Positions 1 to 64,000 of a stretch of DNA of 64,000 nt are shown here, piece by piece; position 1 is the first letter of the stretch, and the number at the start of each line of letters is the position of its first letter. The position numbers and the translations under genes were made by a program. Source of the stretch: Thermodesulfobacteriota bacterium (lineage in GTDB: Bacteria > Desulfobacterota_D > UBA1144 > Nemesobacterales > Nemesobacteraceae); contig OY763921.1 in the NCBI GenBank assembly GCA_963667625.1, positions 713,963 through 777,962 of the forward strand, read 5' to 3'. The notes under the pieces were generated by a model. That model saw nothing but the letters and a program-made list of their open reading frames with translations. It was not told the DNA's origin and searched no databases.

Positions 1-72
1 TGTTCCGGGAAAAGAAGCTTCATACTTTCGATAATAACATGTTTTTACGCTGAGGGGTATTCCGGGTTGAGA

Positions 73-1536
73 TTATCCAAGCGGAGCAACTTCTTTTTCG
101 TACCACTTCGTGCTTTGCTCGTAGGCGTATGCGACATTGAGCACCGTTTGCTCGTCAAACGGTTTTCCCATTATCTGAAGCCCTATCGGAAGTTTTTCTG
201 AACTGAATCCGCACGGGACTGATATTCCTGGCAGCCCTGCTATGTTGCAGGGAATGGTAAGTATGTCGGATAGGTACATTTTAAGGGGATCGTCCGCTTT
301 CTCACCTATTCTGAAAGCGGTTTCAGGAGAAGTGGCGCTCGCTATGACGTCAACTTTTTCCCACGCGCTGTCAAAATCCCTTATTATCAGGGTTCTTACC
401 TGCTGCGCTTTCAGGTAATAAGCGTCATAATAGCCTGTGGAGAGGGCATAAGTCCCAAGCATTATTCTTCTTTTCACTTCATCTCCGAATCCCTCCGAGC
501 GGCTTCTGAAAAACAGATCCCTTAGGGTTTCTGCGTTTTCGCAGCGGTATGTGTACCTTACTCCGTCGTATCTCGCTAGATTCGAACTTGCTTCCGAGGG
601 GGCTATTATATAGTAGGTTGAAACCGCGTAGGGGGAGTGAGGAAGTGAAATTTCCACAATTTCCGCTCCTAGGGTTTCAAGTTCGGCGATAGCTTTGCGG
701 ATGGATTTTTCCACGTCGGGGTCCATCCCCGAAATGAAGTATTCCTTCGGTATGCCTACCCGCAGTCCCTTTATATCTGCACTGAGCGCGCTTGCGTAAT
801 CAGCGGTCGGAAGGTTTACGGATGTTGAGTCCATCGGGTCATGGCCCGCTATGGAAGAGAGGATTACGGCCGCGTCCTCCACGGTTTTCGCAAGCGGTCC
901 CGCCTGATCGAGGGAAGAAGCAAATGCGATCATGCCGTAGCGGCTTACCCTTCCGTAGGTGGGTTTCATTCCCACTACCCCGCAGAGCGAAGCGGGCTGT
1001 CTTATGGAACCCCCGGTGTCTGTTCCGACTGACGCGACGCACAGATTTGCCGCCGTGGCGGCGGCGCTACCCCCGCTTGATCCTCCCGGAACCCTGTCGG
1101 TGTCCCAGGGGTTTCTTACCGGTCCGAAGTAAGATGTCTCGTTTGAAGATCCCATGGCGAACTCGTCCATGTTATTTTTCCCGAGTACTACGGAACCGCT
1201 TGCCATGAGTTTTTCGGCCACGGTGGAATTATAGGGGGAGACGAAATTCCGCAGCATTTTTGACCCGCAGGTGGTCCGCGAGTCCTTTGTTACGAAAATA
1301 TCTTTAAGCGCTATTGGGACTCCATGGAGAGGACCCAGATAGTTTCCTTCGGATATCTCCTTTTCTGCCTTTCTGGCGGCTTCCAAGGCCACTTCTTTCC
1401 AGACGGTTATGTAAGAGTTTATTTTTGCGTCCTCGGAGGATATGCGCTCGAGAAAAAGTTCGGCAAGTTCCACCGGGGAAGCCTCCTTTTTTCCTATTAA
1501 TGCGGCTGCCTCTTTTATGGTTCTTGGAATGGACAT
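73..1536 (-). CDS. gatA: Asp-tRNA(Asn)/Glu-tRNA(Gln) amidotransferase subunit A
   Basis: Amidase signature [31 protein letters not shown]; follows gatC. Confidence 0.97.
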
Positions 1537-1540
1537 TGGG

Positions 1541-1837
1541 TTAGCTCTGGTCCTCTATGACTTTTGGAACCGTGAAAAAATCGTTTTCTTTGCTGGGTGC
1601 GTTGTGAAGGGCATCTTCAGCCGTTATTAACTGATTCACCTCGTCTTTTCGGAAGGGGATTGAGAGTTCAAGCACATGCGATGTGGGCTCCACGTTTTTC
1701 GTATCGAGCTCGGCAAGCTCATCTATGTGGACGAGGATGTCCCCGAGCTGACGGGCGAACTTCGAAAGTGTCTCGTCATCAAACTCGAGCCTCGCAAGCT
1801 CGGCTGTGTTCAGCACGTCTTTTTTAGATATTTTCAT
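1541..1837 (-). CDS. gatC: Amidotransferase subunit C
   Basis: 98 aa, LARLE...VEPTSH...FRKD...NAP...FTVPKVI; directly upstream of gatA. Confidence 0.95.
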
Positions 1838-1875
1838 TGTTAGAGTCCTGTGCAGGGTTTTTATCTGGAAATTCT

Positions 1876-2835
1876 CTAACGGTTTTCGTGAGCCCCGCGA
1901 ATAATGCTCTCCGCAAAATCTACTATCTGCGATTCAAGCTTTACTCCACTGAAAAAATTTATTTCCTGAACGCATGTAGGGCTCGTGGTGTTGACTTCGG
2001 TCAGATACCCTCCGACTATGTCGATTCCGACCAGATAGAGCCGGTCTTCTAAAAGTTTCTGTCTGAGGCCGTCGCATATTTCTAGGTCTCTTTCCGTAAG
2101 CGTGGTTTTCTCGGGATGTCCTCCGGAGTGGAAATTGCTTCTGAATTCTCCCTTTGCGGCTACCCTCATTACAGCTCCTATGGGCTGGCCGTTTAGAAGT
2201 ATAACCCTTTTGTCTCCTTGCGAAACTTCTTTTATGAACTTCTGGGCCATCACATAGACCCGCCCAAAGTCGGTTATGTTCTCGAATATAACGTTGAGGT
2301 TAGGGTCATCGGCTCTTACGAGAAAAATCCCCTCCCCGCCGTAACCGTCAAGCGGTTTTACCACAATTTCGTTACCGGTCTCGTAGAGAAACTCCTTTAG
2401 CTTTTCGATATCTTTTGAAACCAGGGTAGGGGGGATGTAGTCGGCGAAATTAAGGCTGTACATTTTCTCGTTGGATTCCCTTATCCCGGCCGGATGGTTG
2501 ATCACGTGAGTTGCGGATTCGTCAACCCTGCTTAGTATGTAGGTTGAGTAGATATAGTCCATGTTGAAGGGAGGGTCCTTTCTCATCCATACAACGTCAA
2601 AGTCATCAAGCGGAGAACTTTCCGTGGAACCCTTTGAGTAGTAATCACTTTTTCTCTCGAGGCTAAGCGTCGTTGAATCTGCCCATGCCCTCGAGTCCTT
2701 GACGAAAAGATCTTTGAGTTCGCAGTAGCGGATCTCATGTCCCCTGGCTTGGCATTCAAGCATTATGACGAAGGTGGTGTCCTTGTTTATGTTTATGGAT
2801 TCGATCGGATCCATTACGAAAAGCATTTTCGACAT
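1876..2835 (-). CDS. gshB: Glutathione synthetase (ATP-grasp)
   Basis: FVMDPI, MRKDPPF, NEK, KPLDGYGGEGIF, EVNTTSPT motifs. Confidence 0.95.
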   Translation of the reverse strand: MSKMLFVMDPIESININKDTTFVIMLECQARGHEIRYCELKDLFVKDSRAWADSTTLSLERKSDYYSKGSTESSPLDDFDVVWMRKDPPFNMDYIYSTYILSRVDESATHVINHPAGIRESNEKMYSLNFADYIPPTLVSKDIEKLKEFLYETGNEIVVKPLDGYGGEGIFLVRADDPNLNVIFENITDFGRVYVMAQKFIKEVSQGDKRVILLNGQPIGAVMRVAAKGEFRSNFHSGGHPEKTTLTERDLEICDGLRQKLLEDRLYLVGIDIVGGYLTEVNTTSPTCVQEINFFSGVKLESQIVDFAESIIRGAHENR

Positions 2836-2932
2836 GGTGATACTCTATACAAAATAGCGTTGGCGGACAATATGCCGACGGGGATTCTACCGAGGGAATC
2901 AAATCCGGCTCAACCGGTTTGAGGAAATTCCG

Positions 2933-3805
2933 TTATCCGAAGAATGACAGCAGCTCCGCGGAGGTCTCTTTGGGTTTTTCCTCCGGGACAAAATGGCCAC
3001 AGTCAAGCGGTTTTCCCGAAACGCTGAGCGCTTTTTTTCTCCATACGTCAAGCACGTCGTAGGTTCTGTGAATGAACCCCTTTCCACCCCAAAGAGCAAG
3101 AAGCGGGCACGTTATCTTGGCATTCATATCCTCTTCGTCGTGAACAATATCTATGGAAGCAGCGGCTCTGTAGTCTTCGCAGCTTGCGTGGATTGCGCGC
3201 GGGTCGCTGAAACAGCGCACATACTCTTTTACAGCCTCGGGATCAAATTTCGCGCCGGGAGCGCTCCAGCGTCTGAGTTTTTCAAGAAGATAGTACTCCG
3301 GATCGGCCCCTATCATTTTTTCCGGGAGCCCGTCGGGCTGGATAAGAAAAAACCAGTGGTAATAACCCGTAGAGAAGTGCTTGTCCGCGGTCTTGAACAT
3401 GTGGTGGGTAGGAGCTATATCCATGACGCAAGCCTTTAGGACTTTTTCAGGATGATCAAGACACATGCGGTGAAGCACCCTGGCCCCTCTGTCGTGTCCC
3501 GCAACGTAGAATTCATGAAAACCCAGAGCTTCCATCACCGAGACCATATCCGCGGCCATGGCTCTTTTTGAATAGTTCGAGTGATCTTTTTCCCCGGCGG
3601 GCTTAGAACTGTCTCCATACCCCCGGAGATCGGGACACACTACCAGAAAATTCGAGGCGAGAGTACACGCTACCTCATGCCACATGACGTGCGTTTGCGG
3701 GTAGCCGTGCAGAAGAAGCAAAGGTTTTCCTTTTCCTCCCCAGACGGTGTTTATCTCGACTTCGGGGGTCTGGATTTTCTGCTTTTTGAAGTTTTTTCCG
3801 AACAT
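2933..3805 (-). CDS. Fluoroacetate/haloacetate dehalogenase (alpha/beta hydrolase)
   Basis: LLHGYPQTHVMWH, GHDRGARV, YYHWFF, EDYRA, CGHFVPEE. Confidence 0.85.
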   Translation of the reverse strand: MFGKNFKKQKIQTPEVEINTVWGGKGKPLLLLHGYPQTHVMWHEVACTLASNFLVVCPDLRGYGDSSKPAGEKDHSNYSKRAMAADMVSVMEALGFHEFYVAGHDRGARVLHRMCLDHPEKVLKACVMDIAPTHHMFKTADKHFSTGYYHWFFLIQPDGLPEKMIGADPEYYLLEKLRRWSAPGAKFDPEAVKEYVRCFSDPRAIHASCEDYRAAASIDIVHDEEDMNAKITCPLLALWGGKGFIHRTYDVLDVWRKKALSVSGKPLDCGHFVPEEKPKETSAELLSFFG

Positions 3806-3868
3806 GTTTTCGTATATTCTATTCTAACCAGACGTAACTGCTTTCCTAAAAGCCGCGGGAGTGAAGCC

Positions 3869-4090
3869 ATGATTGAATACAAGGGGTATGTTGCAGAGGT
3901 TGAATTTGACGATTCCGTAGAGCGTTTTCACGGAAGAGTTATTAACAGCGGTAGTTATCCAATTGCCTCTTTTGAAGCGACTGATGCTGAGGGAGTACGA
4001 GAGGAGTTCCGTCGGTCGATTGACGAGTATTTTGCTTCGTGCGAGGAAGACGGATCAGAACCCGTAAAGCCTTTCCGGATCCCAACTTAA
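3869..4090 (+). CDS. HicB-like antitoxin, N-terminal domain only, orphan
   Basis: MIEYKGYVAEVEFDD...FHGRV...SIDEYFASCEEDGSEPVKPF; start reassigned to ATG 3869 within the 3581 ORF. Confidence 0.7.
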   Translation: MIEYKGYVAEVEFDDSVERFHGRVINSGSYPIASFEATDAEGVREEFRRSIDEYFASCEEDGSEPVKPFRIPT

Positions 4091-4131
4091 AGTGGTAAAA
4101 ACGACAGAGGGATAGTTCTTCAACTCTAGAA

Positions 4132-4992
4132 ATGTCTAACGTAGCACAAATAGTCAAAATGATTGCCGATGACTTCTATGGCGGTGACCTTAATCTATCC
4201 GAGAGGGGCATAGTATCTTACGACTCATGGTCGCAAATGCCGGATGTAAAATTTGTTGAGGAGATGAGAGCTTCCGGCAAGTCCGAACGCACCGTGCGCC
4301 TGTTTCTGACTTTCGTTTCTGCAATGGACCGCATGCGAGAGGCAAACAGTTTGTGGAAAGTGGCAGCGGAACTTTTCAGGTCACGTCCGGAATTCTTCGA
4401 GCCCGCCGAGGTAGTAAAAATTCCTCTGGAAACCCTTAAGTCACTTCTGAGTGAGAGCGGGGTAAGCAAGTACCACACACAGGACTCAGAAGCCTGGCAC
4501 GTTATTTCTGCCAGCTTGGTCTTGAATGATAGTCCGATCCGACGCGTAATAGAAAGTGGACATGGAGACGCCGAGGAATTACTGAAAGCGCTTAGGAGCA
4601 GGGACGAGACGGATCGCTTCAGATTTCCGCTTCTTCGCGGTCCGAAGATAGGGGCGATGTGGGTCCGGATCATGGCGAACCCGGGTGGAGCTGAGATAGA
4701 GCGCATAGAAAAGGTTCCCGTAGCGGTGGATGTTCAGGTTCGCCGTGCGACTGAGAATCTGGGGATCGCAAACACGCGAGGGCAGAAGCTCAGAGAAGCA
4801 AAACCGAAGATCCAAAAAGCCTGCCACGGAGCGGTTGCCCAGACCGATATAGGGGGACCGCCTAGGATTGCGGGAACAAGTGCGGCGCTTGATCCAGTGC
4901 TGTGGTTCTACGGCAAGTATGGTTGCAGTCATTGCGAAAAGGCAGGTAAGCAAATGCATATAAGTAGAGCTTGTAACCACTGTCAGCTTTAG
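4132..4992 (+). CDS. HhH-GPD-superfamily DNA glycosylase/lyase-like protein with C-terminal 4-Cys cluster
   Basis: FPLLRGPKIG (HhH-like), PVAVDVQVRR (Asp motif), C-terminal CSHC...CNHC. Confidence 0.6.
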   Translation: MSNVAQIVKMIADDFYGGDLNLSERGIVSYDSWSQMPDVKFVEEMRASGKSERTVRLFLTFVSAMDRMREANSLWKVAAELFRSRPEFFEPAEVVKIPLETLKSLLSESGVSKYHTQDSEAWHVISASLVLNDSPIRRVIESGHGDAEELLKALRSRDETDRFRFPLLRGPKIGAMWVRIMANPGGAEIERIEKVPVAVDVQVRRATENLGIANTRGQKLREAKPKIQKACHGAVAQTDIGGPPRIAGTSAALDPVLWFYGKYGCSHCEKAGKQMHISRACNHCQL

Positions 4993-5009
4993 CGGGGTGT
5001 TCTGTTCTT

Positions 5010-5720
5010 ATGCACCATAAAGGCGACCTGATAAAAGACCTTGAAATACTCTATTCTGCAAAACCTACCCCTGTAAGAGAAGCTTTTCGTATTCAGAAAA
5101 GACTTTCGCAAAGGGTTGTAAAAACCCCTGACCTGAAGCCTATTCACACAATTGCCGGTGCCGATATTGCTATCTGCGTTAAGGAAAAAAAGCTTGTCTG
5201 CGGAATGATTCTTTTTTCCTATCCTGAACTGGAGGAGATCGAGAGGGTATGGACTGTCTCGGATGAGGTATTTCCCTATATTCCGGGGCTTCTGGGGTTC
5301 AGGGAGGCCCCTTGCGTAATAAAGACTTTCGGCAAGCTTCGTGAGAGTTGTGACATGATCATGATAGACGGACATGGACTTGCTCATCCAAGAGGCTTTG
5401 GCCTTGCCTGTCACGTCGGGGTTTTGCTTGATATTCCGGCGATGGGCGTTGCGAAAAAATGCCTCTATGGGACTTTCAGTGAACCGGGGCTCAAGAAGGG
5501 TGAAAGAACATTGATGAGGGGAAAAGACGGCGAAGTCATTGGAACCGCTCTAAGAACCAGAGACGGTGTGAAGCCGGTTTTCGTGTCTATTGGGAACAGA
5601 GCCGATCTCGATACCTCAGTTATGATGGCACTTGAGTGTTCCCGAGGTCTTAGGATTCCCGAACCTACAAGGCTTGCCGACAAGTATGTAGGTCTGCTCA
5701 AAAAAGATGTGTGTGGATAA
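5010..5720 (+). CDS. nfi: Endonuclease V
   Basis: AGADI, FPYIPGLLGFREAP, IDGHGLAHPRGFGLACHVG, GVAK, KPVFVS, PEPTRLAD. Confidence 0.95.
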   Translation: MHHKGDLIKDLEILYSAKPTPVREAFRIQKRLSQRVVKTPDLKPIHTIAGADIAICVKEKKLVCGMILFSYPELEEIERVWTVSDEVFPYIPGLLGFREAPCVIKTFGKLRESCDMIMIDGHGLAHPRGFGLACHVGVLLDIPAMGVAKKCLYGTFSEPGLKKGERTLMRGKDGEVIGTALRTRDGVKPVFVSIGNRADLDTSVMMALECSRGLRIPEPTRLADKYVGLLKKDVCG

Positions 5721-5791
5721 ATTGCACCGCATACTTCTAAATGTGAGTATCCGGTCGGTTAAACTCATATTGTTCTAGGGAGGAATATAAT

Positions 5792-5962
5792 ATGCAGGAA
5801 CAGAAGTTAAAAACCCCTTCGGATATATATAATCGTCTTTACAAGTTGCTGAACGAAAAAATGAAAGAGGAGAGATTTGACGGGCTTGATGAGAGAGCAG
5901 AACTTACGTTGCGGACAATAGAATTTCTTGAAAGGCATCTAGAAAAAGAAGAAATAGGGTAA
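5792..5962 (+). CDS. Small hypothetical protein, 56 aa (below ORF-track cutoff)
   Basis: MQEQKLKTPSDIYNRLYKLL...HLEKEEIG, preceded by strong RBS GGAGGA at 8-nt spacing. Confidence 0.6.
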   Translation: MQEQKLKTPSDIYNRLYKLLNEKMKEERFDGLDERAELTLRTIEFLERHLEKEEIG

Positions 5963-5983
5963 TACCCAAGTAATTAAAACCAG

Positions 5984-6448
5984 ATGAGCGGTTCTGTGGA
6001 TCAGCATATTGCGAATTTCAATAAGGATTTTGAAACCTGGAGTATCGAGCTTCCGAAAGAGGCTGTTAAAAATCGACAACGGGGCAAGATCGTCAAGAGC
6101 GGGTGGACTATCTGGTATTTGTTTGGAACGGACGAAGCCGGCAACTACCTTGATTACTACGCGTCTCATCGGATGACAAACGACGGGCATGTCCGTTTGT
6201 ATGCCAACGGTAGTTTCAAGGTCCTGAATTCGTATTGCAGCACGCGCAGAGTTTCAGACGACCCGGAAGAGGACAGGCGGCTTGAGAATGAATTCTGGGA
6301 ACACAACGAGCATGTCTCACGGGAACTTGAATCTAAAGGTTTCGGGCTGGAAGGCAATGAACACCCGTCGACTATCATCAACCGCGCTTTGATTTCGTCT
6401 CGAGAATCTCATCGCAGAGTGACGAAAGGATCGGATTCAGAAGATTAA
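5984..6448 (+). CDS. Hypothetical protein
   Basis: 154-aa ORF filling the gap before the convergent carA; protein-like composition. Confidence 0.7.
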   Translation: MSGSVDQHIANFNKDFETWSIELPKEAVKNRQRGKIVKSGWTIWYLFGTDEAGNYLDYYASHRMTNDGHVRLYANGSFKVLNSYCSTRRVSDDPEEDRRLENEFWEHNEHVSRELESKGFGLEGNEHPSTIINRALISSRESHRRVTKGSDSED

Positions 6449-6506
6449 GCTTAGAGACTCTATTGCATCTTCGGTGCTGAGCCCCCGTTGTTCCCTGCCT
6501 GAGTTC

Positions 6507-7634
6507 TTACGCTGAGAAATCTTCCATCATCTCGATGAAGTCTCTGAAAAGATAGGAGGAGTCATGCGGCCCGGGCGAGGCTTCGGGGTGATACTGGACG
6601 CAGGAGAGAGGATAGTCCTTGTGTTTCAGCCCCTCGACGGTCTGGTCGTTCAGATTTACGTGAGAGACAGCGACGTTGCTTTTAAGCGAATCGGGGTCCA
6701 CGGCAAAGCCGTGATTCTGCGAAGTTATTTCTACCTTTCCGGTTGCAAGATTCTTAACCGGCTGGTTTCCTCCGCGATGCCCGAATTTTAACTTGAAGGT
6801 TTTTCCTCCGAGTGCGAGACCCAGTATCTGGTGTCCTAGACAGATTCCGAAAATGGGTTTTTTCCCGATGAGTTTTCTTACATTCTTCGAGGCGTATTTA
6901 ACCGCGGCCGGGTCCCCGGGTCCGTTTGAGAGAAAAATCCCGTCGGGGTCGGAAGCCAGTATGTCTTTAGAGTCCGTTTTCGACGGAAAAACCGTCGTTT
7001 CGCATCCAAGATCGTGAAGCTCCCTGAGAATGTTTCTCTTTATTCCGAAGTCGTAAACGGCGACTTTGAATTTTCTGGAGGGTTCGGAGTTTTTATCCTT
7101 GCTGTGGCGCCACTTTCCCGTTCCTTCATCCCATACGTAAGGCTGCGTGCAGCTTACTTCTGTTACTAGATCGCGTCCGACTATTCCCGGCGAGGAGTCG
7201 ACTTTTTCGGCTAGAGCCTCAGAGCTTGTCTCGACAGTTGAGATAATCCCCTTTATCGCTCCACCGATTCGTATGATCTTTGTAAGTTCTCTGGTGTCGA
7301 TTCCCTGTATGCCGGGTATTCCATGCCTTGAAAGAAAACTGTCAAGGCTCTCTTTTGATCTCCAGTTGCTCGGGTGATCCCAGTATTCCTTTACGACGAA
7401 ACCACTTAGGTGAGGTTTTTCTGATTCGAAATCCTCGGGGTTGATTCCGTAGTTGCCTATTTCGGGGTAGGTCATTACGATGATCTGACCGTTGTAGGAA
7501 GGATCCGTGAGTATTTCCTGGTAACCAGTTAGAGAGGTATTGAAAACAACTTCGCCGGTTGCCTCTCCCTGGGCTCCGAAGCTTGTGCCTTCGAATACTT
7601 TTCCGCCTTCAAGCGCGAGGTAAGCTTTTTTCAT
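6507..7634 (-). CDS. carA: Carbamoyl-phosphate synthase small subunit
   Basis: [34 protein letters not shown]. Confidence 0.97.
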
Positions 7635-7834
7635 TGTTCAGGGGGTTAAAATATATACGCCTGTGGTAATGTCAAATGTTCCTTTCCCGTGGAGACTAAC
7701 ACGGCGTGTTCCAAATTGCTCTCTGTGGAAACCCGGCTTATTCCAATTAGCAAATTCTGTTGTATTATTTCTGGTCTTAAGGGGCGATTGCATCCAGAAG
7801 CTTGTCGCTGTCGATGTAGCGCGAAAATACCGAT

Positions 7835-9622
7835 ATGAACTGGGACCTTACTTCTTATTTTCCCGAATTTCAGGGAGTTGAATATAAAGAATTCAAAGAG
7901 AATCTCTCCGGAGGCATAAAGAGTCTCGACCAGAAGGCTTCGGCTTCTGAACCTCTTTGCAGAGAAAACCTTGCGTTCTGGAAAGATATCTTCCAGGAAA
8001 CGGAAAGGTTCATAAGCCAATATTCCCATATCCGTTCCTACGTGGGATGTCTCAGCGCTTCGGATTCCAACAGGGAGGACTATCTGCGCGAGGAAGCGGC
8101 AATTTCCCTTCTCGGTTCGGATCTCGAGAAGCTTGAGGTTCAGCTGCAAAGAGCGCTTCGGGATGTCGACGAAGATCTGCTTTCCGAGTTCGTCTCTTTC
8201 CCGGATATCGAGTCGGCTTCCTATTACGTGAGGCGCGTTTGGCGAAATTCCCGGTTCACCATGTCCGCTCCGAAGGAAATTCTGGCCTCGGAACTCGGAG
8301 TCGACGGGATAAGCGCCTGGGGGCGGATCTACGATACCGTATCTTCCAAGATGACGTTTGAGATGGTTTACCCCGACGGGACGGAAAAAAGACTTCCAAT
8401 GTCCCAGAGAAGATCGCTTATGGAAAGTCCCGACAGAGAGATAAGAAAAGCCGCTTTTTCCGGGGGCAACGAAGCCTGGGAGGATCTTGAAGACGTGGCC
8501 GCCGGGACCATAAACGCCATATCGGGAACCAGGCACACGCTCTACAGGCACAGGGAAATCGATCATTTCCTCGACGTAGCGCTCTTTGACGCGGCGATCT
8601 CAAGACAGACTCTGGATTCCATGATGGAGGCCATACGGGAGACGGTCGAGCTCCCAAGAAGCATTCTTAGGCTCAAGGCCGAGACGCTGGGGCTGGACGG
8701 GGTGTCGTGGTACGATCTGGGAGCCCCAATGAATCTTGGCAAAACCGGCGGGGTTGACTGGAGTGGTGCGAAATCTATGGTTTCCGATTCTTTCTCGGCT
8801 TCCTATACGCGCCTCGGCGGGTTTTTTGACCATATGTGCCAGAGCGAGTGGATAGACTGGGAAGTAAGGGAAGGAAAAAGACCCGGGGGTTTCTGCACGG
8901 ATTCTCTTCTCACCGGGGAGTCAAGGATATTCATGACATATAACGGCGGGGTAGGCGACATACTCACCCTCGCTCACGAGGCGGGCCATGCCTTTCATTC
9001 TCACGTGATGAGGGAACTTCGTCCCTATGCACAGTTCTACCCCATGACGCTTGCCGAAACCGCTTCAACTTTCGGGGAAATGCTGCTTGCCGAGGGACTG
9101 CTGCGGGATCCCTCAACGAGCGTTGAAGACAAAGTGCTTGTGAGGGATGCAGAAGTAAACCACGGGGCCATATATCTTCTGGACATTCCCGTCAGGTATG
9201 AGTTCGAAAGGAAGCTCTACGAACGGCGTGCCGAAGGGGAACTGACAGTGAGCGAGCTAAAGGACCTTATGACCGAGACCCAGAAGGAGATTTTCGGAGA
9301 CGTGCTTTTGGAATGCGACCCGTTTTTCTGGGCTTCAAAGCTTCATTTCTACATAACGGGCGTCAGTTTCTATAATTTCCCCTATACTTTCGGCTACTTG
9401 CTGAGCAGGGCGCTTTTCGAGAAATTCAGGCAGCATGGCGAGGAATTTATTCCAGTTTACGAAGAGTTTCTAGCTCTCACCGGTTCAGACGATGCGGAAG
9501 GGGCGGTAAAAAGATCCATCGGGGACGATATAACGAGCAAAGATTTCTGGAAAGAGGCAATTCTTACCCTCTTACGACCGCTTGAGGATCTAAAAGAACT
9601 TCTGCCCTCGGTTACTACATAA
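7835..9622 (+). CDS. pepF: M3B oligoendopeptidase F
   Basis: WDL N-terminus, GKRPGGFC, TLAHEAGHAFH, AETAS, FYNFPYTFG. Confidence 0.9.
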   Translation: MNWDLTSYFPEFQGVEYKEFKENLSGGIKSLDQKASASEPLCRENLAFWKDIFQETERFISQYSHIRSYVGCLSASDSNREDYLREEAAISLLGSDLEKLEVQLQRALRDVDEDLLSEFVSFPDIESASYYVRRVWRNSRFTMSAPKEILASELGVDGISAWGRIYDTVSSKMTFEMVYPDGTEKRLPMSQRRSLMESPDREIRKAAFSGGNEAWEDLEDVAAGTINAISGTRHTLYRHREIDHFLDVALFDAAISRQTLDSMMEAIRETVELPRSILRLKAETLGLDGVSWYDLGAPMNLGKTGGVDWSGAKSMVSDSFSASYTRLGGFFDHMCQSEWIDWEVREGKRPGGFCTDSLLTGESRIFMTYNGGVGDILTLAHEAGHAFHSHVMRELRPYAQFYPMTLAETASTFGEMLLAEGLLRDPSTSVEDKVLVRDAEVNHGAIYLLDIPVRYEFERKLYERRAEGELTVSELKDLMTETQKEIFGDVLLECDPFFWASKLHFYITGVSFYNFPYTFGYLLSRALFEKFRQHGEEFIPVYEEFLALTGSDDAEGAVKRSIGDDITSKDFWKEAILTLLRPLEDLKELLPSVTT

Positions 9623-10535
9623 GATTCCCGATAACCCTCTCTACGGGGGAGAGTGACTTAACCAGTATGTCAACTACTATGCCGAGCATTATGAGAAGCA
9701 TGTAGATGATTGAAGCCGAGAATGCCTTTCCGTAACCACGGTTGGCAAAAACGCTCCTTACTACTAGGTAATTAAAGTATATTCCGGATACTGCGGCGAA
9801 AGCCGCAAAATAAACGGTGTTTGTCCCCGTGAGCCAGAGGATGAAAGTCAGGGGTATAAGGGAGAGGGAGTAGATAAGTATCAGCATGTTGGTGTACTTC
9901 GTCCCCAAGGCGACGGGAAGAACGTTTATCCCGGCTTTTTCATAATCCTTTTTATATTTCTGCGCGAGCACCCAGAAGTGGGGAGGCTGCCAGAGCATCA
10001 TGAATATGAATACTATCATCGCGTCGAGCTGCAGGACGGGTTTTATTGCGGTGTAGCCTATAAGAACGGGAAGGGCGCCCGGTATTCCCCCAAGTACTGT
10101 GCCGAAAGGGGAAGTTCTTTTGAGGAAAAGGGTGTAAATAAGAGTGTAGCTTAGAATCGCGAGGAGAATGAGCGCCGCGTTTACATAATTGAAGTAAGAA
10201 AGCGAGATGAAGAGAGCCACTACCATCATGAGTATCGAGATTGCCCACGCGTTTCGATCTCCGAGAACTCTCAGGGCTTCCACCCTTTTGTTAAGGCGGG
10301 TCATCTGCTTGTCGATTTTCTTGTCGAGCAGGTTATTCAGAATTGCCGCTCCACCAGCGCTAAGAAGAAGGGAGGCAACGCATAGAAAAACCGTTTGTAA
10401 AGAGGGGAAGGCCCGGTTGGCCACTACCATTCCCGCAAGGCCGGTAAACGCCACGCTCATTATTATTCCGGGCTTAGAGAGGATAACGGCGGAAACCGCC
10501 ATGTTTCCCACGGATTTTTTCTGCGCTTCGCTCAT
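9615..10535 (-). CDS. ctaB: Protoheme IX farnesyltransferase (heme O synthase)
   Basis: NNLLDKKIDKQMTR, LKRT, GALPVLIG, WQPPHFW; lies in the oxidase operon. Confidence 0.92.
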   Translation of the reverse strand: MSEAQKKSVGNMAVSAVILSKPGIIMSVAFTGLAGMVVANRAFPSLQTVFLCVASLLLSAGGAAILNNLLDKKIDKQMTRLNKRVEALRVLGDRNAWAISILMMVVALFISLSYFNYVNAALILLAILSYTLIYTLFLKRTSPFGTVLGGIPGALPVLIGYTAIKPVLQLDAMIVFIFMMLWQPPHFWVLAQKYKKDYEKAGINVLPVALGTKYTNMLILIYSLSLIPLTFILWLTGTNTVYFAAFAAVSGIYFNYLVVRSVFANRGYGKAFSASIIYMLLIMLGIVVDILVKSLSPVERVIGNLM

Positions 10536-10537
10536 TG

Positions 10538-11407
10538 TTAAAAAGTTTTTTCTGCGACAGTGTCTTTACTTATATACCCGAACCAGGTGAGAAGGCAGAG
10601 GGAAAGTATCAGAAGACCGATTGCGAGATGAACGGCGGTGACGTAAAAGAGAAGCTTTGAAGTTACGACCACGATTCCAAGTCCGATCTGAAGGAAAAGC
10701 AGGGCGACTGCCCGAGACATGTTTTTTCGGGCTTCCTTGAGTCTTTCTGATTTTCTGGAGAGAATCAGAACGAAAATAAATGCCACTGTGAGCAGGTAAG
10801 CGACTATCCTGTGCGTAAAGTGCGCCAGCACCTTGCCCGAGAGCTCGGGTGGAATCCAGTAGCCTAAGCATGTGGGAAAATCGGGGCAGGCAAGCCCCGC
10901 TTCCAGGTGTCTTACGTAAGCTCCCAGGGAAGCCTGGATGAATACAAGCAGAAAAAGCGCGAAGAAAAGCCCGGCCGGGCCCGAGAAACGGAAAGCGGGC
11001 TTTCTCCTTACGCCATCAAAATACACCATATAAAGGGTAATTGAAAAGATTATAATGGCGTTTGTGAAATGAATCGTCGTTAGGTCCACGGGAAGTTTGG
11101 TGAGAACCACAATTCCTCCCAGCACTATCTGAAACAGAAGAAGCAGAACTACCAAAAGCGGGAGTATTCTGTAATTTTTTTTGTACGCGCGAAATCTCCT
11201 GTAACAGAAGATGAAAAGCACTATAGACGTTATGCCGCCTATTACACGGTGGGAGAATTCGACGTATATATCCCACCTGAAAGGCGGGATCACCTCCCCG
11301 TGGCAGAGTGGCCAGTCGGGACAGGCGAGTCCGGCCTTGAGTCCCGATACAGCGTTTCCCCATATAAGAAGTATGAACAGAAGCGCTAGGGCGGTCTTTG
11401 CAAGCAT
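10538..11407 (-). CDS. ctaA: Heme A synthase (COX15/CtaA)
   Basis: Duplicated GLACPDWP / GLACPDFP, EFSHR, HFTHR. Confidence 0.9.
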   Translation of the reverse strand: MLAKTALALLFILLIWGNAVSGLKAGLACPDWPLCHGEVIPPFRWDIYVEFSHRVIGGITSIVLFIFCYRRFRAYKKNYRILPLLVVLLLLFQIVLGGIVVLTKLPVDLTTIHFTNAIIIFSITLYMVYFDGVRRKPAFRFSGPAGLFFALFLLVFIQASLGAYVRHLEAGLACPDFPTCLGYWIPPELSGKVLAHFTHRIVAYLLTVAFIFVLILSRKSERLKEARKNMSRAVALLFLQIGLGIVVVTSKLLFYVTAVHLAIGLLILSLCLLTWFGYISKDTVAEKTF

Positions 11408-11422
11408 GCCTGTTTTTTTAAA

Positions 11423-11731
11423 CTACTTTATTACCGGCACCCTTGTGAAGGTTTCCATTAGGGTGAAACCGATAAGAAGGGAAAGAAGGAATAAGGGGTA
11501 AAGAGCGTATATCCACGTGAGCTTGTCTTCAAATTTAAGATGCATGAAATAAAGGGCGACGATCGATGCTTTTATCGATGCTATTACCATGGCGACGACG
11601 ATGTTGAAGTCGCCGAAATCGAACTTCGCCACATAAACCGTAACTGCCGTTAGGACGAACAGTGCAAGACATACAGCGGTGTATACCCGAAGACCGGTGT
11701 GATGTTCCTCAGTGTGATCGTGTGTGCTCAT
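11423..11731 (-). CDS. Cytochrome c oxidase subunit IV
   Basis: LTAVTV, IKASIVALYFMHLKF; three TM segments. Confidence 0.88.
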   Translation of the reverse strand: MSTHDHTEEHHTGLRVYTAVCLALFVLTAVTVYVAKFDFGDFNIVVAMVIASIKASIVALYFMHLKFEDKLTWIYALYPLFLLSLLIGFTLMETFTRVPVIK

Positions 11732-11745
11732 TATTCTTTCTCCAT

Positions 11746-12363
11746 TTACCCGATTAGATACAATAGCGGAAACAGGTATATCCAGATCAGGTCAACCAGA
11801 TGCCAGTAAAGCCCTCCGACCTCAACCGGGGTGTATCTGTTTCCTTCTTTGAACCTTCCCTGCTTGGCCATTATTATCAGGGCGAGGATTATGCCCATTC
11901 CCAAAAACACGTGGAGCATGTGAAGTCCGGTCATCATGAAGTAAAGGGCGAAGAATATGTTCGTCTCGGGATATATATGATGATGGAACTTTGCGCTGTA
12001 CTCAAAATACTTGTTTACTCCGAAAGCCGCTCCGCATATAAAGGTTATGGCAAGCAGTATTATCAGCCATTTCCTGTTTCTTTTCTGGGAGGCCGACACG
12101 GCCAGAGCCATCGTGAAACTGCTGAATATGAGCACTATAGTGTTTATGGCGCCCAGGGTCACATCCAGTTTCTTGTGCGAGTCGTAAAAAAGATCCGGGA
12201 ACTTGGCCCTGAAAAGCGCGTACGCCGCGAAGAGTCCCCCGAAAAGAAGAATTTCCGTTCCGAGGAAAAGCCACATCCCGAATTTAGCCGCGTTGTGAGT
12301 TACGGCTTCTCCGAGCCCGTGTCCGTGCGCGTGGCTTTCGGCGTGTTCTGCTGTGCTGCTCAT
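11746..12363 (-). CDS. ctaE: Cytochrome c oxidase subunit III
   Basis: GMWLFLGTE, TGLHMLHV, GLYWHLVDLIWI. Confidence 0.95.
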   Translation of the reverse strand: MSSTAEHAESHAHGHGLGEAVTHNAAKFGMWLFLGTEILLFGGLFAAYALFRAKFPDLFYDSHKKLDVTLGAINTIVLIFSSFTMALAVSASQKRNRKWLIILLAITFICGAAFGVNKYFEYSAKFHHHIYPETNIFFALYFMMTGLHMLHVFLGMGIILALIIMAKQGRFKEGNRYTPVEVGGLYWHLVDLIWIYLFPLLYLIG

Positions 12364-12384
12364 TTTTTTACGTTAGCCTCCGAT

Positions 12385-13989
12385 CTATTTTTTCCCGTAA
12401 GCGTAAGTCCAGTCAGTTACAGTCGGTATTTCGTCAAAATTCTCATGTGGGGGCGGGGAAGGAACCTGCCACTCAAGAGAGAGAGAGCCGTAGGGATTTG
12501 ACGATTCGGGCCGTCCTTTTTTCCACAGCGGTATAAGCAGGTTCACGGTCATTATTAAAATTCCGAGCCCGAGTATCCATGATCCGTAGGTCGAAAGAGC
12601 ATGATAGGATATGTACTCTTCGGGGTAGGTCGCATACCTTCTTGGCATTCCTTGGAAACCCATGAAAAACTGTGGGAAGAACGTTACGTTGAATCCTACG
12701 AAAATCAGGAACCACGCGATTTTCGCGATCAGTTCATTAAATACCTTCCCGAACCATTTCTGGTACCAGAAGTGAAGGGCGCCGAAAAATCCCATCACGG
12801 TTCCTCCTATCATGACGTAGTGCATGTGAGCTACTATGAAATACGTGTCGTGGAGGTGCACGTCAACGGCCAAGGCTCCCAGATAAACCCCGGTCAATCC
12901 CCCAACCGTGAAAAGAACTATGAATGACAGCGCGTATAACATGGATGAATGAAAGTCTATTGATCCCTTGTACAGAGTTGCGGTCCAGTTAAACACCTTT
13001 ACGGCCGTCGGGATGGCGACAAGCATGGTCAGAAATGAGAATATCGCCGCCGCCGTTTCCGATATGCCGCTTACGAACATGTGGTGCAACCAGACGAAGA
13101 AGCTTATTATCGCAATTGCGAAGCTTGAATACGCGATTGCCTTGTATCCAAAGATGGGTTTTCTTGCGAAGACGGGGATTATCTCGGAAATAATCCCGAA
13201 GGCGGGAATAACCATTATGTAGACGGCGGGATGGGAGTAGAACCAGAAGAAGTTCTGGAATAGTATTGGATCCCCTCCCTTGGCCGGATCAAAAAAGCCT
13301 ATGTCAAATGCTCTCTCCGCTATCAGCAGAAGAAGCGTGATTCCCACAACCGGCGTTGCGAGCAACTGCAGTACCGCGGTCGCGTAAGATGCCCATATGA
13401 AAAGCGGCAGTCTTGACCACGTCATTCCAGGTGCCCGAAGCTTGTGGATGGTCACTATGAAGTTCATTCCGGTGAGAATCGATGAGAATCCGAGGACGAA
13501 GACTCCCAAGGTTATCATTATTACCTTGGTGCCTGTCTGAATGCTGTAAGGAGTGTAGAACGTCCAACCCGTGTCAGCCGGCTGCGCAAGTGCGGAAAGC
13601 AGTATTGCGGTTCCGACAAGATATATCCAGAAACTCAGCAGGTTGATTCTGGGAAACGCCACATCTCTAGCTCCGATCATAAGCGGTATCAGAAAATTGC
13701 CGAAGCTCGCCGCGATTCCCGGGACGATGAAGAAGAAAACCATCAGGGAACCGTGGAGAGTAAACGCTATGTTGTACTCTGTTGCGGTTCTGAAGAAGTC
13801 GAGCTCAGGAGTCATAAGCTCGTATCTCATTCCCAGAGCCGTCAGGCCGGCGATCATGAAGAAAAATGAGATCGTAATGAGATAAAGGATCCCGATGCGC
13901 TTGTGATCCGTTGTCAAAATCCACGACTTTAAACCTTTCTGGGCTAAATACGGTATATACTGGGTTTGCGTCATGACTCCGTTTGCCAT
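12385..13989 (-). CDS. ctaD: Cytochrome c oxidase subunit I, type A2
   Basis: DHKRIG, GWTFY, FWFYSHPAVY (YS motif of A2), WLHHMF, AHMHYV. Confidence 0.97.
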   Translation of the reverse strand: MANGVMTQTQYIPYLAQKGLKSWILTTDHKRIGILYLITISFFFMIAGLTALGMRYELMTPELDFFRTATEYNIAFTLHGSLMVFFFIVPGIAASFGNFLIPLMIGARDVAFPRINLLSFWIYLVGTAILLSALAQPADTGWTFYTPYSIQTGTKVIMITLGVFVLGFSSILTGMNFIVTIHKLRAPGMTWSRLPLFIWASYATAVLQLLATPVVGITLLLLIAERAFDIGFFDPAKGGDPILFQNFFWFYSHPAVYIMVIPAFGIISEIIPVFARKPIFGYKAIAYSSFAIAIISFFVWLHHMFVSGISETAAAIFSFLTMLVAIPTAVKVFNWTATLYKGSIDFHSSMLYALSFIVLFTVGGLTGVYLGALAVDVHLHDTYFIVAHMHYVMIGGTVMGFFGALHFWYQKWFGKVFNELIAKIAWFLIFVGFNVTFFPQFFMGFQGMPRRYATYPEEYISYHALSTYGSWILGLGILIMTVNLLIPLWKKGRPESSNPYGSLSLEWQVPSPPPHENFDEIPTVTDWTYAYGKK

Positions 13990-14008
13990 CTTTTTCTCCT
14001 TGATATTG

Positions 14009-14956
14009 CTACTTCAACGTCTTTATATACTCGACAAGAGCGGTTACTTCATCCTCAGATAATATACCTTTGAACGAAGGCATCGTTGGCGGGTAGCCCT
14101 CTACCATTTTTGCCTGGGGTTCGTAAATTGATTCCCTGATATAGTTCTCGTCCACAAGGACCGAGGAACCGTCTGCAAGTTTTTCTGTTTTCCCGTAAAG
14201 ATTTTTGAAGGTCGGCCCTATGACTTCCTTGCCGTCTATGCTGTGGCATGCAAGGCACCCCCTCTGGGAATGCAGTTCTTTTCCTCTCTCCGCCGGGGAT
14301 ACGCTGATCGCCGCCACGGAGGCTCCGTCTTCAAGTTCATCTCCTTTTTCCCACCTTGTGAATGCCTCTGGACTCAGGACGTTTACCTTGGCAAGCATTT
14401 GCGAGTGCCCGGAACCGCAGTATTCCGCGCACAGAAGGTCAAAGGTCCCGACCTTGGTAGGGGTGAACCAAAGCTGCTGGTAACTGCCCGGAAGAATATC
14501 CTGTTTTACCCGGAACTGCGGAACGAAAAAGCTGTGAATAACATCATCTGATCTCATTATGAGCCTTACGGGCTTGTTCTGCTGTACGAACAGTTCGTTC
14601 AGCGATTTTTTCCCGGTGAAATACTCAAATTCCCAAAGCCACTGTTTCGCTATGACGTTGACTTCGATCGCTTCTGCGGGCGGGTTGCGAAGTTCCTTGA
14701 AAGCTATCCACCCCCACGCGAAGATGACCATAAGCAGTATGGTCGGGATTATTGTCCAGATGGTCTCAATGACTGAATTATGAGTTATGTAGGCGGTTTC
14801 CTGATCCTCGCTTTTTCTCCTGTACTTGATTGAGAAGCCTACGAGTACGGCCGAAATCAGTACGAAGAAAAATACTGATACGATCGTTACGAACAGGGTT
14901 ATGTTATCAACGCTTGCGGCGAGATTAGAAGCCGATTCCGGTATCCATGTGGACAT
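14009..14956 (-). CDS. ctaC: Cytochrome c oxidase subunit II with fused cytochrome c (caa3 type)
   Basis: DVIHSF, CuA motif CAEYCGSGHSQM, C-terminal CLACH. Confidence 0.95.
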   Translation of the reverse strand: MSTWIPESASNLAASVDNITLFVTIVSVFFFVLISAVLVGFSIKYRRKSEDQETAYITHNSVIETIWTIIPTILLMVIFAWGWIAFKELRNPPAEAIEVNVIAKQWLWEFEYFTGKKSLNELFVQQNKPVRLIMRSDDVIHSFFVPQFRVKQDILPGSYQQLWFTPTKVGTFDLLCAEYCGSGHSQMLAKVNVLSPEAFTRWEKGDELEDGASVAAISVSPAERGKELHSQRGCLACHSIDGKEVIGPTFKNLYGKTEKLADGSSVLVDENYIRESIYEPQAKMVEGYPPTMPSFKGILSEDEVTALVEYIKTLK

Positions 14957-14981
14957 TTATGATTTACAACCTCCGCAACAA

Positions 14982-15890
14982 TTAATGGATTTTCTTTTCT
15001 CTTCTCCACATCAGGCAGAGAAACGTTACGAGAACCGCTAGAGTTACCATTCCTCCCGCCTTGACTACGTTAAGGGCCGCGAGTGCGTACCTTTTTCCGA
15101 CCGGGTCAAACTGATAACAGAACATAAGTACTTTATTAATTAGTTTCGAGGAACCTATCTTCCCTTCCGAAGCTTCTATTAGTGATAACTTGAAGTTACG
15201 GGGATCATGCTGAACTCCGTAGAGGTATCGCGAGATTACCCCATCCGGCGTGAGTATGATTATTCCCGAGGGATGAGCGAACTCCTCGCCGTCTTTTTTA
15301 AAGCGGAATCCTACCGAATCGGTAAGCCTCAGTATGTTCTCCTCCGTTGCCGTGAGAAAGTGCCAGTCTGCGGCTTCCGCCGCTCCGCCTGCAAGCGCTT
15401 TTCTGTATCTTGCGGCTTTCTCGCCGATTACATCGGGGGATTCTTCAGGGTCAAAACTCACAGTCACTACAGTGTAGTCCTCGCCTGGCCTGAAGGTATC
15501 CATCTGGTTTATCACTTCCACAACTCCGTCCGTCGCAAGAAGGCAGAGCCTTGGGCATGTGAAGTAGGCAAGACTGAGGAGCACCGGTTTTTTCTGCCCG
15601 AAAAAGGAAGACATGCTAACCGTCTCTCCGTTTTCTCCGCGAAATTCGGTGTCGAGATCGATGGCGGAAGAGAGTTTCTCGTCAAAGCCGATTTCTTCTA
15701 CGTCGGCTACGTTAGAAAGTGCTTGAGCGTCCGATATGAATAGAGCCGGAAGCGTGCTTGAGATATACATAACACTTAGAAAAATGAAGAACCTCCGCAT
15801 GAAAGGAGCCGATTTCTGGCTGTTTTTTAATTGAAAATAATTGTTTGGAGGCCTCGCAGAGAGAAGAGTTCTTTCCTTCCCACGCCTCAA
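14982..15890 (-). CDS. SCO family copper chaperone (true start probably near 15800)
   Basis: YFTCPRLC CxxxC motif, FAHPS, GVISRYLYG. Confidence 0.9.
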   Translation of the reverse strand: MRRGKERTLLSARPPNNYFQLKNSQKSAPFMRRFFIFLSVMYISSTLPALFISDAQALSNVADVEEIGFDEKLSSAIDLDTEFRGENGETVSMSSFFGQKKPVLLSLAYFTCPRLCLLATDGVVEVINQMDTFRPGEDYTVVTVSFDPEESPDVIGEKAARYRKALAGGAAEAADWHFLTATEENILRLTDSVGFRFKKDGEEFAHPSGIIILTPDGVISRYLYGVQHDPRNFKLSLIEASEGKIGSSKLINKVLMFCYQFDPVGKRYALAALNVVKAGGMVTLAVLVTFLCLMWRREKKIH

Positions 15891-15970
15891 ATAGGCGTAG
15901 ATTCTATCTGATGTTAATTCCCTGTCAAGAATTCGTTTTTTTTACGCTTATTTGGGTTTTCGGACTCTGT

Positions 15971-17086
15971 TTATTTTTTTCTCAGGCAAAGAACTATACC
16001 GATTCCGATAAAGGCTGTAAGAATTGACGAACCGCCGTAACTGATGAAGAAAAGAGGAGTGCCGATGATCGGCAGAAGTCCCGTTACCATGGCGATATTT
16101 ATCACGCCGTGCCAGAAGAACATGGCTGCGATTCCAAAGCATGCAATCGTCGCGAAGCGATCTTCTAGGGATGTTGCGATATTGAGAATAAAAAGAATTA
16201 TCGAGAAATACAGAAGAAGAATAAATACTGAACCCCGAAACCCCCACTCCTCGGAAATCACCGAAAATGCGAAATCCGTATGGTGTGCGGGAAGAAAATT
16301 CAAGTTGGACTGCGAACCCAGAGAAAAGCCTTTTCCGAAACCCATGCCGGAACCTATCGCAATCTGGGACTGAATCGAGTTGTAGCTTATACCAAAAGGG
16401 TCAGAGGAAGTGTCCATAAAGGAATATATCCTTTCCTTCTGGTAGTCCTTTATCAGAAAATGCCAGACCGGCACTATGGATATCAGCGCTATGATTATTA
16501 TTTGAAGCACTGCTTTTCTGCTGATTCCCAAGAGCAGAATGACACTTGAACCTATAAGAAGAATAGTAATCGCGGTTCCCATGTCGGGCTGAGCAATTAC
16601 TGCTGCAGTAGGAACAAGCAGAAGAGCTATAGGCTTGAGAAGTTCCACTGAATTGTAATTTTCTTTGGTGGCCACCTCGTTTGCGTAGTAATTAGCGAGG
16701 ACCATTATTATTCCGATTTTAATAAATTCGGAAGGCTGAACAGAGACCGGACCTATCTGGAACCAGCTTCTGGACCCCGATACCGTTTTTCCGAATACGA
16801 AAATCAACGCCAGCAGCGCGAGGAAAAACAGGTAGAAAGTAAGTGAGTGGTTTCTCAGCGTCAGAGGTCTTAAACGACTAATAATCGCCACAGTCAAAAG
16901 TCCCGCGAGGACCCATATGAGTTGTTTTTTAAATGCACCCAAGCCGGCCAGCAGAGAGATGCTGTAGAGATTCATAAGCCCTGCTGAGCAAAGCAAAGCG
17001 GTCAGCAACAACAGCCAGGAGTATTTACTCAGATTTGGCAACTCGAGCTTCACCTCGTTCCTTTTTGAGTTTGAAATAGGTTTCAA
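15971..17086 (-). CDS. rodA: Rod shape-determining protein RodA (start uncertain)
   Basis: VQPSEFIK, QPDMGT, SQIAIGSG, HTDFAF, ISYGGSS; follows mrdA. Confidence 0.93.
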   Translation of the reverse strand: MKPISNSKRNEVKLELPNLSKYSWLLLLTALLCSAGLMNLYSISLLAGLGAFKKQLIWVLAGLLTVAIISRLRPLTLRNHSLTFYLFFLALLALIFVFGKTVSGSRSWFQIGPVSVQPSEFIKIGIIMVLANYYANEVATKENYNSVELLKPIALLLVPTAAVIAQPDMGTAITILLIGSSVILLLGISRKAVLQIIIIALISIVPVWHFLIKDYQKERIYSFMDTSSDPFGISYNSIQSQIAIGSGMGFGKGFSLGSQSNLNFLPAHHTDFAFSVISEEWGFRGSVFILLLYFSIILFILNIATSLEDRFATIACFGIAAMFFWHGVINIAMVTGLLPIIGTPLFFISYGGSSILTAFIGIGIVLCLRKK

Positions 17087-18830
17087 TGATTTCTTTTGCT
17101 ATCGGGGCTGCAGCCACGCTTCCACTTCCCCCGTTTTCAACGAGGACGGTTACGGATATTTCCGCCGAATCCGATGGTGCGTAGGATGTGAACCATGCGT
17201 GGTCTTGGAACTGTTTTTTGGTCGACTCGAACTTTGCCGATACGACTTGGGCCGTACCTGTCTTACCCGAGACGGACGTGATTTTTGATCTTGCGTAAAT
17301 TCCGGTACCCCGTTGTTCGTTTACGGCACCGTAAAGTGCTTTTTTGAGAAAAGATACTGACTTTGCGTCAAGGCGCTGAGCCGCCCCGGTTATCTGTGGT
17401 GGTTTTTTTTCATCCGTTTTTCTTATCTTCGGTTTGACTATAATGCCTCCGTTTGCTATTGCTGAAGTCATAACACTTATCTGAAGAGGAGTTGTGGTAA
17501 CGTATCCCTGACCTATTGCCAGGATTGCAGTTTCGCCTGGGTACCAAGGTTCTTTCAGGTGCTTTCTTTTCCATGTCTTCGATGGGCTCACTCCGCGTTT
17601 CTCGGGCAGTGCTATGCCGGTTCTTTCTCCAAGTCCGAATTTCTTCAGGTACGGGTAAAGACCGTCAACACCAAGCTTCAGGGAAAGTTTGTAGAAGTAT
17701 ACGTCACACGATTCGACAATCGCCCTGTAGAGGTTCATATGCCCATGGCCTTCTTTGCGCCAGCAGTTAAAACGTTTCTTGTTTATCAAATGATAACCCG
17801 GGCAGTATACGGACAACTCCGGATCAGCAGTTTTTTCCTCTAGCAACGCAAAGGCCGTAATTATTTTGAGGACTGACCCGGGCGGATAGGTTCCTTGGGT
17901 TGAGCGGTTTAGAAGGGAAAAAGATTTTTTCTTTTTTATTTTTTGCTCAGAAGAAAGCCCCTTCGAGATTTGCTCGGGACGATAGGATGGACGACTTACC
18001 ATTGCCAGAATTTCTCCGCTTCTTACGTCCATTGCGACTATGGCCCCTTTCTCCTTACCCAAAGCGTCATAGGCGACCTTCTGCAGCTGTGCGTCAATGG
18101 TGAGGTGTATATCTTCTCCCTGAACCATTTCCCTTTCCCTGCTCTTTCGGGTTGGCAATAGTGCGGCAACAGAATCTGAGATCACCTTTCCGTGCGCGTT
18201 TATCATGACGTATTCAAGACTGTTTGTTCCTCTGAGTTCGCTGTCAAAGACCTTTTCAATTCCCATTTTCCCGAGTTCGTTCCCCGTCTTGATCCGACCG
18301 TAGGTTCTTACCTCCTGTGCGTTGGCGATTCCCGTGTATCCCAGAAGCACGGCGGCTGCCTCTCCATGCGGATAGAATCTCTTGTGCCCCACTTCAAGAA
18401 ACATGCCCTCTAGCTCTTCCTTGTTTTTTTCGACCAGAAGGAGCTCTTCCCTGCTTATGTCCTTGGCGATTGTAACGGGATAGAAACTTTTGAGGTTTGC
18501 TATTTTTCGAAGTTTTTTCAGAAGTTCTTCCTCCGGAGCGTTTATTATTTCCGCAAGTTTTTCCGCGAGCTCCTCGACATCTGTTATTTCTCTCGGAAAT
18601 ATTCGTATGTTAAAAGACGGTTTGTTATAGAGAATTTTTTCGCCGTTTCTATCGAAAACGCGTCCTCTGGGCGCAGGAAGTTCAAGCGCCCTCAGGATAT
18701 TTCTTTCCGAAAAATTTCTGTACTCCTCCCCCTTGTATACCTGGAGGTAAAACAACCTCGCCGAGAAGACGACAAAAAACAGCACAATTAGGGAGGAGGC
18801 TATTGTGAATCTATGTTTTAGGAATCCCAT
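17025..18830 (-). CDS. mrdA: Penicillin-binding protein 2
   Basis: APRGRVFDRNG, YPPGSVLK (SxxK), SCDVYFY, GKTGTAQ. Confidence 0.95.
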   Translation of the reverse strand: MGFLKHRFTIASSLIVLFFVVFSARLFYLQVYKGEEYRNFSERNILRALELPAPRGRVFDRNGEKILYNKPSFNIRIFPREITDVEELAEKLAEIINAPEEELLKKLRKIANLKSFYPVTIAKDISREELLLVEKNKEELEGMFLEVGHKRFYPHGEAAAVLLGYTGIANAQEVRTYGRIKTGNELGKMGIEKVFDSELRGTNSLEYVMINAHGKVISDSVAALLPTRKSREREMVQGEDIHLTIDAQLQKVAYDALGKEKGAIVAMDVRSGEILAMVSRPSYRPEQISKGLSSEQKIKKKKSFSLLNRSTQGTYPPGSVLKIITAFALLEEKTADPELSVYCPGYHLINKKRFNCWRKEGHGHMNLYRAIVESCDVYFYKLSLKLGVDGLYPYLKKFGLGERTGIALPEKRGVSPSKTWKRKHLKEPWYPGETAILAIGQGYVTTTPLQISVMTSAIANGGIIVKPKIRKTDEKKPPQITGAAQRLDAKSVSFLKKALYGAVNEQRGTGIYARSKITSVSGKTGTAQVVSAKFESTKKQFQDHAWFTSYAPSDSAEISVTVLVENGGSGSVAAAPIAKEIIETYFKLKKERGEARVAKSE

Positions 18831-19317
18831 CCAGTTTCCTCAGAAGCATTATTATCGGAACGCCGACCACTGTATTAATGATAGCTTGATAAAAAGCTAG
18901 CTCAACACTGAGAAATGCCGCCTGTCCGCTATCTTGTTTAACCAGAAGCAATATCAGTAGCAGCAAGTGCATGAGCAGGGTTCCTATAAAAAGTGCCAGA
19001 GGTAGCAAAAGGGGGTTGTTGCGGTTGTAATTAAGATTGTGCATGCTCACTCGCAGAGTAAGAAACACGGCGAATCTTGTGACCGTATGGAGCCCCAAAG
19101 TTCCGGTCGAAAAAACATCCATTAAAAACCCGTTCAGCATGGCAAGTGTGAACAGATAAGGTATTTCGGTCCTGATTGCCAGGCAGATTATTAAGATCAG
19201 ATTGAAATCAGGGGTGAACTTGCCCAGAGAAGATGTCGGGATTACTGACGTCTGGATAATGATGAAAAGAAAAGAGCAGAATAGATAGAAAAGAAAAGAG
19301 AAGTTTTTTCTCATCAT
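18811..19317 (-). CDS. mreD: Rod shape-determining protein MreD
   Basis: Hydrophobic, PDFNL...GFLMDVFS...G; between mreC and mrdA. Confidence 0.8.
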   Translation of the reverse strand: MMRKNFSFLFYLFCSFLFIIIQTSVIPTSSLGKFTPDFNLILIICLAIRTEIPYLFTLAMLNGFLMDVFSTGTLGLHTVTRFAVFLTLRVSMHNLNYNRNNPLLLPLALFIGTLLMHLLLLILLLVKQDSGQAAFLSVELAFYQAIINTVVGVPIIMLLRKLDGIPKT

Positions 19318-19344
19318 ATTCCAACTGGATTCAGTTGGAGAGAG

Positions 19345-20151
19345 CTAATTAAGATGTATGAGCACCTCTTCAACCCTGCTCACATCGATTACCGGTTTTA
19401 TGATGGCCTTTTGAAGTCCTTTGTCCGGCTCGATTCTCGTTACGGTTCCTATAACAATATTTTTTGGGAAAACATTGTCTTTTCCGGATGATATGATCTT
19501 GTCTCCAACTATAATATCGTCTTCTTGCTCAAGGTACTTCATAACGTAATGGTTTCCCGCTCCAGCAACTATGCCTCGTGCGCGACTCCTTTGTACAATT
19601 GCATCTGCTACGCTTGAGGGATTCGTCATTAGCATTACCATGGAGGTTTTTTCACTTACCGAGTGTACGGTCCCTATAGCCCTGACGTTATTAAGCACCG
19701 GGGATCCCTCACTTATCCCGGAAGACGATCCTTTGTCTATTATAAGGAAGCCAGGCCCCACCAGCGAAGGGCTGCTCCCTATGACCTTTGCTCCCACCAC
19801 TTCTCCCTCAAAGGAGCTTCTATAGTTAAGAAGACTTCTTAATCTTTCATTCTCAAGCCTTATTTCCGTTAGCATCAGCTCTTGTGCTTCCATTTCCTGT
19901 AGCTGCGTCCTCAGGTGGGAATTTTCAATACTTGTATCGACGAGGTCAATATAATGGTCCCAGTAGTATCTTACGCCATCTTTGACGTGGTTTGCGAAAG
20001 CACCGGAGCCGTAGTTAACGCTAAGCATCAACTTTGTTGTGTAATTATTTTCTTTCTTTGCCAGATCAAAAGTGACGGGCAACAGATGAATTAGAGCAAT
20101 TATGAGGATAAAGGACAGAAATAGCTGATTTTTGCTAAAGAACTTCTTCAT
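19345..20151 (-). CDS. mreC: Rod shape-determining protein MreC
   Basis: Coiled coil ENERLRSLL, IIDKGSSSGI, GDKIISSG...FPKNIVIG. Confidence 0.92.
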   Translation of the reverse strand: MKKFFSKNQLFLSFILIIALIHLLPVTFDLAKKENNYTTKLMLSVNYGSGAFANHVKDGVRYYWDHYIDLVDTSIENSHLRTQLQEMEAQELMLTEIRLENERLRSLLNYRSSFEGEVVGAKVIGSSPSLVGPGFLIIDKGSSSGISEGSPVLNNVRAIGTVHSVSEKTSMVMLMTNPSSVADAIVQRSRARGIVAGAGNHYVMKYLEQEDDIIVGDKIISSGKDNVFPKNIVIGTVTRIEPDKGLQKAIIKPVIDVSRVEEVLIHLN

Positions 20152-20440
20152 TAAGTTTCCCTTCCGGTCGGAAATACTTAATTACGATTCCCACAAGTGG
20201 TGGGAAAATCATCGCCCACGTTATGACAGCCATTGCAAGAAATTACGAGATACTAAAACAAAAAACCGTTGTTAAGTTACTGTAACACAAAACAATTCAG
20301 GTTTCAAGGAAAAATCAAGGAGCAATTCGTCTTGAAGCCGGATTGTGAAAGCAGACGCAAAATCAAGACTGAACTCGGCGCTTGCGACTCAATAATCGAG
20401 ACATTATGGAATCTGCCTGATATCACTGGTTTTCAATGAT

Positions 20441-21481
20441 TTATATAGCGACGGAATTTAGAAGATCTATATCTTCGAGAGCTTTTCCGGAGCCCATAAC
20501 GACGCAATCGAGGGGGTGCTCGGCCCTTTTTATCTGTATGCCGGTTTTTTGCTCTATGCGGTTGCGCAACCCTCTTAGAAGCGAGCCGCCCCCTGCTAGC
20601 ATTATTCCCGATTCAAAGACATCTGCAGAGAGTTCCGGCGGGGTTCTCTCCAAAGTCTGCATGATTGCATCGACTATCTGGTTTACGGTTTCTTCTACCG
20701 CCTCTGCGATTTCTTCCATGTCAATTGTGAGCATTGAAGGAACACCGGAAATGTTGTTTCTTCCGGTTATTTTCATTTGCGTCTTTCTGGTGGTGTTTAT
20801 TTCCGGGTATGAAGAAAACTTTTTCTTAAGTTCTTCCGCTGTCCTGTATCCGATTATCATGTTGTGATTTCTTCTCAACCACTGCTGTATGGCTTCATCC
20901 ATCTTGTCTCCACCGATTTTGATTGATTTACTCACAACTATCCCGGACAGCGCAATAACGGCTATTCCCGTGGTACCGCCTCCTATGTCAACCACCATGT
21001 TGCCCGAGGGTCTATGCACTTCTATCCCAGACCCTATGGCGGCGCACATTGTTTCCTCAATGAGATATACTCTCCTGGCTCCCGCCGCCTCGGCGGATTC
21101 TCTTACGGCTCTTTTCTCTACTTCGGTAATTTCAAGGGGAACCGATATTATTACTCTCGGGCGCACGAAGCTTCTCTTATTGCCGTTGGATTTTTTTATG
21201 AAGTGCTCGATCATTCTCTGAGCCGCTTCAAAATCGGCGATAACACCGTCACGAAGAGGTCTTATGGCTTTAATCGACTCAGGGGTTCTTCCTACCATCT
21301 CCCTGGCCTGTTTTCCTACAGCGATGAGTCTTGATTTGTGTCCTGGAATGTTCTGCACTGCTACCACCGACGGTTCGTTAGACACTATCCCCTGGCCTTT
21401 GAGGTATACAAGGGTGTTTGCAGTTCCGAGGTCGATTGCCAGATCGTTTGAGAAATATTTCAGAAGCTTCTCTAGTATCAT
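20441..21481 (-). CDS. mreB: Actin-like protein MreB
   Basis: IDLGTANT, RPLRDGVIADF, VDIGGGTT, LAGGGSLL. Confidence 0.96.
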   Translation of the reverse strand: MILEKLLKYFSNDLAIDLGTANTLVYLKGQGIVSNEPSVVAVQNIPGHKSRLIAVGKQAREMVGRTPESIKAIRPLRDGVIADFEAAQRMIEHFIKKSNGNKRSFVRPRVIISVPLEITEVEKRAVRESAEAAGARRVYLIEETMCAAIGSGIEVHRPSGNMVVDIGGGTTGIAVIALSGIVVSKSIKIGGDKMDEAIQQWLRRNHNMIIGYRTAEELKKKFSSYPEINTTRKTQMKITGRNNISGVPSMLTIDMEEIAEAVEETVNQIVDAIMQTLERTPPELSADVFESGIMLAGGGSLLRGLRNRIEQKTGIQIKRAEHPLDCVVMGSGKALEDIDLLNSVAI

Positions 21482-21607
21482 TACTTTATAATTACCCCTT
21501 CTTTAAGTTAAAACATGATCAAACCCGAGATACTCGCCGTATGCACCCGTAAACCAGGCGAACCTACGACCAAATAGTTAACCCTTAAATTATAGCATTT
21601 TTTTTTA

Positions 21608-22699
21608 TTATTCAAAGCGGCTATAAAAGGGTTTTTCCGTTATTTTTACCGTGTTCAGAGTTTTATCGGCGTGATGTTCCCCGCCAACGAATATTTTCCC
21701 CCGAAAATCGCAGAATTCCCTTCTTATATAGCCGATGGAGATCTTTTTCCCCAGAGTGGGAGAGTATGTTGAAGAGGTTATTCTCCCCACTTTTTTCTCC
21801 TTAACCCAGAGAGTGTCTCCTGGTAGCGCGCTGCCGTCTTGCTGCACTTCGAAATACGCGAGGTGCCAATTTACTCTGCCTCTCCACTTTATCCTTGCTA
21901 CTACTTCCTGCCCCACATAGCAGCCCTTTTCAAAGTCAAGGGCATCCCATATGCCGGCTTCAATTGGTATGGTGGAGATGTCCATATCCTTTCCGTAAAC
22001 GGGGATTCCGGCTTCTATTCTCAGGGTCTCTAGAGCCTCCTGTCCGCAAAGTCCCGGAACCGGCGGATTTTCAATAAGAAGTTCCCAGATTTTCTGAGCG
22101 CTACGGTTTTCAAAAAGAACGTCAAAACCGGTTTCTCCCGTTCTGTTGAGCTTCATTACGGTTGCCTTGCCGCAAGCCCGGTGATCATATGCCTTCATAT
22201 GTTTAACATCGGTGCCGAGGCGTTTTTCGATTAACTCCCCGCAGCTGGGACCGCACACGTGGAAAACGCAGTAATCTTCAGTGACATCAATCACCTCGGC
22301 TTTGTATGAAAGTTTGAATCTTCGAAGAAGCTCCGCTATGTTCCCACTCATGCCTGGCTCTGTGTCCATGTAGACTGAGTCTTCGTTCTTAAATACCCTC
22401 ATGTCTGAAATCATTTTCCCCTTGGGGGTGAGTATTGCCGCGTAGATGCCTGTCCCGGGAATTTTTTCCTTTACGTCGTTTGTAAGCATGCCCTGCAGGA
22501 ATTTTATGTGGTCGGCTCCCGACAGCATAAGTTTCCCCCTGCTTGAGATATCTATAACGCCTACAGATTCTCTTACGGCTTTTGCTTCTCTTTCCGGGTC
22601 ACCGTAGTTTTTCGGAAGAAGAAAACCGCCCGTCTCGCCGAATACGGCTCCTTGGGCTGCGTGTCTGTCATAAAGCGGAGTTTTCTTTGCGGATTCCAT
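21608..22699 (-). CDS. Aminomethyltransferase / YgfZ-GcvT family folate-binding protein
   Basis: KTPLYD, DISSRGK, FLQGMLTNDV, KGCYVGQEVVAR (YgfZ signature). Confidence 0.88.
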   Translation of the reverse strand: MESAKKTPLYDRHAAQGAVFGETGGFLLPKNYGDPEREAKAVRESVGVIDISSRGKLMLSGADHIKFLQGMLTNDVKEKIPGTGIYAAILTPKGKMISDMRVFKNEDSVYMDTEPGMSGNIAELLRRFKLSYKAEVIDVTEDYCVFHVCGPSCGELIEKRLGTDVKHMKAYDHRACGKATVMKLNRTGETGFDVLFENRSAQKIWELLIENPPVPGLCGQEALETLRIEAGIPVYGKDMDISTIPIEAGIWDALDFEKGCYVGQEVVARIKWRGRVNWHLAYFEVQQDGSALPGDTLWVKEKKVGRITSSTYSPTLGKKISIGYIRREFCDFRGKIFVGGEHHADKTLNTVKITEKPFYSRFE

Positions 22700-22806
22700 T
22701 AACGTAAGCGCTTGCGGAGGAGGGTTTTGGCTGCCTCCTTCCTTTGTTTTGTCTCTTGAAAAACCACTGCCTGAATGTAGTATAAAGTCCCTGTTCTAAA
22801 AAGAAA

Positions 22807-23766
22807 TTGCAGGGGTGCGAAGTGAAAGAACTGAAAGAAAGCTACAAGGTGGTCATCATGGGTTCCGGCCCGGCGGGGCTGACCGCGGCCCTTTACGCAG
22901 CGCGGGCAAATCTTGAGCCGCTTGTATTTGAAGGTCCGGAAGCCGGAGGGCAGCTTACCACGACTACCGATGTTGAGAATTTCCCGGGGTTTCCAAGCGG
23001 AATCATGGGTCCTGATCTTATGGATCTTATGAGGGAGCAGTCCGAACGTTTCGGGGCACAGTGCGTGCAGAAGGCCGTAACCGCCGTCGATTTTTCCAAA
23101 AGGCCGTTTCGCGTATCGACGGAAGATGAGCAGATACTAGCCTCCACATTCATTATTTCTTCGGGTGCCACGGCAAGAATGCTCGGCCTGCCTTCCGAAC
23201 GTGAGCTTGTGGGTTATGGGGTTTCCACATGCGCTACATGCGACGGATTTTTCTTCAGGGACAAGGAACTTGTAGTTGTCGGGGGAGGGGACAGCGCCAT
23301 GGAGGAATCCATCTTTCTTACCAAGTTTGCCACCCGGGTTACGGTGGTTCACAGGCGCGACAAGCTCAGAGCATCGGTGATAATGCAGCAGCGTGCCGGA
23401 GAAAACGAAAAAATAGATTTTATATGGAACGGCGTTGTTGAAGATGTTCTGGGTTCAAGAGAGGACGGAGTAACGGGGGTGCGGATAAAGGACGTCGTAA
23501 CCGGGGAGAGTTACGTTAAGGAATGTCAGGGTATGTTCGTAGCGATCGGGCACACTCCCAACAGCGGAATTTTCAGGGGACAGCTTGAGATGGACGATAA
23601 CGGTTACCTGATCACCAATAACGGCACCTCTGAAACAAGCGTTGCCGGCGTTTTTGCCGCCGGAGACATACAGGATACAAGATACAAACAGGCTATAACG
23701 GCGGCGGGAAGCGGGTGCATGGCGGCTATGGACGCGGAGAGGTTCATAGAAGAGCATGGACTTTAA
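22807..23766 (+). CDS. trxB: Thioredoxin-disulfide reductase (start probably GTG 22822)
   Basis: GSGPAG, CATCDG, GGGDSAMEE, HRRD, GVFAAGD. Confidence 0.97.
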   Translation: MQGCEVKELKESYKVVIMGSGPAGLTAALYAARANLEPLVFEGPEAGGQLTTTTDVENFPGFPSGIMGPDLMDLMREQSERFGAQCVQKAVTAVDFSKRPFRVSTEDEQILASTFIISSGATARMLGLPSERELVGYGVSTCATCDGFFFRDKELVVVGGGDSAMEESIFLTKFATRVTVVHRRDKLRASVIMQQRAGENEKIDFIWNGVVEDVLGSREDGVTGVRIKDVVTGESYVKECQGMFVAIGHTPNSGIFRGQLEMDDNGYLITNNGTSETSVAGVFAAGDIQDTRYKQAITAAGSGCMAAMDAERFIEEHGL

Positions 23767-23785
23767 CCGTTCTGTGTCTTAGTCT

Positions 23786-23814
23786 TGGACAAAGAGTTTT
23801 TATTCGGTTATACA
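23786..23814 (+). promoter_or_regulatory. Sigma70-like promoter of tRNA-Val/tRNA-Asp
   Basis: TGGACA-N17-TATACA about 26 nt upstream of tRNA-Val. Confidence 0.45.
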
Positions 23815-23840
23815 GATTGCCTGCTTTTTTGCGTTTTTGC

Positions 23841-23915
23841 GGGCGGTTAGCTCAGCGGGAGAGCACCTGCCTTACAAGCAGGGGGTCACAGGTTCAAATC
23901 CTGTACCGCCCACCA
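23841..23915 (+). tRNA. tRNA-Val(TAC)
   Basis: Cloverleaf GGGCGGT...ACCGCCC-ACCA, anticodon loop CTTACAA, GGTTCAAATCC. Confidence 0.97.
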
Positions 23916-23927
23916 TCTGATTTAAAC

Positions 23928-24005
23928 GGGGCCGTAGTTCAGCCTGGTTAGAACGCTGGCCTGTCAAGCCAGAGGTCGCGGGTTCGAATCCCGTCGGTCC
24001 CGCCA
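23928..24005 (+). tRNA. tRNA-Asp(GTC)
   Basis: GGGGCCG...CGGTCCC-GCCA, anticodon loop CTGTCAA, GGTTCGAATCC. Confidence 0.97.
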
Positions 24006-24109
24006 CCCCGATTAAAGAATTGCACGGAATTCCGCTTAGGGTCTGGGAGAGTTTTTAGCTTTTTTGTGTATAGTTTTCGCATTAGGTTCCACTGCGGGAA
24101 ATTCGTATC

Positions 24110-25582
24110 TTGGATATTCAAAAACAGGTTGAACGGTTCGAAAAGGGTTACCCGTTCCGCAGGCTCCTTCGCCCCGCGACAATAGGTGACGGCATAAAAA
24201 AACTGGGAGAGGATGAATCTCGGGCACTTCAGCGGGAATACGAGGATTCTCTTTCCGAAACGAGCGTATGCAAGTTTGTTCCGGCATCGGGGGTGGCCTC
24301 GAGAATGTTTCGGGATCTTGGCGCGCTTCGGGAGGTCTTTTCCTCGGAAGAAGCGGTTTTGAATCCCGAAGAGGAAAAGATACTTGAGAAATTTCTTTCG
24401 AACTTAACAAGATTTTCTTTTGCGGGTCTGCTTGAAGAGAGATTAGGGAAAAGCCTTGAAAAGGTTGCCTCTTCGGGGAATTTCAGACTCATTTTTGACA
24501 CCCTTTTGGGAAACAACGGCCTGGGTTACGGAAACGTTCCGAAAGGGCTTGTGCCTTTTCATAGGTACGGCGGGGAGATGAGGACAGCTTTTTGCGAGCA
24601 TTTCAAGGAAGCCCTTGAATATATAAGTTCGCGCGGCACAGCCTCCATGCATTTTACGATTCCCCCAGCATTTGCCGAGGAGTTCGTTCAAGAGGAGGAG
24701 AAGACAGTTTCTTTTTTTTCCTCCGAAAGGATCTCATTTGACGTAACATACTCGGTTCAGGATCCCCAAACGGATACAATCGCGGTCACAATGGACAATG
24801 TGCCCGTCTCGGACGCCGATGGATCCCTGCTCAGAAGGCCCGCCGGGCACGGAGCGCTGCTTAAAAACCTGAATGAACTTTCCTATGACTGCATTTTCGT
24901 AAAAAACATAGATAACGTGGCTAAAGAAGGACTTCTTCCCGATACTGTTAAGTGGAAAAAGACACTCGGCGGAGTTCTTCTCTCTATCCAGAAAAGAATT
25001 TTCCGCTACACAGAAGCCCTTTCTTCCTCCTGGACCTCAGAGGCACTTGAGCAGGAGATGATTTCCTTTTGCCGGGAGGAACTTTTCATGGACCTCTCCC
25101 AGGAACTTTCAGGGCTGTCTGGAGCCGGCAGGAGGGAGTTTCTGTTTCGGGCGTTTCACAGGCCCATCAGGGTATGCGGCGTCGTAAAGAACGTGGGTGA
25201 ACCGGGCGGTGGTCCGTTCTGGGTGGAAGGAGAAGGGGGAGAATCCCTTCAGATAGTTGAAAGCGCCGAGGTTGACCAAGCCTCCTCTTCTCAGCGACAT
25301 ATCTGGGAGAACTCAACCCATTTTAATCCCGTGGATATTGTCTGCAGAGTAAAGGATTTTAAGGGAAAGAAATTCAATCTGACCAGCTTTGTCGACCCTG
25401 AAGCCGGAATTATCACCGAAAAAACCCTAGGCACAAAGAAGATAAAGGCGCTTGAGCTTCCCGGGCTCTGGAACGGTTCCATGTCCGGGTGGATAACGGT
25501 TTTCGTGGAAGTTCCTTCCACCACGTTTAACCCGGTGAAAACCGTCTGGGATCTTCTGAAGGAACCCCATCAGGTAAATTAA
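24110..25582 (+). CDS. DUF4301 family protein (nucleotidyltransferase-like)
   Basis: KFVPASGVASRMF, PKGLVPFH, RPAGHGALL, FVKNIDNV, GEPGGGPFW, THFNPVD, LELPGLWNGSM. Confidence 0.88.
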   Translation: MDIQKQVERFEKGYPFRRLLRPATIGDGIKKLGEDESRALQREYEDSLSETSVCKFVPASGVASRMFRDLGALREVFSSEEAVLNPEEEKILEKFLSNLTRFSFAGLLEERLGKSLEKVASSGNFRLIFDTLLGNNGLGYGNVPKGLVPFHRYGGEMRTAFCEHFKEALEYISSRGTASMHFTIPPAFAEEFVQEEEKTVSFFSSERISFDVTYSVQDPQTDTIAVTMDNVPVSDADGSLLRRPAGHGALLKNLNELSYDCIFVKNIDNVAKEGLLPDTVKWKKTLGGVLLSIQKRIFRYTEALSSSWTSEALEQEMISFCREELFMDLSQELSGLSGAGRREFLFRAFHRPIRVCGVVKNVGEPGGGPFWVEGEGGESLQIVESAEVDQASSSQRHIWENSTHFNPVDIVCRVKDFKGKKFNLTSFVDPEAGIITEKTLGTKKIKALELPGLWNGSMSGWITVFVEVPSTTFNPVKTVWDLLKEPHQVN

Positions 25583-25618
25583 CACCCGGAAGTTTTTCTG
25601 TGGAAATCAGCTCTCAAA

Positions 25619-26968
25619 ATGCCTAAAGAAAATCTTTACTGCCTTGTTCTTGCCGGGGGACGGGGAACTAGGCTCTGGCCTCTCTCAAGGGAGTCTATGC
25701 CCAAGCAGTTCCTCAGCATAAACGGAGATGACTCGCTTCTGCTTGGGACGCTTAAGCGGGCCGCTCGCCTTGTCGCCCCGGAGAGCATACGGGTTGTACT
25801 TGAGGAAAAACAGCTCCCGCTGATCAAACAGAGTCTTCAGTCCATGGATTTTCCGGAAAAAATAAAGGTTATTACAGAACCCGTGGGCAGAAACACCGCC
25901 CCCGCAATTCTGCTCGGAACTCTTGAGATTGCTTCTCAGGACGAAGATGCGGTGATAATGGTTTTCCCCTCGGATCATGTCGTCGGGGACGACGAGAATT
26001 TCCGTGATCACGTACGAAGGGCGGGTTCCCTTGCTGAAGACGATTACATAGTGTGTTTCGGAATCACCCCCTCGGCGCCCGAGACCGGGTACGGCTACAT
26101 CGAGGGAGGAGAACCGCTTCACGACGGCGGGCTTAAAATAAAAAGGTTCGTCGAAAAACCCAGTGCCGAAGTTGCAAGTGAATACCTGCTTTCGGGAAAT
26201 TTCTTCTGGAACAGCGGAATGTTCGTTTTCCGGGCCCGGACCATGATTGAGGAATACGCGGCTCTTTGCCCTGAGGTGTATGAACCGATTCGCGAAGCTT
26301 CCCGCGGAGAAGTCGACAGGGATGTTTACGCCGGGCTTTCTTCCGTCCCAGTTGACCGCGCGGTGATGGAGAAGACTTCGCGTGGAGCCGTGGTACCATC
26401 TTCTTTTCCGTGGAGCGATATAGGGTCATGGCGGCTTTTCTACGAATTTTCCCCGAAAGATTCCGAGGGCAACGTGCTTGAAGGAGACGTAATCCTTAAG
26501 GGCACGGAGGATTCTATTGTAAAAAGCGGCTCGAGGCTTGTCTGCGTATCCGGTCTTCGCGACGTTGCGGTGATTGAAACTAAGGACGCCGTTTTTGTCT
26601 CCGATCTTGACCGCTCGAATGAGGCGGGCGAGTTTGCGAAGGAATTAAGAAAGCGGGACAGGGACGAGGCGGACCGTCCGAAAGTAGTTCACTACCCTTG
26701 GGGCAGCAGGGAAGAAATTGAGAAAGGAAAGTTCTCAAGAACAATCAAAACAACTCTTTTTTCCGGCAAGTCCGCAAGGACGGAAAACACCTCTTCTCAC
26801 AACCTCCGACTGGTGGTTCTTCAGGGAGAAGCTCTGATCGTCGGCGAGAAGAGCGACGAACTCGGCCTCGGGCAGACTTTCTTTCTCGAAGACGGAGCGA
26901 ATTGCACCCTAGAGAACAAGGGGGACGATGTTCTGCTCATTCTTGAGATCTTTTCCGTTAAGGGTTGA
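25619..26968 (+). CDS. manC: Mannose-1-phosphate guanylyltransferase with degenerate C-terminal cupin
   Basis: LAGGRGTRLWPLSR, PKQF, EPVGRNTAPA, FVEKP, WNSGMF, WSDIGSW. Confidence 0.9.
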   Translation: MPKENLYCLVLAGGRGTRLWPLSRESMPKQFLSINGDDSLLLGTLKRAARLVAPESIRVVLEEKQLPLIKQSLQSMDFPEKIKVITEPVGRNTAPAILLGTLEIASQDEDAVIMVFPSDHVVGDDENFRDHVRRAGSLAEDDYIVCFGITPSAPETGYGYIEGGEPLHDGGLKIKRFVEKPSAEVASEYLLSGNFFWNSGMFVFRARTMIEEYAALCPEVYEPIREASRGEVDRDVYAGLSSVPVDRAVMEKTSRGAVVPSSFPWSDIGSWRLFYEFSPKDSEGNVLEGDVILKGTEDSIVKSGSRLVCVSGLRDVAVIETKDAVFVSDLDRSNEAGEFAKELRKRDRDEADRPKVVHYPWGSREEIEKGKFSRTIKTTLFSGKSARTENTSSHNLRLVVLQGEALIVGEKSDELGLGQTFFLEDGANCTLENKGDDVLLILEIFSVKG

Positions 26969-27034
26969 AAAAAAACAGGGGGAGCAGAGCTTTGACTCTG
27001 TTTTCCGTTGAGTTATCATTTTTCCACCGAGCGG

Positions 27035-27126
27035 GGAGAGGTGGCCGAGTGGTCGAAGGCGCTCGATTGCTAATCGAGTAAGGGGTGAAAGCCCCTTCGT
27101 GGGTTCGAATCCCACTCTCTCCGCCA
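27035..27126 (+). tRNA. tRNA-Ser(GCT)
   Basis: GGAGAGG...TCTCTCC-GCCA, anticodon loop TTGCTAA, long variable arm. Confidence 0.97.
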
Positions 27127-27195
27127 ATCCTGTTTTGTAATCTACTGAGAAAAAGGATTATTTGGGAAACAGAAAAGGTTTGTACCCCTTCCTAT

Positions 27196-27231
27196 AAAAA
27201 AGCCCACCAATGCGGTTAAGCCAAGGTGGAC
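27196..27231 (-). terminator. Intrinsic terminator for the DUF6011/AAA genes
   Basis: On minus strand: GTCCACC...GGTGGGC followed by TTTTTT. Confidence 0.55.
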
Positions 27232-27264
27232 TATCTACAAAACCAAAAAGGGACGTACCCCTCC

Positions 27265-27447
27265 TTAAGATTCACAAATTACATCTGCCGTCCGATGTTT
27301 CCGCCAGCATTCCGGTCCCATTCCTAGGATAATGGAACGGGGATCCGTCAGTGGTTTATCACAGATTTTACATCGGGTTTCATTCCCCCGGTCGGCTTTT
27401 CTCTTTTCTGCTTTTCGTTTCCGGTCGGCTTCCTTCCGTTTCCTCAT
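27265..27447 (-). CDS. Small basic Zn-finger protein, DUF6011-like
   Basis: CKICDKPLTDPRSIILGMGPECW matches the CxxC..LT..S...G.GP.C pattern; Lys/Arg-rich N-terminus. Confidence 0.65.
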   Translation of the reverse strand: MRKRKEADRKRKAEKRKADRGNETRCKICDKPLTDPRSIILGMGPECWRKHRTADVICES

Positions 27448-27515
27448 AAGATCTATTATACAAAAACCAGGGGTGAGAAAAACCTCACTCTCTCCATCAT
27501 TGCGTCGTTCGGGAA

Positions 27516-28688
27516 TTACAAGCCAAGCAGTTTATCCATCAGCTTCGGAAGAGAAATCACAGTTGTACCCTTTTCAATCGGAAATTCATCATGGCCACCG
27601 TAGACAACAAATTTTCTGGTAGCTCTGATATCTTCCGATGCGTGATGAAAGCCGGGTCTTATTTTGGGCGCGACGCCATATTTGATTTCAATCGCCCACA
27701 ACTCTTTGCTTGATATCCTGAGAATAAGATCGATCTCCGTGCCGGAAGACGCACGATAGTAATAAGACTCCACGCTGTTTGGCAGGATGGAGACTATGTT
27801 TTCAATTACGAATCCTTCCCAGCTTTTTCCAAGAACGGGGTTGGAGAGCAGCGCATCATAATCCGCGATACCAAGCAACCTGTGCAGGATTCCGCTGTCC
27901 CGAACATAAAACCGCGGAGATTTGACCAATCGTTTCTTGACGTTCCCGTACCAGGGACTCAGTCTCCGTACAAGCAGCAAATCAACCAGGATATCTAGGT
28001 AATGGGTAACGGTTTTCCCGTCAACTTCGAGATTGTTGCCCAGTTTTGAATAATTCAGCGCTTCTCCCTGCAGATGAGCGAGCATTGTCCAAAGCATCCT
28101 TAGGCGACTGGAGGGCACCCGGAATCCCATCTGCGGAACGTCTCGCTCCAGATAGGTTCGGATGAGCATTTCAAGCCATTCCATGCTCTCAGCGTCTGAT
28201 GATGCCAGATAGCTCTCGGGAAAACCGCCCCTAAGCCATAGTTTATGAAAATCATCCGGGTTGGCATGCGGAACCTCAAGGATATTAAGGCCGTTCATGT
28301 AAATATAGCGGATGCGTCCCGCCAGACTTTCTGAAGACTGGCGAAGCAGGTCCATCGTTGCGGAACCGAGTAATAGGAACTGCTCAGCTTTTTTGCCTGC
28401 CCGCCGATTTTCGTCAATCAGTCCACGCAGGGTCATGAACAGATCGGGGGCACGTTGTATCTCATCCAGAATAATTAGTCTTTCCCTGCTCCCGGAAAGA
28501 AAGGAAACGGGGTCGCGCAGCTTCAGCAGGTCTTCCGGTGACTCTAGATCCAGATAGATGGAATTGTGCTTTTCAGCGATTTCTCGCGCCAATGTAGTTT
28601 TGCCGACCTGTCGCGGCCCAAGAAGCGCAACCGCGGGGGCGCGTTTTACAGCTTCATCAAGCTTGTCCGCAATCCATCTTTCCAGCAT
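27516..28688 (-). CDS. AAA_14/DUF4143 ATP-binding protein
   Basis: GPRQVGKTT, LDEIQ, LGSA, RGGFPE, KRLVKSPRFYVRDSG, EIDL...AIEIK. Confidence 0.9.
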   Translation of the reverse strand: MLERWIADKLDEAVKRAPAVALLGPRQVGKTTLAREIAEKHNSIYLDLESPEDLLKLRDPVSFLSGSRERLIILDEIQRAPDLFMTLRGLIDENRRAGKKAEQFLLLGSATMDLLRQSSESLAGRIRYIYMNGLNILEVPHANPDDFHKLWLRGGFPESYLASSDAESMEWLEMLIRTYLERDVPQMGFRVPSSRLRMLWTMLAHLQGEALNYSKLGNNLEVDGKTVTHYLDILVDLLLVRRLSPWYGNVKKRLVKSPRFYVRDSGILHRLLGIADYDALLSNPVLGKSWEGFVIENIVSILPNSVESYYYRASSGTEIDLILRISSKELWAIEIKYGVAPKIRPGFHHASEDIRATRKFVVYGGHDEFPIEKGTTVISLPKLMDKLLGL

Positions 28689-28835
28689 ATGTGTATTTTA
28701 GGAGATAGACTCCGAAATTGCAAGATTTTTTCTGTTTAGGTAACGTAAAAACCGACCTTCATTAAATGATGTGGAAATTTTTATTCAAGGATGGATTTAA
28801 GGAGCCAGTCGGCAGGATAGTTTCAGGAAAGTAGT

Positions 28836-30125
28836 TCACACGGCTGTTGCGTAGGCAACTTCGTTTTTTACGTCCTCTATCCTTATCTTTATTTCCGTTC
28901 CGGTATCGATGTTGCCTTCAATCAGCTTCGCGTTTATGTAGTTTTCCGTGGTGCAGTTTGACTTGCTCTCGACAATGGCACCGAGAGTCTTGCCTATGAA
29001 CGTTCTGTAAAAGTTTTCTTTTTTCGTTTTTCCAAGCGCGCGAAGCTCCGCCGCTCTTTGCTTCTTCACCTGCGGGGAAACCTGGTCTTTCATATTCGCG
29101 GCTGGGGTCATTTTCCTTATCGAATAAGGAAACACGTGGAAATAGGTGAGTTCCGAAGCGGCCGCGACATCGCGGGAATTTTCAAACTGCTCCTGTGTTT
29201 CCCCGGGAAACCCGACCATTATGTCCGTGCCGATCGAAGCTTCCGGCAATGAACTGCGTATCGAGTCCGTGCACTCGAGGAACTGCTCGGGGCTGTACCT
29301 TCTTCTCATTTTTCTCAGGACATCCCTGTCTCCGCTTTGAAGCGCTACGTGAAAACTCGGGCAGACGATTTCCGAATCCGAAACAAAGCTGATCAGTTCC
29401 TCCGTGGTATCCGCGGGGTCAAGAGAGCTGAGCCTTATCCTGCTCACAGCCCTGGACTTCTCAATTTCTCCCAGCAGACTGACGAGATCCGAACCTATGT
29501 CCCTTCCGTAGCTTGTCAGATGAATCCCGGTTAGAACGACTTCCTTATAACCTCCCCGCGCAAGAGTTTTCAGCCTTGAGATCACTTCATCCGTCCCGAG
29601 ACTGCGGGAGCGTCCGCGCGCCCTTGGAATCACGCAGAACGTGCACGCATAGTTGCAACCGTCCTGTACCTTGAGAAACGCCCTTGTCCTGTCGGGAAAG
29701 AACCTGATGTCAGGAGTATCGAACTTCCTTTTTTTCTCTTTGAAGATGTCGGATAGGAGAACCTTCGGCTCACTCTGAACTTCACCCCGGCGGATCACTC
29801 CGAGAAGGGATGAGGACTTGTGGGAGTTTCCGATTACGTAGTCGACTTCCTCCATGGCGGAGAGTTGCTCCGGGGAGACCTGGGCGTAGCAGCCGGTCAC
29901 TATTACAACGCCCCGGGGGTTTGATCTTTTTGCCCTGTATACGTAGTTTCTCGCTTCAGAATCTGCCTTGTGCGTGACGGTGCAGGTATCTATTACGTAT
30001 ACGTCTGCAGGTTCGTCAAATTTTTTGTTCTTTACGAACTCTGAGGATGGCAGGTGGTTAAGCAAGGCGGCCGTATCGTACTGGTTAACCTTGCACCCCA
30101 GGGTTACTACGGAGATCCTTTTCAT
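28836..30125 (-). CDS. mtaB: tRNA (N6-threonylcarbamoyladenosine) methylthiotransferase
   Basis: TLGCKVNQYD, CTVT...AD, KVQDGCNYACTFC radical SAM motif. Confidence 0.93.
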   Translation of the reverse strand: MKRISVVTLGCKVNQYDTAALLNHLPSSEFVKNKKFDEPADVYVIDTCTVTHKADSEARNYVYRAKRSNPRGVVIVTGCYAQVSPEQLSAMEEVDYVIGNSHKSSSLLGVIRRGEVQSEPKVLLSDIFKEKKRKFDTPDIRFFPDRTRAFLKVQDGCNYACTFCVIPRARGRSRSLGTDEVISRLKTLARGGYKEVVLTGIHLTSYGRDIGSDLVSLLGEIEKSRAVSRIRLSSLDPADTTEELISFVSDSEIVCPSFHVALQSGDRDVLRKMRRRYSPEQFLECTDSIRSSLPEASIGTDIMVGFPGETQEQFENSRDVAAASELTYFHVFPYSIRKMTPAANMKDQVSPQVKKQRAAELRALGKTKKENFYRTFIGKTLGAIVESKSNCTTENYINAKLIEGNIDTGTEIKIRIEDVKNEVAYATAV

Positions 30126-31195
30126 TAGACGCGCGCCCCTTTTATCCAGCCGCCGCCCACCACAGTTTTGTTCTTGTAGAAAACGATCGCCTGGCCGGGC
30201 GTTACGGCTTTTTGCGGTTCCGAGAAACTCACTATTGCCTCCCCATCGTCCGTGACGGTCACTCTGGAAGGAACCGCGCCGTGGCGGTATCTTATTTTCG
30301 AGCGCACCTCGATTTCTCCTTCGGGAGGCCCACTTACCCAGGAGAGATTTTGTGCGGTAAGGGCGTTGCTGTAAAGGTCTTTTTCCTCTCCGACCCTGAC
30401 CTCGTTTCGCTCGGCGTCGATACCGACAACGTACATCGGCTTTCCCTTCGTGAAACCGAGACCACGTCTCTGCCCGATGGTAAAAGATGCGATTCCCCTG
30501 TGCCTCGCGACAGGGTTTCCCTCCATGTCCACTATGTCACCCTCTATTTTTCCTCTCTCGAGGTAAGGATCGAGAAATTCCCTGTAACCGTCTCCCGTGA
30601 TGAAGCAGACGCCCATGCTCTCGGCCTTTGTGGCGACCCTGAGTCCCATACTCTCGGCAATTTTTCTCACCTCGGTTTTCGTTTTGTCTCCCAAGGGGAA
30701 AATGAGCCTTTGAAGTTCTCTCTGGCCTAGGGTGAAGAGAAAGTACGACTGGTCCTTGGCGGGATCAACGGCCCGCTCAAGGGAGTACTCGCCGGTTTCG
30801 GCGCTTCGGGATATCCTCGCGTAGTGGCCCGTGGCGAGAAAATCCGCGTCAAGTTCAAGAGCCCGCTTCAGAAGGAAGTCGAACTTCATGAACTGGTTGC
30901 ATAGCACGCAGGGTATGGGAGTTTCTCCCGAATCGTACTTGCTTACAAAATCGGAGACCACGAGTTCCTTGAAGGAATCCATGTAATTTACCACGTAGTG
31001 AGGTATGCCTATCTCGTATGCGACTCTCCTCGCGTCGCAGACCTCATCCGCGGAGCAGCATCCCCCTTCGCTCTCCCCGTAATCCCAAAGCTGCATGGTC
31101 ACTCCTATGACTTCATGCCCCTGGGACTTAAGAAGAGCGGCGGTGGTGGCACTATCAACTCCTCCGCTCATGGCTACCACTATTCTCTTTCCCAT
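30125..31195 (-). CDS. mnmA: tRNA 2-thiouridine synthase
   Basis: AMSGGVDS, PCVLCN, ATGHYA, KDQSYFL, TIGQRRGLG, TPGQA. Confidence 0.96.
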   Translation of the reverse strand: MGKRIVVAMSGGVDSATTAALLKSQGHEVIGVTMQLWDYGESEGGCCSADEVCDARRVAYEIGIPHYVVNYMDSFKELVVSDFVSKYDSGETPIPCVLCNQFMKFDFLLKRALELDADFLATGHYARISRSAETGEYSLERAVDPAKDQSYFLFTLGQRELQRLIFPLGDKTKTEVRKIAESMGLRVATKAESMGVCFITGDGYREFLDPYLERGKIEGDIVDMEGNPVARHRGIASFTIGQRRGLGFTKGKPMYVVGIDAERNEVRVGEEKDLYSNALTAQNLSWVSGPPEGEIEVRSKIRYRHGAVPSRVTVTDDGEAIVSFSEPQKAVTPGQAIVFYKNKTVVGGGWIKGARV

Positions 31196-31341
31196 AATGC
31201 AAGGATTCTACCCTAGAAAAAAAGGCGGACAAACAGGGAAATTTTTCCTTCGTTCCGCCGTGGGCGAGGGTGCGAAGCGTTCGGGCGGAATGGTAGTGCT
31301 CGGAATTTTTCGCAAATTTAAATTTTCAGCATTTCTTCAGT

Positions 31342-31377
31342 TTCAGGAACAAAGACTCATGAGTCTTTGTTCCTGAA
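31342..31377. repeat. Perfect 36-bp palindrome inside the IS
   Basis: TTCAGGAACAAAGACTCA|TGAGTCTTTGTTCCTGAA with no spacer. Confidence 0.95.
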
Positions 31378-31391
31378 CTCCGGTTGTTCAA

Positions 31392-32603
31392 TTACCCTAC
31401 CTCAATTGCCTCCTTTCTGTCCATTTCCCTCAGCAAATCCATATCCAGATACCTCCTGCTTCCCCACTTGGTCCCCGATATATGCCTTAACCTCGCCGCG
31501 CACAACATCAACGCGCTCTGCCCGTCAGGGAAAGCCCCCACCACCCGGGATCTTCTCCTTATCTCCTTTATGATCCTCTCCATCGGATTGTTCGTTCGGA
31601 TCCGCCGCCAGTGAGAAGACGGAAACCCGTAGTAACCAAGAGTCTCTTCAATATTCTCCTCTACCCACTTCGCCGCGGAACCCAGTCGCATCTCTTTCAG
31701 CTTCTTTATAACTTCCCTTGCTTTTGCCCTCGCGACCTCCTTGCTCTCTGAAGCATGTATGGCCTTTAACATCAGACTCACCTCCCTGACTCTCCCCCGA
31801 GGCACGTGACTGAACACGTTTCTGTAGAAGTGAACAACGCAACGCTGCCAAAGCGCCTCCGGGTAAAAATCCCCTATGCTCTCAACCAACCCCAGACACG
31901 CGTCGCTTATGAACATCCTTACCCCGCTAAGCCCCCTCTGCTTAAGATGACGCAGAAACCCGCTCCACCCGGCCTTGTCCTCCTTCGCCCCCTCCACAAC
32001 CCCCAGAACCCTGCGATAACCGTCTGTACTCACCCCTATGGCTATAAGAACCGAAACGTTGCCCACTTCTCCTCCCCAGCTGCGCTTGAGACTCACCCCG
32101 TCGAGATAAACATAGGGAAACTCTCCTTCTATAGGCTTGTTTCTCCACTTCTCTATGTGCTCGTACACGCTTTGGTTGAGCTTGGAGACAGTGGCCGAAC
32201 TCACCCGCGTGTCCCACAGCGCCTCGGTGATATCCGCCACCCGCCGCGTGGATACTCCCGCAAGATACATCTCAACCAGGGCTTCTTCCACCGATGACTC
32301 CCTTCGCCTGTATCGCTCTATTATAGCGGTCTGAAACCTCTGCTCCCGAAGCTTGGGTACCTTAAGCGTCACTTCCCCAGCCTTGGTCTGGAGCTTTCTT
32401 GTGTAGCTTCCTGAGCGATAGTCCTGGCGGTCTGCGCTTCGCTCGTACCTGCCTGCCCCGACCATCTCATCTGCTTCAGAGTCAAGGACCTTGTTGAGTA
32501 CTTCCTCTACCGTATCGGTGACTATGGAGCTTAGGTGATCCTTAAGCTCTTTGTGGTTAATCTGAATTACCTTTTTGGGGCTCTTCGCTGTATAATCTCT
32601 CAT
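31392..32603 (-). CDS. IS256 (Mutator-type) DDE transposase
   Basis: RSGSYTRKL, GVSTRRV, YLDG, FISDA, WQRCVVHF, RTNNPMER. Confidence 0.96.
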   Translation of the reverse strand: MRDYTAKSPKKVIQINHKELKDHLSSIVTDTVEEVLNKVLDSEADEMVGAGRYERSADRQDYRSGSYTRKLQTKAGEVTLKVPKLREQRFQTAIIERYRRRESSVEEALVEMYLAGVSTRRVADITEALWDTRVSSATVSKLNQSVYEHIEKWRNKPIEGEFPYVYLDGVSLKRSWGGEVGNVSVLIAIGVSTDGYRRVLGVVEGAKEDKAGWSGFLRHLKQRGLSGVRMFISDACLGLVESIGDFYPEALWQRCVVHFYRNVFSHVPRGRVREVSLMLKAIHASESKEVARAKAREVIKKLKEMRLGSAAKWVEENIEETLGYYGFPSSHWRRIRTNNPMERIIKEIRRRSRVVGAFPDGQSALMLCAARLRHISGTKWGSRRYLDMDLLREMDRKEAIEVG

Positions 32604-32745
32604 GGCGGTGTTTCCTCCTGTTAAATAAATTTAAGAGCACTATTTATCTAACCGGATTTATAAAGAAATGCCGCCTTCCTTTTTAATTTGCGAAAAATTT
32701 AAAGCGTTATCGGCGGAATTTGAAGTGTATGTTAAAATTAATAAG

Positions 32746-33750
32746 ATGAACGAGGCTTCCTGCTGCCATACCCCACCACCCGGCGAACCTCTTCGGGTCA
32801 GCCGAAACCTTAAAATCTCCCTTGCGCTGCTTCTCTGCCTGATTGCCGTTTCCTTCCTGCCGCCTCTTTCGGCCCTCAATGCCTCCCTTCTGGGTTATCT
32901 CCAGCTGCTCGCCATTCCGCTTGTTGTGGGTTTTCTTCTGGGCGGGGCCATAGACTACTTTATCCCCGAGGGTTTTATATACAGATACCTTGGAAAAACG
33001 GGCAAGCCATCGCTTCTCTACGCGCTCGCGGGAGGTTTTGTGATGTCTTCCTGTTCCCACGGAATACTTGCCATAGCGATCCAGATCTACAAGAAAGGGG
33101 CAAGCACCTCGGCTGTGATAACATTTCTGCTCGCTTCTCCATGGGCGAATTTCCCCATAACCATTCTTCTCATAAGCTTTTTCGGGTGGAAAGGTTTTCT
33201 GTTCATAGTCACGGCGGGATTTATCGCCATTCTTACCGGTCTTATCTTCGAGGCACTTGAGCGGGGCGGCTACGTGGAGAAAAACGACGTCACTGGCTTG
33301 GGAGAAGGATACGAGTGGGAGAAGATAAAGAATTTTTCCCTGAGGGAAAGTGTTCCAGGGGTTCTCAGGGGAAGTCTCAATCTTTCCAACATGGTTCTCT
33401 GGTGGCTTATAGTCGGCCTTATAGCGGCGGTTCTGATAGACGTATACGTGCCCGGGGAATTTTTTATGCGGCATCTGGGTCCGGACACAGGTGGCCTTTT
33501 GCTCACCCTTGTGGGGGCCACCGTGATTGAAGTCTGCAGCGAGGGCAGTTCGCTTATTGCGTTTGAGATTTATGACAAGGTCCAGGCGTTTGGAAATCCC
33601 TTTGTTTTCCTGATGGCTGGGGTTGTGACCGACTATACGGAGATCGGGCTTCTCTGGACTAACATAGGCAGAAAGACGGCCTTGCTCCTTCCTGTAGTGG
33701 CTGTCCCTCAGGTGCTTTTCTTCGGGTTTCTCTACAACGCCTTTCTTTGA
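32746..33750 (+). CDS. DUF318 family permease (ArsP-like); start reassigned to 32746 because the 32668 ATG lies inside the IS
   Basis: SSCSHG, FLLASPW, VCSEGS, FLMAG motifs; multiple TM segments. Confidence 0.85.
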   Translation: MNEASCCHTPPPGEPLRVSRNLKISLALLLCLIAVSFLPPLSALNASLLGYLQLLAIPLVVGFLLGGAIDYFIPEGFIYRYLGKTGKPSLLYALAGGFVMSSCSHGILAIAIQIYKKGASTSAVITFLLASPWANFPITILLISFFGWKGFLFIVTAGFIAILTGLIFEALERGGYVEKNDVTGLGEGYEWEKIKNFSLRESVPGVLRGSLNLSNMVLWWLIVGLIAAVLIDVYVPGEFFMRHLGPDTGGLLLTLVGATVIEVCSEGSSLIAFEIYDKVQAFGNPFVFLMAGVVTDYTEIGLLWTNIGRKTALLLPVVAVPQVLFFGFLYNAFL

Positions 33751-33768
33751 ATCGTGGGGAGAGATAGA

Positions 33769-34350
33769 ATGCAAAGATGTCCATGGTGCGAGCGAACCGA
33801 TCTTGAGAGGGATTACCACGACAACGAATGGGGAGTGCCCGTTTTCTCCGATGAAAAGCAGTTTGAGTTTCTGGTCCTCGAGTCCGCCCAGGCGGGCCTC
33901 AGCTGGCTTACGGTTCTTCGCAAAAGGGAGAACTACAGGCGTCTTTACGACGGGTTCGATCCGGAAAAAGTTTCTAGATACGGAGAGGAAAAAATACAGA
34001 AGCTCATGTCGGACAGCGGAATAATACGCAACCGAAAGAAAATAGAGGCTTCAATAAACAACGCCGTGCGGTTCCTTGAGATACGGGATGAGTTCGGAAG
34101 CTTCTCCGATTACCTGTGGGGGTTTACCGGCGGAGTTCCGGTTACTAATGCCTGGGAGGAACTCTCGGAAATACCGGCCTCTACGGAACTTTCAGTGACG
34201 GTGAGCCGCGATCTTAAGAAACGGGGGTTTCGTTTCATGGGTCCCACTATTGTTTACTCCCATCTTCAGGCGACAGGGGTGGTGAACGATCATCTGGTTT
34301 CTTGTTTTCGCTACGAAGAGATCCTGGATTTAAGCAAGGGAGTCAAATAG
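33769..34350 (+). CDS. tag: DNA-3-methyladenine glycosylase I
   Basis: RCPW, YHDNEWG, LESAQAGLSW, IIRNRKKI, GFRFMGPT, NDHLVSC. Confidence 0.95.
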   Translation: MQRCPWCERTDLERDYHDNEWGVPVFSDEKQFEFLVLESAQAGLSWLTVLRKRENYRRLYDGFDPEKVSRYGEEKIQKLMSDSGIIRNRKKIEASINNAVRFLEIRDEFGSFSDYLWGFTGGVPVTNAWEELSEIPASTELSVTVSRDLKKRGFRFMGPTIVYSHLQATGVVNDHLVSCFRYEEILDLSKGVK

Positions 34351-34950
34351 CCGCATCAGGTAATCTCCGCTTTCCCTGCTGAACTTGACTATTTTTTCGA
34401 TCTTTTCCTCGCTGAGGTCTTTTTCGATTCTTCTTACCGTTTTTTTTATCGCCAGGGAGTGCGCGGGATCTTCCTTTGCGTGAACCTCTATAAAAGTCGA
34501 GGGGTTGGGGACTGTTTCTAATTCGGGGAAAAGAAGCCCCGATACGTTTTCAAACAGATAGGAATGTCCGAGTATAGCAAGAGGAAACTGCTCGGCGGCG
34601 TTCTGCAGAAACTCATCGTACTCCCTTACGATCTCAAGGCAGAAAGGGTCTATCTCCTTTTCCCCGAGGTCCTTTAGGTCACGAAGGGCAATCTCGGCGT
34701 GCCCAAGCTCTCCCTGTGCGCAGGAATGGAACCTTTTGCTTAGGTAGGGGTCGGAGTCTTTGGTGTTTACGCTTGCCATGTTGACCGCTCTTTGACTCAG
34801 AAACTCGATTATATAAAAAGTGAGCAGGAATTTTGCGTAGGTTTCCCGGCTGAGGTTACCGGAAACAAGGCCCTTTACCTCTTCTTTGTCCTTCACCCTG
34901 CGAAGATAGGTTTCGACTTCAGTGTCAAGCAGCGATTCAAGCTTTTCCAT
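34330..34950 (-). CDS. Heme-oxygenase-like diiron oxidase (HDO; CADD/PqqC/TenA fold)
   Basis: E...ELGH...FE...HAKEDPAH ligand pattern; all-helical appearance. Confidence 0.65.
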   Translation of the reverse strand: MEKLESLLDTEVETYLRRVKDKEEVKGLVSGNLSRETYAKFLLTFYIIEFLSQRAVNMASVNTKDSDPYLSKRFHSCAQGELGHAEIALRDLKDLGEKEIDPFCLEIVREYDEFLQNAAEQFPLAILGHSYLFENVSGLLFPELETVPNPSTFIEVHAKEDPAHSLAIKKTVRRIEKDLSEEKIEKIVKFSRESGDYLMRLFDSLA

Positions 34951-35080
34951 TTCGTTTTTTCCAGAATAAAATTCAGAACGACTATTATAATATAGAAATC
35001 CATATTGTTAATTGTTCCCGCCGTTTTTCGGGTTGACTGCGCCATTTGGCTCAGGAACCATTAGGAAGCGTTGCTTTTCC

Positions 35081-35157
35081 GCGCCCGTAGCCCAACTGGA
35101 CAGAGCGCTTGACTACGGATCAAGAGGTTGGGGGTTCGAATCCCTCCGGGCGCGCCA
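35081..35157 (+). tRNA. tRNA-Arg(ACG)
   Basis: GCGCCCG...CGGGCGC-GCCA, anticodon loop CTACGGA. Confidence 0.97.
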
Positions 35158-35258
35158 TTTTCGTTTTCATTCCTTAAGAAACTACTTAACACTTTTAAAT
35201 TCAGCTGCACCGTTTTTGCGTCGACTGCAACGCATGTTAGCCATTTGATTACAGTTTG

Positions 35259-35567
35259 TTACCGCTTTTCGGGCGGTGTCGATTTGATCTCAGCTGCAAA
35301 TTGTGCATGAGCCTCCGGGTCAACGGGCCTGTGTTTGATCTTTGTGCTAGCAGGATTCTTGCCAAGGTAGTTTTCGTCTTTCCAATCTGTAGATGGTCTT
35401 ATTGGTCTTGGTTCGAAGCCTCCACCGCAACTGGGGCAGACATTGTCCAAAACAGTATCAACGCATGTGGTGCAAAACGTACATTCATATGTACAGATAC
35501 GTGCTTCTAGTGAGTCGGGTGGCAAAGCCCTGTTGCAGTGCTAGCAGGTTGGTCTGAGCTCCAACAT
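35259..35567 (-). pseudogene. DUF1272 family gene with in-frame amber stop at codon 9
   Basis: RBS AAGGAG, then MLELRPTC*HCNRALPPDSLEARICTYECTFC; TAG at 35541-35543. Confidence 0.8.
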
Positions 35568-35594
35568 GCTATCTCTCCTTTTCTATTTATGAAA

Positions 35595-36353
35595 TCAGGT
35601 CGTTTTTTTATTTGCTATCCTGATCCCTCGTATTATCAGGACCGCCGCGGCATATGAAAGGATAATGACGGGTCCGGCAGGCATATCGAACGCTACGGCA
35701 AAGGCGATACCGGAAAGAACCGCCGCCACTCCGCAGAGCCACGCTATAAGATACGGCCTTTTGACGTGTACAGCGGCCAAAGCCGGGAGTATAAGGCTTG
35801 CAAAGACAACATAGACGCCAACCAGTTGAACCGATGAGGTGATGGCGAGAGCGAAGAGCAGGTAAAAGCCCATGTTGCTTCGCACCCCGGGCTTGGAAAA
35901 CCAAGCCAGCAATATCAGCGCGTAAATAGGTGCGTGCTTCGCTACGTCTGTCCATGTTACAAACAGCATCTGTCCCGAAAGCAGGTGCTTTACTTCATCT
36001 CCGCCGTGAGGATGATCGGCGAGGAGCAAAAGCGCCAGGGACGCGGCCAAAATGAAGGCGCATCCTATGATCGCTTCCTGTCGCTCGGGCATTGCCGTTT
36101 CCACCTTGCGGAAAAACAGCCCTGCCGCGACCGCGCAGCCAAGCGCTATGAACTGGATCAGCCACGGGGACGGATCATGGATAACCATGTTGCCGACCAC
36201 AAGCCCGAGTCCCGCAATCTGCGCCACTGCAAGATCAATAAAGATGATGCCGCGGCGGAGCACCTCAATACCAAGAGGAGCGTGTGTGAGCGCGATCATG
36301 AGGCCGGCCGCCACTGCGGGCCCGATTATTTCCAGGAGTTCACTGCCGAACAT
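35595..36353 (-). CDS. Metal ABC-3 family permease (ZnuB/MntB-like)
   Basis: GIEVLRRGIIFIDLAVAQIAGLG, GVYVVFASLILPA; hydrophobic. Confidence 0.88.
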   Translation of the reverse strand: MFGSELLEIIGPAVAAGLMIALTHAPLGIEVLRRGIIFIDLAVAQIAGLGLVVGNMVIHDPSPWLIQFIALGCAVAAGLFFRKVETAMPERQEAIIGCAFILAASLALLLLADHPHGGDEVKHLLSGQMLFVTWTDVAKHAPIYALILLAWFSKPGVRSNMGFYLLFALAITSSVQLVGVYVVFASLILPALAAVHVKRPYLIAWLCGVAAVLSGIAFAVAFDMPAGPVIILSYAAAVLIIRGIRIANKKTT

Positions 36354-37260
36354 CGTATGTCCCTCTCAACAAAGCTATAGTTCTGTCAAACAGCGCGAAC
36401 AGATCGCCGCTTTGCTCGTCACCGCCAACGGTGTAAGGAAGCACGATTGCCCTTGTACCGGTTTTCTCCGACAACCACTCGCTTGCGTCATCAGGATCGG
36501 AAGGGGTACGGATAATTACGTCCGCCGGACTGCTTCTTAACTTTCGCAGCAAATTCTTCAGATGAGAAGTTGTCGGCGGAATGCCGGGTTTTGGTTCAAG
36601 TGTCCCCACTTGCTTTATTCCGAGCCAGTCAATCAGATAAGTAAACGATTTGTGATGAACCACAACCGGTTTTCCTTTAAGTACGGCAGCCTCGGATTCC
36701 CATCGGGAAATCGCCTTGCGCAGGCGGGATGAAAAATCCCGGTAACTATCCTTATAGAAAGAGGCATTTTCAGCGTCGATTCCAGAAAGCCGCTCCGCAA
36801 GCACTTCGCCCACCGTCATCAGGTTGTACGGATTCAGGTGCATGTGGGGGTTGCCTTCCGGATGCACGTCTCCCATGCTGCGGTCAACTACGACCGGAAC
36901 TTCAAGCATGGTGACCAGATCCGCAGCCATAAGGTAACCGATGGAGCCGGGTTGGAGGTCGGAACTTGCCTTCTGAAGCAGAATCGGAAGCCAGCCTATC
37001 TCAAGACTCGCACCCGAGCAGAGGAGCAAATCGGCTTTGCGTGCCTTGGATATCAGGCTTGGACGCGCCCGTATGTAATGGGGGTCCTGTATGGCCGAGG
37101 TAGCTGAAAACGCTTCCACCTTGTCACCGCCTATTTCTTGGGCCAGTGCCGCCCATTCCGGTTCGCAGGCAAATACTTTTACCTTTGCGAAAGAATATGC
37201 CGGGGCCACGAAAAGCAGCCCCGGCAGGAGGATGGAAAGGAAAGTAAGGTAACGTTTCAT
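36340..37260 (-). CDS. Cluster A-I metal-binding protein (ZnuA/TroA family); start reassigned to 37260
   Basis: Signal peptide, QDPH, GDVHPEGNPHMHL, HKSFTYL, EPKPGIPP. Confidence 0.9.
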   Translation of the reverse strand: MKRYLTFLSILLPGLLFVAPAYSFAKVKVFACEPEWAALAQEIGGDKVEAFSATSAIQDPHYIRARPSLISKARKADLLLCSGASLEIGWLPILLQKASSDLQPGSIGYLMAADLVTMLEVPVVVDRSMGDVHPEGNPHMHLNPYNLMTVGEVLAERLSGIDAENASFYKDSYRDFSSRLRKAISRWESEAAVLKGKPVVVHHKSFTYLIDWLGIKQVGTLEPKPGIPPTTSHLKNLLRKLRSSPADVIIRTPSDPDDASEWLSEKTGTRAIVLPYTVGGDEQSGDLFALFDRTIALLRGTYDVRQ

Positions 37261-37273
37261 GCTGCGGTTGCTC

Positions 37274-38707
37274 TTAGTATTTATGCGCGGCGTGGGCACC
37301 TATGCCCATTATGTACTGGAGCAGAATCTGGTTGTCGCTTAGATCCTCTCCTACTTTTTCGTAGTTGTACTGAAGGCGTATACGCGAGAACTCGCTGTTT
37401 GACCAGTCGCCCATGACCGCTACCGCGTAGGGGTCGTGATCTATCCCTGAATCCTCGGGAGAGTATATCTGGGAATAGCGCGTGCCTATTCTCCATTTCG
37501 GCGAGAACTTGAAAACCCCTTGCGCGTACCAGCCATGGCTTCCCCCGTCGAGATGCTCTTCGTGAACTTCGTCTCCTTCCGCAAGAGTATAGATGCCTTC
37601 TTCATCGCGCCAGAAATACTCGCCCTGGAGAAGCACCTCTTTTTCGCGGGCGTTTCCGGTGGGGGCCCACACGTAGCGGAGATCAAGCGCGTAGAGTCTC
37701 GTGTCGCCCGTGAACATGCCGGCGGTGAAGAACTCCTCGAAATCCTCCTCGTGCTCTTCTTCATGTTCTTCCTCATGACCATGCTCGTCTTCGGCGGCAT
37801 GCTCTCCCTCTTCTTCGTGTCCATGAGTGCCGCCACCGCGGCCGCTTGCCTCTCCGTCAAGCAGATACCCCCCGATTCTCCAGGATGAATTCTCTCCTAT
37901 GTCGCCGCCTACCCGCAAGAAGGCGCTGAATGAGTTTATGTCGTTACCCTCAGCTCCCGCAAACGGGAAATCGTCTCCGCGGAAAACACCGCCTCCCGCC
38001 TCGACATAGAAGTCGGTTGGGAGCACGTATGAAATCTGCGCCCCGGTATCGTTAAAGGCCTTGTCGAGAAACACCCTGTATGGCAGGGGGCGGTCGGCGA
38101 AATCGTCAGAGTGGGAGTGATGCTCGTTCAGGTATCCCATAGTCCAGAACGCGCGGCCCATTCTTATGCTTGCTCCCGCTGGAAGCCCGAGGCCGGGAAG
38201 GGTCTCCACGTATGCTTCCTCAAGCTCTATCTCGACCCCGTCTCCATGGTCTGCAAGAGCCGTGGTTATGTGACCGTAGAATTTATCGTCAACGCTTGTC
38301 GAAAAATTAAATTCGGTTTCCCCGAGAGAGATTCCTTCCGCCCCGCGTTCTCCCTCGTGTCCCAGGACAAACCCGGGAATTTCGTCCTCATCCGAAGAAA
38401 AGGCGGCGAATCGTCCGCCCAGTATCGCCCCGATTGAAGGATTGAGGTTCCTGTTGTAGATGACCCTGCTGGGGTAGGCGCTATCCTTGCTCTTCGAGTA
38501 AGTGGTTTTAGCCTGAGATGCTTCGGTTTCCATCTCGGCGAGTTTTTCTTCCATCTTTAAAATCCGGTTCTCATACTCCGATCTCATGGTCTGTATCTCC
38601 TTTCTTAAAGCTTCTATATCCTGGTCGGAAGCGGCAGAGGCGGAGATGTGAGAAAATGGTAAAATGGCAAAAAACGCGGTTATGACCGCGAAACGTAATG
38701 TATTCAT
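37274..38707 (-). CDS. Outer-membrane beta-barrel protein with His/Glu-rich insert (putative metal porin/receptor)
   Basis: Signal peptide, coiled coil, alternating beta-strands, LNEHHSHSDDF, HGHEEEGEH...HEEEHEEEHEE, C-terminal GAHAAHKY. Confidence 0.75.
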   Translation of the reverse strand: MNTLRFAVITAFFAILPFSHISASAASDQDIEALRKEIQTMRSEYENRILKMEEKLAEMETEASQAKTTYSKSKDSAYPSRVIYNRNLNPSIGAILGGRFAAFSSDEDEIPGFVLGHEGERGAEGISLGETEFNFSTSVDDKFYGHITTALADHGDGVEIELEEAYVETLPGLGLPAGASIRMGRAFWTMGYLNEHHSHSDDFADRPLPYRVFLDKAFNDTGAQISYVLPTDFYVEAGGGVFRGDDFPFAGAEGNDINSFSAFLRVGGDIGENSSWRIGGYLLDGEASGRGGGTHGHEEEGEHAAEDEHGHEEEHEEEHEEDFEEFFTAGMFTGDTRLYALDLRYVWAPTGNAREKEVLLQGEYFWRDEEGIYTLAEGDEVHEEHLDGGSHGWYAQGVFKFSPKWRIGTRYSQIYSPEDSGIDHDPYAVAVMGDWSNSEFSRIRLQYNYEKVGEDLSDNQILLQYIMGIGAHAAHKY

Positions 38708-38711
38708 TTTT

Positions 38712-38796
38712 TCCTCCTTAAGTTTAAAAAGAAACTACTGTTTCCCGATTTTGTACTCGGGAAACCCTGAAAAATTTCTTTACTGCTTTAGGAGGA
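38712..38796 (-). promoter_or_regulatory. SD-sequestering nested hairpin downstream of leader ORF 1
   Basis: UCCUCCUAAAG (38786-96) pairs with CUUAAGGAGGA (38712-22); AAAGAAAU (38774-81) pairs with GUUUCUUU (38728-35); inner 9-bp stem at 38740-65. Confidence 0.75.
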
Positions 38797-39072
38797 GAGG
38801 GGAGGTCCGCGGGTGATTCCCGCATCGTAATTGTCCCGAACGATTATAACGTCAGTGGGTGACTGTGGGATGTGTTCCGCATGGCGAAGAACACAGGCCC
38901 CACTCATGGCGCCGGGACTTGTGTAGTCCTGATACTTGGCGTTAAGACAGATCTCGCAGGCAGTTCCCTCATGTTCGTGTTCCAAGGAACCGTACTCGGC
39001 CGCATGGACAAAGGAGAACATCTGCGCTCCCAGGAAAGCGATTGTCAGTAGTAAGGAAAGTGCCTTGCTCAT
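38788..39072 (-). CDS. DUF2946/CutF/CruR-like secreted leader peptide with CxxC and C-terminal RGPP
   Basis: Signal peptide ending VHA, HEHEGTACEIC, ends ITRGPPLSS*. Confidence 0.8.
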   Translation of the reverse strand: MSKALSLLLTIAFLGAQMFSFVHAAEYGSLEHEHEGTACEICLNAKYQDYTSPGAMSGACVLRHAEHIPQSPTDVIIVRDNYDAGITRGPPLSS

Positions 39073-39080
39073 CTTTATTG

Positions 39081-39105
39081 TTAAATGAGAAATATTTTCA
39101 TTTAA
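39081..39105. promoter_or_regulatory. Fur-family operator-like palindrome
   Basis: TTAAATGAGAAATATTTTCATTTAA, 8-bp perfect arms, 8 bp upstream of the leader start codon. Confidence 0.65.
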
Positions 39106-39254
39106 TTTACCTTAGAAAAAAGTGCGGTGTCAATGATGTGAACAAGGTGGAGAGGAAAACATTGGTGTTAAAATCTCTATCAGCTTGTCAAAGATTACAC
39201 AATTGTACCACGGGTATTACACACCACAGTCTCAATTAAGGCTGCTTGCAATAG

Positions 39255-40109
39255 TCAGTCATCCTCGAATTCGATTTCTCGAGCGATTACAGTTCCTGAA
39301 CTTGTTCTCGAGCCTTCGACTTCTATGCGTCTGCCGACGGCGAGGTCATTGGCATTGCCGTGCTCAAAGCGGGTTGAAGAATTGTGTATTACGAGGGTGC
39401 TGCCGAGAAGGAAGGATTGGGAGTCAACAATGCTGGTGATTCTGCCCTCAATTTCATAGTAATCATCATAATAATTGTCATCATCGTCGTCGTTATTATG
39501 GTAGTAATCATCGTCATATTCTCCATCCTCGAACTCGATTTCTCGGGCTGTTATGGTTCCCGAACTTGTTCTTGAGCCTTCGACTTCTACGCGTCTGCCG
39601 ACGGCGAGGTCATTGGTGTTGCCGTATTCAAAGCGGGTGGAGGAATCATGCGTTATCAGGGTGTTGCCCAGGAAAAAGGAACGAGAATCAACAATGCTGG
39701 TGATTGCGCCCTCGATCTCGTAATAGCCCTCGTAATCATCGTCGTAGTCTCCATCCTTAAATTCAATCTCTCGAGCTGTGGCGGTTCCCGGAGTTATTCT
39801 TGAGCCTTCGACTTCTACGCGTCTGCCGACGGCGAGGTCATTGGCGTTACCGTATTCAAAGCGGGTTGAGGAGTCGTGAATTATGAGGGTGCTGCCAAGA
39901 AAGAAGGACTGGGAGTTAACAATGCTTGTGATTGGGCCCTCGATCTCGTAATTGGAAGCGATATTTCTTAACCCCGTGTCAGTCTGTTCTGTAGGTCTTG
40001 CTGTATCGTTTGTTTCTGTGTTGTCGGTATTTCCACCGCTACAGGCTATCGCACCGAGCATGAGTAGCAAAGCTACAACTGCTAACCTTAGAGAATTGTT
40101 GATTAACAT
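39255..40109 (-). CDS. Lipoprotein with three DUF5666-like repeats
   Basis: Lipobox GAIAC; three 66-aa repeats (YEIEG.IT...FEYG...LAVGRRVEVEG...AREIEF). Confidence 0.8.
   Translation of the reverse strand: MLINNSLRLAVVALLLMLGAIACSGGNTDNTETNDTARPTEQTDTGLRNIASNYEIEGPITSIVNSQSFFLGSTLIIHDSSTRFEYGNANDLAVGRRVEVEGSRITPGTATAREIEFKDGDYDDDYEGYYEIEGAITSIVDSRSFFLGNTLITHDSSTRFEYGNTNDLAVGRRVEVEGSRTSSGTITAREIEFEDGEYDDDYYHNNDDDDDNYYDDYYEIEGRITSIVDSQSFLLGSTLVIHNSSTRFEHGNANDLAVGRRIEVEGSRTSSGTVIAREIEFEDD
39261..39950 (-). repeat. Three ~198-bp intragenic direct repeats
   Basis: Units 39753-39950, 39525-39722, 39261-39458 share long identical DNA runs such as GAGCCTTCGACTTCTA(C/T)GCGTCTGCCGACGGCGAGGTCATTGG. 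Confidence 0.9.
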
Positions 40110-40315
40110 ATGTCACCTGCTCAATTTTCTTTCTAGTTATATTATACTTCTCTAATATTCTGGGTGCAACTTTCTTGAGCATTCTATTGTCGCCTCTCTT
40201 TCTGCTGGAATTTGCGGAAAGCTTAGATGGATGGATTCAACCCCCGTCCGTTCTGTTGAGTATCTTCACTGTTTGAGTAACATTACCGCCACGCATCGAC
40301 TTATCGGAGGTTAAA

Positions 40316-41317
40316 GTGAGCGGAAGACCCATTCTGGTTACCGGAGACAGGCCGACCGGGAAACTTCATTTAGGACACCTTGTGGGTTCGCTTCAAAACC
40401 GCATCAGGTTTCAGAGCGAATACGACTGCTTTTTTCTGGTTGCCAACCTCCACATGCTTACCACCCATTACGACAGGGCCGTAGAGGTTGAGGAAAACAC
40501 TATCGAGATGGTGTGCGACTGGCTTTCTGTGGGAATGGACCCTGAGAGCTCGGTTTTCTATGTCCAGTCCCAAGTGCCGCAGATAACTGAACTCTCAACC
40601 ATACTCTCGATGCTTTGCCCCGTGCCGAGACTCCAGAGAATCCCCACCCTTAAGGAGAAAATTCAGGATATGGGAGTGGGGGACAACTATTCGGCCGGGC
40701 TTCTCGGATACCCCGTGCTCATGGCGGCCGACATACTGATGTTCCGGGCGACCAAAGTTCCGGTGGGCGAAGACCAGCTCAGTCACGTGGAGCTCACAAG
40801 GGAGCTTGCCAGGAGGTTTAATTTCCTCTACGGCGATTACTTCGGGGAGCCTGAACCGCTCATCAGCGAAGCGTCCCGCCTCGTAGGGACCGACGGGAAC
40901 AGGAAGATGAGCAAGAGCCTTAACAACTGCATATACCTCAGCGACAGCGAGAAGGAAGTTGAGAGTAAGGTAAGGAGTATGTATACAGACCCGAAGAGAA
41001 TAAGGGCCGACATACCGGGCACCGTGGAAGGCAACCCGGTTTTTATCTACCACGATCTTTTCAACGACGATGCCTCGGAAATTGAGGATCTCAAGGACCG
41101 CTACAGGACCGGAAACGTCGGGGATGTCGAGGTGAAGAAGAAACTCGCCCGCGCCATAAATCTCCTCCTTGAGCCCATCAGGGAAAAAAGAGCGCAGTAC
41201 GAAGGAAGGACGGACGAGGTAAGGGACATACTCCATGAGGGGACTCTCAAGGCGAAGCGGATAGCCGAAGAGAACATGGAGGAGATAAAGGAGAAGGTTG
41301 GTCTTTTCCGTACGTAG
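40316..41317 (+). CDS. trpS: Tryptophan--tRNA ligase
   Basis: [35 protein letters not shown]. Confidence 0.97.
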
Positions 41318-41420
41318 GTCCCCGCGTGTTTGTTGACAGAGACGCGGTCTGTTCTATATCCTGCTTAAATAAATTGTTTGTGTTTAAGGCGTTTTTCGCG
41401 ACGGAAGAGGATATAGCAAG

Positions 41421-42620
41421 ATGAACTCCATCGAAGAAATTATTGATGACGTAAAACAGGGCAACCTCGTAATACTGGTTGATGACGAAGACAGGGAGAA
41501 CGAGGGAGATTTCGTCATACCCGCCGAGAATGCTACTGCGGAAATGATCAATTTTATGGCCACTCATGGCCGCGGTCTTATCTGTCTCTCCCTTACCCAG
41601 GAAGACGCTAACCGTCTGTCTCTTCAGCCCATAAAGCCCGAGTACAACGAAGCCCCCGAGCACACGGCTTTCACCGTGCCCATAGATGCGAAAAAGGGAG
41701 TTACGACCGGCATATCAACCCATGACAGGGCCTCAACGATAAGACAGGCGATATCACAGAATTCCAGACCTGAGGATTTCGTGCGTCCCGGACACATTTT
41801 TCCGCTTATAGCGAAAAAGGGAGGGGTGCTTGTCCGTGCCGGCCACACGGAGGGCTCAGTCGACATATCGCGGCTGGCGGGTTTCCACCCGGCGTCGGTT
41901 ATCTGTGAGATAATGAAGGAAAACGGTGACATGGCGCGTCTTGAAGACCTGATGGCTTTCTCCGAAAAGCACGGCATAAAGATCGCCACTATTGCCGATC
42001 TGATAAGGTACAGGATAGGCAAGGAGAGTTTCGTGCGAAGGGTGGCCGAGGCGGAAGTGCCTACAGAATATGGGGTTTTCCGTGCCATCGCTTTTGAAAA
42101 TGAAATAGACGGTCTTCAGCACATGGCCTTTGTGAAGGGGAAACTCAGCCCCGAGGAGGGGACACTCGTAAGGGTGCACTCCGACTGTGCCATAAGCGAT
42201 ATTTTCGGTTCGCTTTACTGCCACAGCAGGGCAAAGCTCATCCAGTCCCTAAAGATGATAGAGGCAAACGGCTCCGGGGTTCTTGTTTACATAAACCAGG
42301 AGTCAAGCAACGGGGGATTCGCGAAAAAGATAACGCGCTATTCAAACGGAAAAATAAGGGAGGCGCCCGCGCTTGTTCCCGAAAGGCAGGAACTCAAAGC
42401 GGAACTCAGGCATTACGGAGTGGGAGCCCAGATACTCAGGGATCTTGGAGTGCGCGACATAAGGCTTCTCACTAACAATCCGATAAAGGTAAAGGGGCTT
42501 GAAGGATTCGGGCTCAGAATGGTAGGGAGCGTTCCCATAGACATTTCGGATTACAGGGAAAAGGAAATTGCCATGGGAAAAAGCGCGGATTACGGTAATA
42601 TTGTTTCAATATCAAAGTAA
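41421..42620 (+). CDS. ribBA: DHBP synthase fused to a degenerate GTP cyclohydrolase II domain (RibBA/RibBX)
   Basis: DDEDRENEGD, GHTE, ICEI; RVHSDC...CHS, YGVGAQIL, LLTNNP. Confidence 0.88.
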   Translation: MNSIEEIIDDVKQGNLVILVDDEDRENEGDFVIPAENATAEMINFMATHGRGLICLSLTQEDANRLSLQPIKPEYNEAPEHTAFTVPIDAKKGVTTGISTHDRASTIRQAISQNSRPEDFVRPGHIFPLIAKKGGVLVRAGHTEGSVDISRLAGFHPASVICEIMKENGDMARLEDLMAFSEKHGIKIATIADLIRYRIGKESFVRRVAEAEVPTEYGVFRAIAFENEIDGLQHMAFVKGKLSPEEGTLVRVHSDCAISDIFGSLYCHSRAKLIQSLKMIEANGSGVLVYINQESSNGGFAKKITRYSNGKIREAPALVPERQELKAELRHYGVGAQILRDLGVRDIRLLTNNPIKVKGLEGFGLRMVGSVPIDISDYREKEIAMGKSADYGNIVSISK

Positions 42621-42631
42621 GAGGGGAGCAG

Positions 42632-43099
42632 ATGCCTGAAATGATAGAAGGAAAACTGAGCGCCGGGAAATTCCGCTTCGCCATCGTGTCAAGCAGGGTT
42701 AACAGTTTCGTCACGAACCCGATGACGGAGGGAGCGGTTGACACCCTCGTTCGCCACGGCGCGAGTGAGAGGTCAATAGACGTGATAAAGGTGCCGGGTT
42801 CTTTCGAGGTGCCTTTGGCGGTGAAAAAAGCGGCGCTGTCGGGAAAATACGATGCCGTCGTGGCGGTCGGAGCCATAATAAGGGGACAGACCTCCCATTT
42901 TGATTTTCTCGCCTCTCAGGTGACAAAGGATCTCTCCGCGGTCGCACTTGAGACCGGAGTGCCCGTCTGCTGCGGCATAATAACCACGGAAACCACCGAA
43001 CAGGCCATCGAAAGGGCAGGGGTCAAGGCAGGGAACAGGGGAAGCGAGGCCGCACTTAGCGCGCTTGAGATGGTTAATCTCGTAAAAGCGCTTTCCTAG
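42632..43099 (+). CDS. ribH: 6,7-dimethyl-8-ribityllumazine synthase
   Basis: VPGSFEVP, GAIIRGQTSHFD, ERAGVKAGNRG. Confidence 0.96.
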   Translation: MPEMIEGKLSAGKFRFAIVSSRVNSFVTNPMTEGAVDTLVRHGASERSIDVIKVPGSFEVPLAVKKAALSGKYDAVVAVGAIIRGQTSHFDFLASQVTKDLSAVALETGVPVCCGIITTETTEQAIERAGVKAGNRGSEAALSALEMVNLVKALS

Positions 43100-43108
43100 A
43101 TTTTCCAG

Positions 43109-43564
43109 ATGGGGAAGAGAAGGCTATCAAGAAAAACCGCCCTTCAGTTTCTCTATCAGGCTGACTCGGCGTCCGGCGAAGTTTACCCCAAGACATCCGA
43201 CCTGCGCTCCAAATTTAAATCATTCTGTTCATTTCATCACGAAACGGCGGACGGTGAAATACTTGAATTCGCGTTTGCGCTCTGCCGGGGCGTTTTTGAG
43301 AATCTTGACACCATAGACGGCATCGTTAACGGGTGCTCTGAGCACTGGAAGGTGTCGAGAATGTCCATGATAGACAGGAACATTCTGCGCCTCTCGGTTT
43401 ATGAGATAGTCTTCTTGAGCGACATACCTCTGCCTGTTACTATAAACGAGGCGATTGAAGTGGCCAAGGAGTTCGGGTCGGAGACCTCCGCCGCGTTTAT
43501 AAACGGCATTCTCGACAAGATAGGGAAAGACATGGAAGCTGGCGAGTTAAGCGATGATAAGTGA
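43109..43564 (+). CDS. nusB: Transcription antitermination factor NusB
   Basis: RRLSR..ALQFLY, IDRNILR, INEAIEVAKEFG, FINGILD. Confidence 0.96.
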   Translation: MGKRRLSRKTALQFLYQADSASGEVYPKTSDLRSKFKSFCSFHHETADGEILEFAFALCRGVFENLDTIDGIVNGCSEHWKVSRMSMIDRNILRLSVYEIVFLSDIPLPVTINEAIEVAKEFGSETSAAFINGILDKIGKDMEAGELSDDK

Positions 43565-44588
43565 AGTGATTTCAAAGCTTGTGGAAGGCGGGGACCTCTC
43601 GGAAAAAGAAGTGACCGCGGTCTTTGACCTTATGATGGAGGGGGAACTTCCCGAAAGCCAGATGGCTGCCTTTCTTACGGCGCTTCGCATGAAGGGGGAA
43701 ACCGTTTCCGAGATAACCGGCGTGGCGAAGGCCCTTTTGGGTAAGGCCGAGAAGATAGACTGCGACCGGGAAACCGCCGTGGATCTCTGCGGGACCGGTG
43801 GAGACGGAAGCGGGACGTTTAACATATCCACGACTGCTGCCTTCATAGTCTCCGGAGCCGGAGTCACGGTCGCAAAACACGGCAACAGGTCGGTTTCAAG
43901 CCCGGTCGGAAGCGCGGATGTGCTGGAGGCCCTTGGAGTGAAAATAGGTATCTCCCCGGCTCTGGCGCAGAAATGTCTTTCGGATGCGGGCATAGCTTTT
44001 CTTTTCGCTCCCGTATATCACCCCGCCATGAGAAACGTAGCCAAGTGCAGAAAGGAGCTCGGAATAAGGACCGTTTTCAACTTGATAGGTCCGGTGGTAA
44101 ATCCCGCGGGAGTGAGAAATCAGGTCATGGGAGTCTACTCTCCGCATCTCCTCGTTCCTGTTACCGAGGTGCTTAAAAACTTGGGTTCACAAAATGTCAT
44201 GGTGGTTCATGGTGAAGGGTGCATGGACGAGATAACCGTTACGGGGAGTACGAAAGTGGCCGAGCTTCGCGATGGAGAAATCAGCGAGTACGATCTGCAC
44301 CCTGAAGATTTTGCCGTAAAAACCCGCTCGCACGAAGAACTCAGGGGTGGCGTGAGCGCAGCCGAAAACGCGGAGATAACCCTTTCCGTGCTGAGGGGAG
44401 GAGAGAACGGTGCGAAAACAGACGCGAGTCTGCTTAACGCTATGGCGGCCATATACGTTTCGGGCAAGGCGGCGAGCCTTGCGGAAGCGCTTGTTCTGGC
44501 CAAAGATTCTCTTTCAAGCGGCGCAGCGCTTGGAAAGCTTGAGATGCTGATCGAGATTACCAACCGGAACCAGCCGAATGATTCTTGA
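43554..44588 (+). CDS. trpD: Anthranilate phosphoribosyltransferase
   Basis: DLCGTGGDG, FNIST, KHGNRSVSS, RTVFNLIGP. Confidence 0.97.
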   Translation: MISEVISKLVEGGDLSEKEVTAVFDLMMEGELPESQMAAFLTALRMKGETVSEITGVAKALLGKAEKIDCDRETAVDLCGTGGDGSGTFNISTTAAFIVSGAGVTVAKHGNRSVSSPVGSADVLEALGVKIGISPALAQKCLSDAGIAFLFAPVYHPAMRNVAKCRKELGIRTVFNLIGPVVNPAGVRNQVMGVYSPHLLVPVTEVLKNLGSQNVMVVHGEGCMDEITVTGSTKVAELRDGEISEYDLHPEDFAVKTRSHEELRGGVSAAENAEITLSVLRGGENGAKTDASLLNAMAAIYVSGKAASLAEALVLAKDSLSSGAALGKLEMLIEITNRNQPNDS

Positions 44589-45351
44589 CGACATAGTCGC
44601 GTATAAAAGGCATGAACTAGATGAGGCGAAAAAAAAGTTTTCGCTTGGAGAACTTGTGTCCGCCGCCGCGGACCGTCCGCCGGCCATTGATTTTGCCGCT
44701 CTTCACGCAGAGACCCGGGGGGTGAAAATAATATCGGAAATAAAACGCGCTTCTCCTTCCAAAGGCGTCATAAGGGATGATTTCGATCATTTCTCTATTG
44801 CCAGGGAGTATGAAGCCTCTGGGGCTTTCGCGCTTTCGGTTCTTACCGACCGCAAGTTCTTCGGGGGCGATATTTCCTACCTGTCAGATATAAGAACTCA
44901 CTCGGCGCTTCCGATTCTTAGAAAAGATTTCACCATAGATCCCTACCAGGTCTATGAGGCAAGGTGTTACGGGGCTGACCTCGTGCTTCTCATAGTCGCC
45001 GTATTGGACCGCGGGCAAATAGAGGAATATCTTTCTCTGGCGCGTTCCCTGGGGATGAACTGCATCGTGGAGGTGCACGGCGAAGAGGAACTCGAGACCG
45101 CTCTTTTGGCGGGAAGCGAGATAATCGGCATAAATAACAGGGACCTTCGGACATTCGACGTTTCGCTTGACGTGTCAAAGAGACTTTCCGGCATGGTTCC
45201 CGAAGGGAAAATCATAATAAGCGAAAGTGGCATATCGTCGGTCAGGGACATGGAAGGACTTATGGCCTGCGGTATAGACACTTTTCTTATAGGAGAAACA
45301 TTTATGAAGGCTAAAAGCCCAGGGGAAGCCCTTCGCGGGTTTCTCTGTTGA
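44578..45351 (+). CDS. trpC: Indole-3-glycerol phosphate synthase
   Basis: ISEIKRASPSKG, SVLTD, LRKDF, GINNRDL, SESGI. Confidence 0.97.
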   Translation: MILDDIVAYKRHELDEAKKKFSLGELVSAAADRPPAIDFAALHAETRGVKIISEIKRASPSKGVIRDDFDHFSIAREYEASGAFALSVLTDRKFFGGDISYLSDIRTHSALPILRKDFTIDPYQVYEARCYGADLVLLIVAVLDRGQIEEYLSLARSLGMNCIVEVHGEEELETALLAGSEIIGINNRDLRTFDVSLDVSKRLSGMVPEGKIIISESGISSVRDMEGLMACGIDTFLIGETFMKAKSPGEALRGFLC

Positions 45352-45695
45352 TGGAGTGCTTGTGGAGCATGCGTGGAGAAGGAAGAAAAAAACCCTGGCT
45401 GGCAGTTCTGCTTTCCCTTTTTTTCCCGGGACTGGGACAGCTCTACAACGGGCAGTTCGCTAAGGCCATCTCGATATTCGCCCTTATAATCATAGTGAAC
45501 GTCCTCTCGCGTGAACCGCTTGAGGTTTTCCTTGAGTTTGCGGACACCCAGGCGCTTGAAGATGTTCCCCGCTCTACATTTACTCTTGTTGCGGGGTATT
45601 CTCTTGCGACGCTTTTCATCGCGGGGATATCAATTTACGACGCGAACGCGACGGCCAGGAAAATAAATCTTGATATTGAAGAAAAACAGCTTTGA
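45348..45695 (+). CDS. Small membrane protein (TM2/DUF5683-like; start uncertain)
   Basis: KKPWLAVLLSLFFPGLGQLYNGQ. Confidence 0.65.
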   Translation: MMECLWSMRGEGRKKPWLAVLLSLFFPGLGQLYNGQFAKAISIFALIIIVNVLSREPLEVFLEFADTQALEDVPRSTFTLVAGYSLATLFIAGISIYDANATARKINLDIEEKQL

Positions 45696-45710
45696 GGAGG
45701 AAAAAACCAG

Positions 45711-46223
45711 ATGCAAAGAGAAAATGCTGTAAAAATGAAGGGCAATCCGATCACTCTTATCGGTCCCGAGCTCAAAAAAGGTGATCCCGCTCCCGATTTC
45801 AGGTGCATGGAGGCTTTTGGGAGCGAGGTAGACCTTGGGAGCTTTGGTGACGACGTGAAGGTTTTCAACGTCGTGGTCTCGGTGGACACTCCGGTCTGCG
45901 ATGTTCAGATAAGGAGGTTCAACGAGGAAGCCGCAGGGCTTTCGGACTCGGTACAGATAATAACGGTGAGCATGGATCTTCCGTTTGCGCAGAGCCGCTA
46001 CTGCGCGGCCGCCGGAGTGGAGAGGGTAAGAACGGCATCTGATTACCAGCACGCTTCTTTCGGCGAGGCCTACGGGGTGCTTATAAAGGAGAACAGGCTC
46101 CTTGCCCGCGCGATTTTCGTTGTGGGTCCCGATAACACGCTCGCTCATGTTGAATACGTAGGCGATATAGTGAACGAGCCTGATTACGATGCGGCGCTTG
46201 CGGCGATAAGATCAATAGGATAG
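45711..46223 (+). CDS. tpx: Thiol peroxidase
   Basis: KGNPITLIG, SVDTPVC, SMDLPFAQSRYC, LLARA. Confidence 0.94.
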   Translation: MQRENAVKMKGNPITLIGPELKKGDPAPDFRCMEAFGSEVDLGSFGDDVKVFNVVVSVDTPVCDVQIRRFNEEAAGLSDSVQIITVSMDLPFAQSRYCAAAGVERVRTASDYQHASFGEAYGVLIKENRLLARAIFVVGPDNTLAHVEYVGDIVNEPDYDAALAAIRSIG

Positions 46224-46238
46224 GGGAGAGGAACGACC

Positions 46239-46496
46239 ATGGAGTTTATTGGACTGGCGATCGCGTTTATAGCGGCTTTCTGGGTTTATTCGGATGCGAA
46301 AAGCAGGGGCAAGACCACTGGGAAGGCGTTTTTATGGTTCCTCGGCGTGTTCTTTGTCCTCATACTGTTTCTGCCGCTTTGGCTCATTACGAGGCCTAAG
46401 GTAAAGCTTTGTCCTTACTGTGGCGAATATTACGAATATGGAGAGTCTGATAGTTTCTGTCCCAGATGCGGTGTTGAGTTGCAGGCCGGGGAATGA
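46239..46496 (+). CDS. Membrane protein with C-terminal zinc ribbon
   Basis: Two TM segments followed by CPYC...CPRC. Confidence 0.7.
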   Translation: MEFIGLAIAFIAAFWVYSDAKSRGKTTGKAFLWFLGVFFVLILFLPLWLITRPKVKLCPYCGEYYEYGESDSFCPRCGVELQAGE

Positions 46497-46523
46497 TATT
46501 TTTTAAGTTGAGGTGTCTTTTCG

Positions 46524-46847
46524 ATGAGCGAGACGACTGAAAAGTCCGAAGTTACTGAAGATGACGTGATGGAGGTGCTCGGCGACATATACGATCCCGA
46601 GATACCGATAGATATAGTCAATCTGGGCCTTGTCTACGGTGTTGCCATAGAAGGTTCCCGGGTGAATATCGATATGACGATGACGTCTCCCGGATGTCCT
46701 GCCGCAACGCAGATAGTTGCCGAGGCAAAATACCTTGTCGAGGAGCTTGACGGAGTCTCCGAGGTAAATGTCGAGATTGTGTGGGACCCACCCTGGGATC
46801 CGGGAAAGATGAGCGAAGCGGCAAAGGAAAGCCTGGGGATGTTCTGA
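46524..46847 (+). CDS. DUF59/SufT (MIP18) Fe-S assembly protein
   Basis: DPEIPIDIVNLGLVY, MTMTSPGCP, WDPPW. Confidence 0.9.
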   Translation: MSETTEKSEVTEDDVMEVLGDIYDPEIPIDIVNLGLVYGVAIEGSRVNIDMTMTSPGCPAATQIVAEAKYLVEELDGVSEVNVEIVWDPPWDPGKMSEAAKESLGMF

Positions 46848-46890
46848 TTTCCCGTGCCTTGTTGCCGTGCCGTGACCAAGGAGGTTAGAA

Positions 46891-47349
46891 ATGGGAGAGA
46901 ATCTTGAGATAGGGAGCCGGGCTCCTGATTTTGAAGCTGAAACCTACGGAGCGGAGAAGGTAAGACTGAGCGACTTCTATTCGAAAGGGACCGTAGCGCT
47001 TTATTTCTATCCTAGGGACAACACTCCGGGCTGTACTAAGGAGGCCTGCTCGCTTCGCGACGCGGAGGAGGAACTTGTGTCCCTTGGTGTGCAGGTTCTG
47101 GGGGTAAGCACAGACGGGGTAAAGTCCCACGAGAACTTCAGAAACAAGCTTTCACTCAACTTCCCGCTGCTAAGCGACAAAAGCAGGGAGATAGTGGATC
47201 TATACGGGGTAGAGAGCAAGTTCGGTTCCGCCCGCAGGGTCACTTTCCTTATAGAAAAAGGCGGCAGGATAGCCCATATCTGGAACAAGGTGAAGACCTC
47301 GTCTCACGCCGGAGAGGTAACCGAGAAGGTAAGAGAACTGGGTTTGTAG
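46891..47349 (+). CDS. bcp: Peroxiredoxin Bcp/PrxQ
   Basis: YFYPRDNTPGCTKEAC. Confidence 0.93.
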   Translation: MGENLEIGSRAPDFEAETYGAEKVRLSDFYSKGTVALYFYPRDNTPGCTKEACSLRDAEEELVSLGVQVLGVSTDGVKSHENFRNKLSLNFPLLSDKSREIVDLYGVESKFGSARRVTFLIEKGGRIAHIWNKVKTSSHAGEVTEKVRELGL

Positions 47350-47359
47350 TTTCCCTGCC

Positions 47360-48118
47360 GTGAACTTGATGAAAGACCTTCCCAAAGCCGTTTTCATAAC
47401 CGGTACCGACACGGGAGTGGGGAAAACCGCGGTCACCGCGGCGCTTGCGGCTCTTCTCTGGAAAAAAGGTCTTGTGACCGGAGTAATAAAGCCGTTTCAG
47501 ACTGGAACGGAACTTGAAGGCCTGAGCGACGCTGAATTCATCTACGCATTTCTGGGAAGAGACTGCGTGCTGTCCGAGGTTTCTCCCTGCCGCCTGGAAG
47601 CTCCCCTCTCTCCCTATCGCGCCGCCGCGATTGAAGGGGTTGATATCCCTCTTCGGGACATAATAGAACATACGCGGGATTATATATCCCGAAACGACGT
47701 AACCCTTATTGAAGGCGCAGGAGGTCTCTGCGTACCCGTTAGCGAGAGCTACATGATGGCTGACCTTGCCGTTGATCTTGATGCCCCGATGGTTATAGTC
47801 GCGCGTCCGGGGCTCGGCACCCTTAACCATACCGCCCTTTCGCTTGAGTATGCGAGGCAGAGGGGCGCACAGGTGCTCGGTGTAGTGATAAGCGGGTTTC
47901 CGGAACCCGCGGATGTGGCTTCAGCGACCAACCCGGCCGTCTTGAGGGATGTTTTCTCGGTGGACATACTCGGGGTGCTGCCCCTTTTGCCGGGGCTTGA
48001 TGTCGAAGGCGGCTCCTTTTCGGGACTCAAGGGTGTCGGGGAAAGCTGTTTTTCCCCGCTTTTCGGGGGGAAATTCTCAGCGGATGTTTTTTTAGAGAGG
48101 CTCTCGCGGAAAGCATGA
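47360..48118 (+). CDS. bioD: Dethiobiotin synthase
   Basis: TGTDTGVGKT, KPFQTG, EGAGG, LGTLNHT. Confidence 0.94.
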   Translation: MNLMKDLPKAVFITGTDTGVGKTAVTAALAALLWKKGLVTGVIKPFQTGTELEGLSDAEFIYAFLGRDCVLSEVSPCRLEAPLSPYRAAAIEGVDIPLRDIIEHTRDYISRNDVTLIEGAGGLCVPVSESYMMADLAVDLDAPMVIVARPGLGTLNHTALSLEYARQRGAQVLGVVISGFPEPADVASATNPAVLRDVFSVDILGVLPLLPGLDVEGGSFSGLKGVGESCFSPLFGGKFSADVFLERLSRKA

Positions 48119-48209
48119 CGGTGAGATGGCTTTTTTCGAGCTGTAACTAGTCGCCGGGGATTTTTCCTCTCTAAAGTTTCGCGGTTTTCCCGACGCGGTT
48201 TCTGAATTC

Positions 48210-48237
48210 TTGACAGATCAAAAGAACTTGTAATAAT
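48210..48237 (+). promoter_or_regulatory. Sigma70-like promoter of the act operon
   Basis: TTGACA-N16-AATAAT with TG extension. Confidence 0.5.
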
Positions 48238-48263
48238 ACTAGCCGATCGAATTTACTTCCTGA

Positions 48264-48896
48264 TTGAATAACCCGTTTTTCAGCAAGTTTAGGATGAAGA
48301 TAGAGAGAGACAGATTCCTGCGTATTGCTATAACCGTTTTATTTATCGCTGCGGGTTTTTATCTGTATGCGGAAACCGCCGAGAGCAGAGACAAAGGCCC
48401 TGCGCAGCCCGTTCTTTTCAGCCACAAGATACATGCGGGTGACAACCAGATACAATGCCAGACCTGCCACAGTTACACGGAGGTCTCTCCCCATCCCGGT
48501 ATTCCCTCGGTGCAGAAGTGCATGGGATGCCATTCCTATGTTGCCGGAAGGGACGTTGAGTACACAACCCAGGGAGGCCAGACGATCAACATAAGAGAAG
48601 AGATAAACAAGGTAAAGGGCTACTGGCGCAGACAGGAACCGATACCGTGGGTAAAGGTTACCGGAATGTATGGCACGAACTCCTCGGGAATGCCGGAGTT
48701 TGTGCATTTCAACCATAAAAGGCACATAAAGCGCGGATTTGAATGCAGCACCTGCCACGGAGAAGTCGAGAAAATGGATGTGGTGCACAAGGCAAAAGAC
48801 CTGACGATGGGGTTCTGCATATCGTGTCATGAAGAAAACGCCGACAACGAGGAGCACAAGACTGAACTCAAGGATTGTCTGACCTGCCATTACTAG
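48264..48896 (+). CDS. actA: Alternative complex III pentaheme cytochrome c ActA
   Basis: Five CxxCH motifs (CQTCH, CMGCH, CSTCH, CISCH, CLTCH), FSHKIH, FNHKRH. Confidence 0.9.
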   Translation: MNNPFFSKFRMKIERDRFLRIAITVLFIAAGFYLYAETAESRDKGPAQPVLFSHKIHAGDNQIQCQTCHSYTEVSPHPGIPSVQKCMGCHSYVAGRDVEYTTQGGQTINIREEINKVKGYWRRQEPIPWVKVTGMYGTNSSGMPEFVHFNHKRHIKRGFECSTCHGEVEKMDVVHKAKDLTMGFCISCHEENADNEEHKTELKDCLTCHY

Positions 48897-48910
48897 GCCG
48901 GAGGGGATAT

Positions 48911-51850
48911 ATGTCTGGGAAAGAAAATAAAGGAAAAAACGGCATGAAGAGAAGGGATTTTCTGAAAGTGCTCGGGGTAGCCGGCGGTACGGCAGCAGTT
49001 GCCGGAAGCTGTTCGGAGCCCGTGGAGCAGATAATCCCTTACGTTATTCCTCCTGAGAACGTCATTCCTGGGGTACCCAAGTTCTACGCGACGACCTGCA
49101 GGGAGTGCTCGTCGGGCTGCGGTCTCGTGGTGAAGAACCGCGAGGGACGCGCCATCAAGGTTGAAGGCAACCCCGAAAGCCCTATAAACAGCGGAAAGAC
49201 GTGCGCCATGGGACAGGCTTCCCTGCAGGGTCTTTACAATCCCGACAGGGTCCGTTCCCCGCTCAGATGCAACACTGAGACACAGAGACTCGAACCCATA
49301 GGCTGGGAGCGGGGTGAAGAAATACTCGCGGAAAAGTTAAATTCTCTCGGCTCGGGGAAGATCGTCTATTTGAGCAACAACGTTTCGGGAACTTACTCGA
49401 AGTTCGTGGCGGAATTCCTGAGACCTCTCGGAGGAAAGCATTACGTTTACGAGACTTTTTCCCACGAACCCATCAGAAAAGCGAATTCAATTGTTTTCGG
49501 AAGAGACGAAATCCCTTCCTACAGGATAGACAAAGCGGACTACCTTCTCTCATTCGGGGCCGATTATCTTGAAACGTGGCTCTCCACTGTTTCAAACTCC
49601 ATAGGATATTCAAAGCTAAGAGACATCGATCACGGGAAAACCGGCCAGGTCGTTCATATAGAACCGCGTTCCGGAATGACGGCTTCAAACGCCGATACGT
49701 GGGTCGCGGCGAAACCTGGCACGGAACAGTACCTCGCTCTCGGGATTGCCAACGTTATGATCTCGAAAGGTCTTAACAAGGTTGCCCCGGGGCCGATAGC
49801 CAGAATGGTTTCAGGTTACACGCCCGAAAAAGTTGCGGCGCTCACCGACGTATCCGCCGACACCATAAAGAAAATCGCCCGGGACTTCGCGGCCTCAAAA
49901 AGCCTGGCGATAGGAGGCGGAGCGGCCAACACGGGATCGAACGCCACCGAGACCATGGTTGCCGTAAACATATTGAACTACCTTGCCGGAAACATAGGCA
50001 AGACGGTTGATTTCTCAGATCCCCTTTCAATCTCGGATGCAAGCACCTTCGGCGACATGAAGAAACTGGTGGAGGAAATGAGGTCGGGCAAGGTGGAGAT
50101 TCTCATTGTCCATAACGTAAACCCGGTTTTCACGCTTCCGGGGGAACTCAACGTTGCCGAGGCACTCGAAAAAGTGCCGTTTGTCGTAAGCCTCTCTTCA
50201 TTCCTTGATGAGACTTCCGAGAAAGCGCATCTCGTGCTTCCCGAAAACACTTCTTTTGAGAGCTGGGGAGACTACAGCCCGAAAAAGAGTGTTACCGGGA
50301 TCACTCAGCCCGTCATGAGACCGGTTTTCAATACCAAATCCGCGGGCGATACGCTGATCTCCGTTTCAAAGAATGTAGAGGCGCTTAAAAACACGTTTAC
50401 AGAGAAAAAATACTACGACTATCTGAGAAGCGCCTGGAAGAAGAGGGCAGCGGTTCTCTCTCCGGGAACAAGCTTCGAGAAGTTCTGGGAAAAACTTCTC
50501 GTGAAAGGTTCGTTAACGACCACTCCTGCACCCGTCAATGTAGCTCTTTCTTCCAAAATAAGTTCCGTTTCTTTCCGCGACCCGCAGTTCCGCGGAGAAG
50601 GGGATTTCCACCTGATTGCTTACCCGTCCCACAGATTTCTTGACGGAAGGGGAGCGAACAAGCCGTGGCTTCAGGAACTTCCCGATGCTCTTACCACTTC
50701 GGTCTGGGATTCATGGCTTGAGGTAAATCCCGCGATCGCGGCGAAAATGGGTCTTGAAGACGGTTCCTACGTGAAGGTTGATACCCCAGGGGGAAGTTTC
50801 GAGGTACAGGTTTTCGTCTATGAGGGAATAAGGCCGGATACGATCGCCATTCCACTTGGACAGGGACACACTTCCTACGGAAGGTATGCGAAGGGAAGAG
50901 GGGTGAACCCCTTTGCCCTGCTGCCGGCGGCTACCGACGCGCTTTCAGGAGGACCCTCGCTGCTTTCAACCAAGGCGAACGTTTCATCGCTTAGAAAAAG
51001 AGACCTGCTTGTAAGGACACAGTACACAAAGAGCCAGGGAGACAGGCACGTTGCCAAGACCGTCGCCCTTGACCAGATTGGTCATCATAACGGCGCTCAT
51101 GGAGCGGACCACTCTAAGCACCCTGACTTCTACCCAGAAAAGGAATACTCCAAATACAGGTGGGGAATGGCCATAGACCTTAACAAGTGCACGGGATGCG
51201 GAGCCTGCGTGACCGCGTGTTCCGCGGAGAACAATATTCCCTTCGTAGGAAAGAAGCAGATCGCCAAGCGTCGCGAGATGAACTGGATCCGCATAGAGAG
51301 ATTCTTTGAGAAAAACAGCGACGGAAGCCTTGACGTAAGATTTCTGCCCATGCTCTGCCAGCAGTGCGGAAACGCCCCCTGCGAGCCCGTATGTCCTGTT
51401 TTCGCGACTTACCACAATCAGGAAGGGCTAAACGGCATGATATACAACCGCTGCGTGGGCACGAGGTACTGTGCGAACAACTGCACATACAAGGTAAGAA
51501 GGTTCAACTGGTATACCTATAAGTTCCCCGAGCCGCTTAACTGGCAGCTTAATCCCGATGTGACCGTAAGGTCCAAGGGTGTAATGGAGAAATGCACTTT
51601 CTGCGTTCAGAGAATAAATCACGGCAAGGATCTTGCCAAGGATGAAGGAAGGCTTCTTCGCGACAGAGAGGTTCTCACGGCCTGCGAGCAGGCTTGCCCG
51701 AGCGACGCGATAGTGTTCGGCAACCTGATTGACGACAAAAGCAGGGCGTCGGTGCTCTCTGAGGACGATAGGGGCTACAAGGTTTTGGAAGTGGTAAACA
51801 CTAAGCCCGCGATTACCTATCTTAAGAAAGTCAAACAGGAAAGAGTGTAA
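48911..51850 (+). CDS. actB: Alternative complex III ActB (molybdopterin-oxidoreductase-like plus Fe-S domain)
   Basis: Tat motif RRDFLK; CTGCGACVTAC, CQQCGNAPCEPVCP, CVGTRYCANNC, GVMEKCTFCVQR, CEQACP. Confidence 0.92.
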   Translation: MSGKENKGKNGMKRRDFLKVLGVAGGTAAVAGSCSEPVEQIIPYVIPPENVIPGVPKFYATTCRECSSGCGLVVKNREGRAIKVEGNPESPINSGKTCAMGQASLQGLYNPDRVRSPLRCNTETQRLEPIGWERGEEILAEKLNSLGSGKIVYLSNNVSGTYSKFVAEFLRPLGGKHYVYETFSHEPIRKANSIVFGRDEIPSYRIDKADYLLSFGADYLETWLSTVSNSIGYSKLRDIDHGKTGQVVHIEPRSGMTASNADTWVAAKPGTEQYLALGIANVMISKGLNKVAPGPIARMVSGYTPEKVAALTDVSADTIKKIARDFAASKSLAIGGGAANTGSNATETMVAVNILNYLAGNIGKTVDFSDPLSISDASTFGDMKKLVEEMRSGKVEILIVHNVNPVFTLPGELNVAEALEKVPFVVSLSSFLDETSEKAHLVLPENTSFESWGDYSPKKSVTGITQPVMRPVFNTKSAGDTLISVSKNVEALKNTFTEKKYYDYLRSAWKKRAAVLSPGTSFEKFWEKLLVKGSLTTTPAPVNVALSSKISSVSFRDPQFRGEGDFHLIAYPSHRFLDGRGANKPWLQELPDALTTSVWDSWLEVNPAIAAKMGLEDGSYVKVDTPGGSFEVQVFVYEGIRPDTIAIPLGQGHTSYGRYAKGRGVNPFALLPAATDALSGGPSLLSTKANVSSLRKRDLLVRTQYTKSQGDRHVAKTVALDQIGHHNGAHGADHSKHPDFYPEKEYSKYRWGMAIDLNKCTGCGACVTACSAENNIPFVGKKQIAKRREMNWIRIERFFEKNSDGSLDVRFLPMLCQQCGNAPCEPVCPVFATYHNQEGLNGMIYNRCVGTRYCANNCTYKVRRFNWYTYKFPEPLNWQLNPDVTVRSKGVMEKCTFCVQRINHGKDLAKDEGRLLRDREVLTACEQACPSDAIVFGNLIDDKSRASVLSEDDRGYKVLEVVNTKPAITYLKKVKQERV

Positions 51851-53181
51851 TGAGCCAGACGCAGCAGACACCTTTAACTTACGCGAGAATAACTGAAGAT
51901 GTAGTCAGGATGGTTGACAAGCCGTCCAAGAAGTGGTGGGCTCTTTTCCTTCCCACAGTGGCGCTCGTGGGACTCGGTGTCACGTGCTTTTTCTATCAGG
52001 TAGCTACGGGACTTGGAGTCGCCGGCTACCGTCACCCGGTTTTCTGGGGAGTCTACATAACCGATTTCGTTTTCTGGGTTGGAATAGCGCACTCCGGGAC
52101 CCTTATCTCGGCCATACTTTATCTTTTCCGCGCCAGGTTCAGGATGTCCATATACAGAATCGCCGAGGCCATGACGGTCTTCGCGGTTCTAACGGCAGGA
52201 CTTTTTCCCATAATTCACCTCGGAAGACCGTGGAACTTCCTGTGGCTAATCCCTTATCCCAATTCAAGGGAGCTGTGGATAAACTTCAAGTCGCCGCTTG
52301 TCTGGGACGTGTTTGCTGTAAGTACTTATCTTACCGTAAGCTCGGTGTTTTTCCTGGTCGGAATGATTCCCGATATCGCTGCGATAAGGGACAAGGTGAA
52401 GGAAACTCCGAGGAAGATCATATACTCGATTCTTTCCTTCGGATGGAAAGGGTCAAACAAGGAATGGCTTCACTACACAAGGGCCTATCTTTATTTCGCG
52501 GCCCTCGCCACGCCTCTTGTCCTCTCGGTTCACAGCGTCGTGTCCTGGGACTTCGCGATGGGTAACGTTCCCGGATGGCACACCACAATATTCCCGCCGT
52601 ACTTCGTTGCGGGAGCTATTTTCTCGGGACTTGCGATGGTTATCACGCTTACCGTACCGATAAGGAAGATTTTCCATCTCGAGGACTACATAACGCTTGA
52701 TAACTATGACGGCATGGCGAAGCTCATAATTTTTACTTCCTGCATAGTCGGCTACGCGTACGCGGCGGAATTCTTTATGGCATGGTACAGCGGAAGTCCT
52801 TATGAGTGGGGACAGTTCGTTTACAGGGCAACCGGAGAGTACGCGCCTTTCTACTGGACGATGGTGATATGCAACTGCTTCGTTCCCATAGTGCTCTGGT
52901 GGGAGAGCGTGAGAAAGAACATAAAGGCCCTTTTCGTCATATCCATACTGATAAACATAGGAATGTGGTTCGAGCGGTTCAATATCATCGTCATATCGCT
53001 TTCGAGAGATTTTGAGCCCGGCGCGTGGGGCATATACAAGATATCGTTTGTCGAGGCCGGCATAACGATCGGAAGTTTCGCATGGTTCTTCATGTTCTTC
53101 TTGCTGTTCGTGAAGACTCTTCCGGCAGTTTCCATAGCGGAGATGAAAGAAATACTTCCGGTGCCGAAGAAGGGAGGTTAG
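51850..53181 (+). CDS. actC: Alternative complex III ActC (NrfD family quinol-binding subunit)
   Basis: FVFWVGIAHSGTLISA, HLGRPW, SPLVWD, SVHSVVSWDF, PGWHTTIFPPYFVAGA. Confidence 0.93.
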   Translation: MSQTQQTPLTYARITEDVVRMVDKPSKKWWALFLPTVALVGLGVTCFFYQVATGLGVAGYRHPVFWGVYITDFVFWVGIAHSGTLISAILYLFRARFRMSIYRIAEAMTVFAVLTAGLFPIIHLGRPWNFLWLIPYPNSRELWINFKSPLVWDVFAVSTYLTVSSVFFLVGMIPDIAAIRDKVKETPRKIIYSILSFGWKGSNKEWLHYTRAYLYFAALATPLVLSVHSVVSWDFAMGNVPGWHTTIFPPYFVAGAIFSGLAMVITLTVPIRKIFHLEDYITLDNYDGMAKLIIFTSCIVGYAYAAEFFMAWYSGSPYEWGQFVYRATGEYAPFYWTMVICNCFVPIVLWWESVRKNIKALFVISILINIGMWFERFNIIVISLSRDFEPGAWGIYKISFVEAGITIGSFAWFFMFFLLFVKTLPAVSIAEMKEILPVPKKGG

Positions 53182-53187
53182 CAGGAA

Positions 53188-53694
53188 ATGGATCAGGGCG
53201 TAGTCGGAATTTACTCATATCAGGATTCGGTTCTTTCGGCCGTGGAGAAACTCAAGGAAGCGGGTTACCGCAACATGAGGGTTTTCTCCCCGTTTCCAGA
53301 CCACGAAATTGAGGCGGCGGTTGATCTGCCTGAGAGCCCGGTACGGTTTTTTACCCTCTTCGGCGGTCTGCTGGGAGCGACCTGCGGAGTCGGTTTTACG
53401 GTTCTTACTTCAAGTGCCTGGCCGATAGCGGTGAGCGCCAAACCTATAGTTTCGATACTTCCCTACATGGTCATCGTTTTTGAGCTTACGGTGCTTTTCG
53501 GTGCGCTTTCAACCTTTTTGGGGCTGATAATAAATTCCCTTATAAGGCAGAGAACCCCGGTGAGGCTTTATGACGAGCGTTTTTCGGATGACAAGTTCGG
53601 CGTCGCCGTTATATGCGAGAAGGAAAAAATAGGTGCGGTTGAAGCGATATTAAATTCTACGGGAGCTGAAGAAATCAAGTTTGATGAAGCATAG
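53188..53694 (+). CDS. actD: Alternative complex III ActD (DUF3341)
   Basis: FSPFP, FELTVLFGAL, RFSDDKF. Confidence 0.9.
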   Translation: MDQGVVGIYSYQDSVLSAVEKLKEAGYRNMRVFSPFPDHEIEAAVDLPESPVRFFTLFGGLLGATCGVGFTVLTSSAWPIAVSAKPIVSILPYMVIVFELTVLFGALSTFLGLIINSLIRQRTPVRLYDERFSDDKFGVAVICEKEKIGAVEAILNSTGAEEIKFDEA

Positions 53695-54265
53695 AAAGTT
53701 TTCTCGGACAGTTCCGGGGGGATCCCGGGTTCTCAATTTTTCTTTGAGACTGAAAGTGTGCGTGGCGGTTGTTTTTGCGGTCGCGCTTTCGCTTTCTTCC
53801 GCCCATTCGCTTCCCTGGTCTTGGGACATGTGGTCTCAGGACTCGATCAAGCCCTACGAAGAACCCGTGATTTTTCCTCGCAACTCGATTTCCACCGACG
53901 GCGAGAAAACAAAACTTGGGGACAGAAGCAAGGTCGAGCTTATAGAGAAGGCCCCGGTTACCCGAAGCGGCGAGTCGGTTGCCAGGGGAGAGAAGGTTTA
54001 CAAGGAGCAGTGCGCCGTGTGCCACGGTCCCGGGGGATTGGGAGACGGAATCATAATAAAGAAAGGACTAGGCTTTTACCCGGTCAACCTTACCACGCCG
54101 GCCGTAGCGCAGAGAACAGACGGTTACATCTATGCCTACATACGCTACGGGGGCAAGGTGATGATGCCTTCTTACAGTGAGAACATATCGGAACAGGACG
54201 CGTGGCACGTGGTCAATTACGTGAGAAAGCTTCAGAACCCGGGTTCTGTGAAGGAGAATCAATAG
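53681..54265 (+). CDS. actE: Alternative complex III monoheme cytochrome c ActE
   Basis: CAVCH, GKVMMPSY, WHVVNYVRKLQ. Confidence 0.88.
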   Translation: MMKHRKFSRTVPGGSRVLNFSLRLKVCVAVVFAVALSLSSAHSLPWSWDMWSQDSIKPYEEPVIFPRNSISTDGEKTKLGDRSKVELIEKAPVTRSGESVARGEKVYKEQCAVCHGPGGLGDGIIIKKGLGFYPVNLTTPAVAQRTDGYIYAYIRYGGKVMMPSYSENISEQDAWHVVNYVRKLQNPGSVKENQ

Positions 54266-54269
54266 CAAA

Positions 54270-55448
54270 ATGGATCAGTCCGTAAACCAGGAGATACTAG
54301 CGAAAAGAAACCAGATACCTAAATGGGTATTCATGGTTTTTGTCGCTCTTGCGATTGTGGGTGCCGGAGCTTTCGTGATTAACGCCAGGGGCGAGAAGGC
54401 CGAAGAGGTCTGGCAGCTTTTCTTGGTGAATTTTCTTTTCTGGACGGGAGTGGCCCAGGGCGGCCTTGTGTTCTCCTGCATACTGAGGATAACCAACGCC
54501 AGATGGGGCAGGGGGCTTCTTCGCATAAGCGAGGGGTTTGCGAGCTTTACCATAGTCTCCTTCGTGCTTCTGCTTGTTCTTTTCATCGGACAGGAATTTG
54601 TTCTTCCCTATGCGCATCATCACTACCACAGCCCCAAGGACATATGGCTTAACATGAATTTCGTGATGGCGAGAAACGTTATAGGTTTCGCAGGACTTTT
54701 AGTGCTTAATTATTTCTACCTGAAAACATCCATACGCCAGGACCTTGATGGCAGGGAAAACATTGTAAAGTTAAAGAAGCTTGCCCCTGCGGTAATCGGG
54801 GTCTACGTTCTTGTTTTCTCCCTTTTCGCCTGGGATTTCATGATGTCGCTTGATCCTCACTGGTTCAGCACGCTTTTCGGGCCCTACTATTTCATGGGAA
54901 GCCTGATAGCTGCCATAGGGGCGACTATAATACTTTCGGTTCCCATCAAGCGTTATCTGGGACTTGATGAGTATCTTTCTCTTCATCATTACTGGGATAT
55001 GGGAAAGATACTTCAGGGTTTTTCTCTTTTCTGGGTTTACCTCATGTTCTCCCAGCTTCTTACGATCTGGTACGCGAACATGCCTGAAGAGACCGGGTTT
55101 GTGATAAAAAGGGTGGTGGATGAGCCTTTCCGCTCGTTTGCCTGGGCTATTCTCACATGCTGCTTCATATTTCCTTTTGTCTCCCTGCTTCCCCGCACGC
55201 ACAAGATAGTTACCCCGATAGCTGTCTTTATCGCTACGGTTTCTTTCTCGGGACTCTGGATGGACAAGTTCCTGCTGATCATCCCCTCGCTTACAAGCGA
55301 GCTGGTTTTCAGCATCAATCACTTCCTGATCACCCTGGGTTTTCTTGCCGGATTCGTGGCGACATTTCTTATGTTTGTAAACAGGTTCCCGGTAATACCT
55401 TTCGGCGACCCGTACTTTGACGGAAAATCGAAGGGAGGAGGGCATTGA
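54270..55448 (+). CDS. actF: Alternative complex III ActF
   Basis: MSLDPHWFSTLFG, DMGK, FWVYLMFSQ...IWYANMPEE. Confidence 0.92.
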   Translation: MDQSVNQEILAKRNQIPKWVFMVFVALAIVGAGAFVINARGEKAEEVWQLFLVNFLFWTGVAQGGLVFSCILRITNARWGRGLLRISEGFASFTIVSFVLLLVLFIGQEFVLPYAHHHYHSPKDIWLNMNFVMARNVIGFAGLLVLNYFYLKTSIRQDLDGRENIVKLKKLAPAVIGVYVLVFSLFAWDFMMSLDPHWFSTLFGPYYFMGSLIAAIGATIILSVPIKRYLGLDEYLSLHHYWDMGKILQGFSLFWVYLMFSQLLTIWYANMPEETGFVIKRVVDEPFRSFAWAILTCCFIFPFVSLLPRTHKIVTPIAVFIATVSFSGLWMDKFLLIIPSLTSELVFSINHFLITLGFLAGFVATFLMFVNRFPVIPFGDPYFDGKSKGGGH

Positions 55449-55449
55449 G

Positions 55450-55599
55450 ATGAAGCTTACACCTGAGCAGCTTGACAAAATAGTTCTTCTTTTCACCGTG
55501 AAAGTTGCTATCGGCATCGCGGCTTTTATGGGCATAGTGGCTACCGTAGCGCTTTTCGGCACCAAGATAGCTCCATTGATGGGCAAACTTCCCTGGTAA
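55450..55599 (+). CDS. Small single-TM protein at the end of the act operon, 49 aa
   Basis: ATG 1 nt after the actF stop; hydrophobic core VLLFTVKVAIGIAAFMGIVATVALF. Confidence 0.65.
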   Translation: MKLTPEQLDKIVLLFTVKVAIGIAAFMGIVATVALFGTKIAPLMGKLPW

Positions 55600-55732
55600 C
55601 CCCGATCTCACTCCCGTTGTGCCTAAACTAGGCGCGATAGAACATCTATTGAGACGCCTCGGTCGAAACCAGATATAATTTCCGCGCGGGTTTTTCCCGT
55701 TTTTCTTAAATATATCTTCTAAGGAGTTTTCC

Positions 55733-56083
55733 ATGTCCAAAGACGCCGAAATCAAGCTGAGGGTAGTCCTAGGGGAGGACGATATTCCCGAGGAGCTTTT
55801 CTGGCAGGCTTCCCAGGCTCAGGAACCTGGGGAGAAGCGCTGCGAGGCGGCTTTTCTTTCCATGTGGGATGCCGAGAAAAAGGAATCCCTGGTAGTAGAT
55901 CTTTGGACCAAGAAAATGGAAGTGGGGGAAATGAACTACCATTTCTACTATACGATGATGAAAATGGCCGACACATATGAAAGAGCTACCTCCGAGAAGC
56001 AGATATCGAACAGAATGAGAGAATTCGCAGGCGAGTTCGCCCAGATGATTCAGGAGTCTTTGGGAAGCCAGAAAAATTCCTGA
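55733..56083 (+). CDS. gldC: GldC family protein
   Basis: PEELFWQA, FLSMWD...VDLWTKKMEVGEMN.HFY.TM..MADTYERAT. Confidence 0.75.
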   Translation: MSKDAEIKLRVVLGEDDIPEELFWQASQAQEPGEKRCEAAFLSMWDAEKKESLVVDLWTKKMEVGEMNYHFYYTMMKMADTYERATSEKQISNRMREFAGEFAQMIQESLGSQKNS

Positions 56084-56111
56084 CCAACCTCCCTAGCGCT
56101 TTGCAGGCTAA

Positions 56112-56139
56112 GGAAATGCCGGTTTTCTCCGACATTTCC
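56112..56139. terminator. Hairpin between convergent gldC and the merT-like gene
   Basis: GGAAATG-c-CGG-ttttct-CCG-a-CATTTCC; no clear U-tract. Confidence 0.45.
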
Positions 56140-56162
56140 CTAATCTCAAGACCCAAAAGAAA

Positions 56163-56558
56163 TCAGTAAAAAACTCTCGCGGCTATAAAAGCGAAGAAAA
56201 AGCCTACGAGCCATAGAAGCACGGATAGCAGATATATCCAGTTGCTTGTCTTTCGTAATCTGGCACATGCCATTGCCTGCGCCGGGTCAATCGGGCAGGG
56301 AGCGTTTCTTGACCTCCAAAGCGCGACTCCGGCGATTAGAAGCATTGCGCCGGAGATTCCGAACGTCCAGATCTTGTATTTTGACAACGCGATCAGCCAG
56401 GGTGCGGTTCCTACGATTCCCGCCAGAACCGCGCCGGCTCCGATCGTCACTAATAATGCGGGAAGGGCGCAGCACACAAGGGTTCCAGCGGACGTAAGCA
56501 GACTGAGCGAGGGGAGAAGCGTTTGCTTCACTCCATATCCGGGATTCGTGTTATCCAT
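56163..56558 (-). CDS. MerT/MerC-like inner-membrane metal transporter (start reassigned to 56558)
   Basis: TLVCCALP in TM1, loop CPIDPAQAMAC, three TM segments. Confidence 0.75.
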   Translation of the reverse strand: MDNTNPGYGVKQTLLPSLSLLTSAGTLVCCALPALLVTIGAGAVLAGIVGTAPWLIALSKYKIWTFGISGAMLLIAGVALWRSRNAPCPIDPAQAMACARLRKTSNWIYLLSVLLWLVGFFFAFIAARVFY

Positions 56559-56934
56559 GCTCGCACCCCCTCTGAATGGCATTCACGTTGTACCCGGAGT
56601 CCGTGATAAGCTTCGTAAGCGTTGCATCGTCAATGGTCAATCCGGGCTTCGTAGCTACAGCTACGAAGCCTTTGCCGAGATCAACCTTGATTCCCGCAAC
56701 ATCGCCGCGTTTCAGGAAGACTTTTTCCAGGGAACGAGCGCAGAAATCGCATACAAGCCCGCTGACCTTGATATTGATTGTGTCTTCACATGCGGCGTTT
56801 TCCATGTCGTTTGAAGCGGCGGAGGGCTCTACCACCTGACCTTCATGGTTATGTTCGTGTTCTCCATGTTGCGCATGGCTATGGAGCGCGAAAAAAAGTG
56901 TCATAAAAAGAATTGCGGTGATTGATATTTTCAT
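56551..56934 (-). CDS. Periplasmic HMA-domain (MerP/CopZ-like) chaperone with His-rich N-terminus
   Basis: Signal peptide, HSHAQHGEHEHNH, KVSGLVCDFC. Confidence 0.85.
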   Translation of the reverse strand: MKISITAILFMTLFFALHSHAQHGEHEHNHEGQVVEPSAASNDMENAACEDTINIKVSGLVCDFCARSLEKVFLKRGDVAGIKVDLGKGFVAVATKPGLTIDDATLTKLITDSGYNVNAIQRGCEHG

Positions 56935-56944
56935 AGTTTTCTCC

Positions 56945-57592
56945 TTAAAATCTTATTATTAAATTGAACAAAATCCCACCTTTGTCGCTGATTCCGACCT
57001 CAACGAGATACTCGTTCTTAAAAAACCGTACAAGAGGCGTAACCGAGATGTTATCTCTCTCCCCCGTGATGTGGTCAACTTGCAGCATGAGCCAGGTGTG
57101 GAGATCGCCGTAGTCCCCGATATAAGGGGCGATTCCCACTCGCGCTTTCTGCCTGAAGAACTTCGCTATGTCTTCGGCGTAGTAGACGCGGTTCTCATAG
57201 CTCGTAAAGTACCGTCGAGTTTCCCAGTCAAGGGCTATATCGGCAAAGGCGGCGAGCTGGGGTTCGCTGTCGGGCACTCCAAGATCACCGTGAGCTGTGC
57301 CAAGGCCGCCTTTAAGATAGAAGTTTGCCTGCGAGGCTGGCGCGTTGTGGCGCTTCACCAGATAGTTAAGCTGCGCGCCGTGGAACTGCCAATTCTCCTC
57401 GCGCCAGTATTCGGTTCTGTATCCTATCGAATACTTAGCCGTCGGCGAATAATGAACGTGAAGAGAATGCGCGTTCTTGTCGTTTTTCTGCATGACCGTC
57501 CAGCCGCCCGGATACGAGACCGGACGAGACAGGGACTGGGGAGCGTATCCCATCAGGATCACGCAACATAAAGTGAAAACTGTTAATTTCAT
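56945..57592 (-). CDS. Putative small outer-membrane beta-barrel (start reassigned to 57592)
   Basis: RBS AGGAGG; signal peptide; alternating aromatic strands; C-terminal Phe (FNLIIRF). Confidence 0.65.
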   Translation of the reverse strand: MKLTVFTLCCVILMGYAPQSLSRPVSYPGGWTVMQKNDKNAHSLHVHYSPTAKYSIGYRTEYWREENWQFHGAQLNYLVKRHNAPASQANFYLKGGLGTAHGDLGVPDSEPQLAAFADIALDWETRRYFTSYENRVYYAEDIAKFFRQKARVGIAPYIGDYGDLHTWLMLQVDHITGERDNISVTPLVRFFKNEYLVEVGISDKGGILFNLIIRF

Positions 57593-57597
57593 GTTTC

Positions 57598-57678
57598 CTC
57601 CTGAGTATCGATTATGGCCTGGCGACGCCGAAGCGAAGCCGTTTATAGCGCGCGGGCGCGCGCAAGTTTGCTCAGGAG
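57598..57678 (-). promoter_or_regulatory. SD-sequestering multibranch structure downstream of leader ORF 2
   Basis: CUCCUGAG (57671-78, spanning the leader stop) is the exact complement of CUCAGGAG (57598-605, the RBS); encloses a GCGCGC stem (57648-63) and a cUUCGg hairpin (57621-40). Confidence 0.75.
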
Positions 57679-58022
57679 AGGCGTTTTGGAGGTCGGAAAT
57701 GGGTTTCGATCTGGCGGGAGGACAGAAGCTGATCGGCAAGAATTCCGACAGCAGTTCCCCCATGATGATCTTTTAATTCTTCAAGTGGCAGTGCGTTTGT
57801 CTGGACACAATGCTGGCAATCACAGCCATCGCATTGATCGGAGCTTCTATCTTCCGAATCTTTTGTTTCATGGCATGGCATGTCCATGTCGGCGTCCATC
57901 TGTATTTCGGCGGAAGCCTTGTCCATGTTCATTGGACATGTGGAGAAAGCGTTCGCCATGCCGCCGGTAAAAAACAATGCGACAAATGTTACCAGTAGTA
58001 CTGTTGTTTTAATGGTGTCCAT
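57672..58022 (-). CDS. CopL/DUF2946-like secreted Met/Cys/His-rich leader ending FRPP
   Basis: Signal peptide ending ANA, MDADMDMPCH, CDGCDCQHC, ends HFRPPKRLS*. Confidence 0.75.
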   Translation of the reverse strand: MDTIKTTVLLVTFVALFFTGGMANAFSTCPMNMDKASAEIQMDADMDMPCHETKDSEDRSSDQCDGCDCQHCVQTNALPLEELKDHHGGTAVGILADQLLSSRQIETHFRPPKRLS

Positions 58023-58134
58023 ATCCTAACTATAAACTATTCACTTTTAGCTCAAACTTCAATGGCAAAGGTTCGAAAGAACCAGGTTACGCGGGAGTGT
58101 TTGCAGATTAATGAAGAACTGCAATGGCCCGTCT

Positions 58135-59067
58135 TTATCTGAATTCGGGTATTACCTCTTTTGCGAAAAGCTCTATGGTTGAGGGATTCATCACGTCGGA
58201 GAAGAAGATCGTGTATTTGGATATTCCTTTCTCCAGATCTGCGTTGATCTTTTTTACGCAGTCTTCCGGGGTTCCCACGATCCCGAGTTTTTCTATGTCT
58301 CCGAAGAATCCGTAGCGTCTCTGGGCCTTTTCGAGTTTTTCGGGGAGATCTTTTCTGTCCTTAACCAGAACGCAGACGGTCTGCTGGGATATCGTTATAT
58401 CTTCTATGTCTCTCCCGACTTCCTCGCAGTGCTTACTGAGTATCGAGTGCTTGCGGTCAAATTCAATTGCGCTTGTCGCAGGACAGTTCCATTCATCGGC
58501 GAGTTCTGCCACTGCCCTTAAAAGGAATCTTTCTCCGGAACCCCCGATGCATACTGGAATATGGGGACGCTGAACGGGCTTGGGGTTGCAAAGCGCGTTT
58601 TCCACCTTGTAATGTTTGCCCGAAAAAGAGGCGGTTTCCTCAGTCCACATCAGTTTGAGTATCGTGACCGCTTCTCTAAGCATCTCTATTCTTTCTTTCG
58701 TTGAAGGGAAGGGATATCCGTAAGCGCGAAATTCCTCTTCAAACCAACCGGCTCCTATTGCGAACTCAACCCGCCCGTTGCTTATTACGTCGAGTGTTGA
58801 AGCCATCTTGGCAAGCAGGGGAGGGTACCTGAATGGGTTGCAGAGCACCATCGTTCCGAGCTTAACATTTTCCGTTACTGTCGAGAGCGCGGACATTAGA
58901 GTCCAGGGTTCATAGATGTCGATACCGATTATTCCCTGACCTAGAACATGATCGTAGAACCAAACGGAATCATATCCGGTCGAGTCGCATAACTGCGCCG
59001 CGGCCTTTATGTCTTCAAAATCTATTTTCTGCTGTCTCAGCATTACTCCAAATTCGGGTCTGCCCAT
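58135..59067 (-). CDS. LLM-class (luciferase-like) flavin/F420-dependent oxidoreductase
   Basis: FYDH, EPWT, LAKMASTLDVISNGRVEFAIGAGW, PKPVQRPH, IGGSGE. Confidence 0.88.
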   Translation of the reverse strand: MGRPEFGVMLRQQKIDFEDIKAAAQLCDSTGYDSVWFYDHVLGQGIIGIDIYEPWTLMSALSTVTENVKLGTMVLCNPFRYPPLLAKMASTLDVISNGRVEFAIGAGWFEEEFRAYGYPFPSTKERIEMLREAVTILKLMWTEETASFSGKHYKVENALCNPKPVQRPHIPVCIGGSGERFLLRAVAELADEWNCPATSAIEFDRKHSILSKHCEEVGRDIEDITISQQTVCVLVKDRKDLPEKLEKAQRRYGFFGDIEKLGIVGTPEDCVKKINADLEKGISKYTIFFSDVMNPSTIELFAKEVIPEFR

Positions 59068-59318
59068 TGTCTGTCTCCGTTTTTTGGTGTTCGTGCGGGG
59101 TGTAAAGCGCACGGGTAATTATCCCTTTAGCTGAAGACGCTGTAAACACGGCGCTGCCTCTTTTGCTTGCAAATAAAAGTTCACTGTTTCGCTTCTTTGT
59201 GCTATCATTACGGGCGACGGGGAAAAAGAAAGCCGGCAGTGCCTGGAGAGCTTTTTACCGCCTGTTTTAGATAGAACAAATTCCGTTTCTTCTTAAATCT
59301 ACGATCCAGAGGTTTCCA

Positions 59319-59933
59319 ATGAAAAACGCAACTGTTTTCGTTCTATGTTTTATTTTCGCTTTGATTGCTTTTCCCGGTGACGGGTACTCTAGTTCCGATT
59401 CCAGTAATAACAAAAATACGTCCGCTAAATCGAGCGGCAAGAAAGAAAGGAGAAAACCAATGGTTCTGATTTCAACTTCGCTGGGCGACATAAAACTCGA
59501 GCTTTATGAAGAAGAGGCGCCGATTACCGTGGCCAATTTTCTTTCCTACGTGGAAGAAGGATTTTACGACAGCACCATATTTCACAGGGTGATAAATAAT
59601 TTCATGATACAGGGTGGCGGCATCACCGCGGACATGAAACAAAAGCCGACTAAAGCCCCGATAAAGAATGAGGCCGATAACGGTCTTAAAAATGAACGCG
59701 GCACCATAGCAATGGCTAGGACCGCCGAGGTTAATTCCGCGACGTCGCAGTTTTTTATAAATCACAGGGATAACGCTTTTCTTGACCATGGTACCCGCGA
59801 TTTCGGTTATGCGGTGTTCGGAAAAGTGGTTGAGGGAATCGAAATTGTTGACAAAATCGCCGCTGTTCAGACCAGACCGGGAGATGTTCCCGTCGAGACG
59901 GTGTCTATTTTGTCCATGAAGGTCGTCAATTAA
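59319..59933 (+). CDS. Exported cyclophilin-type peptidyl-prolyl isomerase
   Basis: Signal peptide; [35 protein letters not shown]. Confidence 0.94.
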
Positions 59934-59951
59934 CAGACGGCCTCTTTTTTC

Positions 59952-60995
59952 GTGTCGGAAAAAACTACTTACAAGAGCGCCGGTGTTGACGTGGAGGAAG
60001 GCGAGAGGTTCGTGCGGCTTATAAAACCTCTCGTTGAGTCGACCTACGGCGAGAGCAAAGTAAGCCCGCTCGGGGGTTTTGCGGGCGCTTTTCCGCTTGA
60101 TACGGACACTTTTCGCGAGCCACTGCTTGTATCCGCCACAGACGGGGTCGGCACAAAACTCAAAACGGCCTTCTCCGTGCGCAAATTCGATACGATAGGC
60201 ATAGATCTGGTTGCCATGAGCGTTAACGACGTGATTACGTGTGGCGCGAAACCTCTGTTTTTTCTTGATTATCTGGCTACCTCAAAGCTCGATTCAGAGC
60301 AGGCGGCCGAGGTGGTGAAGGGTATCTGCGAGGGATGCGTCCAGGCCGGATGCGTACTTATCGGGGGTGAGACGGCGGAGATGCCCGGATTTTACGCCGA
60401 GGGGGAGTTTGATCTTGCGGGTTTCTGTGTCGGAGTGGTGGAGAAAGATCTATATATTGACGGCGCCGGGGTAGGGCCAGGCGACGCGCTCATCGGGCTT
60501 GCTTCAAGCGGTCTTCATTCAAACGGCTACTCGCTTGCGAGAAAGGTGTTTTTTGATATTGGAGACTACTCGATTGATTCAAAACCCCAGAGCCTCTCGA
60601 AAACCCTTGGAGAGGAACTTCTCGAACCCACGGTCATATACTCAAGGGTCGTTATCGGGCTCTGCGGAGAATTCGACGTAAAAGCCCTTGCCCACGTGAC
60701 GGGCGGCGGGATTCCGGGAAATCTCTCAAGAGTCATTCCTGACGGGCTTTTTGCGGCAATTGATAGCAAGAGCTGGCAAGCTACTCCCATTTTTGACCTG
60801 ATAATGAAAACCGGGAACATAAGCCGCGACGAGATGTACTCGACGTTTAACTGCGGGGTGGGAATGATAGCGGTGCTGCCGCAGGAACAGGCCGAAGAAG
60901 CTTTGTCATTCACGCGGAACCTATCGGAAGCGGCTTACCTTATCGGCGAGATAAAGAAAACTGGCACCCCCGGCCTCAAGGTCCGCATTCTCTGA
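59952..60995 (+). CDS. purM: Phosphoribosylformylglycinamidine cyclo-ligase
   Basis: YKSAGVD, TDGVGTK, GGETAEMPG, SSGLHSNG, HVTGGG, TFNCGVG. Confidence 0.97.
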   Translation: MSEKTTYKSAGVDVEEGERFVRLIKPLVESTYGESKVSPLGGFAGAFPLDTDTFREPLLVSATDGVGTKLKTAFSVRKFDTIGIDLVAMSVNDVITCGAKPLFFLDYLATSKLDSEQAAEVVKGICEGCVQAGCVLIGGETAEMPGFYAEGEFDLAGFCVGVVEKDLYIDGAGVGPGDALIGLASSGLHSNGYSLARKVFFDIGDYSIDSKPQSLSKTLGEELLEPTVIYSRVVIGLCGEFDVKALAHVTGGGIPGNLSRVIPDGLFAAIDSKSWQATPIFDLIMKTGNISRDEMYSTFNCGVGMIAVLPQEQAEEALSFTRNLSEAAYLIGEIKKTGTPGLKVRIL

Positions 60996-61005
60996 GAGCG
61001 CGGGT

Positions 61006-61899
61006 TCAGTTGTAGTACCTAACCCACTTGGGAAGCTTGTAATCGAAAGTGGCTGGTATCTTTAGTTTTTCTTCCTCCCAACTCTTGGGGAAGGGATTGT
61101 AAGGGGAGGCAATTCTTATTGTCCGCAGCACTTCCCTGTCCAGGTTCTCGAAACCGGAAGGCTGAATTATTCTCACGTTTTCAAGATATCCGTCTTTTCT
61201 TAGCGTAAAAACGATCCGCACGTTTCCCTGTTCCCTTCTTGCCTGTGATTCCTTGGGGTATTTCCAGACCTGGTAGATTCTCTCTTTCAGTTTCGTGAAA
61301 TATGAGATGTACTTGTATTCCGTCGTGTTAAGATCAACGGTGATTTCCTTCTCGACGTCTTTGGTCCCAAGAAGCTGTTCTTCTGTATTGTAGTCGAAAG
61401 GAACGTCCGCTATCTTGGGGTTGACCATCTGCGAAGCGGAAGCGCTCGGGGTGCTTCCGGGCCGTTGGTCGGGACTGGCCTTTCTTTTTTCGGGTCTGTT
61501 TCTTTCTCCCTCGGGTATAATGGCGACCCGGTCTTTTTCGGGAGAGAACCTCTCAGCGCTCTTTTCCTGTTCTCCGGGTTGAATCGCTCCCGCGGGTTTT
61601 CTTTGCACCGTGCTTTTCTTTGTCGGTTGGGGAGAGGACCTTGAGAGTTTCGTCGTGTCATCTATCGTAGTCTCTTTTTCCGCCCTGTGAGACTTGTCGG
61701 CGAGTCTTGACGGCTTGTCAGGAGGCTCAGTCTCTTTAACTGGTATCTCTATAAGTTCTATGAACGTTTTATCAAGCGCAGGCTTGAGACTTTCGGGATC
61801 GGGCAGTATCTCTGAGAAAAGAAACTGGATCAGCAGCAGATTTAGCACGGCTGAGATCAGAAGAAAAACCGGGAAAGGGACTTTTCTGTTCCTGTTCAT
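61006..61899 (-). CDS. TonB/TolA-family energy transducer
   Basis: N-terminal TM, charged Pro-containing linker, C-terminal YPKES...GNVRIVF...SGFENLD...ASPYNPFP. Confidence 0.82.
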   Translation of the reverse strand: MNRNRKVPFPVFLLISAVLNLLLIQFLFSEILPDPESLKPALDKTFIELIEIPVKETEPPDKPSRLADKSHRAEKETTIDDTTKLSRSSPQPTKKSTVQRKPAGAIQPGEQEKSAERFSPEKDRVAIIPEGERNRPEKRKASPDQRPGSTPSASASQMVNPKIADVPFDYNTEEQLLGTKDVEKEITVDLNTTEYKYISYFTKLKERIYQVWKYPKESQARREQGNVRIVFTLRKDGYLENVRIIQPSGFENLDREVLRTIRIASPYNPFPKSWEEEKLKIPATFDYKLPKWVRYYN

Positions 61900-61939
61900 C
61901 GGGGTTTACCAGTGTTTTGCCGTGTGGTAGGCAGGCCTT

Positions 61940-62968
61940 TTATATCTTCAGTATATTCTGTATCAGAACCCTGGCAAAGTCGGCCGTTTTGAGGTTGCCT
62001 CCAAGGTCCCGGGTCTTCTCGCCGTTTGAAAGGGCTATGTTGTAAGCTGTTTTTATCTTGTCGGCAGCTTCTCTCATATCCTCTCTTCCTTCTGAATCGG
62101 CCAGATACCTGAGCATCATTACCGCTGACATTATTAGAGCGAGCGGATTCGCTATTTCGAGTCCCGCTATATCCGGCGCAGACCCATGCACCGCTTCAAA
62201 GACCGAGTATTCATCCCCTATATTGGCGCCGGGAACAACGCCGAGTCCTCCGACAAGGCCGGCGCAGAGGTCGCTCATCACGTCGCCGTAGAGGTTTTCA
62301 AGCAGCAGCGTATCAAACATGGCCGGATCCTGAACCAGTCTCATGCATCCCGCGTCTATGATGTACTCTTCATACTCGATGTCCGGATACTGTTCGCTTG
62401 CCTCCCTTGCCTTGCTGATAAAAAGACCGTCGGTGATCTTCATTATATTGGCCTTGTGAAACACGGTTATCTTTTTTCTGCCTCTTTTTCTCGCGTACTC
62501 AAAACCCCATCTGGCGATTCGCTCGCATGCTCTCTCGGTTGCGACCTTCATGCTCATCACGACCCCGGGGGAAACCGTGTTTTCAACGCCACTGTAAAGA
62601 CCTTCGGTGTTCTCGCGCACGATGACTATGTTAACGTCGGAGAATCTGGTTCTCACGCCCTCAATGCTTCGTACCGGCCTTACAGCGGCGTACAGGTCAA
62701 GTTTTTTTCTAAGTTCCACATTTACCGATGAAAACCCCTCTCCTATGGGGGTCGTGCATGGGCCCTTAAGCGCGACTTTATGTTCCCTTATGGCGTCCAG
62801 AGTGACTTCCGGCAGGACTTCGTGGTACTTTTCTAGAGCCGATACGCCGGCCCCTCTTATGACCCATTCGATCTTGGCTCCGGAAGCGGCAATGACGTTC
62901 TTTGTCGCTTCGGCGATTTCCGGGCCGATACCGTCTCCTGGGATTAAAACGACTTTTCTAGCACTCAT
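61940..62968 (-). CDS. Isocitrate/isopropylmalate dehydrogenase family (NAD-IDH-like)
   Basis: [45 protein letters not shown]. Confidence 0.9.
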
Positions 62969-63094
62969 AATCTGTACGTGTGATACGGTTTGAAACCAGG
63001 TTTCTATGAAGCATATATGTTCTTAATGTGGCAAGTTACGTGCCAACAAATCACTTTCCGTGCCCGCATATCCGCGAAGCTTTTGTAAGGCACT

Positions 63095-63676
63095 TCAGCC
63101 CAGTTTTTTTAGAAGCAATACCCCAACCAAAAGCAGTATGAAAAATATAACCGTAAATATGTTGAAGTATTTGTCGATAAGCAATTTTACTCTCTCTCCG
63201 AAAATCGAAAGAAGACAAGCGACTATCGCAAATCTGGCCGTTCTTCCCACCGCGCAGGCGGCTATGAACGTCGGGAAGTCGACCTTGAAGACTCCCGCAG
63301 TTACGGTGAACGCCTTAAAGGGTATGGGAGTGAAGGCCGCGGCCAGAACGGCTTCAAATACATTTTCTGAGTATTTGTCGCTTACCGTGGCGAAGGCCTC
63401 TGCGGTTACGATGTGTGAGGTAAAAAAGTCCCCGACAAGCTCCCACACCCAGTATCCTATGAGATACCCGGCTGCCGCTCCCAGTATGGAAAAAACGGAG
63501 CAGTAAAGAGCGAAGCGATATGACTTTCTGGGGTTTCCGAGACATAGCGCCATGAGAAGAGGGTCTGGAGGTATGGGAAAAAAAGATGCTTCCGTGAAGG
63601 AAACCAGGGAAAGTGCGAAGGGACCATGCTTTCTGTCCGCCCAGCCCAGAACCCATTCGTAAAGGCTTTTAAGCAT
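63095..63676 (-). CDS. YqaA/DedA (VTT) family membrane protein
   Basis: EASFFPIPPD, FTPIPFK, GRTARF. Confidence 0.9.
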   Translation of the reverse strand: MLKSLYEWVLGWADRKHGPFALSLVSFTEASFFPIPPDPLLMALCLGNPRKSYRFALYCSVFSILGAAAGYLIGYWVWELVGDFFTSHIVTAEAFATVSDKYSENVFEAVLAAAFTPIPFKAFTVTAGVFKVDFPTFIAACAVGRTARFAIVACLLSIFGERVKLLIDKYFNIFTVIFFILLLVGVLLLKKLG

Positions 63677-64000
63677 GGTTCTCTAGTTGTTCCCTGAGCT
63701 CTTCTAGGAACCCGTAGTCCGTCATATCAAGCTTTATCGGGGTTATCGAGACGTAGCCTTCAAGAATGGACACTATGTCGGAGTTTTCAATTCTCAGGGA
63801 ATCAAGCTCGTTTCCGCCTATCCAGTAGTACTTTTTTCCTCGGGGATCGGTTTTTTCCACTATTGGTGCTTGATAGACCCTTTTACCTTGGCGCGTAACC
63901 CGTATTCCCTTTACTTCCTCTAGGGGAAGGTTAGGCACGTTCACATTGAGCAGGGTGTTTTCGGGAAGACCGGTTTTAAGAACGAATTCCGCGGCCACCC
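63669..64000 (-). CDS. surE: 5'/3'-nucleotidase SurE, C-terminal part (runs off the window)
   Basis: LNVNVP, DPRGKKYYWIGG, GYVSITPIKLDMT. Confidence 0.9.
   Translation of the reverse strand, partial: VAAEFVLKTGLPENTLLNVNVPNLPLEEVKGIRVTRQGKRVYQAPIVEKTDPRGKKYYWIGGNELDSLRIENSDIVSILEGYVSITPIKLDMTDYGFLEELREQLENHA

Follow-up and report, generated by a model that had tools for sequence, protein, structure and literature searches.

On the minus strand of the 64,000-nucleotide stretch of DNA analyzed here (the window), a small open reading frame for a secreted, Cys/Met/His-rich protein of 116 amino acids lies directly ahead of three genes that together resemble an envelope metal-transport operon. The first of these (56945..57592) encodes a 215-amino-acid protein predicted to form a 12-stranded outer-membrane β-barrel (AlphaFold2 pLDDT 86); it has no Pfam or NCBIfam match, and its nearest solved folds in a Foldseek search of the PDB are KdgM, NanC, and the invasin/intimin barrels. 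The second (56551..56934) encodes a secreted, MerP/CopZ-like HMA-domain protein with a CDFC motif (Pfam HMA, E=4e-4; CopZ and MerP models sub-threshold). The third (56163..56582), which overlaps the second by 32 nt, encodes a membrane protein distantly like MerT (Pfam MerT, E=0.017, below the cut-off). The arrangement raises a simple question: is the small protein one more working part of the machinery encoded behind it, or does the act of translating it control the genes that follow?

The evidence assembled here argues for control. Translation of the small ORF, the leader, very probably gates the metal-transport operon, and the probability that the leader is a cis-acting metal-sensing switch of the CutF/CopL/CruR kind, gating the barrel/MerP-like/MerT-like genes, is put at roughly two in three.

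The leader protein and its family

The leader ORF occupies positions 57672..58022, counting the stop codon, and like both arms of the helix discussed below, the hairpins within it and the three downstream genes, it is read from the minus strand. A promoter scan of this strand found no sigma-70-like site 5' of the leader. Residues 1-25 (57948..58022) constitute a predicted Sec signal peptide, read from the sequence as K5, a hydrophobic core, and a cleavage motif of ANA followed by F; this pattern is conserved in relatives, with ANA invariant or nearly so (alignments A1 and A3), and AlphaFold2 places an N-terminal helix at residues 3-20. There follows a Met/His region, M42-DAD-M46-D-M48-P-C-H51, which ends in an M-P-C-H motif (residues 48-51, 57870..57881), and a putative metal site of the form C64-xx-C67-x-C69-x-H-C72 (57807..57833), in full C64-DG-C67-D-C69-QH-C72. 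In 51 divergent relatives H51 is invariant, and P49, C50, C67, and C69 are each at least 94% conserved. The region between the Cys motif and the C-terminal FRPP is without notable features. The protein then ends F109-R-P-P-K-R-L-S116-UGA, with F109-R-P-P112 at 57698-57687 and the stop codon at 57674-57672. The whole C-terminal segment, S102-x-Q-x-E-x-x-F-x-P-P-K-x-x-S116 (57675..57719), is conserved in the family and may act as an arrest or pause peptide; every member has P111 and P112, 80% have K113 and 90% S116, and the Pro111-Pro112 codons, CCU CCA (57687..57692), are the presumed pause site.

An earlier, sequence-only reading of this locus had already picked out the CxxCxCxxC and placed the FRPP at exactly these positions. 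It also described a "secreted peptide" with an MxMxMPCH motif. The ORF is indeed Met/Cys-rich and secreted, but at 116 amino acids its product is not a short peptide but a small secreted protein with a conserved family; similarly, MxMPCH is present, but the outer Met is not spaced as described, since MxMPCH is preceded by MDAD.

A word-indexed search returned 38 close relatives of 111-116 amino acids at 55-94% identity, those with a name being hypothetical proteins of Candidatus Dadabacteria, and a profile search of 1.8 billion representatives added 74 more distant ones, nearly all of 105-130 amino acids; the length typical of the family is about 110-125. The distant relatives have a common layout, which consists of a signal peptide ending ANA-A, a CC pair, MPCH (the His invariant), CxxCxCxHC, a linker of 28 residues, and a conserved C-terminus. 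The consensus of this C-terminus across the family, S-x-Q-x-E-x-x-[FY]-x-P-P-K-x-x-S-stop, gives the "PPKxxS" leaders their name. The linker is gap-free but variable in sequence, PP lies a median of 43 residues (IQR 42-43) after CxxC, and exactly four residues follow PP in 99 of 116 members.

The sequence-only reading had called RPP a weaker match to the RAPP arrest motif, and the family agrees: the R-A/G-P-P core of the RAPP/RGPP arrest peptides (PMC12992588) is absent from the leader, which has F-R-P-P, and across the family the residue that precedes PP is Q in 46 members, R in 38, and H in 11. Since the R of RPP varies, the motif is better described as [FY]xPPK, and RAPP-type arrest was dropped as a reading of the leader. 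Strong intrinsic arrest at PPK is not expected, because the motif is not RAPP, RGPP, or PPP and because Q is commoner than R before PP.

Every curated family HMM leaves the leader below threshold. In Pfam there is no match, including to DUF2946 (PF11162), at E<=0.1. The only curated model touched is NCBIfam CopL_fam (NF033807), at 19.9 bits and E=9e-4 with a cut-off of 40 bits, although the alignment is nearly full-length (leader residues 13-112 with profile positions 11-127 of 129). The pattern is consistent across 56 family members: CopL_fam matches 25 of them, all below the cut-off (best 1.4e-7), DUF2946 gives weak matches in six (best E=0.005), and CzcI sub-threshold matches in five. CopL, DUF2946 (CutF, CruR), and CzcI are the proteins that have been grouped as "CutF-like" (PMC9973294), and the kinship to CopL-type ORFs that was proposed from the sequence is thus supported. 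The operational definition of a CutF-like protein is fewer than 150 amino acids, PP within the last 15 residues, a Sec signal peptide, and a short spacer to the next gene on the same strand (PMC9973294). In the leader, with its 116 residues, P111-P112 lie four residues before the C-terminus; a same-strand gene begins 79 nt away (39-100 nt in relatives), and MPCH and CxxCxCxHC are conserved as a putative metal site. The supplements of that paper do not mention the "PPKxxS" family. As judged by sequence similarity, the "PPKxxS" leaders are unannotated relatives of the CutF/CopL/CruR copper-sensing leader peptides.

These features bear on the question of whether the protein itself does the work. 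The 116-residue product could be a functional periplasmic metal-binding protein of the barrel/MerP-like/MerT-like relay, with the RNA helix serving to tie downstream translation to that of the leader and with no ligand-controlled pause. Such plain structural coupling would account for the strong conservation of the metal motifs, and it suits a PPK motif that is weak as a pause signal and has a variable R. It does not readily account for an invariant PP held four residues from the end, for a linker whose length is conserved while its sequence is not, or for a similarity that runs towards the regulatory CopL/DUF2946 proteins. Nor is a fold predicted for the mature leader: AlphaFold2, given 56 sequences, models it as unstructured (pLDDT ~50-60, pTM 0.23), with no secondary structure outside the signal-peptide helix, a prediction that stays compatible with metal-induced folding. 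Coupling of this kind is considered unlikely, and the contexts in which the leader is found, described below, weigh on both sides of it.

A clamp over the next SD

The spacer between the leader stop codon and the barrel ATG (57592) is 79 nt long. The sequence CUCCUGAG (57678-57671) is perfectly complementary, in antiparallel orientation, to CUCAGGAG (57605-57598), and a U.G pair lengthens the helix to 9 bp (57679-57671 with 57605-57597); 65 nt separate the two arms. The 5' arm of this "clamp", the anti-SD UCUCCUGAG (57671..57679), overlaps Leu115, the TCC codon of Ser116, and UGA plus 1 nt, and the 3' arm, CUCAGGAGG (57597..57605), holds the SD of the barrel gene; both arms are indicated by the predicted fold and by covariation. 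Enclosed between them are inner hairpin 1, a GC-only GCGCGC-GCCC-GCGCGC (57648..57663), and inner hairpin 2, GGC..CGC-UUCG-GCG..GCC with a cUUCGg loop (57621..57640). The 9-bp clamp together with both hairpins is the predicted minimum-energy structure. Thus, the perfect 8-bp anti-SD across the stop codon, 65 nt from the RBS region, and the two hairpins that it encloses are all present as first read from the sequence. In Rfam (cmscan of 50000-64000, E<=1) there was no relevant match and one chance miRNA match elsewhere.

Complementarity of this sort needs to be set against chance, since the C/U-rich end of a gene may pair with a purine-rich SD without any function, and UCCU/AGGA complementarity is easily obtained. 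However, when the 21 nt around the stop codon were shuffled and the SD region was kept, a Watson-Crick run of at least 8 arose with P=0.0008, and for every other 21-nt window inside the leader ORF the pairing run with the SD region is at most 6. Furthermore, the SD of the barrel gene is computed to be free of pairing with a probability, P(SD unpaired), of 0.008, versus a median of 0.25, which places this SD as tied for the most sequestered among the 36 SD-bearing genes of the window. Shielding of an SD by RNA structure in the spacer, as in CutF, is therefore indicated by the fold and the window-wide ranking, and also by the covariation described in the next section. A long spacer of the CruR type is not seen; the 79 nt are dominated by the clamp.

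Two further observations concern the same SD calculations. The gene after "Leader 1" also has a P(SD unpaired) of 0.008 and is the one tied with the barrel gene. A second anti-SD, UCCUCC (57717-57722), pairs with the SD in the model once the clamp is blocked; it was dropped as a family feature, given that its Ser codon is TCA, TCG, or TCT elsewhere.

Covariation of the clamp

Among the 22 Dadabacteria loci the clamp is nearly invariant and no compensatory changes occur, the inner hairpins alone co-varying. Three lineages (L014, L016, and L020) have uncompensated changes that weaken the clamp. At codon 115 the amino acid may be L, I, T, or F, but the third base is constant, as are the TCC of Ser116 and the UGA. 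A hairpin of other sequence is present at the position of hairpin 1 in L014, L020, L021, L030, L035, and L037, a compensatory change from C-G to U-A is found in hairpin 2 of L020, and the loop of hairpin 2 varies across relatives (UUCG, CUCG, UUUG, UCCG, UUAG). A helix that is simply invariant within a phylum is compatible with chance complementarity as well; the near-invariance of the clamp in Dadabacteria is uninformative either way, and distant relatives were therefore needed.

Distant loci were obtained by exact-protein look-up and by genome searches in the class and order of another genome. This second class contains more than 301 species while the entire phylum of the window contains 120, so that the class must lie outside that phylum. 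Almost all members that end in PPKxxS have a helix of 7-13 bp in which the last two codons and the stop codon, sometimes with 1-4 nt more, pair with the next SD, and these clamps enclose one or two hairpins whose sequences are unrelated. The arms themselves differ as well: UCUCCUGAG (5' arm) pairs with CUCAGGAGG (3' arm) in the window, GUUCCUAAC with GUUAGGAGC in L037, UGUCUCCU with AGGAGACA in L054, UAUCCUAG with CUAGGAUA in L055, UUAUUUCCUAAUA with UAUUAGGAGAUAA in L056, and UAUUUCCUGA with UCAGGAAAUA in L060.

The covariation was evaluated in an alignment (A4) of 28 divergent lineages for which the stop codon and AGGA were the only anchors. Paired cells make up 83%, whereas shuffling gives 76±1.2% and sliding the register 37-49%. 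Double-change cells number 27, versus 11.3±2.5 when shuffled (reached in 0 of 500 shuffles), and the mean helix in fixed register is 7.45 bp, versus 6.21±0.20 with permuted partners (0 of 10,000), although the lineages are related and the shuffle statistics consequently overstate their independence. Against an artefact of kinship, several types of pair are found at six positions, and the slid-register control retains the relatedness. Position 2 of the stop codon forms G-C (7 cases), A-U (13), or G.U (3) with the base before AGGA, while codon -2 (L/I/T/F/V) changes in step with the bases on the 3' side of the SD such that pairing is kept. Overall, compensatory changes occur at 6 of the 10 clamp pairs. 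Covariation of the anti-SD/SD helix in homologues, which the sequence-only reading had named as a check on itself, is thus found across distant relatives and is confined to them, there being none within Dadabacteria.

The same constraint is visible in the protein. In every one of the 27 non-redundant lineages the terminal Ser is encoded by TCC; in contrast, a conserved internal Ser nine residues before PP is encoded by TCA, TCG, TCT, and TCC in a ratio of 7:5:4:2, TCC thus accounting for 2 of 18. This difference argues that the conserved C-terminal Ser is largely an RNA requirement, namely the pairing of UCC-U with AGGA. L069, which ends PPKQ-stop, has its anti-SD, CUCCUG, just 3' of the stop codon and hence at the same distance from PP, a shift that counts against plain structural coupling.

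Given compensatory changes across lineages and a terminal TCC without exception, a chance pairing with no function is hardly credible. Comparison among lineages shows that the SD clamp exists, that there is selection on it at the level of RNA, and that it travels with the leader family before several kinds of copper gene. With the sub-threshold family models and the copper-gene contexts, the covariation and the uniform TCC support the core of what had been proposed from the sequence, that is, a CopL-related leader, sensitive to a thiophilic metal, whose 3' end masks the next SD.

Downstream genes and the proposed switch

The four-gene order of leader, barrel, HMA protein, and MerT-like protein recurs in the second class, where the leader has 30-40% identity to that of the window; the barrel protein, at 52-85% identity among relatives, is conserved far more than the leader. 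That the leader is again found beside these three genes in very distant lineages is what would be expected of a structural partner. However, the same leader and helix also precede unrelated copper genes, including those for multicopper oxidases (L060, L069), OEP/CusC-like proteins (L061, L063, L067, L073), a CusB-like protein with an HMBD domain (L074), and a 57-amino-acid Cys-rich lipoprotein (L036). The leader thus behaves as a portable cis-module on copper genes, which speaks for a role in regulation and for a thiophilic metal, probably copper, as its ligand. In the genome, which is 96% complete, neither CueR (best 29.6 bits versus 147) nor MerA is found above its cut-off, which also supports the switch; the first reading had put a translational switch in place of MerR/CueR.

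How much of the clamp a ribosome would open depends on where it stands. With the ribosomal footprint removed from the RNA, the median P(SD unpaired) over 38 loci is 0.49 with the stop codon in the A site, versus 0.004 in free mRNA. Pro111 of the window leader was placed in the P site, following the CruR arrest, in which the two Pro codons occupy the P and A sites (PMC12992588). In this position the clamp begins at +13, and the modeled P(SD unpaired) is 0.09-0.28, increasing to 0.4 one codon further. The opening at PP is thus partial in the model. The leading edge of a ribosome pausing there would be at the foot of the clamp, which a terminating ribosome covers in full, and it may be termination, rather than the pause itself, that opens it. 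Full opening at termination is also what plain structural coupling would use.

A metal-sensing switch could operate as follows. In the OFF state, the barrel SD would be paired, in free mRNA, with the stop codon of the leader together with the one and a half codons before it and the single base after it; the two stable inner hairpins would keep the arms of the clamp together, and with the SD masked, the operon would be poorly translated. In the ON state, a ribosome at the end of the leader would occupy the 5' arm, and the SD would be free for as long as that ribosome stays. The dwell time would be set by [FY]xPPK, four codons before the stop codon, and would depend on periplasmic metal, most likely copper, bound to the Cys/His/Met site of the nascent chain, which would be exported during synthesis; a linker of ~43 residues, fixed in length, would join this site to [FY]xPPK. 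By holding the stop codon beside the SD, the inner hairpins might allow the clamp to re-form fast and might deliver the terminating ribosome near the next start codon. The pause at PP and the metal control of dwell time are what we infer by analogy with known leaders. At SecM-secA (and with MifM and VemP), a pause of the ribosome, a few codons ahead of the end of the ORF, disrupts a helix that sequesters the next SD, and in SecM four residues follow the arrest proline. Unlike the "PPKxxS" leader, SecM, MifM, and VemP sense secretion activity and not metal, and they have no sequence similarity to the leader family.

The closest parallel to the leader is CutF of Rhodobacter capsulatus, and the principle by which it controls cutFOG has already been published (PMC9973294; bioRxiv 10.1101/2025.02.05.636593). 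CutF is likewise a small Sec-exported protein encoded first in its operon, with a Cys metal motif ~45 residues before a C-terminal proline motif (43 in the leader family) and a short spacer whose folded RNA hides the next gene's SD; the CutF protein itself is undetectable or quickly degraded in the periplasm. CutF acts only in cis, as the leader would if it is of the CutF type, and multicopper oxidases lie downstream both of CutF and of paralogues in the leader family. The motifs differ, PPP versus [FY]xPPKxxS and a metal site of CxxxC versus MPCH plus CxxCxCxHC, and the leader, unlike CutF, has no match to Pfam DUF2946. In addition, it is the end of the leader ORF itself, its final codons and stop codon, that supplies the 5' strand of the helix over the SD, and the target is a barrel/MerP-like/MerT-like operon in the phylum Dadabacteria. 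CopL (copLAB of Xanthomonas/Stenotrophomonas), which is needed in cis for expression of copper genes (summarized in PMC9973294), resembles the leader as a small Cys/His-rich ORF 5' of copper genes; its downstream genes are different, and the leader falls short of the CopL_fam cut-off.

CruR (Bp2923 of Bordetella pertussis, a DUF2946 protein) raises the question of sign. Like the leader, it is a secreted small uORF product with CxxC ~45 residues before a C-terminal PP that is a few residues from the stop codon, and it exerts the metal-dependent, post-transcriptional control of a transport operon that is proposed for the leader (PMC9426467). With CruR, copper relieves the arrest and turns the operon OFF, and the signal peptide is dispensable (PMC9426467). 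If the leader used the same logic, the ribosome would arrest at PP by default, and metal would relieve the arrest and turn the operon OFF, perhaps by Rho-dependent termination within the spacer; the operon would then serve metal uptake under repression by the metal it imports. That a CutF-like protein is known to work so, that proteins like MerT and MerP serve as importers in mer operons, and that no MerA or efflux ATPase gene adjoins the barrel/MerP-like/MerT-like genes are all in keeping with this logic. However, arrest of CruR is at RAPP (shown in PMC12992588), a motif that the leader, with FRPP, does not have; the CruR spacer is 162 nt and subject to Rho-dependent termination, whereas that of the leader is 79 nt with SD masking as in CutF; and paralogues of the subfamily precede detoxification genes (multicopper oxidase, Cus), for which copper-ON control is expected. 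CruR-type logic is considered quite improbable, more so than structural coupling. The favored sign for the switch is thus that metal turns the operon ON, by analogy with those paralogous leaders that sit before detoxification genes; this sign would speak against the barrel/MerP/MerT cassette being a scavenging system.

What is new relative to CutF is a subfamily with its own motifs that lies below all curated thresholds, the finding of that subfamily in Dadabacteria, a clamp that spans the stop codon and dictates the terminal Ser through RNA, the covariation evidence for the clamp, and the target operon. Nascent-chain metal sensing of the CutF/CruR type would thereby gain a new phylum and a subfamily missed by curated models, and a puzzling conservation of a C-terminal residue is explained as a constraint on RNA. 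For CutF, the SD-masking helix rests on mutagenesis at a single locus; here, covariation provides the comparative proof of such a helix as a selected read-out. The first gene of a widespread, undescribed four-gene envelope metal cassette can be re-annotated as a candidate cis-regulator, with the cassette tied to copper. A wider claim is tentative and falls somewhat short of even odds: that "PPKxxS" leaders are a distinct, widespread, and hitherto unannotated class of nascent-chain copper sensors read out by a stop-codon-spanning clamp, with the Ser dictated by RNA and the distance from PP to clamp fixed, that they would serve as one module before at least five kinds of copper gene, and that in Dadabacteria and the second class the cassette would be copper-induced through translation only, with no transcription factor. 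The leader family also grades into more remote relatives, one of which, found with the family profile, scores 35.3 bits on CopL_fam (cut-off 40), and such relatives are located in front of OEP-CusB-CusA sets.

A second clamp in the window

The clamp design, in which the end of a leader gene pairs with the next gene's Shine-Dalgarno (SD) sequence, is common to both leaders of the window. Leader 1 (38788-39072, minus strand), which encodes 94 aa ending in RGPPLSS-UAA, is built like Leader 2, the secreted Cys/Met-rich leader of the "PPKxxS" family, and is separated by a spacer (38708-38787) from a gene for a 477-aa His/Glu-rich outer-membrane protein. Its final two Ser codons plus stop supply UCCUCCU, which pairs with the AGGAGGA of that gene, and this SD is predicted to be the joint most sequestered within the window. 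The terminal Ser codon is TCC in both leaders. BLASTP of Leader 1 against Leader 2 gave no match, and the two proteins share no sequence similarity.

Codon choice upstream of the Leader 2 clamp

The two Pro codons of Leader 2 (57687-57692, minus strand) were compared with the homologous codons of its relatives. At the first position 21 of 33 lineages use CCU, and at the second 16 of 33 use CCC; elsewhere in the same ORFs these make up 34% and 19% of the Pro codons. The resulting CCUCC is complementary to GGAGG. The bias could reflect a second, weak anti-SD; alternatively, it could arise from an effect on decoding speed. The UCCUCC of the Ser101-Ser102 codons (57717-57722, minus strand) is the predicted SD partner when pairing with the main anti-SD is prevented. 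Its conservation is confined to Dadabacteria, and it was rejected as a feature of the family.

Start and upstream region of Leader 2

Across loci L001-L025, the start codon at the Leader 2 start region (58011-58022, minus strand) is shifted between relatives. In most, codon 4 is ATG (MKT...) and codon 1 is GTG, ATG, CGT or GAG; in the window lineage, L024 and L025, codon 1 is ATG and codon 4 is ATT. Because an AGGA lies just 1 nt 5' of the codon-1 ATG in the window, initiation may be atypical, possibly near-leaderless. A consensus scan upstream of Leader 2 found no σ70-like promoter with normal spacing; a TTGAAG-N22-TATA(G/A)T sequence within 58023-58134 (minus strand) is conserved upstream of the leader in Dadabacteria.

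Distribution and variants of the family

Of 36 genomes from the window's genus, 31 carry the Leader 2 family, as do 4 genomes from one further family in the phylum and 32 of 301 from an order belonging to an unrelated class; some of these genomes have 2-3 paralogues. This patchy distribution, together with much higher conservation of the barrel (the predicted outer-membrane protein) than of the leader, suggests that the four-gene cassette has spread horizontally.

In one related genome (locus L023, OZ252213.1), the leader is in two pieces (2988-3240 and 4415-4643), its N-terminal 66 residues lying ~1.2 kb from the C-terminal part. A 315-aa ORF begins between the two pieces. An insertion has probably split the leader gene; the clamp is retained with the C-terminal fragment. 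At another locus (L036:433-603), a family member precedes a 57-aa Cys-rich lipoprotein (…CGGVCSCPNCTSSHCVCAEKGECTC…), without a family match, which may bind metal.
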